Shown: positions 1 to 55,794 of the stretch, in pieces | Numbering within the stretch: the first letter of the stretch is position 1 | Layout of the letters: each line of letters begins with the position of its first letter | IMG/VR virus record: IMGVR_UViG_3300034374_009302 | Span: 1-55,794 of that record | Source: a virus | Taxonomy: Duplodnaviria; Caudoviricetes | Length of the DNA stretch: 55,794 nucleotides | Strand: one strand, 5' to 3' | Notes under the pieces: generated by a model | Databases searched by the model: none | Told to the model about the DNA's origin: nothing | Seen by the model: the letters and a program-made list of their open reading frames with translations, nothing else | Translations under genes and position numbers: made by a program

Positions 1-474
1 CTCTTCACCCATAGCCTTGAAAACCTTTAAGATTTCCTCGTCAGATGCATCAGTTAAATCCAAAGGAAGTAAAACTTCTTCTTCATCATCGACTTCCATA
101 TCGTCACCAGGTAAGTCCATCATTAACATGTCAGCCATGTCAACTTCTTCACCTTCGTCTTCCATTTCGTCTTCTGATTCTTCATCAGAGTCCATGTCCA
201 TATCCATGTCCATATCCTCTTCTTCGTCGTCAATGTCAAGTCCCATTTCTTGTTCGTCCATTTTGTATGAACCTTCTTCTACTTCTGAACCTTCTTCCAT
301 TGCCACGTCTTCAATCTCAACATCCTCCTCAGACAGAGATTCCTTTACTAATTCGCTGATTTCTTCCTTCATAGTAGAAGCAAGTATTCCTTTTGCGTTT
401 TGAGTAACGGCTTCTTCCAAATTTTTCATTTGTAATAGTGCCTCTTCAACTAATGATTTTTTGTTTTCGCTCAT
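1..474 (-). CDS. Highly acidic prohead core/scaffold-like protein (5' part; runs off the window)
   Basis: Read by hand, not in the ORF track: ATG at 474, MSENKKSLVEEALLQMKNLEEAVTQNAKGILASTMKEEISELVKESL then a D/E/M-rich tract, open to position 1. It lies downstream of the prohead protease, as T4 gp22 does. Function is inferred from position and composition. Confidence 0.65.
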   Translation of the reverse strand, partial: MSENKKSLVEEALLQMKNLEEAVTQNAKGILASTMKEEISELVKESLSEEDVEIEDVAMEEGSEVEEGSYKMDEQEMGLDIDDEEEDMDMDMDMDSDEESEDEMEDEGEEVDMADMLMMDLPGDDMEVDDEEEVLLPLDLTDASDEEILKVFKAMGEE

Positions 475-506
475 TATAATTTTTTGCGCAAGAGTTTATT
501 TTCTCT

Positions 507-513
507 ATAAATA
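507..513 (-). promoter_or_regulatory. TATTTAT putative late-promoter motif
   Basis: The same heptamer sits on the sense strand shortly upstream of about 20 head-module or late-type genes (see findings). Confidence 0.6.
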
Positions 514-556
514 TTGCGAAAACATAAAAAATTTATTTTATTATATATAAGAGCAT

Positions 557-584
557 AAAAAAATCGGGTTTTAGCCCGATTTTT
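557..584. terminator. Intrinsic terminator, possibly bidirectional
   Basis: aaaaaaatcggg-ttttag-cccgattttt hairpin with flanking A/T runs. Confidence 0.75.
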
Positions 585-607
585 ACAGTTAATAAGATTA
601 AGATTTT

Positions 608-826
608 TTACTCAAACACCTCATCGATTTTACTTTCAACACACGCAGTGATTCTCCAATCGTGTGGAAAGCCCTCGAAATTTTTGGTTACTTTGGCTTC
701 AACATCAGTAACGTTGATACCCTTAACGAGTTTCTCTTCTCTGACTTTTTTGATTTTACCTGAATTTTCATCAGGGAGGTCATAACTGATTTTCGCAACG
801 AAATACTTTTCTTCCATAATTGACAC
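608..826 (-). CDS. DUF4494-like small protein
   Basis: YFVAKISYD..GKIKKVREEKLV....TDVEAKV resembles the Bacteroidota DUF4494 N-terminal pattern (recalled). The start may be ATG 817. Confidence 0.5.
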   Translation of the reverse strand: MSIMEEKYFVAKISYDLPDENSGKIKKVREEKLVKGINVTDVEAKVTKNFEGFPHDWRITACVESKIDEVFE

Positions 827-837
827 TTATTTAGTTT

Positions 838-1557
838 TTAATACCCTAAATAATCGGACAATCTTTTCATTAAGTCAATAGATGCACCCATACCACCATC
901 TAAACGTGGTTCATTTTGTGGTCTTTTTTCCTCTTCCAAGTTTTCGTCATACTTCATTTTGTCGTCTTTGTTCAAGAAAAGATACGCACCTGGTGTAGAT
1001 GGTGATGATACCAAGTCAAAACAAATAAGTTCAAAATCTTCTTGAACTTCGTTTCTTTCACCCTTTTTAGCTAAAGAACCCACACCACGAGAAGATACCC
1101 CCATAGTCACACCTTGTCTCATAAGGTTTGCCGCTTGGTCACCTGGACATGAAACAACACCTTCCTTATGGAAACCTGGTGAGGTTAGAAGTTTAATCTT
1201 ACCCATCAATGTATTACCTTCCCACCACATATCTGTGATAAGGTGAGACACACGGTCCAAATCAATCAATGATGATTCAGGGTGATTAAGTTCAGATATG
1301 GACAATCCTTTTTTGATTGCTCCTTGATATCTGTCGGCTTCTCTACGTAAAATCTTTTCAGGATATACACGACCGTTTCTGTTTGGGGTGTCGTATTTTT
1401 GTAGGACGGCATAGAACTCAAACGGCTTTGAATGGTCCAACTGTCCATAAGACTCTTTAATCACTTCAGCATTCCTTCTTTCTTTTGGGTCGATAAATCC
1501 TGCGTCCCATTCTATTAAAATGCCCTTACCTGTATCTTGTGGTCCTAAAACTCTCAT
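838..1557 (-). CDS. Prohead core protein protease (T4 gp21-like)
   Basis: Motifs NRNGRVYP, ELNHP, VSH, GVSSRGVGSL, DLVSSPSTPGAY. Confidence 0.93.
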   Translation of the reverse strand: MRVLGPQDTGKGILIEWDAGFIDPKERRNAEVIKESYGQLDHSKPFEFYAVLQKYDTPNRNGRVYPEKILRREADRYQGAIKKGLSISELNHPESSLIDLDRVSHLITDMWWEGNTLMGKIKLLTSPGFHKEGVVSCPGDQAANLMRQGVTMGVSSRGVGSLAKKGERNEVQEDFELICFDLVSSPSTPGAYLFLNKDDKMKYDENLEEEKRPQNEPRLDGGMGASIDLMKRLSDYLGY

Positions 1558-1574
1558 AGTAATAATTCTTTATT

Positions 1575-1581
1575 ATAAATA
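1575..1581 (-). promoter_or_regulatory. TATTTAT putative late-promoter motif
   Basis: 17 nt upstream of the prohead protease start. Confidence 0.6.
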
Positions 1582-1595
1582 CTCTTAAATGGAGA

Positions 1596-1991
1596 TTATT
1601 CTATAATGATATCCCACTCAGTAATATTAACTCCGAGATACTTTGTATATTTTTTATTCATAATATTTGCAACATGAATAGATATATCTGTACCTAACGG
1701 TAAATCATCACCTGTATAAATGTCTTTTATTGCCCATATGTTTGCAAATTCTGTCACGTCTTTCTCACCATAGTATTCGTATAAAACCTTGTCTATGGAT
1801 ACCAAAACACTTAACCCATCTTCAATATCTCCTTCCAACATTACTTTGTTAAAAGTCACAGTGGTAAATTCCTTTTCAAATATAAATTGGGCGGGGTCAA
1901 TACGATTATTAAGGTCATCAATGACGGTATTAGCCTCATTGATAACCTTTTTTAATCTTTTTAATTGTGATTCTGTAATTGTGATTTTCAC
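1596..1991 (-). CDS. Hypothetical protein with capsid-targeting-like N-terminus
   Basis: GTG start, MKITITESQLKRLKKVINE leader, TATTTAT at 2007-2013. Confidence 0.7.
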   Translation of the reverse strand: MKITITESQLKRLKKVINEANTVIDDLNNRIDPAQFIFEKEFTTVTFNKVMLEGDIEDGLSVLVSIDKVLYEYYGEKDVTEFANIWAIKDIYTGDDLPLGTDISIHVANIMNKKYTKYLGVNITEWDIIIE

Positions 1992-2013
1992 CGATTAAGT
2001 TTTAATATAAATA

Positions 2014-2451
2014 TTAAACTTTCACCGATTTTGTTTTGTAGAAGGTAAAATACTCTGAATTCATCAGTTCGTCATTATAAACTGACTTACAAATATCTTT
2101 AATTTTTTGTCTTAATATTGGTGATTTAAAATCTACAGGATTTTTAATGAATAGTGTAATTTCTAAATTCATAAAACTTCTCTTTCCCAACTGAATTCCA
2201 CTACTTCGTAAATCTAAGTCTACAATATTTTTTTGTTCGAACGTTAATGGGTCTACTGACTCCAATAAATTGTGTTTTATTTCTCTACACATATTCCCCG
2301 TTACACGGTCCCAGTTTGTGGCTTCTTTTTTTGGTTGGACCCACGATTGAATGGAGATATAAAGTGATTTAAATTCTTGGGAATCTACTGTCCCGTAATT
2401 ACATTTTGCGTTTTTAAAAATGTCTAATTTTGAAGTCTTCCCTTTTTTCAT
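2014..2451 (-). CDS. Hypothetical protein
   Basis: 145-aa ORF filling the gap in the head module; no motif recognised. Confidence 0.75.
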   Translation of the reverse strand: MKKGKTSKLDIFKNAKCNYGTVDSQEFKSLYISIQSWVQPKKEATNWDRVTGNMCREIKHNLLESVDPLTFEQKNIVDLDLRSSGIQLGKRSFMNLEITLFIKNPVDFKSPILRQKIKDICKSVYNDELMNSEYFTFYKTKSVKV

Positions 2452-2532
2452 ACATTGTTTTCATATACTTCGTTTATTTACTGTTAATAATAGCAAATAA
2501 CTCCTTGTGTGTCAAATTTGATTTTTTAGAGA

Positions 2533-2543
2533 TATTTATTTAT
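2533..2543 (+). promoter_or_regulatory. Two overlapping TATTTAT motifs upstream of bS21
   Basis: TATTTATTTAT ends 13 nt before the ATG at 2557. Confidence 0.55.
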
Positions 2544-2556
2544 ATTGAAGTAATAT

Positions 2557-2748
2557 ATGTTAATAGTAAAAGTAAACAAAGGTGAAAATATCGACCGAGC
2601 CCTAAAGAGGTATCGTTATAAGGTCATTCAAACAAAACAGTTGGTGGACTTAAAGGAAGGTCGTGAATATGAAAAGCCGTCACAGAAAAAAAGAAAGAAG
2701 ATGGCAAAAGCCAAATATATAGAAAAAAGAAAGGGTTTAGAAGACTAA
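2557..2748 (+). CDS. rpsU: Ribosomal protein bS21, phage-encoded
   Basis: 63-aa basic protein with GENIDRALKRY and YEKPS..KR; Bacteroidota-type MLI..V..GE start and Y54. Confidence 0.93.
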   Translation: MLIVKVNKGENIDRALKRYRYKVIQTKQLVDLKEGREYEKPSQKKRKKMAKAKYIEKRKGLED

Positions 2749-2758
2749 ACCCTTTTTT
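2730..2758. terminator. Bidirectional terminator overlapping the bS21 3' end
   Basis: aaagggtttag-aaga-ctaaacccttt plus a T run, between convergent genes. Confidence 0.75.
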
Positions 2759-2762
2759 AATT

Positions 2763-3491
2763 TTATAATCCCTCGTTAAGTTGTTTTAACTTATATAAGT
2801 TTACTAAGTCGTTTGGACTCTCTTTAATCTTTTGAATGGTTTGTTGAACTTTATCACTAAGTTCCATATCCTCAGAGTTTGTAGTATTTTTTAACTTTTC
2901 AATTACTGATTCTCTTAAAGAAGTCATTTCACTTTCAATATCTTTTTTACTTAAAGAAAGTAATGACTGTAACTCCATTTTTTCTGATTCCGAAATACTA
3001 CCGTATTCTTTGTTAAATGTATTGGTTGCAATCTTCAACATTGACGATAATGGAATGTTTGTAGATTCAGAAATTTGTTTCTCAATTTTTGGAGAAGTGA
3101 TTAATTTTTTAATCTCTTTTTTTGACTCCAAAACGGTCTCCAAATTTTTCATTCCTTTGTTATATAATACCTTATCAATATTTGAATATTCGTCTGTAGA
3201 TTCGCCTAATAACGTATCTACCCAATCAGATAACTCTTGGATATCTTTTTGATTTTTCTTAATAATGATTTGTAACTCGTTGAATGACTCCATGATGTAA
3301 TCAGGAGCGATGTCCATATCCATACCTTTTGGTGTTGACAATTGGTCGTAAATGTAGAACGCTTCGGCCAAAGATTTTTTATTCAAAACCTTTTCTTTGA
3401 AGTTTTTCATCATCGGTTTGAACGTATCCTTACCGTATGCTTTAGTAAGACTATTTTCAATTTTTGACTTTAAAATACCAATCTTATTCAT
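2763..3491 (-). CDS. Hypothetical helical protein next to the portal
   Basis: 242-aa ORF; TATTTAT at 3506-3512. Confidence 0.75.
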   Translation of the reverse strand: MNKIGILKSKIENSLTKAYGKDTFKPMMKNFKEKVLNKKSLAEAFYIYDQLSTPKGMDMDIAPDYIMESFNELQIIIKKNQKDIQELSDWVDTLLGESTDEYSNIDKVLYNKGMKNLETVLESKKEIKKLITSPKIEKQISESTNIPLSSMLKIATNTFNKEYGSISESEKMELQSLLSLSKKDIESEMTSLRESVIEKLKNTTNSEDMELSDKVQQTIQKIKESPNDLVNLYKLKQLNEGL

Positions 3492-3512
3492 TTTTCTTTT
3501 TTTTAATAAATA

Positions 3513-5414
3513 TTACGAATCTAGTAAGTCATTCAGTTTTTTCTCAATCTCACCTAAAGACTGACGACCTTTTGACAAATCTATTGTCGTGTCGTTACCA
3601 AATAATGAACTATCTTCTAAGATTAAATCTAAGTCTTTGTTCTTAACCAACGATTCAGGAGTAATCTCTCCACCGGCACCTGCACCGACCTCAGTTTCAC
3701 CTGCCGTCTCAGCACCTAAGTCACCTCCAAGGTCACCACCTAAGTCTGCACCACCACCAAAGTCAGAACCTCCACCGAAGTCACTTCCAAAGTCAGAGCC
3801 ACCTCCAAAGTCGTCTCCACCTTCTTCACTTCCTGCTTCACCTTCTGCAGCCTTACCTTTCTCACCGTATAGTTTGTCAATATTGTCAAACAGACCTGTG
3901 TGAATGATAACCTCAGCAGTTTTCTCAAGTTCAGCACCAACAGCTTTCTCAATACGTTGTTGTTGGATATCCAATTTAATCTCTTCATCAGAGAATCCAA
4001 GAATGTGTTTCTTAGCCCATGATGACGATACTGGTTGAATACCATTACCTGGGTCAGATACCGCATCTCTATACAACTGAATTTTCTGTTGCCATTGTTC
4101 TACCTTAAGAAGGTCAGCTTGAGTTGATGGGTTAGTCAATCCTAATGTAAAGTTATTCAATTCGTCCTCAAAACCTAAGATATATAAGTGGATGATTGCA
4201 ATCTTATTCAATTCCTGAATCATCGACCTTTGAATTCTGTTGATAGTTCTTGCAAAACGAATATCCTGTAATGCCAAGTTCTTACCTTCACCAGTAACCT
4301 CCTCAAAACCTAAGAATGCCTTAGGAACACGAAGTGCTGTCAATAGTTTCTTTTGGATGTATTCAATATCCGCAATCTCTGACAGGTTCTGTGCACCTGG
4401 TAAAGTATCAATAGGGTTCGGAGCGTTAGGGTCACGAACAGGAATAAAGTAATCTTGGTCAACGGCCATTTGGTTCATACGTAGGTCGACATTACCCGTT
4501 GCTGGGTCTGCGACCTGGTCACGTTTGAACTTATTGGCGACTCGCTGTACATACGGTTCAACATCTTTGTCGTCCATGTTACCGACGAATACTTTAAACA
4601 CCCTTCTCTCAGGTGCTCTCGATGTTCTATAGATTAACATCGCATCTTCAGAAAGAATAAGTTGTTTCCAAATTCTTCTGGCTTTCTCCAACATAGACGT
4701 TCCGTAAGGAAGTTTTCTGTCATCACCCAATAATCTAAAGTGAGCAATCTCCCAAGTGTTGAACTCCATGTCTTTGTTTTTCCACGTGAACTTCATCGCC
4801 TCAGTTTGTTCACCATCGTGAGATAAACTGTATTGATTGTGAGAACCACTCTTCATACCTCTCTCCAATCTTTCGATTTCAATGTTCGGCATTTGAACAC
4901 CACCCATTACACCCTTATCAGGGTCTAACTTCAGGTATACGAAGTTATCACCATACTTACAGGTGTTTCTTGTCCACATCGGTAAGTTGGTGTCAATATC
5001 CAATCTGTTGTTGAATAGGTCCGCCAATACCGACTTAATACGATTACTCTCAGAGTAAATTTGTAAGATGTAACCATCTTCGTTTGCAGTTGTAGATTCC
5101 TCAGAATAGATATCCAACGCTGCAGATATCTCAGGAGTATATTCCATACTCTCATAATCATAGAACGCAGCCAAACGTGTTGGTTCATAATAGACGGCTT
5201 GAGTATATAAGTTATTTTCTACTTTCTGCCATTGTTGACCCAAATAAAGAGTTTGTTGAGCTTGAAGTTTTTCTCTCTCATACTCTTGCTTATCAGGGGT
5301 TTTTAACAGTTCCTTCTTGTCAAACTTATATACAGGAGTTTGCTGGTCCAATGATGAATCAGGACCAAATACTTTGGTAAGTCTCTGCCAAACTGTATAA
5401 TTATTCTCCGCCAT
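3513..5414 (-). CDS. Portal vertex protein (T4 gp20-like)
   Basis: LSEDAMLIYRTSRAPERRVFKVFVGNM, DYFIPVR, IDTLPGAQNL..I.DIEYIQKKL..ALRVP, DIRFARTINRIQ; G/D-rich C-terminal tail. Confidence 0.94.
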   Translation of the reverse strand: MAENNYTVWQRLTKVFGPDSSLDQQTPVYKFDKKELLKTPDKQEYEREKLQAQQTLYLGQQWQKVENNLYTQAVYYEPTRLAAFYDYESMEYTPEISAALDIYSEESTTANEDGYILQIYSESNRIKSVLADLFNNRLDIDTNLPMWTRNTCKYGDNFVYLKLDPDKGVMGGVQMPNIEIERLERGMKSGSHNQYSLSHDGEQTEAMKFTWKNKDMEFNTWEIAHFRLLGDDRKLPYGTSMLEKARRIWKQLILSEDAMLIYRTSRAPERRVFKVFVGNMDDKDVEPYVQRVANKFKRDQVADPATGNVDLRMNQMAVDQDYFIPVRDPNAPNPIDTLPGAQNLSEIADIEYIQKKLLTALRVPKAFLGFEEVTGEGKNLALQDIRFARTINRIQRSMIQELNKIAIIHLYILGFEDELNNFTLGLTNPSTQADLLKVEQWQQKIQLYRDAVSDPGNGIQPVSSSWAKKHILGFSDEEIKLDIQQQRIEKAVGAELEKTAEVIIHTGLFDNIDKLYGEKGKAAEGEAGSEEGGDDFGGGSDFGSDFGGGSDFGGGADLGGDLGGDLGAETAGETEVGAGAGGEITPESLVKNKDLDLILEDSSLFGNDTTIDLSKGRQSLGEIEKKLNDLLDS

Positions 5415-5429
5415 TTTTTTCTTTGTTTA

Positions 5430-5436
5430 ATAAATA
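5430..5436 (-). promoter_or_regulatory. TATTTAT putative late-promoter motif
   Basis: 15 nt upstream of the portal start. Confidence 0.6.
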
Positions 5437-5475
5437 GTAAGAACTTAATTCAATAATTAAACTTTACTATTTTAT

Positions 5476-7257
5476 TTATCTTCTACCCCCGAATAACCAT
5501 AAATAGTCTTGATAATCACTTCTTGACGGATTACCTCCCATTCTGTGTTGATTCCCATAAGGGTCTGCCGGCATTGTTGGAACACCTGGGTTAAAATTAC
5601 CCACAGGGTTTTTAACGGGATTTTCATTTACCGTCCAACTTTCTACCATCGCTTTGGTTTGTTCTGTAACCTTCTCTAAACTACTAAAGGAGTTCTCACC
5701 AACGTATATTGCCATTGCAAGGGCCATAATAAGGTCATCGTGTTGACCCTTTTGGTGGTCAGGTCTACCATTGATATAAACAAACGTATTAAGTTCATTT
5801 AAACACCTTACAGACCTTAATTGGAAGTTGTGTCTTAACGCCTCCTCAAAGGAGGCAACAATCTGAACCCTTTTAGAGTTAAAGTTAAGTCCAGGTATCT
5901 TCTCTTGTAGTTTAGGGTTATACTTCCACTTATCCGCGGCATTCATACCTTCAACATATAGACTTTGGTAACCCATCTCTTGAAGCTTTCGGGATGTTGA
6001 TACTCCCATACCACCAGTAATATCAATAACCACAAATGCATTATACATTGTCGCCCATTTAAATGCCACCTCAGCGGCAACATCAGGTGGTATCTTACCT
6101 AAGTATTCCAATACCTGTTCTCTCTCGTCAAAGTCCACAATACTAAAGGTCGTAAAATCCTCACTATCACCACGAGAAACATCAATACCCATAATGTATT
6201 TATGACCTTCAATTGGCTCTTTCCATTGCCACAATGCACCACCCATAAACTTATTCTCAGGGTCACGAATGTAGTTTTCCTTAATCATCTCCACAGTCTC
6301 AGGTGGAATAACGTTATCCCCCGAACCTAAGAAGTTACACTCCAATTCCTGAGAAATCTTTCTACGGTCAAACTTTAACTTCTTAGCCATGTTTTCAAAC
6401 CAAGAAGAATACGGTTTATATCCTTCAATAAATCTTTCTTTAATCTCCTCAAAATCACGAGTCATAGGGTCCAAATGTGAATAGTCGATAATAATTTTAC
6501 TATCGTCATAATCTTCTCTATTCAACATATAATGAACAATATCCTTCGTCTTTATAAGTTTTAAGTCTTTGGCATAACGAGGGTCACGGTACCAATACAT
6601 CTCAGTAATCTTGAAATCATTCATCTTTCTTACCGCTTGTTCGTAAATGGTGTAGTAGATAGGGTCAAAACCGTTAGGTGTTGAAATTACAATCACCTTA
6701 CCACCCGTAGACAACGACGCCATACACGCAGACCAGAAGTCATCATCTGCTTCGATAAAGGCCGCCTCATCAAAAATAAGAATAGTAGGGGTATAACCAC
6801 GCAAGGCATCCTTTGACGTAGCAACGGCTTTTACTTCACACCCATTGGTTAACTTAAAGTGTCGTTGTGAGTTTTTCTCCTGTGAGAATTTAACACCCAA
6901 CCAATCCGGCCATTGGTCAACGAATGACCTTACCTTATTGGCAAATTCCATAGAGGTGTCCAATTTGTTGGCAATGATTAGAATCTTCTCAGGTTTTTTC
7001 TTCTGAGCAGTCACCAACTTTTTTGAAGCCCAAGCGGCGGTAACTGTAGATACCCCCGCCTGTCTATACTTCAATGCAATATTTTCTTCGAAATTGTCGT
7101 AGTCGTTAATGAGATGTTCCTGGTCGGGAAATAAATCCAACGGAACATACATTGACTGTGTGTTATCGTAAGTCTGTAGATATGTTTTTAGAGCATATGG
7201 CGTATCCTTGACAATTTTTGCATACTCTAATAATACTTTTTCTCTGGTTAACGCCAT
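5476..7257 (-). CDS. terL: Terminase large subunit (T4 gp17-like)
   Basis: Walker A variant KYRQAGVST, Walker B LIFDEAAF, coupling motif ISTPNG, QELEC.F, nuclease motifs GIDVSRGDSEDF and HDDLIMA. Confidence 0.95.
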   Translation of the reverse strand: MALTREKVLLEYAKIVKDTPYALKTYLQTYDNTQSMYVPLDLFPDQEHLINDYDNFEENIALKYRQAGVSTVTAAWASKKLVTAQKKKPEKILIIANKLDTSMEFANKVRSFVDQWPDWLGVKFSQEKNSQRHFKLTNGCEVKAVATSKDALRGYTPTILIFDEAAFIEADDDFWSACMASLSTGGKVIVISTPNGFDPIYYTIYEQAVRKMNDFKITEMYWYRDPRYAKDLKLIKTKDIVHYMLNREDYDDSKIIIDYSHLDPMTRDFEEIKERFIEGYKPYSSWFENMAKKLKFDRRKISQELECNFLGSGDNVIPPETVEMIKENYIRDPENKFMGGALWQWKEPIEGHKYIMGIDVSRGDSEDFTTFSIVDFDEREQVLEYLGKIPPDVAAEVAFKWATMYNAFVVIDITGGMGVSTSRKLQEMGYQSLYVEGMNAADKWKYNPKLQEKIPGLNFNSKRVQIVASFEEALRHNFQLRSVRCLNELNTFVYINGRPDHQKGQHDDLIMALAMAIYVGENSFSSLEKVTEQTKAMVESWTVNENPVKNPVGNFNPGVPTMPADPYGNQHRMGGNPSRSDYQDYLWLFGGRR

Positions 7258-7277
7258 ACTCCATGATACTTACTTTT

Positions 7278-8561
7278 TTATGATAAAGAAATACCTAAGT
7301 CACCCAAAAAGTCTCTGAACTCATCATCGTCATCATCGTCATCGTAATCAGATAATGCATCCTCCAAATCATATTGACGTAACTCCTCAATGATTTCATC
7401 AACCATTCTGTTTAAGATTTGTTTTCCTTTGTCGGTACCCTTTAGAATCTCACGAGCTACCTCAAAGAACTCCTCTGTTGACAACATTGAGAAACGTGAG
7501 AACAAATAGTTCTGAATCTCTCTTAAGTCATCTTCGAACAATCTTTCAGGATATGCCTCCACGAATTTTTCCCAAATAACAGGTCCCAAACGTAAATCCC
7601 AAATTTCGTAAGGAAGGGTATCCTGTGAACCCATAACCAATTCCGCGGCTTTAGGGTCGTCAGGTAGACCTTGAGTTCCCAATGCTTCATATACACCTTT
7701 TAAAAGTTCGTGTATCAATACAGGGAAGAATAACCCCTTAGCTTTGATTGTTGGTGGGTCGGTTTCATCATCAACTTCTTCAGAACCCTGAACACCTTCA
7801 CCTTCACCCGCCATCATCTGAGTCATTTGGTCAGGAATAATCCAATACATAATGTCAGCAATTGACATCAATACACCATAAAGATTCAATAGTTGTGGGT
7901 CGAGACGGTTAAGTTCATCCGATACCAAATTATACATATAGTGACCCTTTTTAGATGCCCCTTGAATAAGTGAGTTAATGAAACGACGTTTTGCCTTTTC
8001 CATGTCAAATTTATCCATCGCATCCATAAACGCATCGATATCGTCTTCCATATCATCAGCATCTTGGTCACCGAAGGCTTTCATAATTTCCTCCTCATCG
8101 GGTTCTTCATCTGACTGACCTCTCATTTTAGAGGTGTCAATCTCACCCATACCTGAAAGTAGTTCAACGTCGTATTGGAATGCATCATCAGGAAGACCCA
8201 TTTCTTTTTTTACCAAATCAATGGCTAAGTTTTCCAAATACTCTTCATTGTTTGACTCGATAGATTTTACCTGTTGAACTGCTCTTTGAAGCATCATCTG
8301 CAATTCCATGAAGGCGTTAGGTCCTGAGATGTCTTGCATCCCAGTGTATTGTTTTACCTTATCAACAACATCACCAAATCTTTTAGATGCCAATTTTTCT
8401 TCAAACGAACTAACAACACCATCACCGTCAACATCAATATCCAATGCTGGGTTATCTGATAAAGGTGTCTCACGACCCTGAATCTTTGCCTGAATATCAG
8501 GTGCCATTCTTTCTGGTCTATCACCGTAATCTATTGGTGCTTCATTAATCTTCTTGCTCAT
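7278..8561 (-). CDS. Hypothetical acidic protein of the head/packaging module
   Basis: 427-aa ORF directly upstream of terL; begins MSKKINE. Confidence 0.8.
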   Translation of the reverse strand: MSKKINEAPIDYGDRPERMAPDIQAKIQGRETPLSDNPALDIDVDGDGVVSSFEEKLASKRFGDVVDKVKQYTGMQDISGPNAFMELQMMLQRAVQQVKSIESNNEEYLENLAIDLVKKEMGLPDDAFQYDVELLSGMGEIDTSKMRGQSDEEPDEEEIMKAFGDQDADDMEDDIDAFMDAMDKFDMEKAKRRFINSLIQGASKKGHYMYNLVSDELNRLDPQLLNLYGVLMSIADIMYWIIPDQMTQMMAGEGEGVQGSEEVDDETDPPTIKAKGLFFPVLIHELLKGVYEALGTQGLPDDPKAAELVMGSQDTLPYEIWDLRLGPVIWEKFVEAYPERLFEDDLREIQNYLFSRFSMLSTEEFFEVAREILKGTDKGKQILNRMVDEIIEELRQYDLEDALSDYDDDDDDDEFRDFLGDLGISLS

Positions 8562-8676
8562 CTCTAAATTTGATATTTAATTCGTTAAACTTTAAGAAAC
8601 TTGGTAATTCTTTTTCTACCGCCTTTGGGGCTGGTTTGTGTTTTGGTTGGTATGGAGTCTTTCTACCTGGTTTTTC

Positions 8677-9285
8677 TTACGTACCAGGTTTAACTCTTGA
8701 GGGTGCAACTTCAGTATCTGCAGCCTTTGGAGCCGGTTTGTGTTTCGGCTTATAAGGTGACTTTCTCTCAGGTTTAGTCCTCGTTGGTGTCTTTACAGGG
8801 GCTTCCTTTGTACCAGGTGCCTGTTCCAACATCTTTAATAGGTCTTTCTTACTCATCGTCTCTTCAGGGATATATTTACGAATCAAAGATACTAAAGATT
8901 CTTCGATTTGTCTAATCTTTTCCTCTTTATTCTCCTCACCCATCATAGCTCTGTTGTTATCTGAATCGTCATCCATACCGTCAGGTGCCATATCGTTCTC
9001 ATCGTGTGGACCCTCTTGACCTGTGTAATCCTGACGAGCCAAATCTTCAAGACCGTCTTCATTCTCGTCCAATTCTTCCTCACCAACTAAATCATTCTTT
9101 AATTGTTGAGTCATTTGTCTGGCTTGTTGAATTTTAGAAGTTACCTCATCAGCCGCCGCTGACGCATCCTCCTGTTCTTTGATAATTGCCCCATATAATG
9201 AATCTATCTGAGACTCCGACAAATTTTTAAGGGTTTCAAACTTCAACCCTCTATCTAATAGTCTTGCAACTTTCTTATTATTCAT
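8677..9285 (-). CDS. Hypothetical acidic then Pro/Lys-rich protein; the frame continues past an in-frame TAA to 8545
   Basis: After the TAA at 8677-8679 the same frame reads EKPGRKTPYQPKHKPAPKAVEKELPSFLKFNELNIKFRDEQED*, repeating the upstream KSPYKPKHKPAPKA. Confidence 0.75.
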   Translation of the reverse strand: MNNKKVARLLDRGLKFETLKNLSESQIDSLYGAIIKEQEDASAAADEVTSKIQQARQMTQQLKNDLVGEEELDENEDGLEDLARQDYTGQEGPHDENDMAPDGMDDDSDNNRAMMGEENKEEKIRQIEESLVSLIRKYIPEETMSKKDLLKMLEQAPGTKEAPVKTPTRTKPERKSPYKPKHKPAPKAADTEVAPSRVKPGT

Positions 9286-9685
9286 GACTCATTAAACTTT
9301 TTTCCCAAGACAACACTATGTCTCTTTCGTATAATTTATCCTTAACCTTTTCCTCAGTCTCCCCGTATCTAAAAACCAAACGGGTAAACTTTTGGTCAAC
9401 GATGGCTTCACTCTCTGCATCTTCCCAAGCCAATGCAATAACATCTTCAGTAGCATCATATACAGAGAAAAAGTCAGAATTTTGAATTAAGTTCAACTCA
9501 ATATCGGTATTCTTCAAAATTCCTACCTTCTTTATAAAATGTATAAGGGGTGGAGTTGGGTTACCACCGGCAGGTTCCTTATCCCAATCTTCACCCCATA
9601 CATCGTCAATATCACTAAAAATAAACTCGTAAATATTATCCCCCTTAAAGTTGGGACCGAGTTCATTAACGTATACTAGTTTCAT
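9278..9685 (-). CDS. Hypothetical protein
   Basis: 135-aa ORF overlapping both neighbours (ATGA overlap at 9682-9685). Confidence 0.8.
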   Translation of the reverse strand: MKLVYVNELGPNFKGDNIYEFIFSDIDDVWGEDWDKEPAGGNPTPPLIHFIKKVGILKNTDIELNLIQNSDFFSVYDATEDVIALAWEDAESEAIVDQKFTRLVFRYGETEEKVKDKLYERDIVLSWEKSLMSHE

Positions 9686-11169
9686 AGTAACTCACCCTTT
9701 TGAGAAACTTTAATCTGTTGACCTTCGTTCTCAAATACTAAGTTACCTTTGTTTGTTTTACCTAAAAATTTAATATCAGAATTTTCTCTCAATAGGAAGT
9801 CTGCAGTCATTTCTTGTTCTACAGTCTCACACATTGACTTCATTTCTTTTCTGACAGTTACTTTCTGAACTTTCTCAGCGATGAATCTTTTGATGTTTTT
9901 TTGTTCACTCATCACTTTTTCGTCTTCAGAAACTACAAAATACTTAGAAAGAACTTTATCGATTTTTGACTCAGAAAAAATTTCATCCATTAGTTTCCCA
10001 CCCATGTCCATGTTTCTTCTCTTACGTAGTTTGAATGGTTGACCATATTTTTCTTTATACATATCAAACATTCTTCTACCACTACTACTCATACCTAAAT
10101 CTCTTTTGTCACTATCGTCAGGTCTAAACCATTTTTGTTTTGCCCCGTATCTTGACATCAAATCATCAAAGTCTTCGATTTCTTCTTCATCGTAGTCAAA
10201 ATCAAATTCTCCTTTATATTCACTATCATTTCTATTAAACCAAGGTTGGTCACCAATAGATAAGAACATATCATCGTAGTCTTCTTTCATTTCACCCATT
10301 TCAGCTTCAGGTTCTTCGTCACCTAAGTCAAAATCCATGTCCAAATCTAATTCATCACCTGCATCAACATCTAAGTCTGCTTCATCATCTACACCGTAGT
10401 CGATTTCGTCTTCTTCAAAGTTAGCTAAGATATCTTCTTTATCTTCTTCACTTAACTTATCCAAATCAATTGCTGAAATGATTGAATTCAAAACGTATTT
10501 GATATCTTCTGAAGTTAAACCTTCCTGGGAGTCGATGGTTCTTAACTTCTGACCTAATTTACCTGTTAGTTTTTGAATTACTTTGATTGATACTTCTTCT
10601 TCTTGGTCATCCATTTCTTGGTCCATTTCAGGTTCCATATCCATGTCTAAATCCAAGTCCATATCTTCTTCACCTTCAGGAGTGTCCAAACCTAAATCTA
10701 AATCTAAGTCTTCACCACCCATATCACTATCAGCAGATGCCGACAAGTCTAAATCCATTTCAGGTTCTACTGCCGGAGCTTCAGGTTTTGGTGTTTTTAG
10801 AACAAACTTCTTTTCTTGCTCTCCGAAAAGGTTCAACCCTTCTTCGTTTTCGTGAAGTCTGTTTAATTCTGCAGCCATCAAATTGAATTTCTTCAAAGCT
10901 TTTGAGTATGAACTCATATACTTTCTGTTGGCCATTGGTTCGTTGTAATCCATTTCTGATTCATTCAAACCACTTTTGATGATATATCCGTTTTTCTCAA
11001 ATACAATACCGTAATATTTTCCATCGGCTAACTGTCTTTGATACTCCACAGAATTCGATTCGTTCAATTCTGAACGGTCTGTTTCGTTATAACGAGCAAT
11101 TTCCATGATACGTTTTAGTTTGTCCGTACCCTGTAATTTCTCACTACCTAAAGGTCTTAAATCTCCCAT
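9682..11169 (-). CDS. Hypothetical highly acidic protein (prohead-core-like)
   Basis: 495 aa with DLDL/DMDM acidic tracts like the scaffold-like protein at 1-474, and several L/I-x-E motifs. Confidence 0.75.
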   Translation of the reverse strand: MGDLRPLGSEKLQGTDKLKRIMEIARYNETDRSELNESNSVEYQRQLADGKYYGIVFEKNGYIIKSGLNESEMDYNEPMANRKYMSSYSKALKKFNLMAAELNRLHENEEGLNLFGEQEKKFVLKTPKPEAPAVEPEMDLDLSASADSDMGGEDLDLDLGLDTPEGEEDMDLDLDMDMEPEMDQEMDDQEEEVSIKVIQKLTGKLGQKLRTIDSQEGLTSEDIKYVLNSIISAIDLDKLSEEDKEDILANFEEDEIDYGVDDEADLDVDAGDELDLDMDFDLGDEEPEAEMGEMKEDYDDMFLSIGDQPWFNRNDSEYKGEFDFDYDEEEIEDFDDLMSRYGAKQKWFRPDDSDKRDLGMSSSGRRMFDMYKEKYGQPFKLRKRRNMDMGGKLMDEIFSESKIDKVLSKYFVVSEDEKVMSEQKNIKRFIAEKVQKVTVRKEMKSMCETVEQEMTADFLLRENSDIKFLGKTNKGNLVFENEGQQIKVSQKGELL

Positions 11170-11194
11170 TTTATATTATTTATAAAACTTTATT

Positions 11195-11344
11195 TTAATT
11201 AAAAACACCGCCACCACCAAGGAGGACAGAGCCACATTGTATTACTTCTTCACCATCACTATTAGTATAGATAGGATGAGGAGTTGCCGTTCCACCTGAG
11301 AACGCTTCATATTCGTTGTGCGAGTTACAAGTATTAATTGGCAT
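11195..11344 (-). CDS. Small hypothetical protein (49 aa)
   Basis: Read by hand: MPINTCNSHNEYEAFSGGTATPHPIYTNSDGEEVIQCGSVLLGGGGVFN*; TATTTAT at 11358-11364. Confidence 0.65.
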   Translation of the reverse strand: MPINTCNSHNEYEAFSGGTATPHPIYTNSDGEEVIQCGSVLLGGGGVFN

Positions 11345-11410
11345 AACTTTTTTTCTAATAAATATATTGAAAAATAAGATTTTTCCTTTTTACACTATAA
11401 TTAGTAAAAA

Positions 11411-12151
11411 TTATTCTTCAATCTCCTGTTCTAATGACAGGTTTTTATCCACAAGTTCGTTGGTAAAATCAAATAGTTTTTGAACGTATCCGTTTCTTCT
11501 TAAGAATTTGAATACTAAGTTCTCGTAAGAATATTCACCCTCACTCTCTAATCCACAACTACGGTATTTCTTTAGTTGGTCTTTGAATTTGTCAATCGTT
11601 TCTAAGGCTTGGTCGAGGTCTTCATCTTCAACAGTATCTAAAAGATTATCAATCTTATCCATCCAAGATTCTACTTTCTCCTGTAATCTCTCTTCGTCAA
11701 TTTTAACCTCTTCTTTAGATGGTTCTTCTATCCACTCGTCAAATAATACCGAATATACCCCTGTTGAAAAGTGTGATTCATTAAGGTCCTGAACGTATAA
11801 TTCTACTTCATAACCTTTTACTGTGATGTCGTGAGTAGAGTTAAATAATGTTTTCTTTAATTTAAATAATTCTTTAATAAGTTCCTTATCATCTCCTGAC
11901 TCATCAAAGTCATACATAATGTGTAAATCAACATCAGAGAATTTGGACCAGTTGTAATTTGCCAAAGAACCTGTCATAGTAATATCTGAGACAAAGATAG
12001 GTAAACCTAAAAATTCAATAAATTCATTGGCTATATCGATAAGGGATTGACGCACATCAGAATGCATAGACATGTCCTCATTATCCCATATCTCAGGATT
12101 GAGTTCGTCTTGCACATAAAAACTTGATACTATTTCATCAAATTTACCCAT
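11411..12151 (-). CDS. Pol-beta-superfamily nucleotidyltransferase
   Basis: TGSLANYNWSKFSDVDLH (GS...DxD) plus a distal VELYVQD. Start moved to ATG 12151 because the TTG at 12157 abuts the promoter motif. Confidence 0.75.
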   Translation of the reverse strand: MGKFDEIVSSFYVQDELNPEIWDNEDMSMHSDVRQSLIDIANEFIEFLGLPIFVSDITMTGSLANYNWSKFSDVDLHIMYDFDESGDDKELIKELFKLKKTLFNSTHDITVKGYEVELYVQDLNESHFSTGVYSVLFDEWIEEPSKEEVKIDEERLQEKVESWMDKIDNLLDTVEDEDLDQALETIDKFKDQLKKYRSCGLESEGEYSYENLVFKFLRRNGYVQKLFDFTNELVDKNLSLEQEIEE

Positions 12152-12173
12152 TAACAATAAATACCACGAAGAC

Positions 12174-12422
12174 TTACTTTGTTATTTTTTTGTATTCGTA
12201 TTTCTTCGCAATCTCTTTGTTGAAGAAACTTCCTTGAGATTCTGCCATTCTAAATTGGGTATAAACTTTGTGTGGAACATCTTTGTATTCGTATTCCATG
12301 CCGTTTTTGAATGTTGCTGTTAGTTTCTTTTGGTCGAGGTCATAGATAGTCTTAGTGATGTTTGAAGACTCTACCTCATTGATGATTTGTTTACCTACGA
12401 TTTTTTCACTCTTGATTGCCAT
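12174..12422 (-). CDS. KTSC domain protein
   Basis: VESSNI....YD....L...FKNG.EYEY.DVP...Y..F..AESQGSFFN.EI pattern. Confidence 0.88.
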   Translation of the reverse strand: MAIKSEKIVGKQIINEVESSNITKTIYDLDQKKLTATFKNGMEYEYKDVPHKVYTQFRMAESQGSFFNKEIAKKYEYKKITK

Positions 12423-12720
12423 TGTTTAAAGGATATTTTTCTTCTAACTTAGACAACTTTCTTGAAATGTAACTATCAAAATTCTTTTTGACATCATCAT
12501 TCCACATACCGTATTTCATTAATTGTTGATTTACGTTTTGAATATTATTAAGAACTTCATCTCTTAACCTAAACACCTCAGCAGGTGCCGATGAGATACT
12601 TTTTAAGTCTTCTTCTGTAAAACCAGCATCTCTAAGTGCCATTCTAAGTTTTATGAATGACTCTTCTATAGAGCCCACATCACCAAACTTTGTAATATAT
12701 TCTAACCACGGTTGTTTCAT
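12406..12720 (-). CDS. Hypothetical protein
   Basis: ORF overlapping the KTSC gene start; TATTTAT at 12725-12731 favours ATG 12720. Confidence 0.7.
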   Translation of the reverse strand: MKQPWLEYITKFGDVGSIEESFIKLRMALRDAGFTEEDLKSISSAPAEVFRLRDEVLNNIQNVNQQLMKYGMWNDDVKKNFDSYISRKLSKLEEKYPLNNGNQE

Positions 12721-12732
12721 AACCATAAATAT

Positions 12733-12759
12733 AAAAAAACCCCGATTTCTCGGGGTTTT
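12733..12759. terminator. Intrinsic terminator
   Basis: aaaaccccga-tttc-tcggggtttt with an A run, downstream of the UVR-domain gene. Confidence 0.75.
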
Positions 12760-12765
12760 CAGGAA

Positions 12766-13197
12766 TTAGTCCTCCAATTTTTTTATCTCGTCACGAAGTT
12801 CGATGGCCCTTTCGAAGTTTTCTTTTGAGATTGCCAATTGGAGTTCTTCTTTTAAGTCGGTTATTTTCTTGTTATTCTTTTCTAAGTTTTTGATTTGGTC
12901 TCTTAGTTCTGCAGCTTTTTCAAACTCTTGATTTTCAACATACTTCTGTAGTTTGTTCTTTAATTCTAAAGTTTTATCACTTTCTGTTGTGGTTGTAGAA
13001 TCGTTTACCCTAACGATAGATGTTACTGAATAAGTTCCGTCGTTAGAAGTAAAAGTTTCTTTGGTCCACTTTCCGTGTTCATCACTTCCTTCCTCAACCT
13101 TACTCTTACCCTGAATATAGGTAGGTGAGTTGAACATAGAGTTTAATTCATTAAACATAGAATCGAATTCTGATAACCAATTTCTTCTTCCAAACAT
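12766..13197 (-). CDS. Protein with two UVR (UvrB/UvrC) coiled-coil motifs; candidate Clp adaptor
   Basis: LQKYVENQEFEKAAELRDQI and LQLAISKENFERAIELRDEI; divergent from the Clp ATPase. Confidence 0.8.
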   Translation of the reverse strand: MFGRRNWLSEFDSMFNELNSMFNSPTYIQGKSKVEEGSDEHGKWTKETFTSNDGTYSVTSIVRVNDSTTTTESDKTLELKNKLQKYVENQEFEKAAELRDQIKNLEKNNKKITDLKEELQLAISKENFERAIELRDEIKKLED

Positions 13198-13276
13198 AAT
13201 TTTGTATTTTTAAAAAATTTATTTTACATTTGTTCTCTCATAGAAAAATGTGCCAAATTGAAAATCGGGTATGTTG

Positions 13277-13293
13277 ACTGACATAATGTCAGT
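13277..13293. promoter_or_regulatory. Perfect palindrome ACTGACAT-A-ATGTCAGT (candidate operator)
   Basis: 8-bp arms, with an extra half-site ACTGACAT at 13308-13315, in the divergent intergenic region. Confidence 0.55.
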
Positions 13294-13350
13294 TGTAAAT
13301 AAAATTTACTGACATTTTGAGTTAATGTGTTTTTTGTCCCGATTTTTGTT

Positions 13351-13358
13351 TATCTTTG
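13351..13358 (+). promoter_or_regulatory. Bacteroidota primary-sigma -7 element TAnnTTTG
   Basis: TATCTTTG 29 nt upstream of the Clp ATPase start. Confidence 0.7.
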
Positions 13359-13387
13359 TAGTGTTAAAAATTAAAAACGATTGATAT

Positions 13388-15400
13388 ATGATTGAGTCTG
13401 TAGACCCTAATGACAACCCACGTGGAGACAAGAAAAAATCCAACTCACCAACTCCGGTGTTGGACAACTTCTCTCGTGATTTGAATAAGTTAGCGGAGAT
13501 GGGAAAACTCGACCCTGTGGTGGGTCGTGAACGTGAGATTGACCGAATCGCACAAATCCTTTCTCGTAGAAAGAAAAACAACCCTATCATCATTGGCGAG
13601 CCAGGCGCTGGTAAGACCGCCATTGTTGAAGGATTGGCGATGAAGATTTTCGAAGGTGATTGTCCTCGTAATCTTTGTGATAAACGCATCGTTTCTTTGG
13701 ACCTCACATCCATCGTTGCAGGAACTAAGTATCGTGGACAGTTTGAGGAACGTCTAAAGGTTATTTTGGATGAACTTCACGACAATCCTGATATCATCAT
13801 CTTCATCGATGAGATTCACACCATTATTGGTACTGGTAACGCATCAGGTTCATTGGATGCATCCAACATCTTCAAACCGGCACTTGCTCGTGGTGAACTA
13901 CAATGTATCGGAGCAACGACTCTTGACGAATACCGTGAGAACATTGAGAAGGACGGAGCATTGGAACGTCGTTTCCAAAAAGTAGTCGTGGACGGGGCAA
14001 CACCTGAAGAGACAATGATTATCCTTTCCAACCTCAAGTCTCGTTACGAGTCTCACCACAAAGTAAACTACACTGACAAATCGTTAGAAGCATGTGTATA
14101 CTTAGCTGACCGTTACATCACAGACCGTGAGTTCCCTGATAAAGCTATTGACATCATGGATGAGGTGGGTGCACGAACACAGATTTCTGTGAAACTACCT
14201 GAAGAGATTGAGGTATTGAAGGAAGAGGCACTCAAAATCAAGCAGGAGAAAATTGACGTGGTAAAACGTCAGGACTATGAGAAAGCAGCACATCTACGTG
14301 ACAAAGAACGTAAGGTATTGGAAAAGTTAGAGAAGGTTAAGGAAGATTTTGAAAAGAAGCAAGATACCGAGCGTAAAGATGTCACTGAAGAAATGGTTTA
14401 TGATGTGGTGGCAAACATGACCAAGATTCCAGTATCCAAACTCAACCAAAATGAGATGGATGGTTTGTTGGAGTTGGAAAACAGCCTCAATAAGACGGTC
14501 ATCGGTCAAGAACCAGCGGTTAAGAAGATTGCAAAAGCTATCCGTCGTAACCGTGTGGGTATCAAAGACCCCAACCGACCAATCGGTTCTTTCATCTTCT
14601 TAGGTTCAACTGGTATTGGTAAGACTCACTTGGCAAAACAGTTGGCGAAAGAAATCTTCGGTGACGAAGACGCACTCATCCGAGTGGATATGAGTGAATA
14701 CCAAGAGAAATACACCATGTCTCGTTTGATTGGTTCTCCTCCAGGATATGTGGGTCACGACCAAGGTGGTCAACTTACCGAGGCGGTGAAGAACAAACCT
14801 TACTCAGTGGTATTGTTTGATGAGATTGAAAAGGCAAACAAAGACATCTTCTCACTTCTTCTTCAGATGATGGACGATGGTCACCTAACAGACAGTTTCG
14901 GTCGCAAGATTAACTTCAAAAACTGTTTAATTATTATGACATCAAACTTGGGTGTTAAGAAACTTCAAGACTTCGGAGCGGGTGTAGGTTTTGATACCAA
15001 CGCAAGAATGAGTGGTGATGAGGACCTGAAAAAGGCTCTCCTTCAAAAAGAGTTGAAGAACCACTTTACCCCTGAGTTCTTAAACCGTTTGGATGAGGTG
15101 ATTGTCTTCAACCCTCTCAAAGAAACTGAAGTTCGTCAGATTGTGGACATCGAGTTATCTAAACTCAGCAAACGTTTGGATAAGTTGGGTTACAACATCG
15201 ACATTACCAAAGAACTACGTGATATGTTGGCAGATATCGGTTTCGATGAGAAATACGGAGCACGTCCTATCAAACGAGCAATCCAAGAGAAGATTGAAGA
15301 TTTTATCTCTGAAGAAGTTCTTCGTGGTAAGATTAAAATCGGAAACTCTTACACCTTAGAGGTTGAGGAAGAGAATGTTGTATTAAAAGAGGGGAATTAA
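13388..15400 (+). CDS. clpC: ClpC-type AAA+ ATPase lacking the N-terminal Clp-repeat domain
   Basis: Two AAA+ modules ([13 protein letters not shown] and [15 protein letters not shown]), UVR-type middle domain [11 protein letters not shown], ClpP-docking loop GVGF, GARP; starts almost directly at [10 protein letters not shown]. Confidence 0.9.
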
Positions 15401-15414
15401 CCCCCTCTTTTTTT
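15385..15414 (+). terminator. Intrinsic terminator
   Basis: aaaagagggg...cccctctttt hairpin with a T run at the clpC end. Confidence 0.75.
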
Positions 15415-15434
15415 GGCAACTCAAAAAAAAGATG

Positions 15435-15442
15435 TATATTTG
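15435..15442 (+). promoter_or_regulatory. TAnnTTTG -7 element
   Basis: TATATTTG upstream of the peptidase; TTTG about 19 nt further upstream. Confidence 0.7.
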
Positions 15443-15460
15443 TAGACTAAATTAAAAACA

Positions 15461-16558
15461 ATGAACAAAGAAACCTTAACTCGTTTTAAAGACTTGCTCT
15501 CAGTCCCCTCGAAAACATATCAAGAGGACCAGATGGTGGAATACATCTCATGGGTATTGGATACCATTCCTGGTGTTGAATACTACACCGATGAGATGAA
15601 CAACATCTACGCAACCAAGAAACAAGAGGGTTTCAACGGACATTTTCCAATGTTCATTGCCCATACCGACACGGTCCACTCGTTGGTACCAGAAATTGTC
15701 GTTGAGGAGCAATATCTTCCCAAACCACCTACCTTCGGAAAAACATTCGATGACACAGAACATCATGTCCTAAAGGCATACACGCCAGATGGTAATCCGA
15801 CAGGTATTGGTGGTGATGATAAAGCGGGAATATTCATTTGTCTCGAACTACTCCGCGTTCTATCAAATGTGAAAGTAGGGTTATTCGTTTCTGAAGAGAC
15901 CGGATGTCACGGTTCAAGCAAATGTGATATTGACTTCCTCAACGACGTCGGTTACGCCATTCAATTCGACGCACCTGGTGACCACCTAATTACCGAGTAT
16001 TGCTCGGGAGTTCAACTCTTTGAACGTGATAGTGAGTTTGGTGAACGTGCCATTCGTGTGATTGAAAACACTATGGGTACCAAATTAGAACTACAGTCTC
16101 ACCCCTATACCGATGTGTCACAAATCAAAATGAAGTCTGACTTCGTTTGTTTGAATATGTCTTGTGGGTATTACAATATGCACACAGCCAATGAATTCAT
16201 CTCAACTGAAGATGTGGACAAAGCAATTCGTAGTGGTATCAATTTGGTTAACGAATTGGGTTTTGAAAAGTATGAATATCACTTTAAGAAAAACAACCTA
16301 ACCTATGGTTACGGAAACTTATTTGATGTGGACAGTCTTAGAGATGATGATTTTGACGATTGGGATTCTACATTAGGTGACGGTCTTTACGATGAAGAAG
16401 ATACCGTAGAGTTGGATGACAACATTGTCCACAAAGAATGGTCAGGGGTGAGTATCATCTCAAAACATACGGGTGAATCTGTATGGTTGAGTGATGAAGA
16501 ATGTGCTTCTCTTTACGAAATTATTCGTGAGAAGGTATTATTCAAAGGGGTCGAATAA
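15461..16558 (+). CDS. M20/M28/M42-clan zinc metallopeptidase
   Basis: Metal-ligand motifs AHTDTVH, GGDDKAG, SEETG, QFD, YNMHT..E. Confidence 0.82.
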   Translation: MNKETLTRFKDLLSVPSKTYQEDQMVEYISWVLDTIPGVEYYTDEMNNIYATKKQEGFNGHFPMFIAHTDTVHSLVPEIVVEEQYLPKPPTFGKTFDDTEHHVLKAYTPDGNPTGIGGDDKAGIFICLELLRVLSNVKVGLFVSEETGCHGSSKCDIDFLNDVGYAIQFDAPGDHLITEYCSGVQLFERDSEFGERAIRVIENTMGTKLELQSHPYTDVSQIKMKSDFVCLNMSCGYYNMHTANEFISTEDVDKAIRSGINLVNELGFEKYEYHFKKNNLTYGYGNLFDVDSLRDDDFDDWDSTLGDGLYDEEDTVELDDNIVHKEWSGVSIISKHTGESVWLSDEECASLYEIIREKVLFKGVE

Positions 16559-18388
16559 CGAATAGTTATTCATCATGTTGTAAATTGAGGAGAGCTTGGC
16601 TCTCCCTTTTTTTATCTCGTAGGCATCTTTTTCAGAGTCAAATCTCTTCAGTTTGAAGTTTACCTTATTGGTTTCAGGGTCAATTCCCTCAATACTAATA
16701 AACACACCTTCTTGAGATGGAACTTTATTATTCTTACCTAATCTACCAAACTCTTCCTTTACCTTTTCTAATAACTTCACGTATTCTTTAAAATCTACAA
16801 AGTAATCGGCATCGTCCAAATCAGAATAGATATCTTCCAATACACTTAATGTTGGACCATTAAACTCCTCATTAAAGGTTTTATCATCCTCACTTTCATA
16901 CGCCATCTCATAAGGGTAATCATATGGGAAAGATATGTTTACAGTTACCAAATCTCGTATCATATCCATCACACCCATACCCATATAGTGTTCACTATTT
17001 TCGTATAAGTTAATGACTTCATCTAAGGAAATTTCATAGTTATAAAAACATTCACCGTCTTTAGTCACTCCAATGTCATCTAAGATGTTACAAAGACCTT
17101 CCGTGAATTCCTTTTTCAAACCTTCAACTATTGATTGGTTTTTGGCTTGGGTAAATTCTTCAGATAACCTCTCTAAGTCACGACTAGATAAAGTCTCGGC
17201 CATAAACTCACCAATCTTATTGGCTTCCTCACGGTCCACATCCAAACCACCTTCTGTCTCTTTAATAAGTTCGGCAATTTTAGGGTCATACACTTCAAGA
17301 ATATCTTTTAGAACACTCAAATGTTCTTGATTTAAATAAAACAGGTAATACCCATCTTTTAACTCTTCATCCCAATTATATGGGTCGTAGTAATCAGCAT
17401 CAAAACCATATGGTTGTTCAATGGCATATTCAATATACTTTAAGTCTTCTTCACTAACCTCGTCTTCGAAAAGGCTTAAGAACTTTTCAATACCTTCAAA
17501 GTTAATCTTAATAGTGTAGTCACCTTTACTACCATCAACACCTGTAATTAAAGGGTCTCTAAGTTTAACCATTTTTGGCTCTATCTCTCCGAGTTGTAAT
17601 TTTTTCAACATCTCGTATTGATTACCACCTTTGATTAATTTTCTAATCTCAGAAGATATCGGTTCAAACTTTTCCAATAAGACATTTAATGTTCTTATGG
17701 AGTCCTTTTGGTCATAAACCTCAAGCTTACCATTATCCCTAACCAATAATGCCATCTTACCGAAAATACTATCGGGAGACTTCTTATCTATGATATAATA
17801 CAAACTACCTTCTTCAGTATATTTGTCAAAGTATCTGGTGTCGTCTTTTGTAGTGGTACACCATTTGGTATTTGCACCATAATAACAGGATGCTCCGTGA
17901 GACATTGGCTCAACAATTAAAAAACGGTCATCTTCATAAATTCTGTTGACCTCTTTTTTTATTTCCTTCTCTTTTTCCTTTTCAACTTTTCTACGACGAA
18001 CTGCAGTCATTAACGCTTGAAGTCCCCAAATGGAATCATATTTGTTAATGTCTTTTGGTGCCAATTTAATCTTATCACCATTTACCAATGATGATATGGA
18101 TTCAGCATAGTCAACATCCTCAGGTGTAATAGATGTTGCCGATTTATGGAACTGTTCAATAAGGTCGATGAATAGATTTACGTTATCGGCAACAGAGAAT
18201 GTCATTGGGTTACCCAAACTAATCATTTGTTTAATCATCCACTCGGAATATTTTTTGGTGGATGAAGGGTCACCGTCAATAAGTTTTTCCAGTAACTCAG
18301 GTGCATCGGCAAAGGTAGGACTGTCCTTGTATTTATCTATAAGGTTCTCCTTTTTACCTTCGAGTAGTATGTTCTGAAATTTAATCAT
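16538..18388 (-). CDS. Large hypothetical protein with an ASC-YG--TKWC motif (possibly PcfJ-like)
   Basis: 616 aa; IVEPMSHGASCYYGANTKWCTT; leader MIKFQNILLE; TATTTAT at 18400-18406. Confidence 0.6.
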   Translation of the reverse strand: MIKFQNILLEGKKENLIDKYKDSPTFADAPELLEKLIDGDPSSTKKYSEWMIKQMISLGNPMTFSVADNVNLFIDLIEQFHKSATSITPEDVDYAESISSLVNGDKIKLAPKDINKYDSIWGLQALMTAVRRRKVEKEKEKEIKKEVNRIYEDDRFLIVEPMSHGASCYYGANTKWCTTTKDDTRYFDKYTEEGSLYYIIDKKSPDSIFGKMALLVRDNGKLEVYDQKDSIRTLNVLLEKFEPISSEIRKLIKGGNQYEMLKKLQLGEIEPKMVKLRDPLITGVDGSKGDYTIKINFEGIEKFLSLFEDEVSEEDLKYIEYAIEQPYGFDADYYDPYNWDEELKDGYYLFYLNQEHLSVLKDILEVYDPKIAELIKETEGGLDVDREEANKIGEFMAETLSSRDLERLSEEFTQAKNQSIVEGLKKEFTEGLCNILDDIGVTKDGECFYNYEISLDEVINLYENSEHYMGMGVMDMIRDLVTVNISFPYDYPYEMAYESEDDKTFNEEFNGPTLSVLEDIYSDLDDADYFVDFKEYVKLLEKVKEEFGRLGKNNKVPSQEGVFISIEGIDPETNKVNFKLKRFDSEKDAYEIKKGRAKLSSIYNMMNNYSLFDPFE

Positions 18389-18465
18389 AAAAGTTAACTA
18401 TAAATACTTGACAGTTTGGATAATTGATAAATAACCCTTATATTTGAAGTATAAATAAACAACCT

Positions 18466-19008
18466 ATGAAAAAACTACTTTTTTTATTCTTATTGATTCC
18501 TAATCTAATGTTCTCACAAACCAAAGAGCAAATAGATTCTGTTAATTACTACTTCGGTATCTTACTTCGTCAAGACCGTGACAGTGTAAACCAATATAGA
18601 ATCGAAAACGGTATGAAACAATTGAACACCGTTGAAATTGAAACTAACCGTAAGTTATTTGTAAATCCTGATGAACATATTGATTACTGTATTCGTAAGT
18701 GTCACAATGCAGAGGTGTTCTACCCACACAAAGGTATCTACCGTGAAAACTTTTATGCTGAGACTTCTATGGAGGATGACTCCAAGGAATATCAAGACCC
18801 ACAAAAAGTTGCAACTTTATTATATGATAGTTGGAAACATTCACCCAAAGGACATTTTTATCTGATGATGAGTGACCCTAACTTCTCTGAAGGGTTTGAC
18901 TACGAAACATTTATTGTGAGATATAAATTTTCATTTAAGGAAAATGTCAAATGTCCATGGTTGATGATTGCCACCTTCACCGTATATACCTCAGAGGATA
19001 GAAAATAA
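18466..19008 (+). CDS. Secreted CAP/SCP-like domain protein
   Basis: Signal peptide MKKLLFLFLLIPNLMFSQ; EN...W..SP.GH...MM; TATATTTG at 18439-18446. Confidence 0.55.
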   Translation: MKKLLFLFLLIPNLMFSQTKEQIDSVNYYFGILLRQDRDSVNQYRIENGMKQLNTVEIETNRKLFVNPDEHIDYCIRKCHNAEVFYPHKGIYRENFYAETSMEDDSKEYQDPQKVATLLYDSWKHSPKGHFYLMMSDPNFSEGFDYETFIVRYKFSFKENVKCPWLMIATFTVYTSEDRK

Positions 19009-19035
19009 AAAAAAGGACTCCGAGTCCTTTTTTTT
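19007..19035. terminator. Bidirectional terminator
   Basis: A run-ggactccgagtcc-T run between convergent genes. Confidence 0.8.
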
Positions 19036-19036
19036 A

Positions 19037-20161
19037 TTATTTGTATGCATCACACATGATTGGGTCCGGTGTCCAACTTCCGCCACCTTGTATACTGAAA
19101 TCAAAACCACCCCACTTAAAAGGTTTCCTTGGTTTTCTTGATTTTCTTTTTCTACCTCCCATTGTAACAGCAAAAGACTCGACCTCAAAAGTATCCTCTT
19201 CAGGTTCAATATTTTTAGGTTTAATTTTTGTTCTAACCGCAAATGTAAATCCAATATCTGCTCTTTGGAACTTTTGAAGTGACTTTTTATCGTCACCCTT
19301 TTTCCAAATAGGACCACGAGTACACTCATAATCACCACTGTTCCAATTATCGTATTGTGGTGCGTTTGTGGTGTTAATATTTAATTGGAAATCTGAACTC
19401 GGTTTGATGTTTACACTTGCAAACGCATTCAATACATAATCTTTAACCGCTTGAGCCCTTGCTTCTGATAATTCACAGAAAGTTGGGACTTTCCCAGGAA
19501 ATGTCACTTTACTCTCCAAATTAGGTATTGTTGATGATGATGCAATAACCGTCATAGACTTTAATTCACCAACACCTCTTGAATCTGGAGTTACTTTTAT
19601 TGATTCACCCGCCTTTGTTACAACATCATTGATGTATGATTTGAACTCATTAGTTAAAACCGCTTCATTATATTCGAACTGATTTTTCAAATCCGCAGAT
19701 AATGAAGAAAATTTTAACCCTGGTTCTTCTACTTTACCTGGATTCTCAACTTCTTTAATTGATAATGTGTTTTCTGCAGTTATAAATTGTTTTCTGAGTT
19801 CATCAACCTTTCTATTATAAAAGTTAACACAGTAGAATTGAAATGATGCTGGCATTGAATTGAAGATATTAATACTTTCTTCATCCATCAATTCCATCAT
19901 CTCATCACGCTTAGATTTATTATTTCCTCTTGACATTTTCCATTGAAGATATTCTTCAATATCTTTGTCCTTATTTTCTCCTGTACGTAATGTTGCTTGC
20001 CTTTCTACAAACTCTTTGTATTCAGAATCCTGAGGAGTCAAAAGATAAAATTTTTCTCTTGCTTTGCCCTTGATTTTAATTTCATTCAACTCTTGACCAA
20101 TAATTCTATCTACAATCTTTTGTATGTCGGCTTCATTCAAACGTATTACTTTCTTTGCCAT
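19037..20161 (-). CDS. Protein with an OmpA-C-like domain and a capsid-targeting-like leader
   Basis: LSEARAQAVKDYV resembles the LS..RA..V..Y peptidoglycan-binding motif; leader MAKKVIRLNEADIQKIV; TATTTAT at 20180-20186. Confidence 0.6.
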   Translation of the reverse strand: MAKKVIRLNEADIQKIVDRIIGQELNEIKIKGKAREKFYLLTPQDSEYKEFVERQATLRTGENKDKDIEEYLQWKMSRGNNKSKRDEMMELMDEESINIFNSMPASFQFYCVNFYNRKVDELRKQFITAENTLSIKEVENPGKVEEPGLKFSSLSADLKNQFEYNEAVLTNEFKSYINDVVTKAGESIKVTPDSRGVGELKSMTVIASSSTIPNLESKVTFPGKVPTFCELSEARAQAVKDYVLNAFASVNIKPSSDFQLNINTTNAPQYDNWNSGDYECTRGPIWKKGDDKKSLQKFQRADIGFTFAVRTKIKPKNIEPEEDTFEVESFAVTMGGRKRKSRKPRKPFKWGGFDFSIQGGGSWTPDPIMCDAYK

Positions 20162-20210
20162 AATTAAAAATCTTTTTATATAAATATATTGTCAGAAGAA
20201 AAAAAGTATT

Positions 20211-20218
20211 TATATTTG
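20211..20218 (+). promoter_or_regulatory. TAnnTTTG -7 element of the tmRNA promoter
   Basis: TATATTTG 30 nt upstream of the mature 5' end. Confidence 0.7.
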
Positions 20219-20248
20219 TAGTCAGAAAGAAAGGTTCTTTGAAAATAT

Positions 20249-20645
20249 GGGGGTGAATTGGAATCGATTGGCGTAGATAGTCATACGGGGCACGTAGTGA
20301 GATGTTATCTATCACTTTAATCTATGGTGACACTTTTTTTAACTGGCGAAACAATCGCAAAACTTCAGGCTGTCGGTCTTATCCGCACTGAAGAAGTAAC
20401 TGTGGCGTAAGACGCAACAGTGAAACGGGTCGGTGGACATATAACCTTTGAACAGAAGTCTGTATATGGGAGTCACAGGTCAGAGCTCTCTTAAATAACT
20501 CTGAGACCAGGTTGTTTATTGGTTTGTTTCCCACACACATCAAACCATTTATTTCGGAATGTTGAGAACCAACATTGACCTAAACGTGTAGTCCTTTATG
20601 GGTGATGCGAACAAGACTCGGGTTCGACTCCCGACACCTCCACCA
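20249..20645 (+). ncRNA. ssrA: tmRNA
   Basis: GGGGGTG pairs with CACCTCC including a G3-U wobble; ACCA 3' end; T-arm tcggg-ttcgact-cccga; 397 nt; internal tag frame at 20345-20410 after TTAACT. Confidence 0.93.
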
Positions 20646-20647
20646 AT

Positions 20648-20671
20648 AACCCCTCTTCGGAGGGGTTTTTT
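20648..20671 (+). terminator. tmRNA terminator
   Basis: aacccctc-ttcg-gaggggtt plus a T run. Confidence 0.85.
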
Positions 20672-20749
20672 ATGATTACTAATACCATATAGACATTATC
20701 TATTGGATTTTTAATTTTATTAAACTATTTTAAATAAAAACATTTTATT

Positions 20750-21385
20750 ATGAGCTACGTAGGAAAACATTTCCCAAATATCACGGTCAACGCCATCGAT
20801 GAGATGGGTGATACATTCAAGTTGAATGTCGTTGAAAAAGCAAAATCAGAATCTAAGAAAGTCTTATTGTTCTGGTACCCTAAAGATTTTACCTTCGTTT
20901 GTCCAACGGAGATTCACGCCTTCCAAGAAAAGTTAAAAGACTTTGAAGACCGTAACACTATGGTCATCGGAGCGTCTTGTGACACCGCTGAGGTTCACTT
21001 CGCATGGTTGAATACAGAAAAAGACAACGGTGGTATTGAAGGAGTAACATTCCCATTAATCGCTGACACTACTCGTGAATTGTCAAATAGATTAGGTATC
21101 TTAGACCTCACAGAAACTTTTGATACGACCAATGGTGGTATCAGAATTGAAGGTGATAACGTTACTTACCGTGCGACTTACCTAATTGATGAGGACGGTA
21201 AAGTATTCCACGAATCAGTAAACGACATGCCATTGGGTAGAAACGTGGATGAATACATTCGTCTTATCGACGCTTACTCTCACGTTCAAAAACACGGTGA
21301 GGTATGTCCTGCAAACTGGGAAGAAGGTAAAGAAGCGATGTCAGCAACTCGTGAAGGTGTATCAACGTATTTAAGTAACAACTAA
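20750..21385 (+). CDS. ahpC: 2-Cys peroxiredoxin (AhpC/TSA)
   Basis: YPKDFTFVCPTE and GEVCPANW motifs. Confidence 0.95.
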   Translation: MSYVGKHFPNITVNAIDEMGDTFKLNVVEKAKSESKKVLLFWYPKDFTFVCPTEIHAFQEKLKDFEDRNTMVIGASCDTAEVHFAWLNTEKDNGGIEGVTFPLIADTTRELSNRLGILDLTETFDTTNGGIRIEGDNVTYRATYLIDEDGKVFHESVNDMPLGRNVDEYIRLIDAYSHVQKHGEVCPANWEEGKEAMSATREGVSTYLSNN

Positions 21386-21386
21386 G

Positions 21387-21698
21387 ATGACTGAATTAAC
21401 ACAAGACAATTTGGGTGAAATCTTATCGTCAAACAATAAGGTTATGGTCCAATACGGTGCAGGATGGTGTGGTAACTGTCGTTTGACAAAACCTAAGTTC
21501 AAAAGAATGTCCTCAGAAAATCAGGACATCACATTCGTTTATGTGGATGCTGAGAAACTACCAGGTTCACGTCAGTTCGCAGATGTTTCAAACCTACCAA
21601 CCTTCGCAGGATTTGTGGACGGCAAGTTGGTGAAACAATCTCAAGGAAATAAAATTGAAGTTATACAAGACGTATTACATGAGGTTACCAATCATTAA
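21387..21698 (+). CDS. Thioredoxin-family protein
   Basis: WCGNC active site, LPTF cis-Pro loop. Confidence 0.9.
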   Translation: MTELTQDNLGEILSSNNKVMVQYGAGWCGNCRLTKPKFKRMSSENQDITFVYVDAEKLPGSRQFADVSNLPTFAGFVDGKLVKQSQGNKIEVIQDVLHEVTNH

Positions 21699-21930
21699 GA
21701 CATTAGTAGAGTCTGGTGAATTCGATGAAGATTACATGGAGGAGGCGATTGAAGTCCTCCTCCTAATCTCCGAAGCACGAGGTGTTAAAGACGAGGAGAT
21801 GGAAGTTATCGGTGAACTGATATCCAACATCTCAGGGGCTCAAGAAGTGATGAGAGAAATCAAAAATGGAACCCCTCAGAAAGAAGCCCTCAATGGGTTT
21901 ATGAAAAGAGTCGTCGGAGCAATCAATTAA
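21679..21930 (+). CDS. DUF6952-like protein
   Basis: MRLPIIK...KDEEMEVIGELISNI.GA.EV...EALNGFMKRVVGAI resembles a Bacteroidota family recalled as following thioredoxin; ATG 21679 preferred. Confidence 0.65.
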   Translation: MRLPIIKTLVESGEFDEDYMEEAIEVLLLISEARGVKDEEMEVIGELISNISGAQEVMREIKNGTPQKEALNGFMKRVVGAIN

Positions 21931-22017
21931 TTTTAATCGGCAAGTAAGATTTTATTTGGCAGAGTCCAAATTATGCTTATCTTTGTAGTGTTAATAACAA
22001 CATAAACCCTACAAGAC

Positions 22018-22770
22018 ATGGCAGTAACAGGAATCAACATCGAAGAAAAAGTAAAAAACTACGAAGGAACCAGCAACTTCCTAAACTCTCTAAAAGCTAA
22101 CTTGAGCAAATACGGTCGTCTCACTCCAAAACAATACACTGCGGCTGAGAAAATCATCGTATCTGAATCTCGCAAAGACGAGGTTAACGTAGAAGAACTA
22201 CCTGCAAACCTCAAAGCCATCGTTACCTACAAAGGTGAGAGCACGTTCATCAACGACCTCAAAGACAAATACATGAAATACCGTCGTCTGACTGAGAAGC
22301 AAGTAATTGCAGGTTCTCAAGCAGTTGACCGTGAGGTTCAGAAAAACTCTCAAAAAGACCTTAACATCCCACTTGTAGGGGACACCATCAAAATCGGTCG
22401 CAAGATTGCCCTCGAAATCAAAAAAAGTTACGACTTGGATTTCCACCCGATTTTGGTTGACGTTACCAAATTGGTAAAATCTTCAAACCGAGCACTCCTC
22501 ATCCGAGCAAAACTCACAAAAGAAAACGGTGGTATCTGCCGTTGTTGTGGAAAGACCCTCACTGATGAGATGTCTCAAATGACAGGTATCGGTCCGGTAT
22601 GTGCGACTTACGTAGGTGTTAAACACCCCGCAAGTCGTCGTGACATCCCTCAATTCCAAGAGGAAATTGCAAAGAAAATCGACGAGATTGGTGAGTTCGA
22701 GTTTTGGATACCAAAGAGCTCAATCCAAAAGTGGACAGGAACAGGAGCAGTCCTAATGAAAATCTTCTAA
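22018..22770 (+). CDS. Protein with a duplicated N-terminal module and a DUF6011-like zinc finger
   Basis: Two F...LK....KY.RLT.KQ repeats; CRCCGKTLTD..S...GIGPVCA; TATCTTTG at 21978-21985. Confidence 0.65.
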   Translation: MAVTGINIEEKVKNYEGTSNFLNSLKANLSKYGRLTPKQYTAAEKIIVSESRKDEVNVEELPANLKAIVTYKGESTFINDLKDKYMKYRRLTEKQVIAGSQAVDREVQKNSQKDLNIPLVGDTIKIGRKIALEIKKSYDLDFHPILVDVTKLVKSSNRALLIRAKLTKENGGICRCCGKTLTDEMSQMTGIGPVCATYVGVKHPASRRDIPQFQEEIAKKIDEIGEFEFWIPKSSIQKWTGTGAVLMKIF

Positions 22771-22781
22771 GAACCAACAAC

Positions 22782-22801
22782 GGGGAGGGAAACCTCCCCT
22801 T
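22782..22801 (+). terminator. GC-rich hairpin (weak terminator or processing stem)
   Basis: ggggagg-gaaa-cctcccc; only a short T tract. Confidence 0.45.
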
Positions 22802-22814
22802 AACACCATAACAA

Positions 22815-23678
22815 ATGAAAAAACTACTTACCCTTTTACTCCTACCTCTGACCGTATTGTCTCAACCCACATTTACCAATACTAACTATTTGGGTGAATA
22901 CGAAGATGCATACTACTACATGTCAACCAATACATTCAGTTATTGGGACGCTGTGGATGATTTAAAAGAAAAAGATTCTACCCTCACCCTTATTTCTATT
23001 CACTCTCAGGGAGAGATGGACTTCATTGACTCAACAATGAATTACGGACCTGGTCAACATTACGCATGGATTGGTGCCACTGATACTGCTGAAGAAGGTG
23101 TGTTTGAGTGGTTGGACGGAACCCTATGGGATTTTGAATACTTCTCTCAAGGTGAACCGAGCAACGGTGTTAATACAGGTGGTTACGAGGAAAACTATGT
23201 AATGATTAACTACACTCAAGATGTTTACGGTCGTCACTGGAATGATGCAACCAACCTAACCGATAACTTCTTCTATCTTTTTAAAGTTGAAAAGGGTGGG
23301 AGTTCATCTCCGATGGATAGTGTATTTGTGATTGATGACAATATTGAATTCTCACCTGTCGTCGCAACCTCGCAAGATACGACAAATAATTCAGGTAACC
23401 AAACATGGGAAGATTTTTCCGCTTACGATATTCAAATTTATCCAAACCCCTTTAAGTCTTCATACGAACACTTTTACTTTCGTTCACCGTGGAGGGGTGA
23501 CGCACTAATCGCAATCAAAGACCGTTCAGGGAAAGTTGTTCACCATCAGATTCATACCATCACCGAACGGGACCATCGAGTAGATGTCGGATATCTAAGT
23601 CCAGGTAGTTACATCGGAATTGTTAAGATGGTAAACCAAAAACTAAAATATAAGTTTGTAGTTATAGTTGTTGATTAA
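22815..23678 (+). CDS. Secreted C-type lectin domain protein with a T9SS C-terminal sorting domain
   Basis: Signal peptide; LISIHSQGE..FI, WIG, EG.F.W.DG, GEPSN, ENY, WND; CTD IYPNP...DRSGKVV...LSPGSY...K. Confidence 0.8.
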   Translation: MKKLLTLLLLPLTVLSQPTFTNTNYLGEYEDAYYYMSTNTFSYWDAVDDLKEKDSTLTLISIHSQGEMDFIDSTMNYGPGQHYAWIGATDTAEEGVFEWLDGTLWDFEYFSQGEPSNGVNTGGYEENYVMINYTQDVYGRHWNDATNLTDNFFYLFKVEKGGSSSPMDSVFVIDDNIEFSPVVATSQDTTNNSGNQTWEDFSAYDIQIYPNPFKSSYEHFYFRSPWRGDALIAIKDRSGKVVHHQIHTITERDHRVDVGYLSPGSYIGIVKMVNQKLKYKFVVIVVD

Positions 23679-24412
23679 GCATCGGGAGAGGTTAGGGAGT
23701 TACCTAAACTCTCCCATCTTGTTTGACCCACAAAGTTCTTCTTCGTAGCAATTGCATTAATATTGGAGATAAACATCTCTCTAATATCACTACGAGGATG
23801 TGAAGCTATAACTGCAGAAAGAAACTCATCACTAACAATGATATTCTGTTTCAATATTGGTAAATGTTGTTCAACCAATTTCTCCAACGCACTTCTCCTT
23901 AAAATATAACTGTGGGTGTTGTAAAAGAATGTGGGTTTTACCCAATGATTAAGACCGATTCTAATCGGTGTTGAAATATTATGAAAGTTATCGTGTAATG
24001 AGTTGTGAGCCAATAAGGCCATTTCCCACTCATAACCCTGAGTCTCATCAAAGATATTCCAATCGATAGGTTCCATAGAGATAAAGTCATCTTCCAATAT
24101 CATAATGGTCTTATAACCCTTCTCATACGCATCTTCCCATATTTTGGTGTGGGATATCATTCCACCGGCCTCACCCCATGTTGTGGGTCTATTCCAAAAT
24201 CCATATTCAATAACCTCAGGAGACAACGCCCAACCGTCATACAACTTATATGGGAGGTTTTCTTCCGTTTGTAGTCTCTTACCTACAAAACCTTCAAATA
24301 CTTTAATAGGGGTCCCCTCAGGGAATGGGAGACCTTTTGCCCTGTCCAATAGCTCTTCAATATATTCTTCTCTCAAATCTATTGAGATGATGTAGACCTG
24401 GTCTATCTGCAT
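23675..24412 (-). CDS. Glycosyltransferase, family 25-like
   Basis: VYIISI, GE.G...SH..IW, IMILEDD, THSYI. Confidence 0.78.
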   Translation of the reverse strand: MQIDQVYIISIDLREEYIEELLDRAKGLPFPEGTPIKVFEGFVGKRLQTEENLPYKLYDGWALSPEVIEYGFWNRPTTWGEAGGMISHTKIWEDAYEKGYKTIMILEDDFISMEPIDWNIFDETQGYEWEMALLAHNSLHDNFHNISTPIRIGLNHWVKPTFFYNTHSYILRRSALEKLVEQHLPILKQNIIVSDEFLSAVIASHPRSDIREMFISNINAIATKKNFVGQTRWESLGNSLTSPDA

Positions 24413-24413
24413 A

Positions 24414-25358
24414 TTATAAACTAACTAACATATCCAACAGTTCCTGTTGTGGGAACATATCGAACTTATCTTTCCTTACATTGGTGTGGGAGAATAATCC
24501 TTTTATATCTCCTCTTCTAGCAGATTCAGAATAATCAAATGCTTTAGCACCAACGTTACTTACCCATTTAGGTAAACCTTCACAGATGTCGATACCGTCT
24601 CTTTCTGCAATATATAATATGTTTTCTTTCAACGCAAATAGTGATTCATCCGAATACCTGTGCCAATATTGGTGACCTCTAAACGGTTCTTTTAGTTTTA
24701 CAATTTGAGATTCTGTAGCCTCAACACCAACATAGTTGTAATACTTACCTTTAGTTTTATCTATCCAAACGTTTTTCTTATTTACCTTATCCCATTTATA
24801 ATAACCACCTTCGGTTAAATATCCAAAGTTACAGACCTCAATACCTACAGAGTTTCTATGCATATAACTGTTACCAGTACCCAAATGCCAACCGTAATTA
24901 CCGTCAGGGAATGCTTGAACAATCTCACCATCATATTTGTCGTTATTACCTTTAATTGATTGACCACCAATAACAAACTCTGTGGCAATATTACCACGTT
25001 TATCTCTACCCCAATCTCTTATCACATTATATGGGTTTTCCCAACCTGCGGTGTGGTGAATAAAAAGGTATTCAGGTTTTCCATTCATTCTAAAATACTC
25101 ATCACTCGGCAAATAGTCCTGTCGAATAATCATACCACCTGGTGTTGTTAATAATGCTTCGGTATTGTCTGTGCTAATAATACCCATAGCATTTAATGTT
25201 TTAGGTCCAACAATACCGTCAGGCGTTAAACCATTTTTCCTTTGCCAATTCTTCACTTCCATTTCAGTCATCGGACCAAAATCACCATCAGTAACGATAC
25301 CCAAAAATTCTTGGAGTAGTTTGACTTCATCACCTTTGGAACCTAATTTTAATATCAT
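24414..25358 (-). CDS. N-acetylmuramoyl-L-alanine amidase with an N-terminal PG-binding domain (probable endolysin)
   Basis: LKLGSKG..V..LQ..L...DG.FG..T...V..WQ...GL..DGIVG..T; IHHTAG, WH.G, SVGIE, SH....K.D; TATTTAT at 25387-25393. Confidence 0.85.
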   Translation of the reverse strand: MILKLGSKGDEVKLLQEFLGIVTDGDFGPMTEMEVKNWQRKNGLTPDGIVGPKTLNAMGIISTDNTEALLTTPGGMIIRQDYLPSDEYFRMNGKPEYLFIHHTAGWENPYNVIRDWGRDKRGNIATEFVIGGQSIKGNNDKYDGEIVQAFPDGNYGWHLGTGNSYMHRNSVGIEVCNFGYLTEGGYYKWDKVNKKNVWIDKTKGKYYNYVGVEATESQIVKLKEPFRGHQYWHRYSDESLFALKENILYIAERDGIDICEGLPKWVSNVGAKAFDYSESARRGDIKGLFSHTNVRKDKFDMFPQQELLDMLVSL

Positions 25359-25443
25359 TTTGTTTTACGTTTGAAGTATTTATTGAATAAATATTCTTAC
25401 TAAATTATATAACATATTTCATTAAAAGATAGTCTTTTATCAG

Positions 25444-25932
25444 ATGGAGAGAGTTTTAGTATTGAACTCAGACTTTTCACCCTTGAATGTTACCTCACTT
25501 AGAAGAGGGTTCATTTTGGTAGAAAAAGGAAAAGCTGAGGTTTTAAAGAAGGGAAAAGATATCGTTACATCAATAGGTAACTTTGTTAGACCTATTGTGA
25601 TTAGATTATTGGACTACGTTAGGTTTAGACCTAAAAATATCGGCGTTACTCGTCGTAGAGTATTCAAAAGAGATAACTACAAATGTGTTTACTGTGGTAG
25701 TGGTAAAAACCTTACCATCGACCACGTTGTTCCCAAATCTAAAGGTGGTGACAACAGTTGGACCAACCTGGTAACTTCATGCAGTAGATGTAACTGTAAT
25801 AAGGGTGATAAGACTCCTGAGGAGGCTGGAATGAAAATGTCTCACAAACCATACACTCCGAATTTGTTCTCAAGAGTTTTGGATGATTCAGTGGAGGAAA
25901 TTTGGATTGATTTCAAAAAGTTATATTACTAA
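25444..25932 (+). CDS. HNH endonuclease (McrA-like)
   Basis: VLVLN....L, RD..KCVYCG...TIDHVVP.SKGG...W.NLV.SC..CN..K. Confidence 0.9.
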   Translation: MERVLVLNSDFSPLNVTSLRRGFILVEKGKAEVLKKGKDIVTSIGNFVRPIVIRLLDYVRFRPKNIGVTRRRVFKRDNYKCVYCGSGKNLTIDHVVPKSKGGDNSWTNLVTSCSRCNCNKGDKTPEEAGMKMSHKPYTPNLFSRVLDDSVEEIWIDFKKLYY

Positions 25933-25933
25933 C

Positions 25934-25960
25934 AAAAAAAGGTGTCCAAATGGACACCTT
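25934..25960 (-). terminator. Intrinsic terminator
   Basis: aaggtgtcc..ggacacctt hairpin with a T run on the minus strand, between convergent genes. Confidence 0.7.
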
Positions 25961-25996
25961 CCTTAGATAAACCTAACCTCCTTTTCTTTTGTTGGT

Positions 25997-26584
25997 TTAT
26001 GAAACGATATTATCTCTAATATCCTTCATCTTCGCGTCCATTTTGGTGTTAATGTCACCCATCACTGGACTCAACATGTCAACAAACATGTCTTCTAATT
26101 CTTTCTCACTATTTGGGTCCTGAGCAAGTTTTGCAACTTTGCTTTTCATAAACTCAGGTAGATTGTCTAAATATTCAGTTGAAAAGTCTTCGTTGTAAAC
26201 CTCAGCCAATTTAGAGGCCAAGAAACGAGGTTCCGTAAATAATTTAGGAACATCTTCAATGTCAGTATCACCAACCGCTTTCTCAACAACTTTTTTCTCA
26301 AACTCACCAATGTTTAACTTACTCATCAAAAAATCTGTAAGTTTACTTTTTACGGTTTCCATAAATTGTGGTCCATCATCTTCAAACATTTGATTAAGAA
26401 CAACCAAAAGGTTTTCATTAACCAATTCAGTGTTGTAATTTTGTTTTCTTAAATACTTCACCTCAGAAACTATACCCGAAACATTTTCAGCAATCATCAA
26501 ACGAGTTTTAATAACCTTAGATTCGTTAAGTTTCTTTTCTGAAGTTTTTTTAATCTCAGTTATATGTCTTTTTAAATTTTTCAT
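25997..26584 (-). CDS. Hypothetical late-type protein
   Basis: 195 aa, leader MKNLKRHITE...KLNE; coupled to the upstream gene by TAATG. Confidence 0.75.
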   Translation of the reverse strand: MKNLKRHITEIKKTSEKKLNESKVIKTRLMIAENVSGIVSEVKYLRKQNYNTELVNENLLVVLNQMFEDDGPQFMETVKSKLTDFLMSKLNIGEFEKKVVEKAVGDTDIEDVPKLFTEPRFLASKLAEVYNEDFSTEYLDNLPEFMKSKVAKLAQDPNSEKELEDMFVDMLSPVMGDINTKMDAKMKDIRDNIVS

Positions 26585-27936
26585 TATTTAAATTTTTGAC
26601 CTGAAACTGTATTATCTGACCAATTTATTCTAAACTCAGGTGAGAAACTACTCATACGGTCTAAACGAAAATCGGTACCACTTTTTCTTAATTTACCTTC
26701 AACAAATTCAACATCACCAATTCCCCACTTACCACCGTGTTGGTCTCTACAACGGTCTAAATAAAGTGCGGTAGCTTTAAGGTTGTCAATATCAATAGCA
26801 TAATCATCAGTTGCTAATTCATAGAATGATTTAGTTGCAGTTTTACAAAATTCTTTAGTGACTTTTCCACTCTCAATAATATTATTTAAATTCTGTGAAA
26901 TTTCATCACCACTTCTTTTTTTCATTCTATACATAGGTAATGATGTAAAACCTAAACCTTCAAAGACTGTTGGATTTAATTTTACCAAATCAACCACTTC
27001 ATAACTGTTAATAGTTTCATCACCAGGGAAGGTTAACACATAATCTTCTCTCATTTTATTTTCAATGGCAGTTTTAACTCCCTGATATTTTGAATCTGAT
27101 AGAATATTTTTAATTCCTCCCCATCCTTCGACTGACGCCTTTTTCTGAATTTGGTCACCATTCAAACCTACTTCTTCTTCAGGTCTCTTTTCAGGTTCTG
27201 TAGATGATTGTTGACCTTGTTGCTGTCCTTGTTGCTGTCCTTGTTGTGGTTCTTGTTCTAACTCAACAGGTTTTTGACTTTTTCTCACATAAGCAGATTT
27301 AATCTTTTCTAATTGATTATCTGTCAAATCAGACGATACAATATCAAACTTTGAACTTCCAGGTGTATAGAAAATATAACCTCTATCAGCCCCTCTACTC
27401 TGTTCTTTAACAACCGCACGACTCTCAATCAATAAACTTTCTAATCCCAATCTAAACTTATTCTCCTGAATGGTGTCAAATTCTATATCAAAGAAATTAG
27501 GGTCATACTCAAAATAAAATGGATGTTTTTTCTTATCAACCAAATACCTGACCATATAATCCACAAATAAATCATCTCTATTGTTGTCATTCAATTGTCC
27601 ATTTGTTTCTAATGACAATAATATAGACGATATCGAGTTTAAAGCATCTTCTTCATCAAACCTAATCGGAGTCTCACTCTGTCCATTATAAAACTTAACA
27701 GTCTTCATAAGACCAGCTAATTTATCTCTTAAATCACCACCTTGATTATCATCTACGACGACGACATCATCACCCTGTTTATTATCTACAGGTGCATCAT
27801 TAGGACTTACACCTTGGTCTACACTTCCTTGTTCTGAGCTTCCTTGTTCTTCGCCACTAGTTTCAGTATCGACGACTGGTGGTCTAACGGGGTCAGGTCT
27901 TTCTTGTTCTAATAATACGGCTAATCCTTTTTTCAT
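26584..27936 (-). CDS. Hypothetical late-type protein with low-complexity linkers
   Basis: 450 aa, leader MKKGLAVLLE; QQGQ repeats. Confidence 0.75.
   Translation of the reverse strand: MKKGLAVLLEQERPDPVRPPVVDTETSGEEQGSSEQGSVDQGVSPNDAPVDNKQGDDVVVVDDNQGGDLRDKLAGLMKTVKFYNGQSETPIRFDEEDALNSISSILLSLETNGQLNDNNRDDLFVDYMVRYLVDKKKHPFYFEYDPNFFDIEFDTIQENKFRLGLESLLIESRAVVKEQSRGADRGYIFYTPGSSKFDIVSSDLTDNQLEKIKSAYVRKSQKPVELEQEPQQGQQQGQQQGQQSSTEPEKRPEEEVGLNGDQIQKKASVEGWGGIKNILSDSKYQGVKTAIENKMREDYVLTFPGDETINSYEVVDLVKLNPTVFEGLGFTSLPMYRMKKRSGDEISQNLNNIIESGKVTKEFCKTATKSFYELATDDYAIDIDNLKATALYLDRCRDQHGGKWGIGDVEFVEGKLRKSGTDFRLDRMSSFSPEFRINWSDNTVSGQKFK
27210..27246 (-). repeat. 12-bp coding tandem repeat (QQGQ)
   Basis: About three units of ccttgttgctgt encoding QQGQQQGQQQGQQ. 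Confidence 0.7.
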
Positions 27937-27948
27937 TTTATTATTGAC

Positions 27949-29859
27949 TTATTTATAATCACTTAATTTTATTTTTTGTGTACCAATATCGACAACATAC
28001 TCATTGTTTTCAATGAATACTTTATAATCAACGGGTACTTGAACAGTGTTTCCACTACTATCTTTTTCTTCTCTGTAACTAGCAATAAGAATCTCTCCGT
28101 CCTTTTCCCAAATCGCATTCTTAACTAGTTCAGGTGCAGCTTCCTTAACGGCATCTACTGTTAATTCTAAAGTTCCTTCCTCATCAAAATCTATACCTTC
28201 TTCTTTCCCTTGACCTGTAATTGCATCCCAAGCACTACTTAGTCCAGAGGTCAAACCATTGGCAGCATCTTTTAAAAGTGTCCAAACATCGCCAACACCA
28301 TATCCTTTTGGGTTACCTGAAGCCCAAGCTAATAATTTTGATAATGCCGACTTTTCAAAGGTACCTACAATTGGAATTGCCCATTCAAATTCACCATCGG
28401 CAAATGTTTCTTTCAAATTTCTACCAGTTTTAACAATGAATTCTTCAATGAAACTTTCAAATTCTTCTTGAGATTCGGCTTCCGCATTTGGGTATGGAGC
28501 ATCTAAACCAAAAGAGGTGAATATTTTATTAATACCTAATTGAATATTTAATGACGACGCTAATGCTTGACCTGCATCGTAAATGACATTGGCCATAATA
28601 CTACCGTATTCCGCATATATTAAACTTACCATTGCATATGATAGAACTGCAGCTTTAGATGATGCTGAACTATTTCTTACGGCAATTTTATATAATTTAG
28701 AAAATTTAGCCCATTGACCTGTAATAAGATATTGTTTTAAATCTTCAGGCCAAACAACCTTAATCCATTTGGCACCTTTTTTCATATTAGAAGTTGTCGG
28801 TGTTGTACCTCCAATCCAATTTAACATTTGTTTTCTAAATGGAATAATATTTTTTATATTTTCACCTATTTCAACTCTTGGAATTATTTGTCCAAAAAAA
28901 CGTTTACCTAAATCATATATGTTAGAAGCAAAATTCGATGGGTCCTCTCTTCTTATTTCTCTAAAAATCTTAAAGGTGTCTTTATCAGAATTTTGAATAA
29001 CATTTTTTAATCTACTATCAATATCTAACTCCATTAAAGCTTTGGCAGCACCCTTATTTGCTTGCATCTCAAGTAGATTCAATTCTCTACTAATCGCTAC
29101 AGAATATGCATCTATTAATTCTTGAGCCTTTACAGGGTCAGTAATAGTATCCATATCGTTAGCAAATTGTTCACTTAATGCAATCATTCTTGCCTTTATT
29201 TTTTCAGTATCTTTAAATAAAGCCCTATAAAAATCACCAAACCATGTTTTACCACCTTTTGCGTTCGCGGCTTTGGCTAATTTTGAAATATTTAATTTTA
29301 TATAATCAGCGGAGTCTGCTAAATCACCCAATGACGTTTTTCTAAAAAATCTTCTTAGTGAGTCTTCAACAAACTTAGGTAGTGGGAGGTCAGAACCGCC
29401 TTGCATGAATTCTATAAATTCATCTGCAGTATTATACTCATCCACAATTCTGGCTAAATCCGAAACATCTGTTCCCGCAAGAATTTCAGCAATACTTTCC
29501 ATTAAAACTGCATCTATTTCAGGAACACCCTTACCTGCTAACTCTCTAAATACATATTTTAATGTTTCATCACTAAACTCATCTAAATTTGCAACAAATG
29601 AATCTAAACTATCAATATTTTTTAATTCCTTCTTAATAATGGAGTTAGGAGATTTTTTACCCGCAATGAATACATCATCAAACACTTTAGGGTCAATTGT
29701 TTGATATAATTTATTAGACTTAAATTTTCCAAATAATGACGTTAAAATATCATCTACAGCACCAGTTGATGCTTCACTAATAACATCCTTATTATAAGGT
29801 GTTACTTGAAATCCCATCAATTCTTTAATTCTAATATTTTCTTTTAATAGAGCGTCCAT
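27949..29859 (-). CDS. Large helical late-type protein with a hydrophobic segment
   Basis: 636 aa; leader MDALLKENIRIKELMG; AAVLSYAMVSLIYAEYGSIMANVIY; TATTTAT at 29872-29878. Confidence 0.7.
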   Translation of the reverse strand: MDALLKENIRIKELMGFQVTPYNKDVISEASTGAVDDILTSLFGKFKSNKLYQTIDPKVFDDVFIAGKKSPNSIIKKELKNIDSLDSFVANLDEFSDETLKYVFRELAGKGVPEIDAVLMESIAEILAGTDVSDLARIVDEYNTADEFIEFMQGGSDLPLPKFVEDSLRRFFRKTSLGDLADSADYIKLNISKLAKAANAKGGKTWFGDFYRALFKDTEKIKARMIALSEQFANDMDTITDPVKAQELIDAYSVAISRELNLLEMQANKGAAKALMELDIDSRLKNVIQNSDKDTFKIFREIRREDPSNFASNIYDLGKRFFGQIIPRVEIGENIKNIIPFRKQMLNWIGGTTPTTSNMKKGAKWIKVVWPEDLKQYLITGQWAKFSKLYKIAVRNSSASSKAAVLSYAMVSLIYAEYGSIMANVIYDAGQALASSLNIQLGINKIFTSFGLDAPYPNAEAESQEEFESFIEEFIVKTGRNLKETFADGEFEWAIPIVGTFEKSALSKLLAWASGNPKGYGVGDVWTLLKDAANGLTSGLSSAWDAITGQGKEEGIDFDEEGTLELTVDAVKEAAPELVKNAIWEKDGEILIASYREEKDSSGNTVQVPVDYKVFIENNEYVVDIGTQKIKLSDYK

Positions 29860-29897
29860 GTCTTTTAATTTATAAATATGTCTTATTTTTAATTATA

Positions 29898-31400
29898 CTA
29901 ATTTGAATTTAACTCATCCTCTATGTCTTTAAACATATCATCTTGTGAGAAATCATCAAATGTTGGTGTTGGTAAATTGTCATATGCCTTTATCGAATCT
30001 GACTTAGCTCGTACCAATAAGTGAAAGGCCGGTCTATGTTTTATTGAATCACCCACCATACCACTAAATGTTTTTGATGCTTTTTGAACTATTTTTTTAC
30101 CCTCTCTTGTGTTTGTATCAATACCGGAAGATAAACTATCAATTACTGTTTTCATATCATCAGGGTTATCAATTCCATTAGAGACAAACTCCTGAGCAGT
30201 TTCATATCCGTAATTATCAACTATACTTTGAACTAATAAATTCATTCTTTTATATTGCTCTTGACTAAAAGTGGTTGTATTAAAAATCTTCCAAATAACA
30301 ATCGTTAACGCCGTACCACCTTGCATACCAAGCTCTTTCCACCAGTCACGGTCCTTAAATGCCAATTTCTTTAAGAATTTCTGGCTTTTTGTGGTTTGTT
30401 TAACTATTTGTTGAATATCTTTAGCTATTAATTCTGGATTTTGTTTTATTACTCTCGAAAATGCATATTGTAAAGCTTCACCATTTGGTTCATTCTTTAA
30501 ACTATCATAAAATCTAGCCATATCGTCCGCATTCTTTATACCTGCTTTACTAACTCTTTCTGATAATTCTGCTGCCATCTCTTTAGTCAATTTACCCGCA
30601 AGACCCATAGACCTTAAAAGTCCCGGACTTAATACAGGTAAAAAAGAAAATACTATACTAAGATTGGCAGCAACAGGGTCACCTAAACTTCTTTCAGCAA
30701 TAGAGATTGGTATGTTTAGTGCTAATTCAAGACCAATTTCAAGTAATATTTTAAGAACTAAAGGTGTTGCAGTACCCGCAGTAAAAAACTCAACAGCAAT
30801 AATGATAAGGATACTACCAATTATTTGTATTGTAGTTCCCCATTCTTTAACTGTCTTTTCCCACCATGACATAAAATCTTCAGGATTTGGTGCTTCATAA
30901 AATGTACCATCCTTTGACCTATATCCGTTAAATACCCATTTATATTCTGTTTCTTTATTCAATAATATTGAGGTTCCATATTTCTTTCCTTTATCGGTGA
31001 AGCTTGAAACTGTCCCCAAGGGTAATAACCTATTTAAAACTTCTGCAGTTAAATCTTGGAAAAAGATATCATGGTTAGGATTTGCTTCTCTCCATTTCTG
31101 AATATATTCTACCGCATATGGGTAGTCAGAAGGAACTGCAATACTTTCTCTCATCTTTAGACTACCATTATCGGGAAAATAATTAGCGACAGGTCGTAGT
31201 GACCCATTATTAGGTGGTACCCCACCCGAAGGTTGATACTGTGTGATATACCCCGGTATTGGATATATATCCTCATCAGTAATTCCTTTATTTGGCTGTT
31301 CAGTTAAATTTTGAACTTTTACATTCTCACTAAGAGTTTTTGATAAATCATAACTCATTTTAAGTAAGATGTCCCTTAATATTTGTTCGTTTCTCACCAT
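29898..31400 (-). CDS. Late-type protein with a cluster of predicted membrane helices
   Basis: 500 aa; TIQIIGSILIIIAVEFFTAGTATPLVLKILL and AANLSIVFSFLPVL. Confidence 0.7.
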   Translation of the reverse strand: MVRNEQILRDILLKMSYDLSKTLSENVKVQNLTEQPNKGITDEDIYPIPGYITQYQPSGGVPPNNGSLRPVANYFPDNGSLKMRESIAVPSDYPYAVEYIQKWREANPNHDIFFQDLTAEVLNRLLPLGTVSSFTDKGKKYGTSILLNKETEYKWVFNGYRSKDGTFYEAPNPEDFMSWWEKTVKEWGTTIQIIGSILIIIAVEFFTAGTATPLVLKILLEIGLELALNIPISIAERSLGDPVAANLSIVFSFLPVLSPGLLRSMGLAGKLTKEMAAELSERVSKAGIKNADDMARFYDSLKNEPNGEALQYAFSRVIKQNPELIAKDIQQIVKQTTKSQKFLKKLAFKDRDWWKELGMQGGTALTIVIWKIFNTTTFSQEQYKRMNLLVQSIVDNYGYETAQEFVSNGIDNPDDMKTVIDSLSSGIDTNTREGKKIVQKASKTFSGMVGDSIKHRPAFHLLVRAKSDSIKAYDNLPTPTFDDFSQDDMFKDIEDELNSN

Positions 31401-31672
31401 ACCGGATTAGCTTTATCTCTACTTATCCCTGTTTCCCACTTAGAGGTCGTATCTATTGGATTGGCCTTACCTCTTGTTAAACCAGTTGTCCATACATCCA
31501 TTGCAGGTCCTGAAGGTGCTGGTTCACCCTCACCTTCTTGTTCATCAATCTCACCCTCATTTACGTCTTCATCATCAGGATAACAGTCACAACTTTCATC
31601 GTAACCATCCAACTCCTCGTCAAGACCCATGATTTCTTTAATTCGTGAAATATCTTCTTTTAACAATTCCAT
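31394..31672 (-). CDS. Small acidic late-type protein
   Basis: Leader MELLKEDISRIKEIMG; internal repeat WTTGLTRGKANP / WETGISRDKANP; TATTTAT at 31689-31695. Confidence 0.75.
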   Translation of the reverse strand: MELLKEDISRIKEIMGLDEELDGYDESCDCYPDDEDVNEGEIDEQEGEGEPAPSGPAMDVWTTGLTRGKANPIDTTSKWETGISRDKANPVW

Positions 31673-31696
31673 AAGGAAACATTTCTCTATAAATAG

Positions 31697-31728
31697 TTTG
31701 TTAGTAAAGAAAATAAAACATATATTTG
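31697..31728 (+). promoter_or_regulatory. Bacteroidota -33/-7 promoter
   Basis: TTTG (31697-31700), 20-nt spacer, TATATTTG (31721-31728). Confidence 0.7.
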
Positions 31729-31732
31729 TATT

Positions 31733-32104
31733 ATGAATGAAATGTATGAAATAGGATACCCCGTCTATGTAACTAGAAAAAACATTGTTGTCACAATTGA
31801 AGAATCTGAAATTGTGGAGGACACATTACTTTTTTATACTTCTGACGGATTATGTTACGCATATAATGAACTCATATTTTTAAAAGTACCCAATTATCAG
31901 GACCCAATACAAAATATGGTCAAGACTAGGTTAATGGAGTGCTTCACAAAAGAATCTTTACTATTAAAACAAATTGAAATTAAAAAACGTTTATCCGAAT
32001 ATGATAAAAGAAAAACTACTACCACTACTAATCTCACTTTTTTTGGTTGGTTGCGAAAAGTCCTATCCAACATACCCTTTATTGGACGGAGAATACGTAA
32101 TTGA
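31733..32104 (+). CDS. Hypothetical protein
   Basis: 123-aa ORF directly after the promoter. Confidence 0.6.
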   Translation: MNEMYEIGYPVYVTRKNIVVTIEESEIVEDTLLFYTSDGLCYAYNELIFLKVPNYQDPIQNMVKTRLMECFTKESLLLKQIEIKKRLSEYDKRKTTTTTNLTFFGWLRKVLSNIPFIGRRIRN

Positions 32105-32522
32105 TATCGTTGTTGCAAATTATGAATACCTAAATCAAAGGTATGACACCACATATTACGACGGTACATTCGTATTACCGAACCCAATAAGTCCACTGGA
32201 CTCTTTCGAGGTGGGCAAGACCAGATTTAAAATATCTTACAACAACCAAAGATTCTATTGGGATAAAGGAACTAATATCAATGGGTCACCTTGGGACTAC
32301 TCACCATATGCTGAAATGACTTTAGGAACCAACGTATATGGTCAATGGGAAAAATTTATATTGGATTTTTGGGATTTGAATGGTGAGAACATCCGAAGAC
32401 CTTTTATATTGATAGAACCACAGTCTACTGAACAATTTACATTAAGGATGACTCAATACCCTGATGTTGAAATGGGTTCGTCCGACGATATTAAGTTTGT
32501 GTTCTACAAAGTAGGTTTATAA
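32001..32522 (+). CDS. Putative lipoprotein
   Basis: ATG 32001 gives MIKEKLLPLLISLFLVGC (lipobox). Confidence 0.7.
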   Translation: MIKEKLLPLLISLFLVGCEKSYPTYPLLDGEYVIDIVVANYEYLNQRYDTTYYDGTFVLPNPISPLDSFEVGKTRFKISYNNQRFYWDKGTNINGSPWDYSPYAEMTLGTNVYGQWEKFILDFWDLNGENIRRPFILIEPQSTEQFTLRMTQYPDVEMGSSDDIKFVFYKVGL

Positions 32523-32547
32523 AAAAAGGAGGGTTTCCCCTCCTTTT
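32521..32547. terminator. Bidirectional terminator
   Basis: aaaaggaggg..ccctcctttt between convergent genes. Confidence 0.78.
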
Positions 32548-33001
32548 ATTTTTTTAGTATCTCTTGAATTGTTTCAATATTCTTAATGAACTTCTCAGGA
32601 TTGTTTTTCGCCCACTCTTTAATCGATGGTGGAAGTTGTGATTTCTCCAATTCTTCCATCACCAACACTGATAACTCTTTGTCTTTATCTTTAACCTGTT
32701 CACTCATTACATCACCGAAGACATGATATAACTGTCTGTTCAATGATGGTACACTCGTCTTAAATGAAATTTCATATCCGTTCTCATTTGCCCATTTCGT
32801 TAAACTCTTTGGGTCTAAAAACTTATCTTTCTGAAAGGGGAATTTACTCTTAAGTCTCTCTGGAGATGTATAAATACCGAAAATCTTCATTGACGGACTA
32901 ACAATCAAGGTTATCTTTTGACTATCAAGACCGAACATTGTTGATTTTTTTAGGTATATTTTACCTAATAGCTTCGATATTAATTCTTTTATATTCTCCA
33001 T
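32546..33001 (-). CDS. Hypothetical protein
   Basis: Start taken as ATG 33001 (MENIKEL), just downstream of TATTTAT at 33006-33012. Confidence 0.65.
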   Translation of the reverse strand: MENIKELISKLLGKIYLKKSTMFGLDSQKITLIVSPSMKIFGIYTSPERLKSKFPFQKDKFLDPKSLTKWANENGYEISFKTSVPSLNRQLYHVFGDVMSEQVKDKDKELSVLVMEELEKSQLPPSIKEWAKNNPEKFIKNIETIQEILKK

Positions 33002-33015
33002 ACCAATAAATATCA

Positions 33016-33315
33016 TCAACCCAACTCTGCGTCAGGTAAATTTCCCTTTACTATATAATATTCGTTCAAAAATGAGATGAGACTATCTTCGTCCATGTAT
33101 TCATCACCGTCTTCATCATCCCAATCCCATTCATCATCTTCCTCATCAAAGAAACCTTCAAATGTCTCCTCAACATATCCAAACTCCTCTAAAAACTCGT
33201 ATTCAATGATATCTTTTCTGACCATATCAAAGTCATCTTCCATCGTTCTGAACTCGACAGATAGAACGTTAGAATCTTTATTTATATAATGTGAAATTAT
33301 TTCTACTACTTCCAT
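33016..33315 (-). CDS. Small acidic hypothetical protein
   Basis: 99-aa D/E-rich ORF. Confidence 0.7.
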   Translation of the reverse strand: MEVVEIISHYINKDSNVLSVEFRTMEDDFDMVRKDIIEYEFLEEFGYVEETFEGFFDEEDDEWDWDDEDGDEYMDEDSLISFLNEYYIVKGNLPDAELG

Positions 33316-33392
33316 TTTAATTTTTGAATTAAATTCTTATTTTATTACAAATATCAAATTTTATCCCAAAAGATACACTTTAAACAAGATTT

Positions 33393-34031
33393 ATGAAAAT
33401 AACTTCAACAAACTTCGACAACGTTTACTTAATTGAGGAGGACGTTCATTTCGATGACCGAGGCTTTTTTATGGAAACATGGAATGAAATGTCTTATTCT
33501 GCAAAAGGTCTAATCAATGATTTACCTGGCGAGATGGCAGCCAAAGATGATGGTACAATGTTCAATACCTATTTTGTTCAGGATAACCTGTCTCAATCAA
33601 AACAAGGGGTTTTCAGAGGACTTCATTACCAAACAGGTCTACATGGTCAATCCAAATTAGTTAGAGTCTTACGTGGGGCGGTAGTGGATTTCATCGTTGA
33701 CTTAAGAGAGAAGTCAGACACCTACGGCAAGTTCGATTACTTCCTATTAAATGAATGGAATAAAAAATCTTTGTTTATCCCTCCGTATTTTGCTCACGGT
33801 TTCTTATCTTTGGAGGACGATACGATATTCACCTATAAGTGTGGAAACTATTACGACAAAACATCTGAGGGTAGTATTAATTACTCAGACCCTATCATCA
33901 GACACGTAAAAGATAATGACAGCACCATTGTGGATATCATATCAAGTTACATTCCTTATATTAATGAGGATAGTTTGAATATATCATATAAAGATAAACA
34001 CGCACCTAAATTCTTAAAACGTAAATACTGA
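33393..34031 (+). CDS. rmlC: dTDP-4-dehydrorhamnose 3,5-epimerase
   Basis: DDRGFFMETW, FVQDNLS.S..GV.RGLHYQ, QSKLV, D..VDLR, P..FAHGF, YKC.NYY. Confidence 0.92.
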   Translation: MKITSTNFDNVYLIEEDVHFDDRGFFMETWNEMSYSAKGLINDLPGEMAAKDDGTMFNTYFVQDNLSQSKQGVFRGLHYQTGLHGQSKLVRVLRGAVVDFIVDLREKSDTYGKFDYFLLNEWNKKSLFIPPYFAHGFLSLEDDTIFTYKCGNYYDKTSEGSINYSDPIIRHVKDNDSTIVDIISSYIPYINEDSLNISYKDKHAPKFLKRKY

Positions 34032-34032
34032 T

Positions 34033-34224
34033 ATGGAAATCATTAAAAACATGCAAGCTTTAGACAAAGCACGAAACATTATTCATTCTTGTGAGACTTA
34101 CAAACAATTGGACACAGCTCAAAGATTCTGTGAGTTATATTACGAAATGTTTGAAGACCGAGTAAACTACGAACGTTTACTTCGTGACATCACCGTTCGT
34201 AGAGCCGAACTTACTTTTGAATAA
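34033..34224 (+). CDS. Small hypothetical protein
   Basis: 63-aa ORF between rmlC and a terminator. Confidence 0.7.
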   Translation: MEIIKNMQALDKARNIIHSCETYKQLDTAQRFCELYYEMFEDRVNYERLLRDITVRRAELTFE

Positions 34225-34225
34225 T

Positions 34226-34252
34226 AAAAAACCCCTCACTTGGAGGGGTTTT
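34226..34252. terminator. Bidirectional terminator
   Basis: aaaacccctc-acttg-gaggggtttt. Confidence 0.78.
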
Positions 34253-34256
34253 ATTT

Positions 34257-35033
34257 TTAATATGCTACTTTACTACAACCACTTTTAATACAATCTTTTT
34301 CCCATGCTTGAAGTTCTTTTGTATTAGGTCCTTTCATTCTGTTAATATATTTAGGACAATCCCCACATTCCTTATTTCCACCTTTTTTAGGTCCACCTGC
34401 TCTCATACATTGGAAGAACGTATTTTGGAAACAATTACTATCATTAGATGATTTACACTTTTCAATGGCACTATACAAACATTTATTAATGGACTCAGAG
34501 TCTTTCATTTTAGAACTCCCACCATCAATTAAAGTCCACCAATCTTCTCTACCTTCTTTATCTTTATCTTTTGGTTTTTCGTTACAATCACATTGAGGTA
34601 ATTGTATACACCCACCCACTGGACTTGCATTTTGACTACCGAGTGCCGTAAGAGTTTTCTTACCAACAGACCCATCAACCGTCAATTTCATTGTCTCTTG
34701 AAATTCTTTAACCGCCTTTTGAGTTTCTTTTCTAAATTTACCATCACATTTAGTCCAGTCTTCTTTACACCCTTTGTTGATACCACCACCTTCTTTTTCA
34801 ACATTGAAACCACATTTAACCAATGCGTTTTGAATTTTTTTAACTACATCTCCATTTGACCCGAACTTTGCTTGTTTTCTTTCACAAAGAATATCACAAA
34901 GGTCATCGCCTTGTTGTATGATAGGTAATCTAGCCTCATTAATGACCGATTCTAAACTTTCCATAATAAGTCTTTCTTCCAATAATTTATTGGCTTCTTG
35001 AATATGTCTTATTTTGCTATAACTCTTTCTCAT
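34257..35033 (-). CDS. Cys-rich protein with a peptidoglycan-binding domain
   Basis: GS.G..V..IQNAL...G...DG.F...T..AV..FQ....L.VDG.VG..T..AL; leader MRKSYSKIRHIQEAN..LE..LIME. Confidence 0.78.
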   Translation of the reverse strand: MRKSYSKIRHIQEANKLLEERLIMESLESVINEARLPIIQQGDDLCDILCERKQAKFGSNGDVVKKIQNALVKCGFNVEKEGGGINKGCKEDWTKCDGKFRKETQKAVKEFQETMKLTVDGSVGKKTLTALGSQNASPVGGCIQLPQCDCNEKPKDKDKEGREDWWTLIDGGSSKMKDSESINKCLYSAIEKCKSSNDSNCFQNTFFQCMRAGGPKKGGNKECGDCPKYINRMKGPNTKELQAWEKDCIKSGCSKVAY

Positions 35034-35035
35034 GA

Positions 35036-35500
35036 TTAATTAAATTTCTTAAATCTGTTAAAATTCTCTAAGATTGATTCTCTCTGAGTTTTGAATGATT
35101 CGTGTAGGTCCTCGTCGATTTCTTCATACATACCACATTCCATACATTCTCCTTCTACTAATGCTGAACCACATTCTTCACACATTTCTTTTTCTTCCAA
35201 CTCCTCAACTGTTTCACCACCTTCCGGTCCTTGTGAAATAAAGTCATATGCCGGGTCAACAGCCGATACATCCATATCTGGAGCGTCAATAACCATTTGT
35301 TCGTGTAAGTTGTTGTCGTAAACTTTTACATCACCAGTATTACTTACCTGAAGACCGTTTTTATCTTGTGCCAAATCCTCAACCGTTAATGGTGTTTGGT
35401 TAGATGGAACATTTCCTGTCGCATAACCATCATAGAAACTTCTATGTGTGTTGAGGATTGATGCTCTCTCCTCGTCTGAAATCATTGTGTAACCTCTCAT
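35036..35500 (-). CDS. Acidic late-type protein with a small CxxC..CxxC zinc ribbon
   Basis: CEECG....GECMECG; leader ISDEERASILNTH; TATTTAT at 35517-35523. Confidence 0.7.
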   Translation of the reverse strand: MRGYTMISDEERASILNTHRSFYDGYATGNVPSNQTPLTVEDLAQDKNGLQVSNTGDVKVYDNNLHEQMVIDAPDMDVSAVDPAYDFISQGPEGGETVEELEEKEMCEECGSALVEGECMECGMYEEIDEDLHESFKTQRESILENFNRFKKFN

Positions 35501-35526
35501 AATGTAGTATTTTTATATAAATAGTG

Positions 35527-35558
35527 TTTGATTATGAAAATTTCTTATCTTACCTTTG
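35527..35558 (+). promoter_or_regulatory. Bacteroidota -33/-7 promoter
   Basis: TTTG, 20-nt spacer, TACCTTTG. Confidence 0.7.
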
Positions 35559-35574
35559 TATAAACGGATAAAAT

Positions 35575-35847
35575 ATGGAATACATGAACCTCACAAGAGA
35601 CGACATCAACGAAATGGCAGAAGGTGCCATAATTTTAGATAACTTAGACGGAGCCATTATTGGTGTTACAGAAGAGTTCGGTAACGGACCACGAATTCTC
35701 TATTCTGTAAATAAAATATTAGACATCCTCACCAATGGAGGTGCTATCGACCGAGAGGAAGCATTAGAATACTACTACTACAATATCGTTGGTGGGTATT
35801 TCGGTGAACAAAACCCAATTTTTTTATCCGACCATTTGGTATATTAA
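35575..35847 (+). CDS. Phage hypothetical protein
   Basis: D.AIIG...Y...KI..IL...EEA.EY..YNI.GGY.GE..PIF pattern, familiar from aquatic phages. Confidence 0.75.
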   Translation: MEYMNLTRDDINEMAEGAIILDNLDGAIIGVTEEFGNGPRILYSVNKILDILTNGGAIDREEALEYYYYNIVGGYFGEQNPIFLSDHLVY

Positions 35848-35889
35848 TTCATAAACCTTATCTTTGTTTAAGAATTAAAGATAAGAGTT

Positions 35890-36279
35890 ATGACAGTTAT
35901 TTCACCAAAGACCATCGGAACCGACTACAAAGAGAACAAGAAACTTGGACGTTTTATTCGTCAACAACGTTTCAACGTTAAGGACGAGGGTGGTTTGTCA
36001 GAAATAGACTTTCGTATTACCTATATCAAGCCTCACGATACTTGGGTTGGTGAAATCAAAGTCAATATCGTAGCAGCAGGTAAACTGAAGAGATGTTATT
36101 GGTATTCAACCAACGAGTCACTTTCATTAAAAGAGTATGGTTCTCGCACTTCATCTCGTAACCGCAATGAAGAAATCAGAAGAATGGCACGTGCAGAGTT
36201 GAGTAGTTTCCTGAAATACTTCGGTGTTAAAGGTTACAATATCACTGTAGGGACAATCAAAGTCGTAGATTCACTATAG
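35890..36279 (+). CDS. Basic hypothetical protein
   Basis: 129 aa; own promoter TTTG(35835)-N20-TATCTTTG(35859). Confidence 0.75.
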   Translation: MTVISPKTIGTDYKENKKLGRFIRQQRFNVKDEGGLSEIDFRITYIKPHDTWVGEIKVNIVAAGKLKRCYWYSTNESLSLKEYGSRTSSRNRNEEIRRMARAELSSFLKYFGVKGYNITVGTIKVVDSL

Positions 36280-39200
36280 ACTCTTTCTCATAATAAAGGA
36301 CCTGAGAGCAAGACGGGCTAACTGACGGATTTCACTATTCAAGTTTTCTAAGGTTGGCTCGATTTCTTTTTTCTCCAAACTATCAAACGCCAATCCAACC
36401 ATAGTGTGTTTTGCTTTCTCAGCCAAATCATAAAGTTCTTCAAACTCTTCCTCGTTGTAGTTACCGTATTTTTCGTGTTGAATGAAACTTTTTAGATAAT
36501 CGGCACCTGAATAGATAAAGTTTGTAGATTCCAACATATTGATAACACCTGACATCCTTAGAGCTTCAAAGAAATCATAAATATTCTGATTAGGTTTACC
36601 CAAAACTGATTGGACACCTTCCCAATCTTTCCAATGGTAATTTGCACCTTCAGTCATCTCCTTCTCTTTGATGGTTGTAACCACCTCAGGGTACACAGAA
36701 CCAACGTTCTCTTCTTCTTTACCCTCGTAGTCCACCACCTTTAATAAGTGTCTAAAAGCGTTTAGAATACCCGCTCTCTTATCATTGGTGTCAACCACAG
36801 TCCATGGTTTGGCTTCCTTTGTTTGTTTTAATACCTTGTTTTTATACTCAGTATACTTATCCCACTTATCAATAGACTTCTCATCATTCGGTGAGAACTT
36901 CCAATACTTAAGTGGTGACGCCTTTCTAAGTTCAAATCTTTTTTTCTGAGTTTCAGGTGTAATACTTAACCAGAACTTTACTAACTCAATACCCTTATCC
37001 AATAGGGATTGTTCAAACTGATTTACATTCTCCATAAAATCCAAATATTCCTCCTGAGACGAATAACCCATTACTGGTTCAACAATACCTCTGTTGTACC
37101 AACTCCTATCGAAGAAGTTAATCTTTCCTGGCTGGATTTCTTTTTCATAACGACCAAACCAATCCTTTCTCTCCTCAGGGGTTGGAATACCCAATGCAAT
37201 AACATTAAAATACTTAGGGTCCAAGTATTCTGTCATTTTTTTGATGGTACTTCCCTTACCTGCTGAATCTCTACCTTCAAAAACTACTGCTATGGCTTTA
37301 CCTGTTTTCTTCACGTATTCTTGTAGTTTTAATAACTCAACCTGAAGTGGTAATATCTCTTTCTTAAATTGTTTTCTACCAATCTTAGACTTCTCAGGTT
37401 CTTCACCACCATATAAAAATTCATCTTCCACGTCGAAGTCATCGTTAGGGTCTTGTTCTGTTCTTTTTGATAAAGAATCCACGTAGTTTTCAATATAATC
37501 CTTAACATTTTTATCCTTATCACCCCCTTTAAATAATTTACGGTCTAAGTTCCTTAAAAATAAATCTGTAATGTCATCGTCACTCAATTCATCTAATAAA
37601 CTGTTAAGTAATTCAATATCTATATGACTATCAACTAATTTGTTAGTTAAATCCTCTTTTGTTTGTTCGGTTAAAGATTGAATGTAATTTTGAACTTCAG
37701 GTCTATCACCATATAAATCTAAAACTCTTTTAACAAATCTATCAGGGTTTTTTCTAATATATTGTACCAAGAATGGATTTAAGTTTGAACCTCTATCACC
37801 AAATAAGTTCATAATTTCCACATCTCTTGAATCATCACCCTCTTTACCCTTTTTACTTAACTTGGCCTTTGTTGTATAGAGTTGTTTTTGGTTTGTATTA
37901 GATAACTCTTTTAATTTTTCTAATATAGCTTTAGAATTTTCAACCTCAATACGTCCACTTTCAATTGCACGTATATCTCCAATAATTGCTTGATTAATAA
38001 AATCTAATTTATTTTCTTTATTGATTGGCTTCACTCCTTTTAATAATTCAACGAAATAATCAATTTCATCACCATCTTTTACTATTCGTCTGACTCTACC
38101 AATCACATCACCTGATTTGTTTTTGATTGATAATGCAACACTATTATGGCTTAAATCATAGATTGAACGACCTCTTTTTGTTGTGTCAGTGCGTCTTCTG
38201 TCTGTTCTGGTGTATTGAGGGAATTGAACCAATAATTTACTTGACGGTACCCCTCCCAAATTTTTAACATAAAGTCTTCCTTGAGAATTTACCGAAAAAT
38301 TTTCAGTGCTTGACATTATGTGATTAATAATATCACTTTTTTTGTATTGATATATAATGATTTCATTCAGGTTTCCTTCAGTTGCAAATAAGAACCAATC
38401 AATGGTATCAAATGAATCATCAGAAGTGTAAATTTTTTCTACTATATCTTTCACCCCTTTCTTATCAAAGTGAAGGTATAGTCTATTCAAAATTTGACTA
38501 ATTGCCGGTGAAGTAAACTTCAAATCATTACCACTGGGTCTCACACTCGGTAAATCACGGATTAAAGACTTTATCAATGAGGTGCCTTCACCTTTAACAT
38601 GTTTCTGAACCGCTTTTGTGATACCACCAATCGATTGTGAGCCTTCAGGACTAAATGATTTATTAAACTTGACTGATATATTCTGACCCTCAGAAGGACC
38701 GGTTATAATCTTCACATCAGTTTTATCAGCATTACCCTGATTCTCATTACCCTCAACATTACCCCCAAAAATACCAGCAATCAAACCTTCAAAGGTTTTA
38801 CCTCTGGTTCCTGCAGAATCATAGTTGATAATAACATCATCATACCATTGAATAAAACGTTGTTGAGTTTCAGGTTTGGTCTTTTTAAGTTTTTCAGTTT
38901 TATCAACACCAGGTAATTTATAAACTCCTGACTCACCCAAAGGTTGTGGCCATGTTTCAATGATACCTTCTTCATAGTAAGTTGATAATGCCTGTTTCAT
39001 TGCTGCAGATGTACCCTGAGCAGTTGCGTTGAATGGGGAACTTCTACCGATAGACTTCCCATATTGTTTTTCCAACTCATTATCTTCCTGCTCTTTGAGG
39101 CTCATACTCTTCTTTTTGTAGTCTGAATACAACATCCACAAATCTTCAGTAGATACCAAGCTAAGACCGCGACCATTTTCCCAATCCACACTTATAATGA

Positions 39201-39330
39201 GTCCGTCTTCTTCAAAAGGGTCTTTTGTAATTTTTTCAACTACACCTCTCAGACCTGGAGACATACCAGACTCACCTGCCATACTCACTAAAACTATTTG
39301 GTCACCTTCTTTTACCTCTGGATTAAGCAT
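36274..39330 (-). CDS. ppk2: Multidomain protein: DUF4314-like + PD-(D/E)XK-like + polyphosphate kinase 2 + DUF5049-like
   Basis: PPK2 motifs LQVELLKLQ, FEGRDSAGKG, FDRSWYNR..VE.VMG, KFWLSI, WKFSP.D, PWTVV..NDK (about 36720-37380). The other domains are recalled patterns and are less certain. Confidence 0.88.
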   Translation of the reverse strand: MLNPEVKEGDQIVLVSMAGESGMSPGLRGVVEKITKDPFEEDGLIISVDWENGRGLSLVSTEDLWMLYSDYKKKSMSLKEQEDNELEKQYGKSIGRSSPFNATAQGTSAAMKQALSTYYEEGIIETWPQPLGESGVYKLPGVDKTEKLKKTKPETQQRFIQWYDDVIINYDSAGTRGKTFEGLIAGIFGGNVEGNENQGNADKTDVKIITGPSEGQNISVKFNKSFSPEGSQSIGGITKAVQKHVKGEGTSLIKSLIRDLPSVRPSGNDLKFTSPAISQILNRLYLHFDKKGVKDIVEKIYTSDDSFDTIDWFLFATEGNLNEIIIYQYKKSDIINHIMSSTENFSVNSQGRLYVKNLGGVPSSKLLVQFPQYTRTDRRRTDTTKRGRSIYDLSHNSVALSIKNKSGDVIGRVRRIVKDGDEIDYFVELLKGVKPINKENKLDFINQAIIGDIRAIESGRIEVENSKAILEKLKELSNTNQKQLYTTKAKLSKKGKEGDDSRDVEIMNLFGDRGSNLNPFLVQYIRKNPDRFVKRVLDLYGDRPEVQNYIQSLTEQTKEDLTNKLVDSHIDIELLNSLLDELSDDDITDLFLRNLDRKLFKGGDKDKNVKDYIENYVDSLSKRTEQDPNDDFDVEDEFLYGGEEPEKSKIGRKQFKKEILPLQVELLKLQEYVKKTGKAIAVVFEGRDSAGKGSTIKKMTEYLDPKYFNVIALGIPTPEERKDWFGRYEKEIQPGKINFFDRSWYNRGIVEPVMGYSSQEEYLDFMENVNQFEQSLLDKGIELVKFWLSITPETQKKRFELRKASPLKYWKFSPNDEKSIDKWDKYTEYKNKVLKQTKEAKPWTVVDTNDKRAGILNAFRHLLKVVDYEGKEEENVGSVYPEVVTTIKEKEMTEGANYHWKDWEGVQSVLGKPNQNIYDFFEALRMSGVINMLESTNFIYSGADYLKSFIQHEKYGNYNEEEFEELYDLAEKAKHTMVGLAFDSLEKKEIEPTLENLNSEIRQLARLALRSFIMRKSL

Positions 39331-39347
39331 ATAATGATGTTTTTAGT

Positions 39348-39373
39348 ATAAATACCACCAAGAATATATTTAT
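39348..39373. promoter_or_regulatory. Back-to-back TATTTAT motifs for divergent genes
   Basis: Minus-strand copy at 39348-39354 (ppk2 fusion) and plus-strand copy at 39367-39373, each 17 nt before its ATG. Confidence 0.65.
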
Positions 39374-39390
39374 ACATAAAGTAGTATAAA

Positions 39391-40071
39391 ATGCAATACG
39401 TAATAACTGAAGAGCAATACAGAAGAGTCCTAACAGAGAACTTCTTCAAAAGAACGGAAACTCGTTTGAAAAATGGTTACAATGAACTTAAAAATGTAAT
39501 CAATTCTGTCGCTCAACAAATGAAAATGTCGTTCAGGTTCTTACTTACCTATGGTGCTGGTATCAACGGTATTTTTGAGATGGTTAAAAACAGCATGGGT
39601 AAGTTATCGATGGATATCGGTGATGCAAATATGAACTACTTAATCCTATCAGCTATCAGTTTGGTATTCTTTGGTTATAGTGACTACAGAAAAATCTATA
39701 AAAGAGTTAAGAGTGAGGGATTAGAAGACCCATTCAAAGTGGCGCTTCAGGAAACTTTAAGTATTAAAGAAAGATTACAGGTAATCTTAAATGATATTTT
39801 AAAGGACCCAATCTACACCGCAATCGATATCTTAGCCTACACACACTTATTATTTGTCTTACCTCTTGCGGAATTAGAATTCTTTAACAATCCTGAACAG
39901 CTTGAAATCGCCGCTGAAGCGTTAATGAAATCTTCATTCATCACAGCGTCAGGGGTTGTCGTTAAAAAGTTTATCGAAAGTTTAAAAGAAAAACTTTCCT
40001 CCAAAAAGAGCGAGAGTGGTGTTGATGAACCTCAGGATGGACTCCAAGAACCTCAGTCAGATATCGCATAA
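39391..40071 (+). CDS. Membrane-associated late-type protein
   Basis: Leader MQYVITEEQYRRVLTE; several hydrophobic segments. Confidence 0.7.
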   Translation: MQYVITEEQYRRVLTENFFKRTETRLKNGYNELKNVINSVAQQMKMSFRFLLTYGAGINGIFEMVKNSMGKLSMDIGDANMNYLILSAISLVFFGYSDYRKIYKRVKSEGLEDPFKVALQETLSIKERLQVILNDILKDPIYTAIDILAYTHLLFVLPLAELEFFNNPEQLEIAAEALMKSSFITASGVVVKKFIESLKEKLSSKKSESGVDEPQDGLQEPQSDIA

Positions 40072-40273
40072 TTGATGAGTGAGCTTCCTCCAACGTATTA
40101 TTCTGTTGGTATTTGTGTGGAATCTTATCGGTATTGTATTTCTTTTTCCAAATAAAGGAACGGTCTCGTTTTTTGATTAAAAACAATCTGTTACCATTTT
40201 CATCATGTTTCTCCTCAATAATAAATTGTTTGAGTAGATACTGAGGAAATTGGTCAAATGTCGGCATAATCAT
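39971..40273 (-). CDS. Hypothetical protein
   Basis: ATGA-coupled to the 40270-40596 gene; its 3' 101 nt overlap the convergent gene. Confidence 0.5.
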   Translation of the reverse strand: MIMPTFDQFPQYLLKQFIIEEKHDENGNRLFLIKKRDRSFIWKKKYNTDKIPHKYQQNNTLEEAHSSIMRYLTEVLGVHPEVHQHHSRSFWRKVFLLNFR

Positions 40274-40596
40274 ACGAAATTAAAATCTTTATTTACTTCG
40301 AAGTAGTGAACTCCCATTGAATAATAAATAAGTTTGGCATTTCCTTTTTCCACCTGATTTCCCATTTGTTTGTATTTTTCAGCCTCACCATTTTTAATTC
40401 CAACCATCTTTCTACCTGGTACGGTTATACTTTCAGTGTGACTATTGACTAAAATGGGTTGAGGTTTTGAAAAGTCCCAAATCTTATTTATGAGTTGAGT
40501 TTTTGTTCCTGAGACACCGAGTCCCATACCTTTACTGATAATCTTCAACTCTTGAAGGGATAGTTTTTTTAATTGGTCTTTTGATGTTACTTCCAT
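40270..40596 (-). CDS. SAP/Rho-N-like helix-extension-helix domain protein
   Basis: LKKLSLQELKIISKGMGLGVSGTKTQLINKI. Confidence 0.65.
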   Translation of the reverse strand: MEVTSKDQLKKLSLQELKIISKGMGLGVSGTKTQLINKIWDFSKPQPILVNSHTESITVPGRKMVGIKNGEAEKYKQMGNQVEKGNAKLIYYSMGVHYFEVNKDFNFV

Positions 40597-40928
40597 AAAA
40601 TCTGAATTAAAACAATTACAAATGATAATATCAAAGAAACAAGGTTTTTGGTGGTTAATTCTTCACCCAAAACAAAATAGGTGAGTGACATCATTGCGAA
40701 GATACCGATGGAGTATTGGATAAGTCTAGCACTCCATGCTGACCCCATCATATCGTATGCAAAACGAGCACCATAAATAAATAAAAAGGACAATGGAACG
40801 CCGATTACAATGGCATTGAACCATGGGTGTTCTCTAAACCACGGCCACTTCACCTGTGCAAATTGTTGGAACCACGCACCCGTTTGGGCTAGTGTAAGAA
40901 ATAATATGGCTAATAACGCTTGTTTCAT
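40587..40928 (-). CDS. Small 4-TM membrane protein (DMT/SMR-like)
   Basis: Four hydrophobic segments, ending LGEELTTKNLVSLILSFVIVLIQ; TATATTTG at 40934-40941 (minus) favours ATG 40928. Confidence 0.65.
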   Translation of the reverse strand: MKQALLAILFLTLAQTGAWFQQFAQVKWPWFREHPWFNAIVIGVPLSFLFIYGARFAYDMMGSAWSARLIQYSIGIFAMMSLTYFVLGEELTTKNLVSLILSFVIVLIQILWK

Positions 40929-40966
40929 CGTTACAAATATACGCAAATAAAAAGAAACATCAAAAG

Positions 40967-41131
40967 TTATTCTGACGTTTCTCCGTATGTCAACTCGTGT
41001 AGGTCCTCCAAAAACTCGTTATCGTAGTCCCAGTCGTAATACGCAGATGCGTCAAAAGGTGCCTCATCCAAAGAGTGTTTGTTAGGTCTTACAAGAGTCG
41101 TTATTTTAAAATAATCAACTCTGTTTTTCAT
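40967..41131 (-). CDS. Small acidic hypothetical protein (54 aa)
   Basis: Read by hand: MKNRVDYFKITTLVRPNKHSLDEAPFDASAYYDWDYDNEFLEDLHELTYGETSE*; TATTTAT at 41161-41167. Confidence 0.6.
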   Translation of the reverse strand: MKNRVDYFKITTLVRPNKHSLDEAPFDASAYYDWDYDNEFLEDLHELTYGETSE

Positions 41132-41209
41132 AAAAATTAGGGGATTTTGGTCCGTTACTAATAAATACTTTTTATGGACCTAATAAGACAGTAAAAAATC
41201 AAAAAGTTT

Positions 41210-41653
41210 TTAACTTTCTAACTCGATGTCCCAAGCACTATATTCGTAACCAAATTTGACCGTTGTATTGTTGGCTTCACCACCTAACATCCAGTCAAAA
41301 CTACTAGATAAAAACAATCCAATAATGTCATCACTATCGTCTAATGAAATCTCTCTTTTTCTGAACTCACCATCATTAAAAAGTTCTAAATCCTTAAAGA
41401 ATCTAAATTGTATTCCTTGGAATTTATCTAACTCATGATTAAAAGAACCAATATCTGGGTCAGGTGTGTTAAATGTAAATTCTCCCTCAAAATAGAGCTC
41501 ACAAGTATGATTTTTTCCGTCGGATGGTTTCCACCAATTAAAATTTAAATTACTAATCTTAGGTTGAGTGTTTCTACCGTTTTTAGATTGGAAGACAAAC
41601 ATCTGAACCTGTATGGACCTTTTTACTCTTTCTTCAAATGTCTTCTTATCCAT
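41210..41653 (-). CDS. Hypothetical protein
   Basis: 147 aa, overlapping the upstream gene's stop by 8 nt. Confidence 0.7.
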   Translation of the reverse strand: MDKKTFEERVKRSIQVQMFVFQSKNGRNTQPKISNLNFNWWKPSDGKNHTCELYFEGEFTFNTPDPDIGSFNHELDKFQGIQFRFFKDLELFNDGEFRKREISLDDSDDIIGLFLSSSFDWMLGGEANNTTVKFGYEYSAWDIELES

Positions 41654-42449
41654 ATATCTTTTTGTATTCTTTGGTTAAGAAGTCGACCAACTCTTCAATG
41701 TCGTCATTTGAAAGTCCGTGAACCTCTGAATTTCTATAGAACCAATCACGGATTACCTCTTCAGGTTTTTGTCTTCTTAATTTGACAATTCTTCTAAATC
41801 CAGCAATCTCTGCCGGAACTTCGTGGGCTTGTTTGTAGTATTCCGTATCTTTTGAAGTATCGTATCCTTTTCTTTCGGGATTAAATACAAGTTCGTAATT
41901 CTGTAACATATGTTCCAGTTCGTGACGAACAGCATCATTTAAATCTGCAACTAAATCGTAATACGCCTCAGGAAACTTATTAGGGTTTTTTATAATCGCC
42001 ATTTCAATTACGTCATCATCATGAGAAATATCTGTGTCTATTAAGTAGTCGGGTTTAATAGATAAGTCTTCATTTACATTAATTTCAACAGTAAATTCAG
42101 GTAGGTCGGAAAAGATATAAACCATGTTATCTCCCACCAATTCTTCGGGTAAGTGGTAATAACCAGGACCTTTTTTAATTACATTTAAGATGTCTCTGAC
42201 CACGGTTCTAGTTACCTCATCCATATTTCTTCCTTCGGTAAGTAGACCTTCTTTTTCTATCGACTCGTAAATTTTATTTTTCATCAAATCAATAATCTCC
42301 TGAGGGTTTTGGTCCTCATAAAAAGCAGTCTTAATTCTGAAGTAAAACTTTCTAAGAAGGTGTGATGCCATTTTTGGTTTCGCCCCCAACTTAATAAGTT
42401 CTTCTCTTATACCATTAATATAATCATCGAATTCTGGTCCCATATTCAT
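41646..42449 (-). CDS. HExxH zincin-like protein
   Basis: VRHELEHMLQ and a distal YY...HEVPA; TATTTAT at 42464-42470. Confidence 0.6.
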   Translation of the reverse strand: MNMGPEFDDYINGIREELIKLGAKPKMASHLLRKFYFRIKTAFYEDQNPQEIIDLMKNKIYESIEKEGLLTEGRNMDEVTRTVVRDILNVIKKGPGYYHLPEELVGDNMVYIFSDLPEFTVEINVNEDLSIKPDYLIDTDISHDDDVIEMAIIKNPNKFPEAYYDLVADLNDAVRHELEHMLQNYELVFNPERKGYDTSKDTEYYKQAHEVPAEIAGFRRIVKLRRQKPEEVIRDWFYRNSEVHGLSNDDIEELVDFLTKEYKKIYG

Positions 42450-42470
42450 AAATACTGTGTATTATAAATA

Positions 42471-42923
42471 TCACAAAGCATTTAATCGGGTCGGTATGGA
42501 TAGTCCAAAACCAATTTCAGGAGTTTTTGAGATATTCAACATAAGTGATACGTCCACCATTCTGTTTTGTTGTGTCAACATCTTAAGGGGATGAACACGA
42601 ATTAAAAAGTCAGGATAAACCTCATATTCGTCAAAGGGTAAGAAATCTACAGAAACACCAGCACCCACATTAACACCATTATTAAAGAGGGCTAAGTTTA
42701 TCCCTAATGTTCGTGGAAAGTAGTTTTGGTATTGTGTTGAGTTATCTAACCTTCCATAGTCATATATTGTATACATTCCGAAGGGTGAGTATTCGGTGGT
42801 AAGGTTGATATTGTCAGTGCAAAGGACCACATCCTGAGTTGCAGGAATAAATCCGATGGTTGATGATTGTGAGTATCCTTTAATACCCAACAATAAAAGT
42901 AATGTTACTATTGTCCGTCTCAT
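42471..42923 (-). CDS. Secreted/outer-membrane beta-rich hypothetical protein
   Basis: Signal peptide MRRTIVTLLLLLGIKGYSQ; TATCTTTG at 42943-42950 (minus). Confidence 0.65.
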   Translation of the reverse strand: MRRTIVTLLLLLGIKGYSQSSTIGFIPATQDVVLCTDNINLTTEYSPFGMYTIYDYGRLDNSTQYQNYFPRTLGINLALFNNGVNVGAGVSVDFLPFDEYEVYPDFLIRVHPLKMLTQQNRMVDVSLMLNISKTPEIGFGLSIPTRLNAL

Positions 42924-43061
42924 AAAATTTGTCTATTATCTACAAAGATACAAAAAAAATTTAAATGGGACTACTAAAAGAATATTTTTTGAATAATTTA
43001 CCTAACAACGATGATACGTTGGAAGAAATGTATTATCTTTGTCTCAAAGAAAAAGAATACG

Positions 43062-43493
43062 ATGAGCAATTTGAAGGACATATTCAAGAAGGAACTACAA
43101 CTCAAAGGTGATAAAGCGTTGTTGGATGCTCGCTATATGGGTATCGGACACGATGATATCTTTACAGCATACGATGAGTTGGGTATGGACCTACCAATCA
43201 AGATTATAAAAAATACTTGGTCACAGGGTTTTACGGACCACGGTTGGGGTAATGGATATGTTCGCATTGCTGAGGGTCATAAATACTACGGTAAGACTTA
43301 TGATGATATTCCTGTCAATGTTCACGGAGGATTAACTTTTGGTGACCACGTTATGGATAGTAACAAATGGTCTGACGGATACTGGGTAGGATTTGATACC
43401 GCACATTACGGAGATAACTCAGATACTTGGACCATAGATGCGGTATCGGATGAGACCATACATTTATTTAATGAAATCTACGGGTTATCCTAA
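43062..43493 (+). CDS. Phage hypothetical protein
   Basis: GWGNGYV....H..YG, VHGGLTF, W.GFDTAH pattern; TATCTTTG at 43034-43041 favours ATG 43062. Confidence 0.75.
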   Translation: MSNLKDIFKKELQLKGDKALLDARYMGIGHDDIFTAYDELGMDLPIKIIKNTWSQGFTDHGWGNGYVRIAEGHKYYGKTYDDIPVNVHGGLTFGDHVMDSNKWSDGYWVGFDTAHYGDNSDTWTIDAVSDETIHLFNEIYGLS

Positions 43494-43564
43494 TGTTAAG
43501 TTTATAACATTTCCCTTTGTTTAGCTATACCTATATGTAGTTATAGTCAAATTACTAATAACAG

Positions 43565-44569
43565 ATGAAAAAAATCATTTTAGGTATTCTCCTTACACTC
43601 TCGATTGTAAGTTGTAAAACAAATACCGAACCTCAACCTGAGGAAAAAGTCATATCGGGATTATTAACTGAAGATACTTATTGGTATTCTGACACCATCT
43701 ATGAAATGGCAGGAAGAGTTGTTGTTGATTCAGGTGTTGTTCTTAACATCGAACCAGGGACCATCATCAAAGCCCGAGACGGACAAGGTTCCCTATCAAC
43801 GGCACTCATCGTTGCTCGTGGTGGTATGATAAATGCTGAAGGTACACCACAAAATCCAATCGTATTTACATCCATCTACGACAACGGTGATAATTTAGAT
43901 GTTTCAGACCAAGGATTATGGGGTGGTATCGTTATCTTAGGAAACGCACCAATATCTGCAGATGCTACTGAAGCATTAATCGAAGGACTACCAGCAAATG
44001 AAACATTTGGATTATACGGAGGACAAAACCATCACGACAATTCAGGTGTTCTAAAATATGTTTCAATCAGACACGGTGGTACACTATTGGGTGACGGAAA
44101 CGAACTTAACGGTCTAACCTTAGGTGGTGTTGGTGACGGAACAACAATCTCAGATATTGAAGTTGTTGGGAACTTAGACGACGGTATCGAATGGTTCGGT
44201 GGAACTGTTGATTGTCAAAACTTAATCGTGTGGGGTCAAGGTGACGATGCATTCGATATTGACCAATCTTATGATGGTACCATTACTAACTTTATGGCAA
44301 TTTGTACTGCAGACTCAGACCACGCATTGGAAATTGATGGTGGTGAAGGAACAATGAATAACCCATTTAGAATGGAGTATGGAACTCTATACTCTCCTGA
44401 CACAGCTCAGGTACACTTAAGAGACGGAGCAAAAGGATATATCTCAATTGCAGGTATTTTTAATGTTGAGTCAGATGCGGGAACAGATGTTGTTGTAGAT
44501 TCTTTAGTTATCGGTGTCGATGAAATGATATTTGATTGGACTTATTCATATTCTAAAGGAGCTTACTAA
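43565..44569 (+). CDS. Bacteroidota-type beta-helix lipoprotein
   Basis: Lipobox IVSC; GLWGGIVILGNA, DNSGVLKYVSI..GG, NELNGLTLGGVG.GT, DDGIEWFGGTV, GDDAFD.D. Confidence 0.72.
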   Translation: MKKIILGILLTLSIVSCKTNTEPQPEEKVISGLLTEDTYWYSDTIYEMAGRVVVDSGVVLNIEPGTIIKARDGQGSLSTALIVARGGMINAEGTPQNPIVFTSIYDNGDNLDVSDQGLWGGIVILGNAPISADATEALIEGLPANETFGLYGGQNHHDNSGVLKYVSIRHGGTLLGDGNELNGLTLGGVGDGTTISDIEVVGNLDDGIEWFGGTVDCQNLIVWGQGDDAFDIDQSYDGTITNFMAICTADSDHALEIDGGEGTMNNPFRMEYGTLYSPDTAQVHLRDGAKGYISIAGIFNVESDAGTDVVVDSLVIGVDEMIFDWTYSYSKGAY

Positions 44570-44593
44570 TACTTATACAAACGTAATAAACTC

Positions 44594-44621
44594 AAAGGGG
44601 GCTTTACAGTCCCCTTTTTTT
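44594..44621 (+). terminator. Intrinsic terminator
   Basis: aaagggggct...agtccccttt plus a T run. Confidence 0.72.
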
Positions 44622-44650
44622 ATTTTACAATAAACGAAAACGAGAAAACT

Positions 44651-45259
44651 ATGAGATGGGACACATTTATGAAGAAATTATTGTTTGGGGTATTACTATC
44701 CTTTGGTTCGCATTCCTTATATGGCAACACAGAAAAAACGGACACCATAAAGACTAATATTTTTGAGATTGTCTACTCAGAAACATTAGAACAACCTTTA
44801 TGGATTAGATATAAGGTTTTGTGTCCTATGGGAACCGAAAAACGTTCAGGATTAGACTTCTATACCAACGATAGTATCCATACCTCAGACGTTGAAGATT
44901 ATAAGGATAATGTTTACGACAGAGGTCACTTGGCACCTGCGGCTGCGTTTAGTTGTAATAGAGACACACTTAAACAGACCTTCACTTATTTAAACTGTGC
45001 ACTTCAACACGAAGGGTTAAACAGAGGTCCATGGAAAGACTTAGAAGAGATTGAAAGAGGGTTACCTTTATTTGTTGGTGAAGTGTGGGTGGAAATCTAT
45101 GTAAGGTTCGATGAAACCCCTAAAAAGGTAGATGGTGGTGCATCTATCCCAAAAGGATTTGACAAATTCATTTATTTTAACGATACTGTGGTTAAGTTCT
45201 CATTTCCAAATGTGGATGTAGCAGGAGAACCATGGGAAAATTTCAGAGTAATAGAATAA
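44651..45259 (+). CDS. Secreted DNA/RNA non-specific endonuclease (Serratia NucA/EndoG family)
   Basis: YDRGHLAPA, TF...N...Q...LNRG.W..LE; signal peptide from MKKLLFG (likely start 44669). Confidence 0.88.
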   Translation: MRWDTFMKKLLFGVLLSFGSHSLYGNTEKTDTIKTNIFEIVYSETLEQPLWIRYKVLCPMGTEKRSGLDFYTNDSIHTSDVEDYKDNVYDRGHLAPAAAFSCNRDTLKQTFTYLNCALQHEGLNRGPWKDLEEIERGLPLFVGEVWVEIYVRFDETPKKVDGGASIPKGFDKFIYFNDTVVKFSFPNVDVAGEPWENFRVIE

Positions 45260-45660
45260 TGGAGTTATTAAACACACACCCGATTAAGAAATCAGATTTA
45301 GGTTTTCACGGAAACCTATTCGGAGGAAAATTATTAGCATGGTTGGATGCCAGTGCTGCGGCTTACGCCATGCAAGTTTGTGACACACCGAGAATGGTTA
45401 CAGTAAAAATTGATGAATGTGTTTTCAGTAAACCCGCAAAAGAAGGTCAACTTCTTAAGATTTATGCTGAAGTGGTTTCTTTTGGAAACACGTCCATTAC
45501 CATTTATATGGAAGCACGTTCTCACAATGTTTATTCAGGAAAACAGAACGTCATTTTGTCTACTAACATAAAATTTGTTAGAATTGATGAAGTGGGAGAC
45601 CCCGTCCCAATCTCAGAAAGGGTAAAACAAAAATATGAACATAAATTAAATTCAAAATAA
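45259..45660 (+). CDS. Acyl-CoA thioesterase (hotdog fold)
   Basis: D...HGNLFGGKLL.WLD, VTV.ID...F.KP, FGNTSI, FV.ID..G.P; TAATG-coupled start. Confidence 0.88.
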   Translation: MELLNTHPIKKSDLGFHGNLFGGKLLAWLDASAAAYAMQVCDTPRMVTVKIDECVFSKPAKEGQLLKIYAEVVSFGNTSITIYMEARSHNVYSGKQNVILSTNIKFVRIDEVGDPVPISERVKQKYEHKLNSK

Positions 45661-45665
45661 GTAAC

Positions 45666-46094
45666 ATGGAAGTAAAACAAGGAGACCAAGTAAAGGTCAA
45701 TTACATCGGAACATTAAACGACGGAACTGAATTCGACAACTCATATAAAAGAGGAGAACCTTTGACATTCACAGCTGGTACGGGTATGATGATTGAAGGT
45801 TTTGATAACGCAGTTATGGGTATGACTGTAGGTGATAAGAAAACCGTTAACATTCCTAACGAACAAGCTTATGGACCACAAAACCCTGATGCGTTTATGC
45901 CAGTACCTAAGACTAACTTCCCACCAGACTTCAAAGCTGTTGTAGGTGAGATGGTTCAAGGTCAGACAGAAACAGGACAACCTGTGACTGCAGCAATCGT
46001 AGAAGTAACAGAAAACGACATCGTTTTGGACCTCAACCACCCACTCGCAGGTGAGGACCTAAACTTCGAAATTGAGTTAGTCGAAATCGGTTAA
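45666..46094 (+). CDS. FKBP-type peptidyl-prolyl isomerase (SlyD/SlpA-like, with IF domain)
   Basis: V.V.Y.GTL.DG..FD.S, G..I.GF..A..GM..G, AYG, DLNHPLAG..L.F. Confidence 0.93.
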   Translation: MEVKQGDQVKVNYIGTLNDGTEFDNSYKRGEPLTFTAGTGMMIEGFDNAVMGMTVGDKKTVNIPNEQAYGPQNPDAFMPVPKTNFPPDFKAVVGEMVQGQTETGQPVTAAIVEVTENDIVLDLNHPLAGEDLNFEIELVEIG

Positions 46095-46119
46095 TTTGGG
46101 TAAGTAACTGATATTTATT

Positions 46120-46259
46120 AGTGAACGTTCAAAGGAAGGTATGAGACGTAGATAGACTGAAGAGTAAAGCGTTAAGGGTTGGAGCCCCGTAGGTCAATTA
46201 ACTTGTCAAAATGCCGAATTTATAAAAGACCAATACTTTAAGTGTTGGTCTTTTTTTTT
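46120..46259 (+). ncRNA. Candidate small non-coding RNA
   Basis: About 140 nt between TATTTAT (46112-46118) and a terminator; no credible ORF; nested pairings are possible. Confidence 0.35.
46224..46259 (+). terminator. Intrinsic terminator
   Basis: aaaagaccaatact..agtgttggtctttt plus a T run. Confidence 0.82.
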
Positions 46260-46287
46260 ATCCTTAGTGTAAACTATAATTTCTAGT

Positions 46288-48132
46288 ATGAACATTATCG
46301 GAATACACACTGGTCATGATGCGGCACTGTCTCTAATAAAAGACGGAAGACTTCATACCGCAATTTCAATGGAGCGTCTATCGAGAATCAAAAAAGATGC
46401 TGAGGTAACAAAAGAAAACTTTGATTTATTTTTAGATAAATGTGGTATTACATTGGATGATGTGGATGCCATTACTATGGCGTATTGGGACCATGGTTTT
46501 GCTAGATTCATGAGAATCTATTCCCCTGAAAATGAAAAATATCCTCTGAGTATATTTGGTAAATACGGTATGGAGTCGGCGGTAATGAACCATTTAGAAA
46601 GTTATTGGAGACCTGACCGAATGCCACAATATGTTAGTGGTGTGGGTTATACCTTACCTGACGTATTAGACCGATTAAGACCTCCAATGATATCAACATG
46701 GTCGACTTTTAGACCATTTATAAATTTAAATGTTACCATTGAAGGTTACGACCGAGTGATACCTGGTTATTTTATTGACCACCATATTGCACATGCAGCT
46801 TCAACGTTCTTCACCTCACCCTATAAAAAGGCAACAATATTCACGGCAGACGCCTCAATGTTTAATGATACATCATGTAGTGGTTATTTTTGGGGTATAG
46901 ATAATAGGTTAAATTACTTCAGAAACCCTGGATATATGTGGGGTAACTTTTATGATGTAGCAACTGAATTCTGTGGTTTAGGACCTGGCACTTTAAAAGC
47001 TGGAACACTAATGGGTTTATCTTCATATGGAACTGTTAGTAAGAACGCAAGGGACAATTGGGAGTTTTGGACTCGACCTCAACATGAAGTTGGGACTGAA
47101 GCCATTTATTATGATGATTGGTTGTTCTTACAAATCTCAGGAAAATATCCATACATAGGTGATATTCGAGAAGAGATAGATAATAACGAACCTGGTTCTT
47201 GGCATTATACCAGAGAATACCAATATGTTTACCCTAAAGAGATGGTGGACAGCAAAGAGGTTATGGATATTGCAGCAGACATTCAATACGTAACGGAAAG
47301 GTCTTTGGTTAAATATAGTGAGGATTTATATAACGAAAGTAAGACTATCAATGATGGCAACTTATGTTTGGCTGGTGGGACGTTCTTAAATTGTAACGCA
47401 AACTATAAAATCAAAACTGAAACAAGTTTTGATAATGTTCACATATTTCCAGCTTGTGGCGATGATGGTGTCACTGTTGGTTCTTCACTTTTTGCACTCC
47501 ATACTTTAATGGGTTATAAAAGAGAAGTTTATCAACCAAAAGATTTAATGTATTTAGGTTTTGAATACGACCATCAACCTGAAAGTCCATATAAATCAAT
47601 GGATTTAGATTTAAGATTTGTTGCTGAACAAATTGCTGAAGGTAAGATTGTTTGTTGGTTCCAGGGTCGTTCAGAGTTTGGTCCACGAGCATTAGGTAGT
47701 CGTTCATTCATCAGTGACCCTCGCAGGGTGGAGATGAAAGATATTCTTAATTCACGAGTCAAGTTTAGAGAGTGGTTTAGACCGTTCGCACCTGTAGTAT
47801 TAAAAGAACATAAGGAAGAATGGTTCGATATGGATTTTGATAGTCCGTTTATGTTACACACCGTTCCATGTAAAAGGCCAACTGAAATTCCTTCTGCCGT
47901 TCATATTGACAACACATCAAGGGTTCAGACAATTGATAAGTCTGACAATGAAAGATTCTACGATTTGATTTATAATTTCTATGAACTTACAGGTGTACCC
48001 GTAGTTATGAACACCTCATTAAACATTAAAGGACAACCGATTGTGGAAACACCTGAGGATGTGATGGAACTATTTGTGGAGTCCGATGTCGATGTGTTAG
48101 TAATAAACGATAAAGTATATTTGAAGGAGTAA
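46288..48132 (+). CDS. Carbamoyltransferase (NodU/CmcH/TobZ family)
   Basis: GHDAA, ERL.R.K, HH.AHA, G.LMGL..YG, LAGG..LNC..N, P..GD.G, FQGRSEFGPRALG.RS, KFREWFRPFAP, NTSLN..G.PIVE. Confidence 0.93.
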   Translation: MNIIGIHTGHDAALSLIKDGRLHTAISMERLSRIKKDAEVTKENFDLFLDKCGITLDDVDAITMAYWDHGFARFMRIYSPENEKYPLSIFGKYGMESAVMNHLESYWRPDRMPQYVSGVGYTLPDVLDRLRPPMISTWSTFRPFINLNVTIEGYDRVIPGYFIDHHIAHAASTFFTSPYKKATIFTADASMFNDTSCSGYFWGIDNRLNYFRNPGYMWGNFYDVATEFCGLGPGTLKAGTLMGLSSYGTVSKNARDNWEFWTRPQHEVGTEAIYYDDWLFLQISGKYPYIGDIREEIDNNEPGSWHYTREYQYVYPKEMVDSKEVMDIAADIQYVTERSLVKYSEDLYNESKTINDGNLCLAGGTFLNCNANYKIKTETSFDNVHIFPACGDDGVTVGSSLFALHTLMGYKREVYQPKDLMYLGFEYDHQPESPYKSMDLDLRFVAEQIAEGKIVCWFQGRSEFGPRALGSRSFISDPRRVEMKDILNSRVKFREWFRPFAPVVLKEHKEEWFDMDFDSPFMLHTVPCKRPTEIPSAVHIDNTSRVQTIDKSDNERFYDLIYNFYELTGVPVVMNTSLNIKGQPIVETPEDVMELFVESDVDVLVINDKVYLKE

Positions 48133-48175
48133 GATTAATTTCATATCTTTGTAGAGAACTTAAAAATTAGAAGTC

Positions 48176-48673
48176 ATGGGAACAAATTATTACAGGATTC
48201 CAAAAGTTGATGAGATTAACTCTCGTTACCAAAAACTTACTCGACGTCTACAAGAGATGGATATGTGGAACCCTTCACTTATTGAAGATGGTTACCGTTT
48301 TATTGAAAACCCTGAAGATGAGTGGTCAAGACTCAGTCCGTGGGATGAATTTACTGAGGGGACAAGTGTTCACTTAGGAAAACGAAGTATGGGTTGGAAG
48401 TTTTGTTGGAATTTCAACAACAACAAATACTACAGTAATAAAGAAGAACTTTTAGATTTCATCAGAAAGGGAAGAGTGGTGGATGAGTATGGGTTACCGA
48501 TGAAGGTTGAAGAGTTCATTGAGATGTCACTAAGTTGGGGTCAACCTGACGGTATGGTGGCAGATAAAGAATACTTCGATAAACACGAACGTTTATCTTG
48601 GTTTAACAGTGAAGACCACTATGACAAAGAAATTGACGGACTCAGAGTCTCAAGCTCAACAGAATTCTCCTAA
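48176..48673 (+). CDS. Phage hypothetical protein
   Basis: MGTNYY...HLGKRS.GW.F...DEYG pattern; promoter TTTG(48120)-N20-TATCTTTG(48144). Confidence 0.78.
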   Translation: MGTNYYRIPKVDEINSRYQKLTRRLQEMDMWNPSLIEDGYRFIENPEDEWSRLSPWDEFTEGTSVHLGKRSMGWKFCWNFNNNKYYSNKEELLDFIRKGRVVDEYGLPMKVEEFIEMSLSWGQPDGMVADKEYFDKHERLSWFNSEDHYDKEIDGLRVSSSTEFS

Positions 48674-48770
48674 GAAAAGAAAAAAATGGACTGGTTCATT
48701 CCACAACACATCTGACATTGGTTATGATGATGAGTGGTATAATGATGATGATTTAAATAAAGATAAATGA
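48621..48770 (+). CDS. Small hypothetical protein (49 aa)
   Basis: Read by hand: MTKKLTDSESQAQQNSPKKRKKWTGSFHNTSDIGYDDEWYNDDDLNKDK*; ATGA-coupled to the next gene. Confidence 0.45.
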   Translation: MTKKLTDSESQAQQNSPKKRKKWTGSFHNTSDIGYDDEWYNDDDLNKDK

Positions 48771-49342
48771 AATTATATTGGTTCGATAGTCACCACCTAA
48801 CTTATAAGCTAGTCCCTGTTCGTTGGGTGGTGTTTTTATTAGTATTTTTGGGAGTTTCAATATTCTCAATAGGTTATAAAATTAATTCACCCACTGAATT
48901 TGAAGACCTTACCAAATATGAACAGGAACTATTAATATTATCTATTAAGGATACTATCCACAACTTTAATGAGGATAAATTAATTGACCTTATGAAACAG
49001 TTGAATATTAAGTTTCCACACATAGTTTTAGCTCAATCTAAGATTGAAACAGGTCATTACTCTTCTCGTATTTTTAGAGAAAATCATAACCTATTTGGTA
49101 TGAAAGAAGCCAGAACGAGAATCAAAACCGCAAAGGGAACACAATACTCTCACGCTTATTATGCGAATTGGAGGGAGAGTGTTTATGATTATGCGTTTTA
49201 CCAATGTCGATATTTGGGTAGAATTACCGATGAAGAAGAATACCTAACATATCTTTCTCAGAGTTATGCCGAGGACCCTAATTATATCTCAAAGATTAGG
49301 AAGCTAATAAAAGACGAAGATTTAAGAAGTAAGTTCGAATGA
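48767..49342 (+). CDS. Membrane-anchored glucosaminidase-domain (GH73-like) peptidoglycan hydrolase
   Basis: N-terminal TM helix; AQ..IETG, NHNLFGMK, Y..W.ESV.DY, YAEDP.Y..K. Confidence 0.82.
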   Translation: MKLYWFDSHHLTYKLVPVRWVVFLLVFLGVSIFSIGYKINSPTEFEDLTKYEQELLILSIKDTIHNFNEDKLIDLMKQLNIKFPHIVLAQSKIETGHYSSRIFRENHNLFGMKEARTRIKTAKGTQYSHAYYANWRESVYDYAFYQCRYLGRITDEEEYLTYLSQSYAEDPNYISKIRKLIKDEDLRSKFE

Positions 49343-51015
49343 TAATAATGGGATTTTTACACGGTCATGATGCCGGTGCGACGTTAATAATAGATGGAGA
49401 GATTGTTGTCTCAATTTCTGAAGAAAGATTAAATAGGAAAAAGAAGAATATTGCTTCGTATTTGAAATACCCGCCCGTTCAATCGATGCAGTATTGTGTA
49501 AGTTATGCGGGTATTACATTAGAGGATGTAGACCTGTTTGTTTATAACGAAACTGACCGAAGTATCGACCCCATTCATTTTTTATCTTACACATTTGGAC
49601 TTGACCCTGAAAAATTCAAATACTTAACTCATCACGATGCCCACATCTATTCCACTTACTTAACTTCAAACTTTAAAGAAACAAATGTGGTCATTGCCGA
49701 TGGTGCGGGTGAAGATTTAATTAAGGGTAAACGTGGGTATAATTACTTTGAAAACCGTGGGTATAATTTAGCCGACACATCTGACTTAGACCATAACTTT
49801 ACCGAAGGTTGGACCATATCTTTTATGAATGGACAAGACCATATGGACACAAATAAGAAATGGTTAAAGACACTTAAAAAACCATGGGATTATATGGATG
49901 AAGCATCCATCGGTCTTATGTATGATATTGCTGCGTGGCAATTGGTTTCAAACCATAAAAATTGGCCAAGTGCGGGTAAGGTAATGGGTTTAGCGTCTTA
50001 TGCTAATAAAAAATGGGTAAACCAACAAGAACGAAACTACTATATCGATGGTGAAGATTTGGTAATCCCACATAGACAATTACATTCAGATGTAAATAAA
50101 GACTCAGACTTTCAGGACAAAGCTAATGTTGCTGGTGTTTACCAAAGAGAGCAAGAGGAAACAACAATGTTCCTAATCGAAAAATCAAAGAAACTTACAG
50201 ACGTAGAAAACCTATGTGTTGCCGGTGGCTCATTTTTGAACTGTAATACAAACTACAACATCCTAAAATCAGGGTTATATAAGAATGTTCATTTATTTCC
50301 ACCTTTGGATGACTCAGGGGTATCTTTAGGTTGTGCATTGTGGGGAGCATTCAAATACGATAAATTAAACAGAAAAGACTTTTTCAATCCATATTTGGGT
50401 AGACCATATTCCGATATTGAAATTTTCAATGTTATATCTCAAAATGATAAGGTGAGGTATGAAGAGTATAATAACGATACTCTTCTAACTAAAAAGGTTG
50501 CTGAATTATTAAACGAGGATAAGGTTATTGGTTGGTATCAGGGAGGTGCTGAGATTGGTCCGAGAGCGTTAGGTAACAGAAGTATTTTAGCATCACCAAG
50601 ACCTGATTGGATGAGAGACCACATTAACAATAACGTTAAGTTAAGAGAATGGTATAGACCATTCGCACCTGCAGTCTTATTTGAAAGACAGTCTGAGATT
50701 TTTGATTTGGATTACTTCTCACCATACATGTTGGTAACGGCTCAGGTTAATGAAGAATGGAGGGATAAGATTCCAGCGGTGACTCATCACGACAACACTG
50801 CCAGGTACCAGTCGGTTACCGAACAAACAAACAGTAAATTCTACAACCTAATTAAGGAGTTTGACAATCTGACAGGTATCCCTGTTTTGTTAAACACCAG
50901 CTTCAACGGTCCAACGGAACCAATAGTTGAAACACCTGAGGATGCATTAAAATCATTTTTGGAATTGGATATTGATATTTTAGTGATGGACAATTTTGTA
51001 ATTAGCAAAAAATGA
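49339..51015 (+). CDS. Carbamoyltransferase (NodU/CmcH/TobZ family), second paralog
   Basis: GHDAG, EERL.R.K, HH.AH, DG.G, AGKVMGLA.Y, AGG..LNC..N, GPRALGNRS, KLREWYRPFAP, NTSFN...PIVE. Confidence 0.93.
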   Translation: MIIMGFLHGHDAGATLIIDGEIVVSISEERLNRKKKNIASYLKYPPVQSMQYCVSYAGITLEDVDLFVYNETDRSIDPIHFLSYTFGLDPEKFKYLTHHDAHIYSTYLTSNFKETNVVIADGAGEDLIKGKRGYNYFENRGYNLADTSDLDHNFTEGWTISFMNGQDHMDTNKKWLKTLKKPWDYMDEASIGLMYDIAAWQLVSNHKNWPSAGKVMGLASYANKKWVNQQERNYYIDGEDLVIPHRQLHSDVNKDSDFQDKANVAGVYQREQEETTMFLIEKSKKLTDVENLCVAGGSFLNCNTNYNILKSGLYKNVHLFPPLDDSGVSLGCALWGAFKYDKLNRKDFFNPYLGRPYSDIEIFNVISQNDKVRYEEYNNDTLLTKKVAELLNEDKVIGWYQGGAEIGPRALGNRSILASPRPDWMRDHINNNVKLREWYRPFAPAVLFERQSEIFDLDYFSPYMLVTAQVNEEWRDKIPAVTHHDNTARYQSVTEQTNSKFYNLIKEFDNLTGIPVLLNTSFNGPTEPIVETPEDALKSFLELDIDILVMDNFVISKK

Positions 51016-51028
51016 TTATCTTTGTCCT

Positions 51029-51394
51029 ATGACAACGAGAGAATGGACAAAAATACTGAAAGAAAACCCAAAAATTTCGACCATCGAAGTTAGTGGTGAA
51101 TTTGTAAAAGGTAAAGTATCCATCACTCGTCATAGAATACTTGAAAAAGAGAAAAGTGTTTATTCTTACGGTTCTAACGAAGTTATTACGGTAAAGGAGA
51201 GTGAGATTGATGTTACCTTTGACGGTCAGGTAAAATCTTCGATGGGTAATTGGTACCCACCAAAGGATTACAATAAAAGACAATTGAACAACTGGTTCAG
51301 GGCTAGTAAGGATATTAACAGAGAACTTAAAATGAGATTAAAACTCATCGGAGGTTCATCAGAATATAAAATAAAGAAAATCACATGTTTGTAG
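51029..51394 (+). CDS. Basic hypothetical protein
   Basis: 121 aa; TATCTTTG at 51017-51024. Confidence 0.72.
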   Translation: MTTREWTKILKENPKISTIEVSGEFVKGKVSITRHRILEKEKSVYSYGSNEVITVKESEIDVTFDGQVKSSMGNWYPPKDYNKRQLNNWFRASKDINRELKMRLKLIGGSSEYKIKKITCL

Positions 51395-51414
51395 GTTAAA
51401 AAAACTATATTACT

Positions 51415-52050
51415 ATGGAACCTGAAAAAGATATATTTGAACAATGGAAGGAAGAAAGAGAATCTCGTTCTTGGTTGAGAAGAAAAATAGATTACATCTC
51501 ACTATGGTGGAAACATGATGGTCGATATATGGGTAAAGAATTTATTCGTGGTGTTAAAAGCGTTTGGTATTGGTTACCTGTTATTTGGAAAGACCGTAAT
51601 TGGGACCATCGTTTTATCTTTGACGTATTTGCACACAAGTTAAAGTCTCAGGCCAAATACATTGGCAAATATGGACTTCACCTTACCAATTGGAAAGATG
51701 AAAGAGATATGATGATTTGTGTTCGTCTTATCGAAAGAATCAAAGATGATTTCTATGGTATGGAATATTCTGACTACCATAAGGACAAACATTGGTTTGA
51801 ATCAATCCCTGATAAAGAAGGGTATTCAGAATGGAAGTCTCGTGAGTTGGAAGAGAATTTCGATGATTACTTTGCAAAATATCCATTGATTTACAAACGA
51901 GTAATGAATGGTGAAGGAGTATTCAGCCGAGAAGGACGTGAAGATGATAAAAAAATCATAGCGATGAATATTGCCAAAATCAATCACGAGAGAGCAAGAA
52001 AACTCTTGTTCAAGATTATGGAACAAGAAATTGAGAGATGGTGGGATTAA
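51415..52050 (+). CDS. Phage hypothetical protein
   Basis: W.PVIWKDR.WD motif and a WWD C-terminus. Confidence 0.78.
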   Translation: MEPEKDIFEQWKEERESRSWLRRKIDYISLWWKHDGRYMGKEFIRGVKSVWYWLPVIWKDRNWDHRFIFDVFAHKLKSQAKYIGKYGLHLTNWKDERDMMICVRLIERIKDDFYGMEYSDYHKDKHWFESIPDKEGYSEWKSRELEENFDDYFAKYPLIYKRVMNGEGVFSREGREDDKKIIAMNIAKINHERARKLLFKIMEQEIERWWD

Positions 52051-52087
52051 TTGAAAAATTATCTTTATCTTTGAAAAAAATAACAAG

Positions 52088-52777
52088 ATGAAAATCACGT
52101 TCATATCAGATACGCACACAAAACATCATCAGGTAACCTCACAGTTGCCAGGTGGTGATTTGTTGGTCCATGCTGGTGACTTTTCTTCGCGAGGTTATGA
52201 ACATGAGATAGATGGATTCTTTGATTGGTTCAACGGTTTGGATAACTACACCAATAAGATTGTCATCGCTGGTAACCACGACCTTATGTTTGAGGACGAC
52301 CCAATGTTTGCTAAAGACATTATAAGTCACTATCCTAATGTCACTTACCTTCAGGACGACATCGAAGTCATCGGTGAGGATTACTCATCATCAGTAAAAG
52401 TATACGGTTCTCCGTGGCAACCTGAGTTTTATAATTGGGCATTTAATTTACCACGAATGGGTTGGGAACTTCAACAAAAATGGGATGATATTCCTCATAA
52501 CATGGACATCGTGGTCACTCACGGTCCCGCGTGGGGTCATTTGGACACCGTTGTTGGACAATCTATGAACTTGGGGTGTGAGTTGTTGGCTGAGAGACTA
52601 AAGGTCGTTAAACCAAAGATACACGTGTGTGGACACATCCACAGTGGGTACGGTTATAAGTTCCATGAAGGGACACATTACTTCAACGCTGCGGTACTCG
52701 GTGAGGACTATGTATTCACACAGAAACCGATGACAGTGGAGTGGGACCCTGAAACTAATGAAATAGAATTTGTTTAA
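52088..52777 (+). CDS. Calcineurin-like metallophosphoesterase
   Basis: SDTH, HAGD, AGNHD, THGP, GHIH; TATCTTTG at 52066-52073. Confidence 0.92.
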   Translation: MKITFISDTHTKHHQVTSQLPGGDLLVHAGDFSSRGYEHEIDGFFDWFNGLDNYTNKIVIAGNHDLMFEDDPMFAKDIISHYPNVTYLQDDIEVIGEDYSSSVKVYGSPWQPEFYNWAFNLPRMGWELQQKWDDIPHNMDIVVTHGPAWGHLDTVVGQSMNLGCELLAERLKVVKPKIHVCGHIHSGYGYKFHEGTHYFNAAVLGEDYVFTQKPMTVEWDPETNEIEFV

Positions 52778-52815
52778 TCAAATTTTTTTATTATAATTGT
52801 AAAAAATAAACAACA

Positions 52816-53439
52816 ATGAAGTATAAATTAGAAATGTATGGGTGGGAGGTTGAAGCGACTGGTCACTCACTAACAGATGAACAAGTTAAATCTATCCAAG
52901 ATTTAATGGAAACCAATGGTGCTGACGAACTATGGGAAGTTCGTCATGATATCGAAATGGAAGGTATAGTGGATGACCTTTATAATCCTGACCTTTACCA
53001 CGTATCTCGTGGATTGGACAATAGTGGTCTTTGGTTTTCACTTAAAGATGACAAGGATAATGAAGTTTTAAGCTTCGAACCGTCAGATATGGAAGATATC
53101 TACGAAATGTTAGGTGATTCTGCGGATGATATCCCTTATGAAGGTTATTTAGCAATACCAGGTGAGGGTGATAAGTCTGAGGTAGATAATATACTAGCAA
53201 TATTTGATGAAAATAAAGGTGGTATTTGTGATTTTGAAATGTTCGAATCAGATGAAGTACCAACGGCAAAAGATTTCTGTATCCAACACGGGGATATAGG
53301 TACACCTGATGGTGATTGGGATTTTATATCTAAAGTATTTTACAAAGGTAAGGAGTTGGAAGTTTACGACCATTTAGACAATCGTGGTAAAGCTGCGACT
53401 GTTGAAATATACCGTAAAGATGGTTCAACAATTAGTTAA
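52816..53439 (+). CDS. Acidic hypothetical protein
   Basis: 207-aa ORF. Confidence 0.75.
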   Translation: MKYKLEMYGWEVEATGHSLTDEQVKSIQDLMETNGADELWEVRHDIEMEGIVDDLYNPDLYHVSRGLDNSGLWFSLKDDKDNEVLSFEPSDMEDIYEMLGDSADDIPYEGYLAIPGEGDKSEVDNILAIFDENKGGICDFEMFESDEVPTAKDFCIQHGDIGTPDGDWDFISKVFYKGKELEVYDHLDNRGKAATVEIYRKDGSTIS

Positions 53440-53698
53440 AGGGGATATATTAGAGGAAGGTCCGAAGGTTAAGAAGATTCACATCAATCAACACCATATT
53501 CGGTCCAATAAGACGAAGGAAACGGACCTTCCTGTAATAACCATTAAGATTGGTAGTAAAAACTACTACTGTAACGAAATAGAAATAAACGGTCCATCGA
53601 AACTATCTTACTGTGGGAGTGGTGACCAAAAACCCCTAATCAGTTGTGGGGCAAGAGTAATTTTGGAAACGACTGCTGAAGTAAAAATAATTGATTAA
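53420..53698 (+). CDS. Phage hypothetical protein
   Basis: IHINQH.IR.N...PVIT.K...N.Y..E..I.GP...Y...KPL.SCGARV..ET; ATG 53420 preferred over GTG 53384. Confidence 0.72.
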   Translation: MVQQLVKGDILEEGPKVKKIHINQHHIRSNKTKETDLPVITIKIGSKNYYCNEIEINGPSKLSYCGSGDQKPLISCGARVILETTAEVKIID

Positions 53699-54111
53699 TG
53701 AAAAAGATGTTAGTGGCCCTCGCACTTGGGTTTGGATTAAGTGTATTTGGACAACAGGAGATTAGAACTTCATTTCAAACCACTGAAATTGAAACCTCAG
53801 TGATGACTAAAAATTATTCTACAGGTGACTGGAATTTTTCTGACAATAACGATTTACAACCTTACGACGCGTTTTGGACATTCCGTTTAGGTGAGAATGG
53901 TAAGGGTGGTTATATATCTTCAGGTGATATTATTTATTCCGTATTTGATTGGGAAACCACAGAAAATGGGGTATTAGTTAATTTTTACGCACATAAAAGA
54001 AATGAGGATGGGACAGTAATTGTGGTGGTTAGACCTGACGGTAAAAATTCAATGACCTTCTTCTTACCTGAATCAAATATTTCATTAACTTTCCATGAAC
54101 CTGTGAGATAA
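53698..54111 (+). CDS. Secreted hypothetical protein
   Basis: Signal peptide MKKMLVALALGFGLSVFGQ. Confidence 0.72.
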   Translation: MKKMLVALALGFGLSVFGQQEIRTSFQTTEIETSVMTKNYSTGDWNFSDNNDLQPYDAFWTFRLGENGKGGYISSGDIIYSVFDWETTENGVLVNFYAHKRNEDGTVIVVVRPDGKNSMTFFLPESNISLTFHEPVR

Positions 54112-54112
54112 T

Positions 54113-54220
54113 ATGTGGCCGGATATTGTTATACAAATTGGATGGGTGATGGGTATGTTGACTTACCTATATTTTGAAGTGGACCTTTACCTATACAACA
54201 AAAATAAGAACAATGATTAA
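54113..54220 (+). CDS. Tiny membrane protein (35 aa)
   Basis: Read by hand: MWPDIVIQIGWVMGMLTYLYFEVDLYLYNKNKNND*. Confidence 0.5.
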   Translation: MWPDIVIQIGWVMGMLTYLYFEVDLYLYNKNKNND

Positions 54221-54434
54221 CGAATTTTTAGCCAGTTACAAAGCCCTGAAAGGGACTTTACTGAGAACTTTAATATACACAATGGGTCACTTTATTATTG
54301 CTGCGGCTTGTGTGATGTATTTTACAGGTGCAGATTTTCAATCGGCAATAACAGATGCGGTTGTTGAACCTATCCTCAACGGTGTTTGGTATTTTGTTTT
54401 GGATAGGTTATGGATTACTAAAAAAGAGGAATAA
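54213..54434 (+). CDS. DUF2061-like small membrane protein
   Basis: LLRTLIYTMGHFIIA....YFTG.....A...A.VEP..N.VWYF..DR.W; ATG 54213 preferred. Confidence 0.65.
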   Translation: MINEFLASYKALKGTLLRTLIYTMGHFIIAAACVMYFTGADFQSAITDAVVEPILNGVWYFVLDRLWITKKEE

Positions 54435-54595
54435 TGTTAGATTTAATTTGGTTATTGTTAACAGGTATTGCTGCAGCTACAGCTGGTGCAATTATAGTAG
54501 AGGTGTTCCGTTATGGTGCAAACCTTGAGCGTAGGAATAAAAGAACCGATTTGTGGGGAAGACCAAATAACCACATGAAAGATGATATGGATTAG
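54434..54595 (+). CDS. Tiny membrane protein (53 aa)
   Basis: Read by hand: MLDLIWLLLTGIAAATAGAIIVEVFRYGAN...DMD*; TAATG-coupled. Confidence 0.6.
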   Translation: MLDLIWLLLTGIAAATAGAIIVEVFRYGANLERRNKRTDLWGRPNNHMKDDMD

Positions 54596-54597
54596 TT

Positions 54598-54684
54598 ATG
54601 ATTGAGTTTCCGGTAATGGTATTGTTATTGACTTGTTTTTTAACAGGTTTGTTTATAATCTTAAAAGATAGAAGAAAAGAATGA
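54598..54684 (+). CDS. Tiny membrane protein (28 aa)
   Basis: Read by hand: MIEFPVMVLLLTCFLTGLFIILKDRRKE*; ATGA-coupled to the next gene. Confidence 0.55.
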   Translation: MIEFPVMVLLLTCFLTGLFIILKDRRKE

Positions 54685-54920
54685 GATTGTTAGGTTTTCT
54701 TGGTATTTTGCTTATGTTTGTAATTCAATGTAGTATTGATGAGAACTTTACCGTGAATGAAAAAACTGTTGACTTATCTGAGTTGGATAGTGTTGATTGT
54801 GTGGTATGGTGGGAAGTTCAGAACGACACCTTAAAGATTTGGACTGAGGAAGATGAAAGAAAAAGTGACATTGACCGTTTGAATTACATTCGTTCATTAG
54901 ACACAACAGGATGGGAATAA
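54681..54920 (+). CDS. Small putative lipoprotein
   Basis: MRLLGFLGILLMFVIQC signal with a Cys. Confidence 0.6.
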   Translation: MRLLGFLGILLMFVIQCSIDENFTVNEKTVDLSELDSVDCVVWWEVQNDTLKIWTEEDERKSDIDRLNYIRSLDTTGWE

Positions 54921-54921
54921 G

Positions 54922-55041
54922 ATGAAAGATAAAGTATTAAGATTTAACAACGACTGGAAAGGTCGTAGACTATACGAAGAGAATAAAAAGAAAGAGTCTG
55001 TTAATAAGACTAAAACCTTTAACACCAAAGAGAATGGGTAA
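54922..55041 (+). CDS. Cassette ORF 1 (39 aa) ending TFNTKENG
   Basis: Read by hand: MKDKVLRFNNDWKGRRLYEENKKKESVNKTKTFNTKENG*. Confidence 0.55.
   Translation: MKDKVLRFNNDWKGRRLYEENKKKESVNKTKTFNTKENG
55015..55033 (+). repeat. 19-bp gene-junction repeat, copy 1
   Basis: ACCTTTAACACCAAAGAGA followed directly by ATG. Confidence 0.95.
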
Positions 55042-55183
55042 ATACTTAAAGCAAGGATTTGTAAGAGCGTTAGAGTGGCAACTTAATAGAGAAGAAATCT
55101 CCTACTCAAAATGGGTTGACCTAATGGAGGAGGAGTGTATTAAGAACTACAAAGAAGAAACCTTTAACACCAAAGAGAGATGA
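55034..55183 (+). CDS. Cassette ORF 2 (49 aa) ending TFNTKER
   Basis: Read by hand: MGKYLKQGFVRALEWQLNREEISYSKWVDLMEEECIKNYKEETFNTKER*. Confidence 0.65.
   Translation: MGKYLKQGFVRALEWQLNREEISYSKWVDLMEEECIKNYKEETFNTKER
55160..55178 (+). repeat. 19-bp gene-junction repeat, copy 2
   Basis: ACCTTTAACACCAAAGAGA followed by GATGA. Confidence 0.95.
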
Positions 55184-55374
55184 GTGATTGGACTTATGAG
55201 ATAATTGAAATGAGTAATAGTGACAGCGAGTGGTTTGTTAAAGCAAAAGATGGAGTGCCGTCTATATTGAAAATTAAGTTTCAGAAGGAGTGTGAATTAG
55301 ATAGAATCATCACCTACACTTTTAATGATGAACAAATTCTAAATACAACAACCTTTAACACCAAAGAGAAATGA
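55180..55374 (+). CDS. Cassette ORF 3 (64 aa) ending TFNTKEK
   Basis: In the ORF track; bounded by repeat copies 2 and 3. Confidence 0.7.
   Translation: MSDWTYEIIEMSNSDSEWFVKAKDGVPSILKIKFQKECELDRIITYTFNDEQILNTTTFNTKEK
55351..55369 (+). repeat. 19-bp gene-junction repeat, copy 3
   Basis: ACCTTTAACACCAAAGAGA followed by AATGA. Confidence 0.95.
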
Positions 55375-55655
55375 GTGAAGTAAATCCAAATTACAATCCA
55401 CAAGCAGATTTTGACAACTTTGGTGAAGAGATGGAACACATCGTTAAGACAACACCTAAAGAGGTGCTAAAAAAGGAGTGGGATAAAGTATTAGCAGAAT
55501 ATGGTACTGATACACACGACAAGATTCTATCTATGACTGGTGACTTTGTTCAGTCTAATCGTAGTGAAGGACAAACCTATGCTCATTATCACTATGATAT
55601 GATGGCAGACTTTGCTCTACATATATTAGAAACCTTTAACACCAAAGAGAGATGA
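55371..55655 (+). CDS. Cassette ORF 4 (94 aa) ending TFNTKER
   Basis: In the ORF track; bounded by repeat copies 3 and 4. Confidence 0.72.
   Translation: MSEVNPNYNPQADFDNFGEEMEHIVKTTPKEVLKKEWDKVLAEYGTDTHDKILSMTGDFVQSNRSEGQTYAHYHYDMMADFALHILETFNTKER
55632..55650 (+). repeat. 19-bp gene-junction repeat, copy 4
   Basis: ACCTTTAACACCAAAGAGA followed by GATGA. Confidence 0.95.
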
Positions 55656-55720
55656 AAGAAAAAGACACTGAGAAGCCCCTAGTGGTAATAGTTTACACCT
55701 TTAACACTAAAGAGAGATGA
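55652..55720 (+). CDS. Cassette ORF 5 (22 aa) ending TFNTKER
   Basis: Read by hand: MKEKDTEKPLVVIVYTFNTKER*. Confidence 0.55.
   Translation: MKEKDTEKPLVVIVYTFNTKER
55697..55715 (+). repeat. 19-bp gene-junction repeat, copy 5 (one synonymous change)
   Basis: ACCTTTAACACTAAAGAGA followed by GATGA. Confidence 0.93.
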
Positions 55721-55794
55721 AAACACCAATCTATATAACACGAACTTGGTTTAGAATATTTGGATACGGATTAAGTTGGACTAAACAACCAAGA
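55717..55794 (+). CDS. Cassette ORF 6 (partial; runs off the window)
   Basis: MKTPIYITRTWFRIFGYGLSWTKQPR..., open to the end of the window. Confidence 0.55.
   Translation, partial: MKTPIYITRTWFRIFGYGLSWTKQPR

Follow-up and report, generated by a model that had tools for sequence, protein, structure and literature searches.

What does a 19-nucleotide word do when it recurs at the borders of small, unrelated genes in a phage, always at the end of one gene and at the very start of the next? The question is raised by a 55,794-nucleotide stretch of viral DNA (hereafter the window, i.e. the whole of the sequence analysed), in which ACCTTTAACACCAAAGAGA is present in five copies on the plus strand between 55015 and 55715. 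The preliminary description had reported these copies, the spacings between them (145, 191, 281 and 65 nt) and the lack of others, and a search of the whole window on both strands with up to three mismatches gave the same picture: the copies at 55015, 55160, 55351 and 55632 are exact, the copy at 55697 has one mismatch (C12>T), and no further match exists. Apart from these, the window has only a 12-nt match at 36234 (minus strand), which no ATG follows. By chance 0.05 copies are expected, and five were reached in none of 100 shuffles. It also holds that each copy ends one mini-ORF in frame (39, 49, 64, 94 and 22 aa), giving it a TFNTKE tail, and adjoins the next ATG, with a gap of 0 nt at copy 1 and of 1 nt at copies 2-5, where the upstream ORF ends in a stop codon that shares bases with the next start (ATGA). 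The bodies of these ORFs are indeed unrelated: diverged tandem duplication is rejected because the bodies, once deprived of their tails, are dissimilar (best blastp E = 1.5).

The array, all of it on the plus strand, opens with the 39-aa ORF (54922..55041), which has no motif upstream and whose 3' end runs through copy 1 (55015..55033) to finish in TFNTKENG, the next ATG following directly. Copy 2 (55160..55178, then GATGA) lies in the 49-aa cassette of family F06 (55034..55183, ending TFNTKER) and copy 3 (55351..55369, then AATGA) in a 64-aa cassette (55180..55374, ending TFNTKEK). Next come the 94-aa cassette of family F00 (55371..55655, ending TFNTKER) with copy 4 (55632..55650, then GATGA) and, between copies 4 and 5, a 22-aa mini-ORF (55652..55720, ending TFNTKER) with copy 5 (55697..55715, then GATGA). 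Neither the 64-aa nor the 94-aa cassette has a Pfam match. A sixth ORF (55717..55794) is cut by the contig end, 98 nt past the start of copy 5; copy 5 and the first 14 nt of this ORF find 94-97% matches in 16 loci, and 55736-55794 matches the first 59 nt of locus L127. No terminal repeat of 10-1999 nt was found in the window, and the array very probably continues past 55794 because it is internal in the relative G006, with six copies within 1 kb.

The phage of the window is a distant T4-like myovirus: the window represents about 18% of a T4-like jumbo phage genome, and its terminase is 85% identical to that of the 297-kb relative G006. In this relative, which is 99% complete, the motif is limited to one 1-kb array and 99.7% of the genome is motif-free. 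The exact 19-mer is present in at least 120 uncultured viral contigs; these were collected via the exact motif, so that its conservation there is ascertained, and 16 of the 33 copies reached through a protein instead are exact. The main statistics given below rest on 194 copies with at most one mismatch, from 127 listed loci plus the window. A host genomic element is not supported, because among 185,579 species genomes the 19-mer has only seven matches, all on MAG contigs; four are labelled Bacteroidota and the others are probably mis-binned phage. Cultured phage records gave no blastn match to 53000-55794, and the matches of 37 nt spanning one junction, in 25 records, were partial and at the level of chance. 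A literature search, supplements excluded, returned no relevant paper for a 13-mer of the motif, for TFNTKE or for Flavobacterium phage cassettes.

A second phage lineage, encoding Erf and an exonuclease, has the motif and one cassette in common with the jumbo lineage. The cassette is the 94-aa one, present in 15 other loci across both lineages and about 92% identical in DNA on contigs that also encode Erf, exonuclease VIII and a DnaB-like helicase. This helicase is missing from the jumbo relatives, and the terminase of the second lineage matches that of the window at only 39-40% over about 80 aa. The Erf and exonuclease genes lie directly upstream of the second-lineage arrays, the exonuclease family occurring in 45 loci, and the relatives of the window phage encode a RecA/UvsX-like protein. 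The remark that no recombinase is visible in the window thus stands for the 50 ORFs scanned, none of which matches a recombinase or integrase in PHROGs or Pfam (over about 18% of the genome), but not for the phages around it. What the window does have is only an HNH endonuclease (25444-25932) and a nuclease-like ORF (44651-45259).

The preliminary description proposed a plug-in cassette system, in which genes would be added, deleted or shuffled between repeats, and this idea gains support from close relatives (94-aa cassette 98-99.7% identical in DNA). Neither content nor order is fixed among them: breakpoints fall at the motif, repeat-bounded indels are found, and whole cassettes are deleted motif-to-motif or permuted. 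In L133 a homologue of the 39-aa ORF precedes the array; homology to the window ends at 55033 and resumes at 55350-55648 with 99.7% identity. Homology to L132-L135 and L143 begins at 55350, beside copy 3, and homology to L133 and L134 stops at 55648-55650, in copy 4. The 64-aa cassette has a homologue in none of the fetched loci and is missing from L132 exactly motif-to-motif; the 22-aa mini-ORF likewise has no homologue among the fetched loci. The 49-aa cassette (DNA identity 94.7% in L132, 97.6% in L010 and 87.7% in L134) stands before or after the 94-aa cassette depending on the relative, the order in L134 being the reverse of that in the window, and F22 and F00 are permuted between L131 and L132. 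L075 resembles L049 on its upstream side only (68/72) and L013 on its downstream side only (142/150).

These cases are in line with the counts. Behind gene pairs at least 80% identical, the next gene belongs to the same family at 12 of 92 motif junctions (13%) versus 339 of 551 plain junctions (62%), and the identity of motif bases 1-3 goes with the gene on the upstream side, that of base 20 with the gene on the downstream side; the pairs in both counts are non-independent and come from crude ORF calls. Of 144 exact copies, 33 are found no more than 150 nt from a true contig end where 3.9 are expected, an excess of about 8-fold, and the finding accounts for the assembly breaks at this locus in these phages. 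Selection acting on random joints could be part of the reason why junctions fall between genes.

The geometry of the junction is nearly invariant. An ATG follows after exactly 1 nt in 182 of the 194 copies, the intervening base being A in 114, G in 65 and T in 3; the base behind the ATG is A in 174 of 186 copies, and a frame-0 stop is found at offset 21 in 175 of 194. The motif is not a general translation signal. Among 2570 called ORFs it is carried by 160 of the 1467 of 30-100 aa and by none of the 257 of at least 250 aa, and 23 of the 25 most widespread families never carry it, small conserved genes of the same operons included. The cargo is diverse: the 237 ORFs preceded by the motif make up 103 families, of which 65 are singletons, and their median length is 58 aa; none of the ten top families passes the Pfam cut-off, and no Pfam or PHROG family points to a cassette function. 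Compared with other starts in the same loci, the motif leader is more open (mean unpaired probability 0.61 vs 0.53; MFE -1.9 vs -4.1 kcal/mol). In a decay series within one gene family, the 3' half beside the ATG is kept longest. The motif is not required for expression or coupling, because within one motif-preceded family some members have an entirely different leader and the tightly packed neighbouring genes of the window (53420-54920) go without it.

We thus propose that the 19-mer, the purine and the ATGA probably form a stop-restart translation adaptor acting at the nucleotide level, which also serves as micro-homology for cassette exchange in phages of Flavobacteriaceae-type hosts. The adaptor would stop ribosomes arriving in two of the three incoming frames, by a TAA within the motif and by the TGA that overlaps the ATG, and would then offer an open, A-rich leader placed exactly one base ahead of the next start. 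A promoter-less mini-gene behind the motif may be translated by ribosomes that terminate and reinitiate, or from a 5' end that a promoter or tRNA processing has supplied. With the same 20-24 bp or so flanking every cassette, the micro-homology could allow insertion, deletion, permutation and swap, presumably by the phages' own machinery (UvsX-type in the jumbo lineage, Erf and exonuclease in the second). About 20 bp is short for UvsX-type recombination. While the exchange pattern at the motif is read directly from the alignments, the enzymes, the enhancement of translation and recombination at the motif itself are deduced from sequence. The TFNTKE(K/R) tail would simply be the translation of the adaptor for any upstream ORF that arrives in frame 0.

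The tail could instead be what is selected, as the preliminary description also suggested: a functional C-terminal tag (degron, targeting or packaging signal), from which the DNA conservation would follow. Frame 0 is indeed preferred as incoming frame (91 ORFs versus 38 and 26 in the other frames), and the tail also closes 54 of the 223 complete ORFs that the motif precedes. We nevertheless consider a tag very improbable: a frame-0 upstream ORF of at least 20 codons is present at 91 of 194 copies and at the other 103 there is none, so that the repeat is coding, as had been stated, in the window and in about half of all copies but not in the other half, and in three cases the motif begins with the final 3 nt of a tRNA gene. 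Per-position mismatch profiles are alike between 132 copies that are coding and 130 that are not, synonymous sites vary as little as the others, the frequent variants change the peptide (N>K, T>V/F/S) and the tails drift freely in relatives (e.g. FFNTKER, FLNTEEK, SFNTKEK). The tail is a by-product because about half of the copies have no upstream ORF and variation is equal in coding and non-coding copies. A structured RNA element fares no better. The dyad CTTT-N6-AAAG noted earlier exists, but the motif with its flanks folds at only -0.5 kcal/mol at best, position 3 varies without compensation at position 16, and Rfam has no match to 53000-55794 at E up to 1. Pairing with 16S rRNA, as an SD-like or TURBS-like enhancer, is not supported: against the 16S of one Flavobacteriales MAG the best duplex (-13.0 kcal/mol) is no better than in 300 shuffles (-13.5 +/- 1.7 kcal/mol), 58% of which pair as well or better. 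A signal for transcription or RNA processing, be it a promoter starting at the purine before the ATG (leaderless mRNAs), boxA-like antitermination or an endoribonuclease site, would suit the purine found before the ATG in 179 of 182 copies, the sigma-factor-like protein encoded by the second lineage and an 8-nt identity to the E. coli rrn boxA, presumed in the preliminary description. We hold it to be quite improbable. The boxA idea is not supported, because CTTTAACA is missing from the three rrn leaders of one Flavobacteriales genome, which have a different conserved box in common, although this genome may not represent the true host. The Bacteroidota -7 box has the consensus TAnnTTTG; none lies within the motif, and 82 non-coding upstream contexts hold four matches at scattered distances. 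Moreover, a promoter ahead of every 40-90-aa gene of an array is not needed, and the motif is directly preceded by several different promoter-like repeats, an arrangement more in keeping with a shared leader than with a promoter.

Could the motif be such a leader and nothing else? With the SD-blind ribosome of Bacteroidia, protein S1 or a phage factor as its reader, it would be a translation (re)initiation element specific to one class of genes, and the shuffling a side effect of their dispensability. The fixed 1-nt spacing with a purine before and an A after the ATG, the open context, the late decay of the 3' half and the position at likely mRNA 5' ends, behind tRNAs and promoter-like repeats, all speak for this reading. 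It is still fairly unlikely given that the motif is missing from conserved genes of the same operons and from nearly all of the complete relative's genome, that its 16S complementarity is no better than that of shuffles, that homology breakpoints lie on the motif and that its 5' end is associated with one neighbour and its 3' end with another. The opposite emphasis, a core site of a dedicated, enzyme-recognised cassette system (integron-like or homing-like, possibly via circles), appears improbable. It would account for the way in which promoter-less ORFan cassettes, all in one orientation, are arrayed between copies of one site, for the sharing of this site by two lineages and for the homing-endonuclease-like/HNH ORFs beside some arrays (in L136 and L144, as judged from their sequences; a 483-aa ORF beside the L135 array matches phrog_314). 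However, there is no integrase or recombinase among the window ORFs scanned, no single enzyme family stands beside the arrays of both lineages, the site is devoid of inverted-repeat structure and copies decay gradually rather than all-or-none. The assembly or chimera artefact for which the preliminary description had allowed is hardly credible: the window contig does end near its last copy, and contigs often break near the motif, but the same arrangement is found in at least 120 independent viral contigs and seven MAG contigs, and arrays are internal in contigs of 212 kb and 297 kb. Extending the stop-restart adaptor that we favour, it is tempting to speculate that the 19-mer is the currency of a cassette commons, in which unrelated Flavobacteriaceae phage lineages (the T4-like jumbo myovirus and the Erf/exonuclease group) trade ready-to-express mini-genes, the adaptor being read by a specific, putative motif-binding recombination factor or acting as a new SD-independent ribosome-recruitment or reinitiation element of Bacteroidia. 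This bolder proposal is possible, if rather unlikely; were it true, phages would have their own equivalent of the integron, with a stop-start translational joint as its basis.

Many of the functions by which phages take over their hosts or counter host defence reside in accessory ORFans, and the mobility of these genes is poorly known except in a handful of T4-type coliphages and vibriophages. Here, a very small and exactly defined junction word tags such genes in at least 120 uncultured contigs, marks their exchange points and spans two phage lineages. In practice, the motif offers an easy way to search Bacteroidota viromes for mobile phage mini-genes, a natural system in which to study how inserted genes are expressed in hosts whose ribosomes ignore Shine-Dalgarno sequences, and a candidate portable expression adaptor for Flavobacterium genetics.

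The start side of the junction invites comparison with Bacteroidia, in which initiation without Shine-Dalgarno pairing is reported to rely on graded single-nucleotide preferences, adenines being favoured at positions that include -3 and -12 (Baez et al. 2019, PMC6847099). The motif leader is similarly A-rich and weakly structured, and ribosomes of the presumed host group do without SD pairing. Of the four adenines given there as positive for initiation in F. johnsoniae it has only two, at -6 and -13, whereas position -3 is a G and position -12 a C. Unlike these graded preferences it is a fixed 19-nt word, and most genes of the same phages go without it. On the exchange side, mosaic joints of lambdoid phages arise by relaxed, short-homology recombination through Red/Erf/Rad52-like annealing proteins. 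An Erf-like annealing protein and an exonuclease upstream of the second-lineage arrays and joints at gene borders recall this situation, whereas one conserved sequence at every joint differs from the arbitrary patches of identity used by lambdoid phages. Integron cassette arrays are bounded by attC sites, imperfect inverted repeats that fold in single-stranded DNA, and depend on a tyrosine-recombinase integrase and attI. They share with the present arrays small, unrelated, mostly promoter-less ORFs in the same orientation, a recurring site and variable content and order. The arrays described here differ from them in lacking an integrase among the 50 window ORFs, in a 19-mer with only a 4-bp dyad that overlaps stop and start codons, and in their setting in lytic-type phage genomes.

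The closest parallel is with the PeSLs of T4-type phages, repeated regulatory motifs found upstream of ORFans in hyperplastic regions. They are described as intergenic elements combining a sigma70-type early promoter, a stable terminator stem-loop and a Shine-Dalgarno sequence, at about 50 sites per genome, and mini-circles have been shown (Arbiol et al. 2010, PMC2839356; Comeau et al. 2014, PMC4122927). Our motif resembles PeSLs in being a short repeat that clusters in variable regions immediately upstream of ORFans and spans the interval from upstream stop to downstream start, in marking the breakpoints of insertions, deletions and replacements between close relatives, and in being carried by a phage that is itself T4-like. 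In contrast, it measures 19-24 nt, has no host-type promoter box (by sequence matching) and no stable hairpin, lies within the upstream coding frame in about half of its copies and forms one small array per genome; moreover, it is common, and exact, to an unrelated Erf/exonuclease lineage.

A motif search of the window located exact copies of ACCTTTAACACCAAAGAGA at 55015, 55160, 55351 and 55632 and a fifth with one mismatch (C12>T) at 55697, with no further match on either strand at up to three mismatches; five copies compare with a chance expectation of 0.05 and were reached in 0 of 100 shuffles. Every copy ends an ORF (39, 49, 64, 94 and 22 aa, the fourth at 55371-55655), giving in order the C-terminal tails TFNTKENG, TFNTKER, TFNTKEK, TFNTKER and TFNTKER, and the next ATG follows 0 nt past copy 1 and 1 nt past copies 2-5, where it forms an ATGA overlap. 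A sixth cassette ORF starts at 55717 (+ strand) and is cut by the contig end, 98 nt past the start of the last motif copy. The array is thus as the preliminary description had it in positions, ORFs and tails, each copy closing one unrelated ORF before an ATG, and the ORFs are not diverged duplicates of one gene: once the tails are removed, the bodies have no similarity to one another (best blastp E = 1.5). None of the window cassettes has a Pfam match above cut-off. Elsewhere, a 12-nt exact match to the 5' part of the motif, ACCTTTAACACC, lies at 36234-36216 (- strand), some 40 nt beyond where a 1018-aa ORF stops; no ATG follows it, and either a relic copy or chance would account for it.

The window has a GC content of 36%, both its ends cut through ORFs and no terminal repeat was found in it. 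It encodes a portal, a head protease and a T4-like large terminase, whose best cultured match (27% identity) is from Flavobacterium phage 'immuto'. A 297-kb viral contig rated 99% complete, G006, carries a terminase 85% identical to it at a similar distance from the array. The window itself is rated 18% complete and is therefore considered a fragment of a jumbo myovirus, with a host that is presumably of Flavobacteriaceae type. Two kinds of upstream box were recognized by eye 15-25 nt ahead of the ATG of many genes: a TATTTATA-like box, mainly before structural and large genes (e.g. 3513-5414, 27949-29859, 36274-39330 and 39391-40071), which may be a late-promoter analogue, and, before other genes (e.g. 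42471-42923, 51029-51394 and 52088-52777), a box fitting the Bacteroidota -7 consensus. The window also encodes a full-length tmRNA (20249-20645, + strand; Rfam RF00023, 90.5 bits, E 6e-34), to which ARAGORN assigns the unusual tag AKLQAVGLIRTEEVTVA*, a 670-aa ATP-dependent protease homologue (13388-15400, + strand; E 1e-243), two Nol-like carbamoyltransferases (46288-48132 and 49339-51015, both + strand; E 1e-116 and 7e-115) and a dTDP-4-dehydrorhamnose epimerase-like protein (33393-34031).

The motif is widespread, phage-specific and hitherto undescribed. The exact 19-mer occurs in at least 120 stretches of IMG/VR contigs (144 exact copies in the stretches listed), is absent from all 50,697 records of cultured or deposited phages searched and, followed by NATG, is found in only 7 contigs among 185,579 species genomes, all 7 from MAGs and 4 labelled Bacteroidota; a literature search returned nothing relevant. 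Positions 1-3, 9 and 12 vary, and every adenine is 99-100% fixed, a conservation that is ascertained in the at least 120 IMG/VR loci because these were chosen by exact motif; among 33 copies reached by protein search instead, mismatches number none in 16, one in 4 and two in 11.

What most copies have in common is the start codon that follows. Among 194 copies with at most one mismatch, an ATG lies exactly 1 nt downstream in 182, 0 nt in 4 and 3 nt in 1, and is missing in 7; the base ahead of it is A (114), G (65) or T (3), and the base after it is A in 174 of 186. The ORF downstream has a median length of 55 aa. The preliminary description had considered TFNTKE(R/K) as a C-terminal tag. Only 91 of the 194 copies are entered in frame 0 by an ORF of 20 codons or more from upstream, against 26 in frame 1 and 38 in frame 2, and copies with no upstream ORF come after promoter-like direct repeats, T-run hairpins or tRNA genes. 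Read from the sequence, the motif supplies stops as TAA in frame 2 and as TGA, together with ATGA, in frame 0. Per-position mismatch frequencies are alike in 132 coding-context and 130 non-coding-context copies, the frequent changes alter the encoded peptide, and tails drift in G006 (FFNTKER, FLNTEEK, SFNTKEK). The tag reading fails on these points, and the motif is a signal at the nucleotide level, evidently tied to the next start codon and not to a peptide. In three loci it overlaps a tRNA 3' end (motif starts L004 2602, Arg-tct; L093 2240, Met-cat; L126 3856, Met-cat), motif bases 1-3 being the last three of the tRNA; ACC is also discriminator plus CC.

The motif does not behave as a general translation signal. 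All 6 copies in G006 (at most two mismatches) sit within 263.6-264.6 kb, in one array, and in the fetched loci, by crude ORF calls from our own scripts, the motif precedes 180 of 2570 ORFs: 69 of 691 at 30-60 aa, 91 of 776 at 60-100 aa and 0 of 257 at 250 aa or more. The motif is missing throughout from 23 of the 25 most widespread families, some of them small (64-87 aa) and located in the same operons, and the tightly packed window genes at 53420-54920 lack it. The 237 motif-preceded ORFs fall into 103 families, 65 of them singletons, and none of the 10 commonest has a Pfam match above cut-off.

Comparison of relatives, for which the 94-aa ORF without its tail retrieved 15 loci as a protein query, places breakpoints at the motif. 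Homology between the window and L133, the G006 locus, spans 54675-55033, stopping where copy 1 ends, and is back at 55350-55648 (99.7%), with two other cassettes in between in L133. In L132 the 49-aa cassette (94.7% to the window) is joined directly to the 94-aa one (98.1%), the 64-aa cassette being absent exactly motif-to-motif; in L134 the 94-aa cassette precedes the 49-aa one, the reverse of the window, and one family (F22) lies on opposite sides of the 94-aa family in L131 and L132. Cassettes added, deleted or shuffled between repeats, as initially proposed, describe these differences in content and order well. With pairs that are not independent, the next gene belongs to the same family at 12 of 92 motif junctions (13%) against 339 of 551 plain ones (62%) for pairs at least 80% identical, and at 19 of 915 against 1419 of 4857 for all homologous pairs. 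Alternative joints are seen among three records whose names have a common dataset prefix: L075 matches L049 upstream (68/72) and not downstream (42/150), and L013 downstream (142/150) and not upstream (23/72). Moreover, of the 144 exact copies 33 have a true contig end no more than 150 nt away, where 3.9 would be expected; we attribute this to assemblies breaking where variants diverge at that point. In these alignments, then, the motif marks the apparent points of cassette exchange. Agreement at bases 1-3 is 0.69 at junctions with a common upstream family (background 0.55) and at base 20 is 0.65 at those with a common downstream family (0.52), a linkage to different neighbours of the kind expected for crossovers inside the motif, to which it gives weak support. 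At the last junction (55697-55730), the motif and the opening 14 nt of the ORF behind it (MKTP...) are common to 16 loci of the widespread MKTPMQ family (e.g. L001, L007, L046 and L135) before the sequences diverge, which suggests that a crossover a short way into the gene produced a chimeric 5' end.

Two phage lineages have the motif and one cassette in common. The 94-aa cassette recurs at about 92% DNA identity in L137-L145, where genes for exonuclease VIII and an Erf-like annealing protein lie on its upstream side and one for a DnaB-like helicase on its downstream side; 45 loci have the exonuclease family and 35 the helicase family. This helicase, which has 27% identity to its counterparts in F. 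columnare and Riemerella phages, was not found in G006 or G004, another jumbo-lineage genome, and the terminases of this lineage and of the window are only 39-40% identical over about 80 residues. The second lineage further encodes RusA-, HNH- and sigma-factor-like proteins. G004 encodes a RecA/UvsX-like ORF (50.8 bits) and G006 has a weak match of this type; among the 50 window ORFs scanned no recombinase was found, as previously noted. A homing-endonuclease-like ORF lies beside the array in L135 (1299-2747; phrog_314, E 8e-9), homing-endonuclease-like or HNH ORFs, as judged from sequence only, lie beside those in L136 (3594-4271) and L144 (605-1234), and the window has an HNH endonuclease gene at 25444-25932.

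Pairing of the motif with the 16S rRNA of one Flavobacteriales MAG does not exceed that of shuffled sequences. The motif's own hairpin reaches -0.5 kcal/mol and Rfam has no match for it, which speaks against an RNA element, and the proposed boxA likeness finds no counterpart in the rrn leaders of that MAG, where CTTTAACA is absent, the phage host itself being presumptive. Start codons that follow the motif are predicted to lie in more open regions than do other starts of the same loci, a control that includes spurious ORFs (unpaired probability 0.61 vs 0.53; MFE -1.9 vs -4.1 kcal/mol). Adenines at -3, -6, -12 and -13 are described as favouring initiation in F. johnsoniae (PMC6847099); of these the motif carries two (-6 and -13), with G standing at -3 and C at -12, where C>A is the commonest variant. 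In a decay series upstream of one gene family, some homologues of which have quite different leaders, CCAAAGAGA-purine-ATG is kept longest. From these negatives and trends we infer a two-part adaptor, in which the whole word would provide shared homology and the 3' half would serve initiation or reinitiation.

In non-coding upstream stretches of second-lineage loci, three further kinds of repeat adjoin the motif at a constant spacing, namely TAGGCGCA-N11-GGGCGCAA, CAAAGTGTAAA in doubled form and hairpins of GTAAGGnTATAACCTTAC (e.g. L051, L065, L069, L078; L057, L064, L103; L027, L052, L112), and may be phage-specific promoters or operators. In L018, L066, L116 and L119, and also in L035 and L089, a motif copy is followed by a 9-codon mini-ORF (MSRCTPHRK* or similar), a GCAAAT/ATTTGC hairpin and the ATG of an MKTPMQ-family gene, which looks like a leader-peptide arrangement.

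Among known systems the nearest is the promoter-early stem-loop (PeSL) of T4-type phages, presented in PMC2839356 and PMC4122927 as a repeated regulatory cassette that mediates modular shuffling and is located upstream of ORFans in hyperplastic regions. The motif matches this behaviour but is without the two parts that define a PeSL in these accounts, a host-type promoter and a terminator stem-loop, and so fails as a member. It was also rejected as an integron, with no integrase among the 50 window ORFs scanned and no attC-like structure. We thus rate the motif as falling outside the PeSL and integron classes, yet resembling PeSLs in the shuffling of the genes that it precedes.
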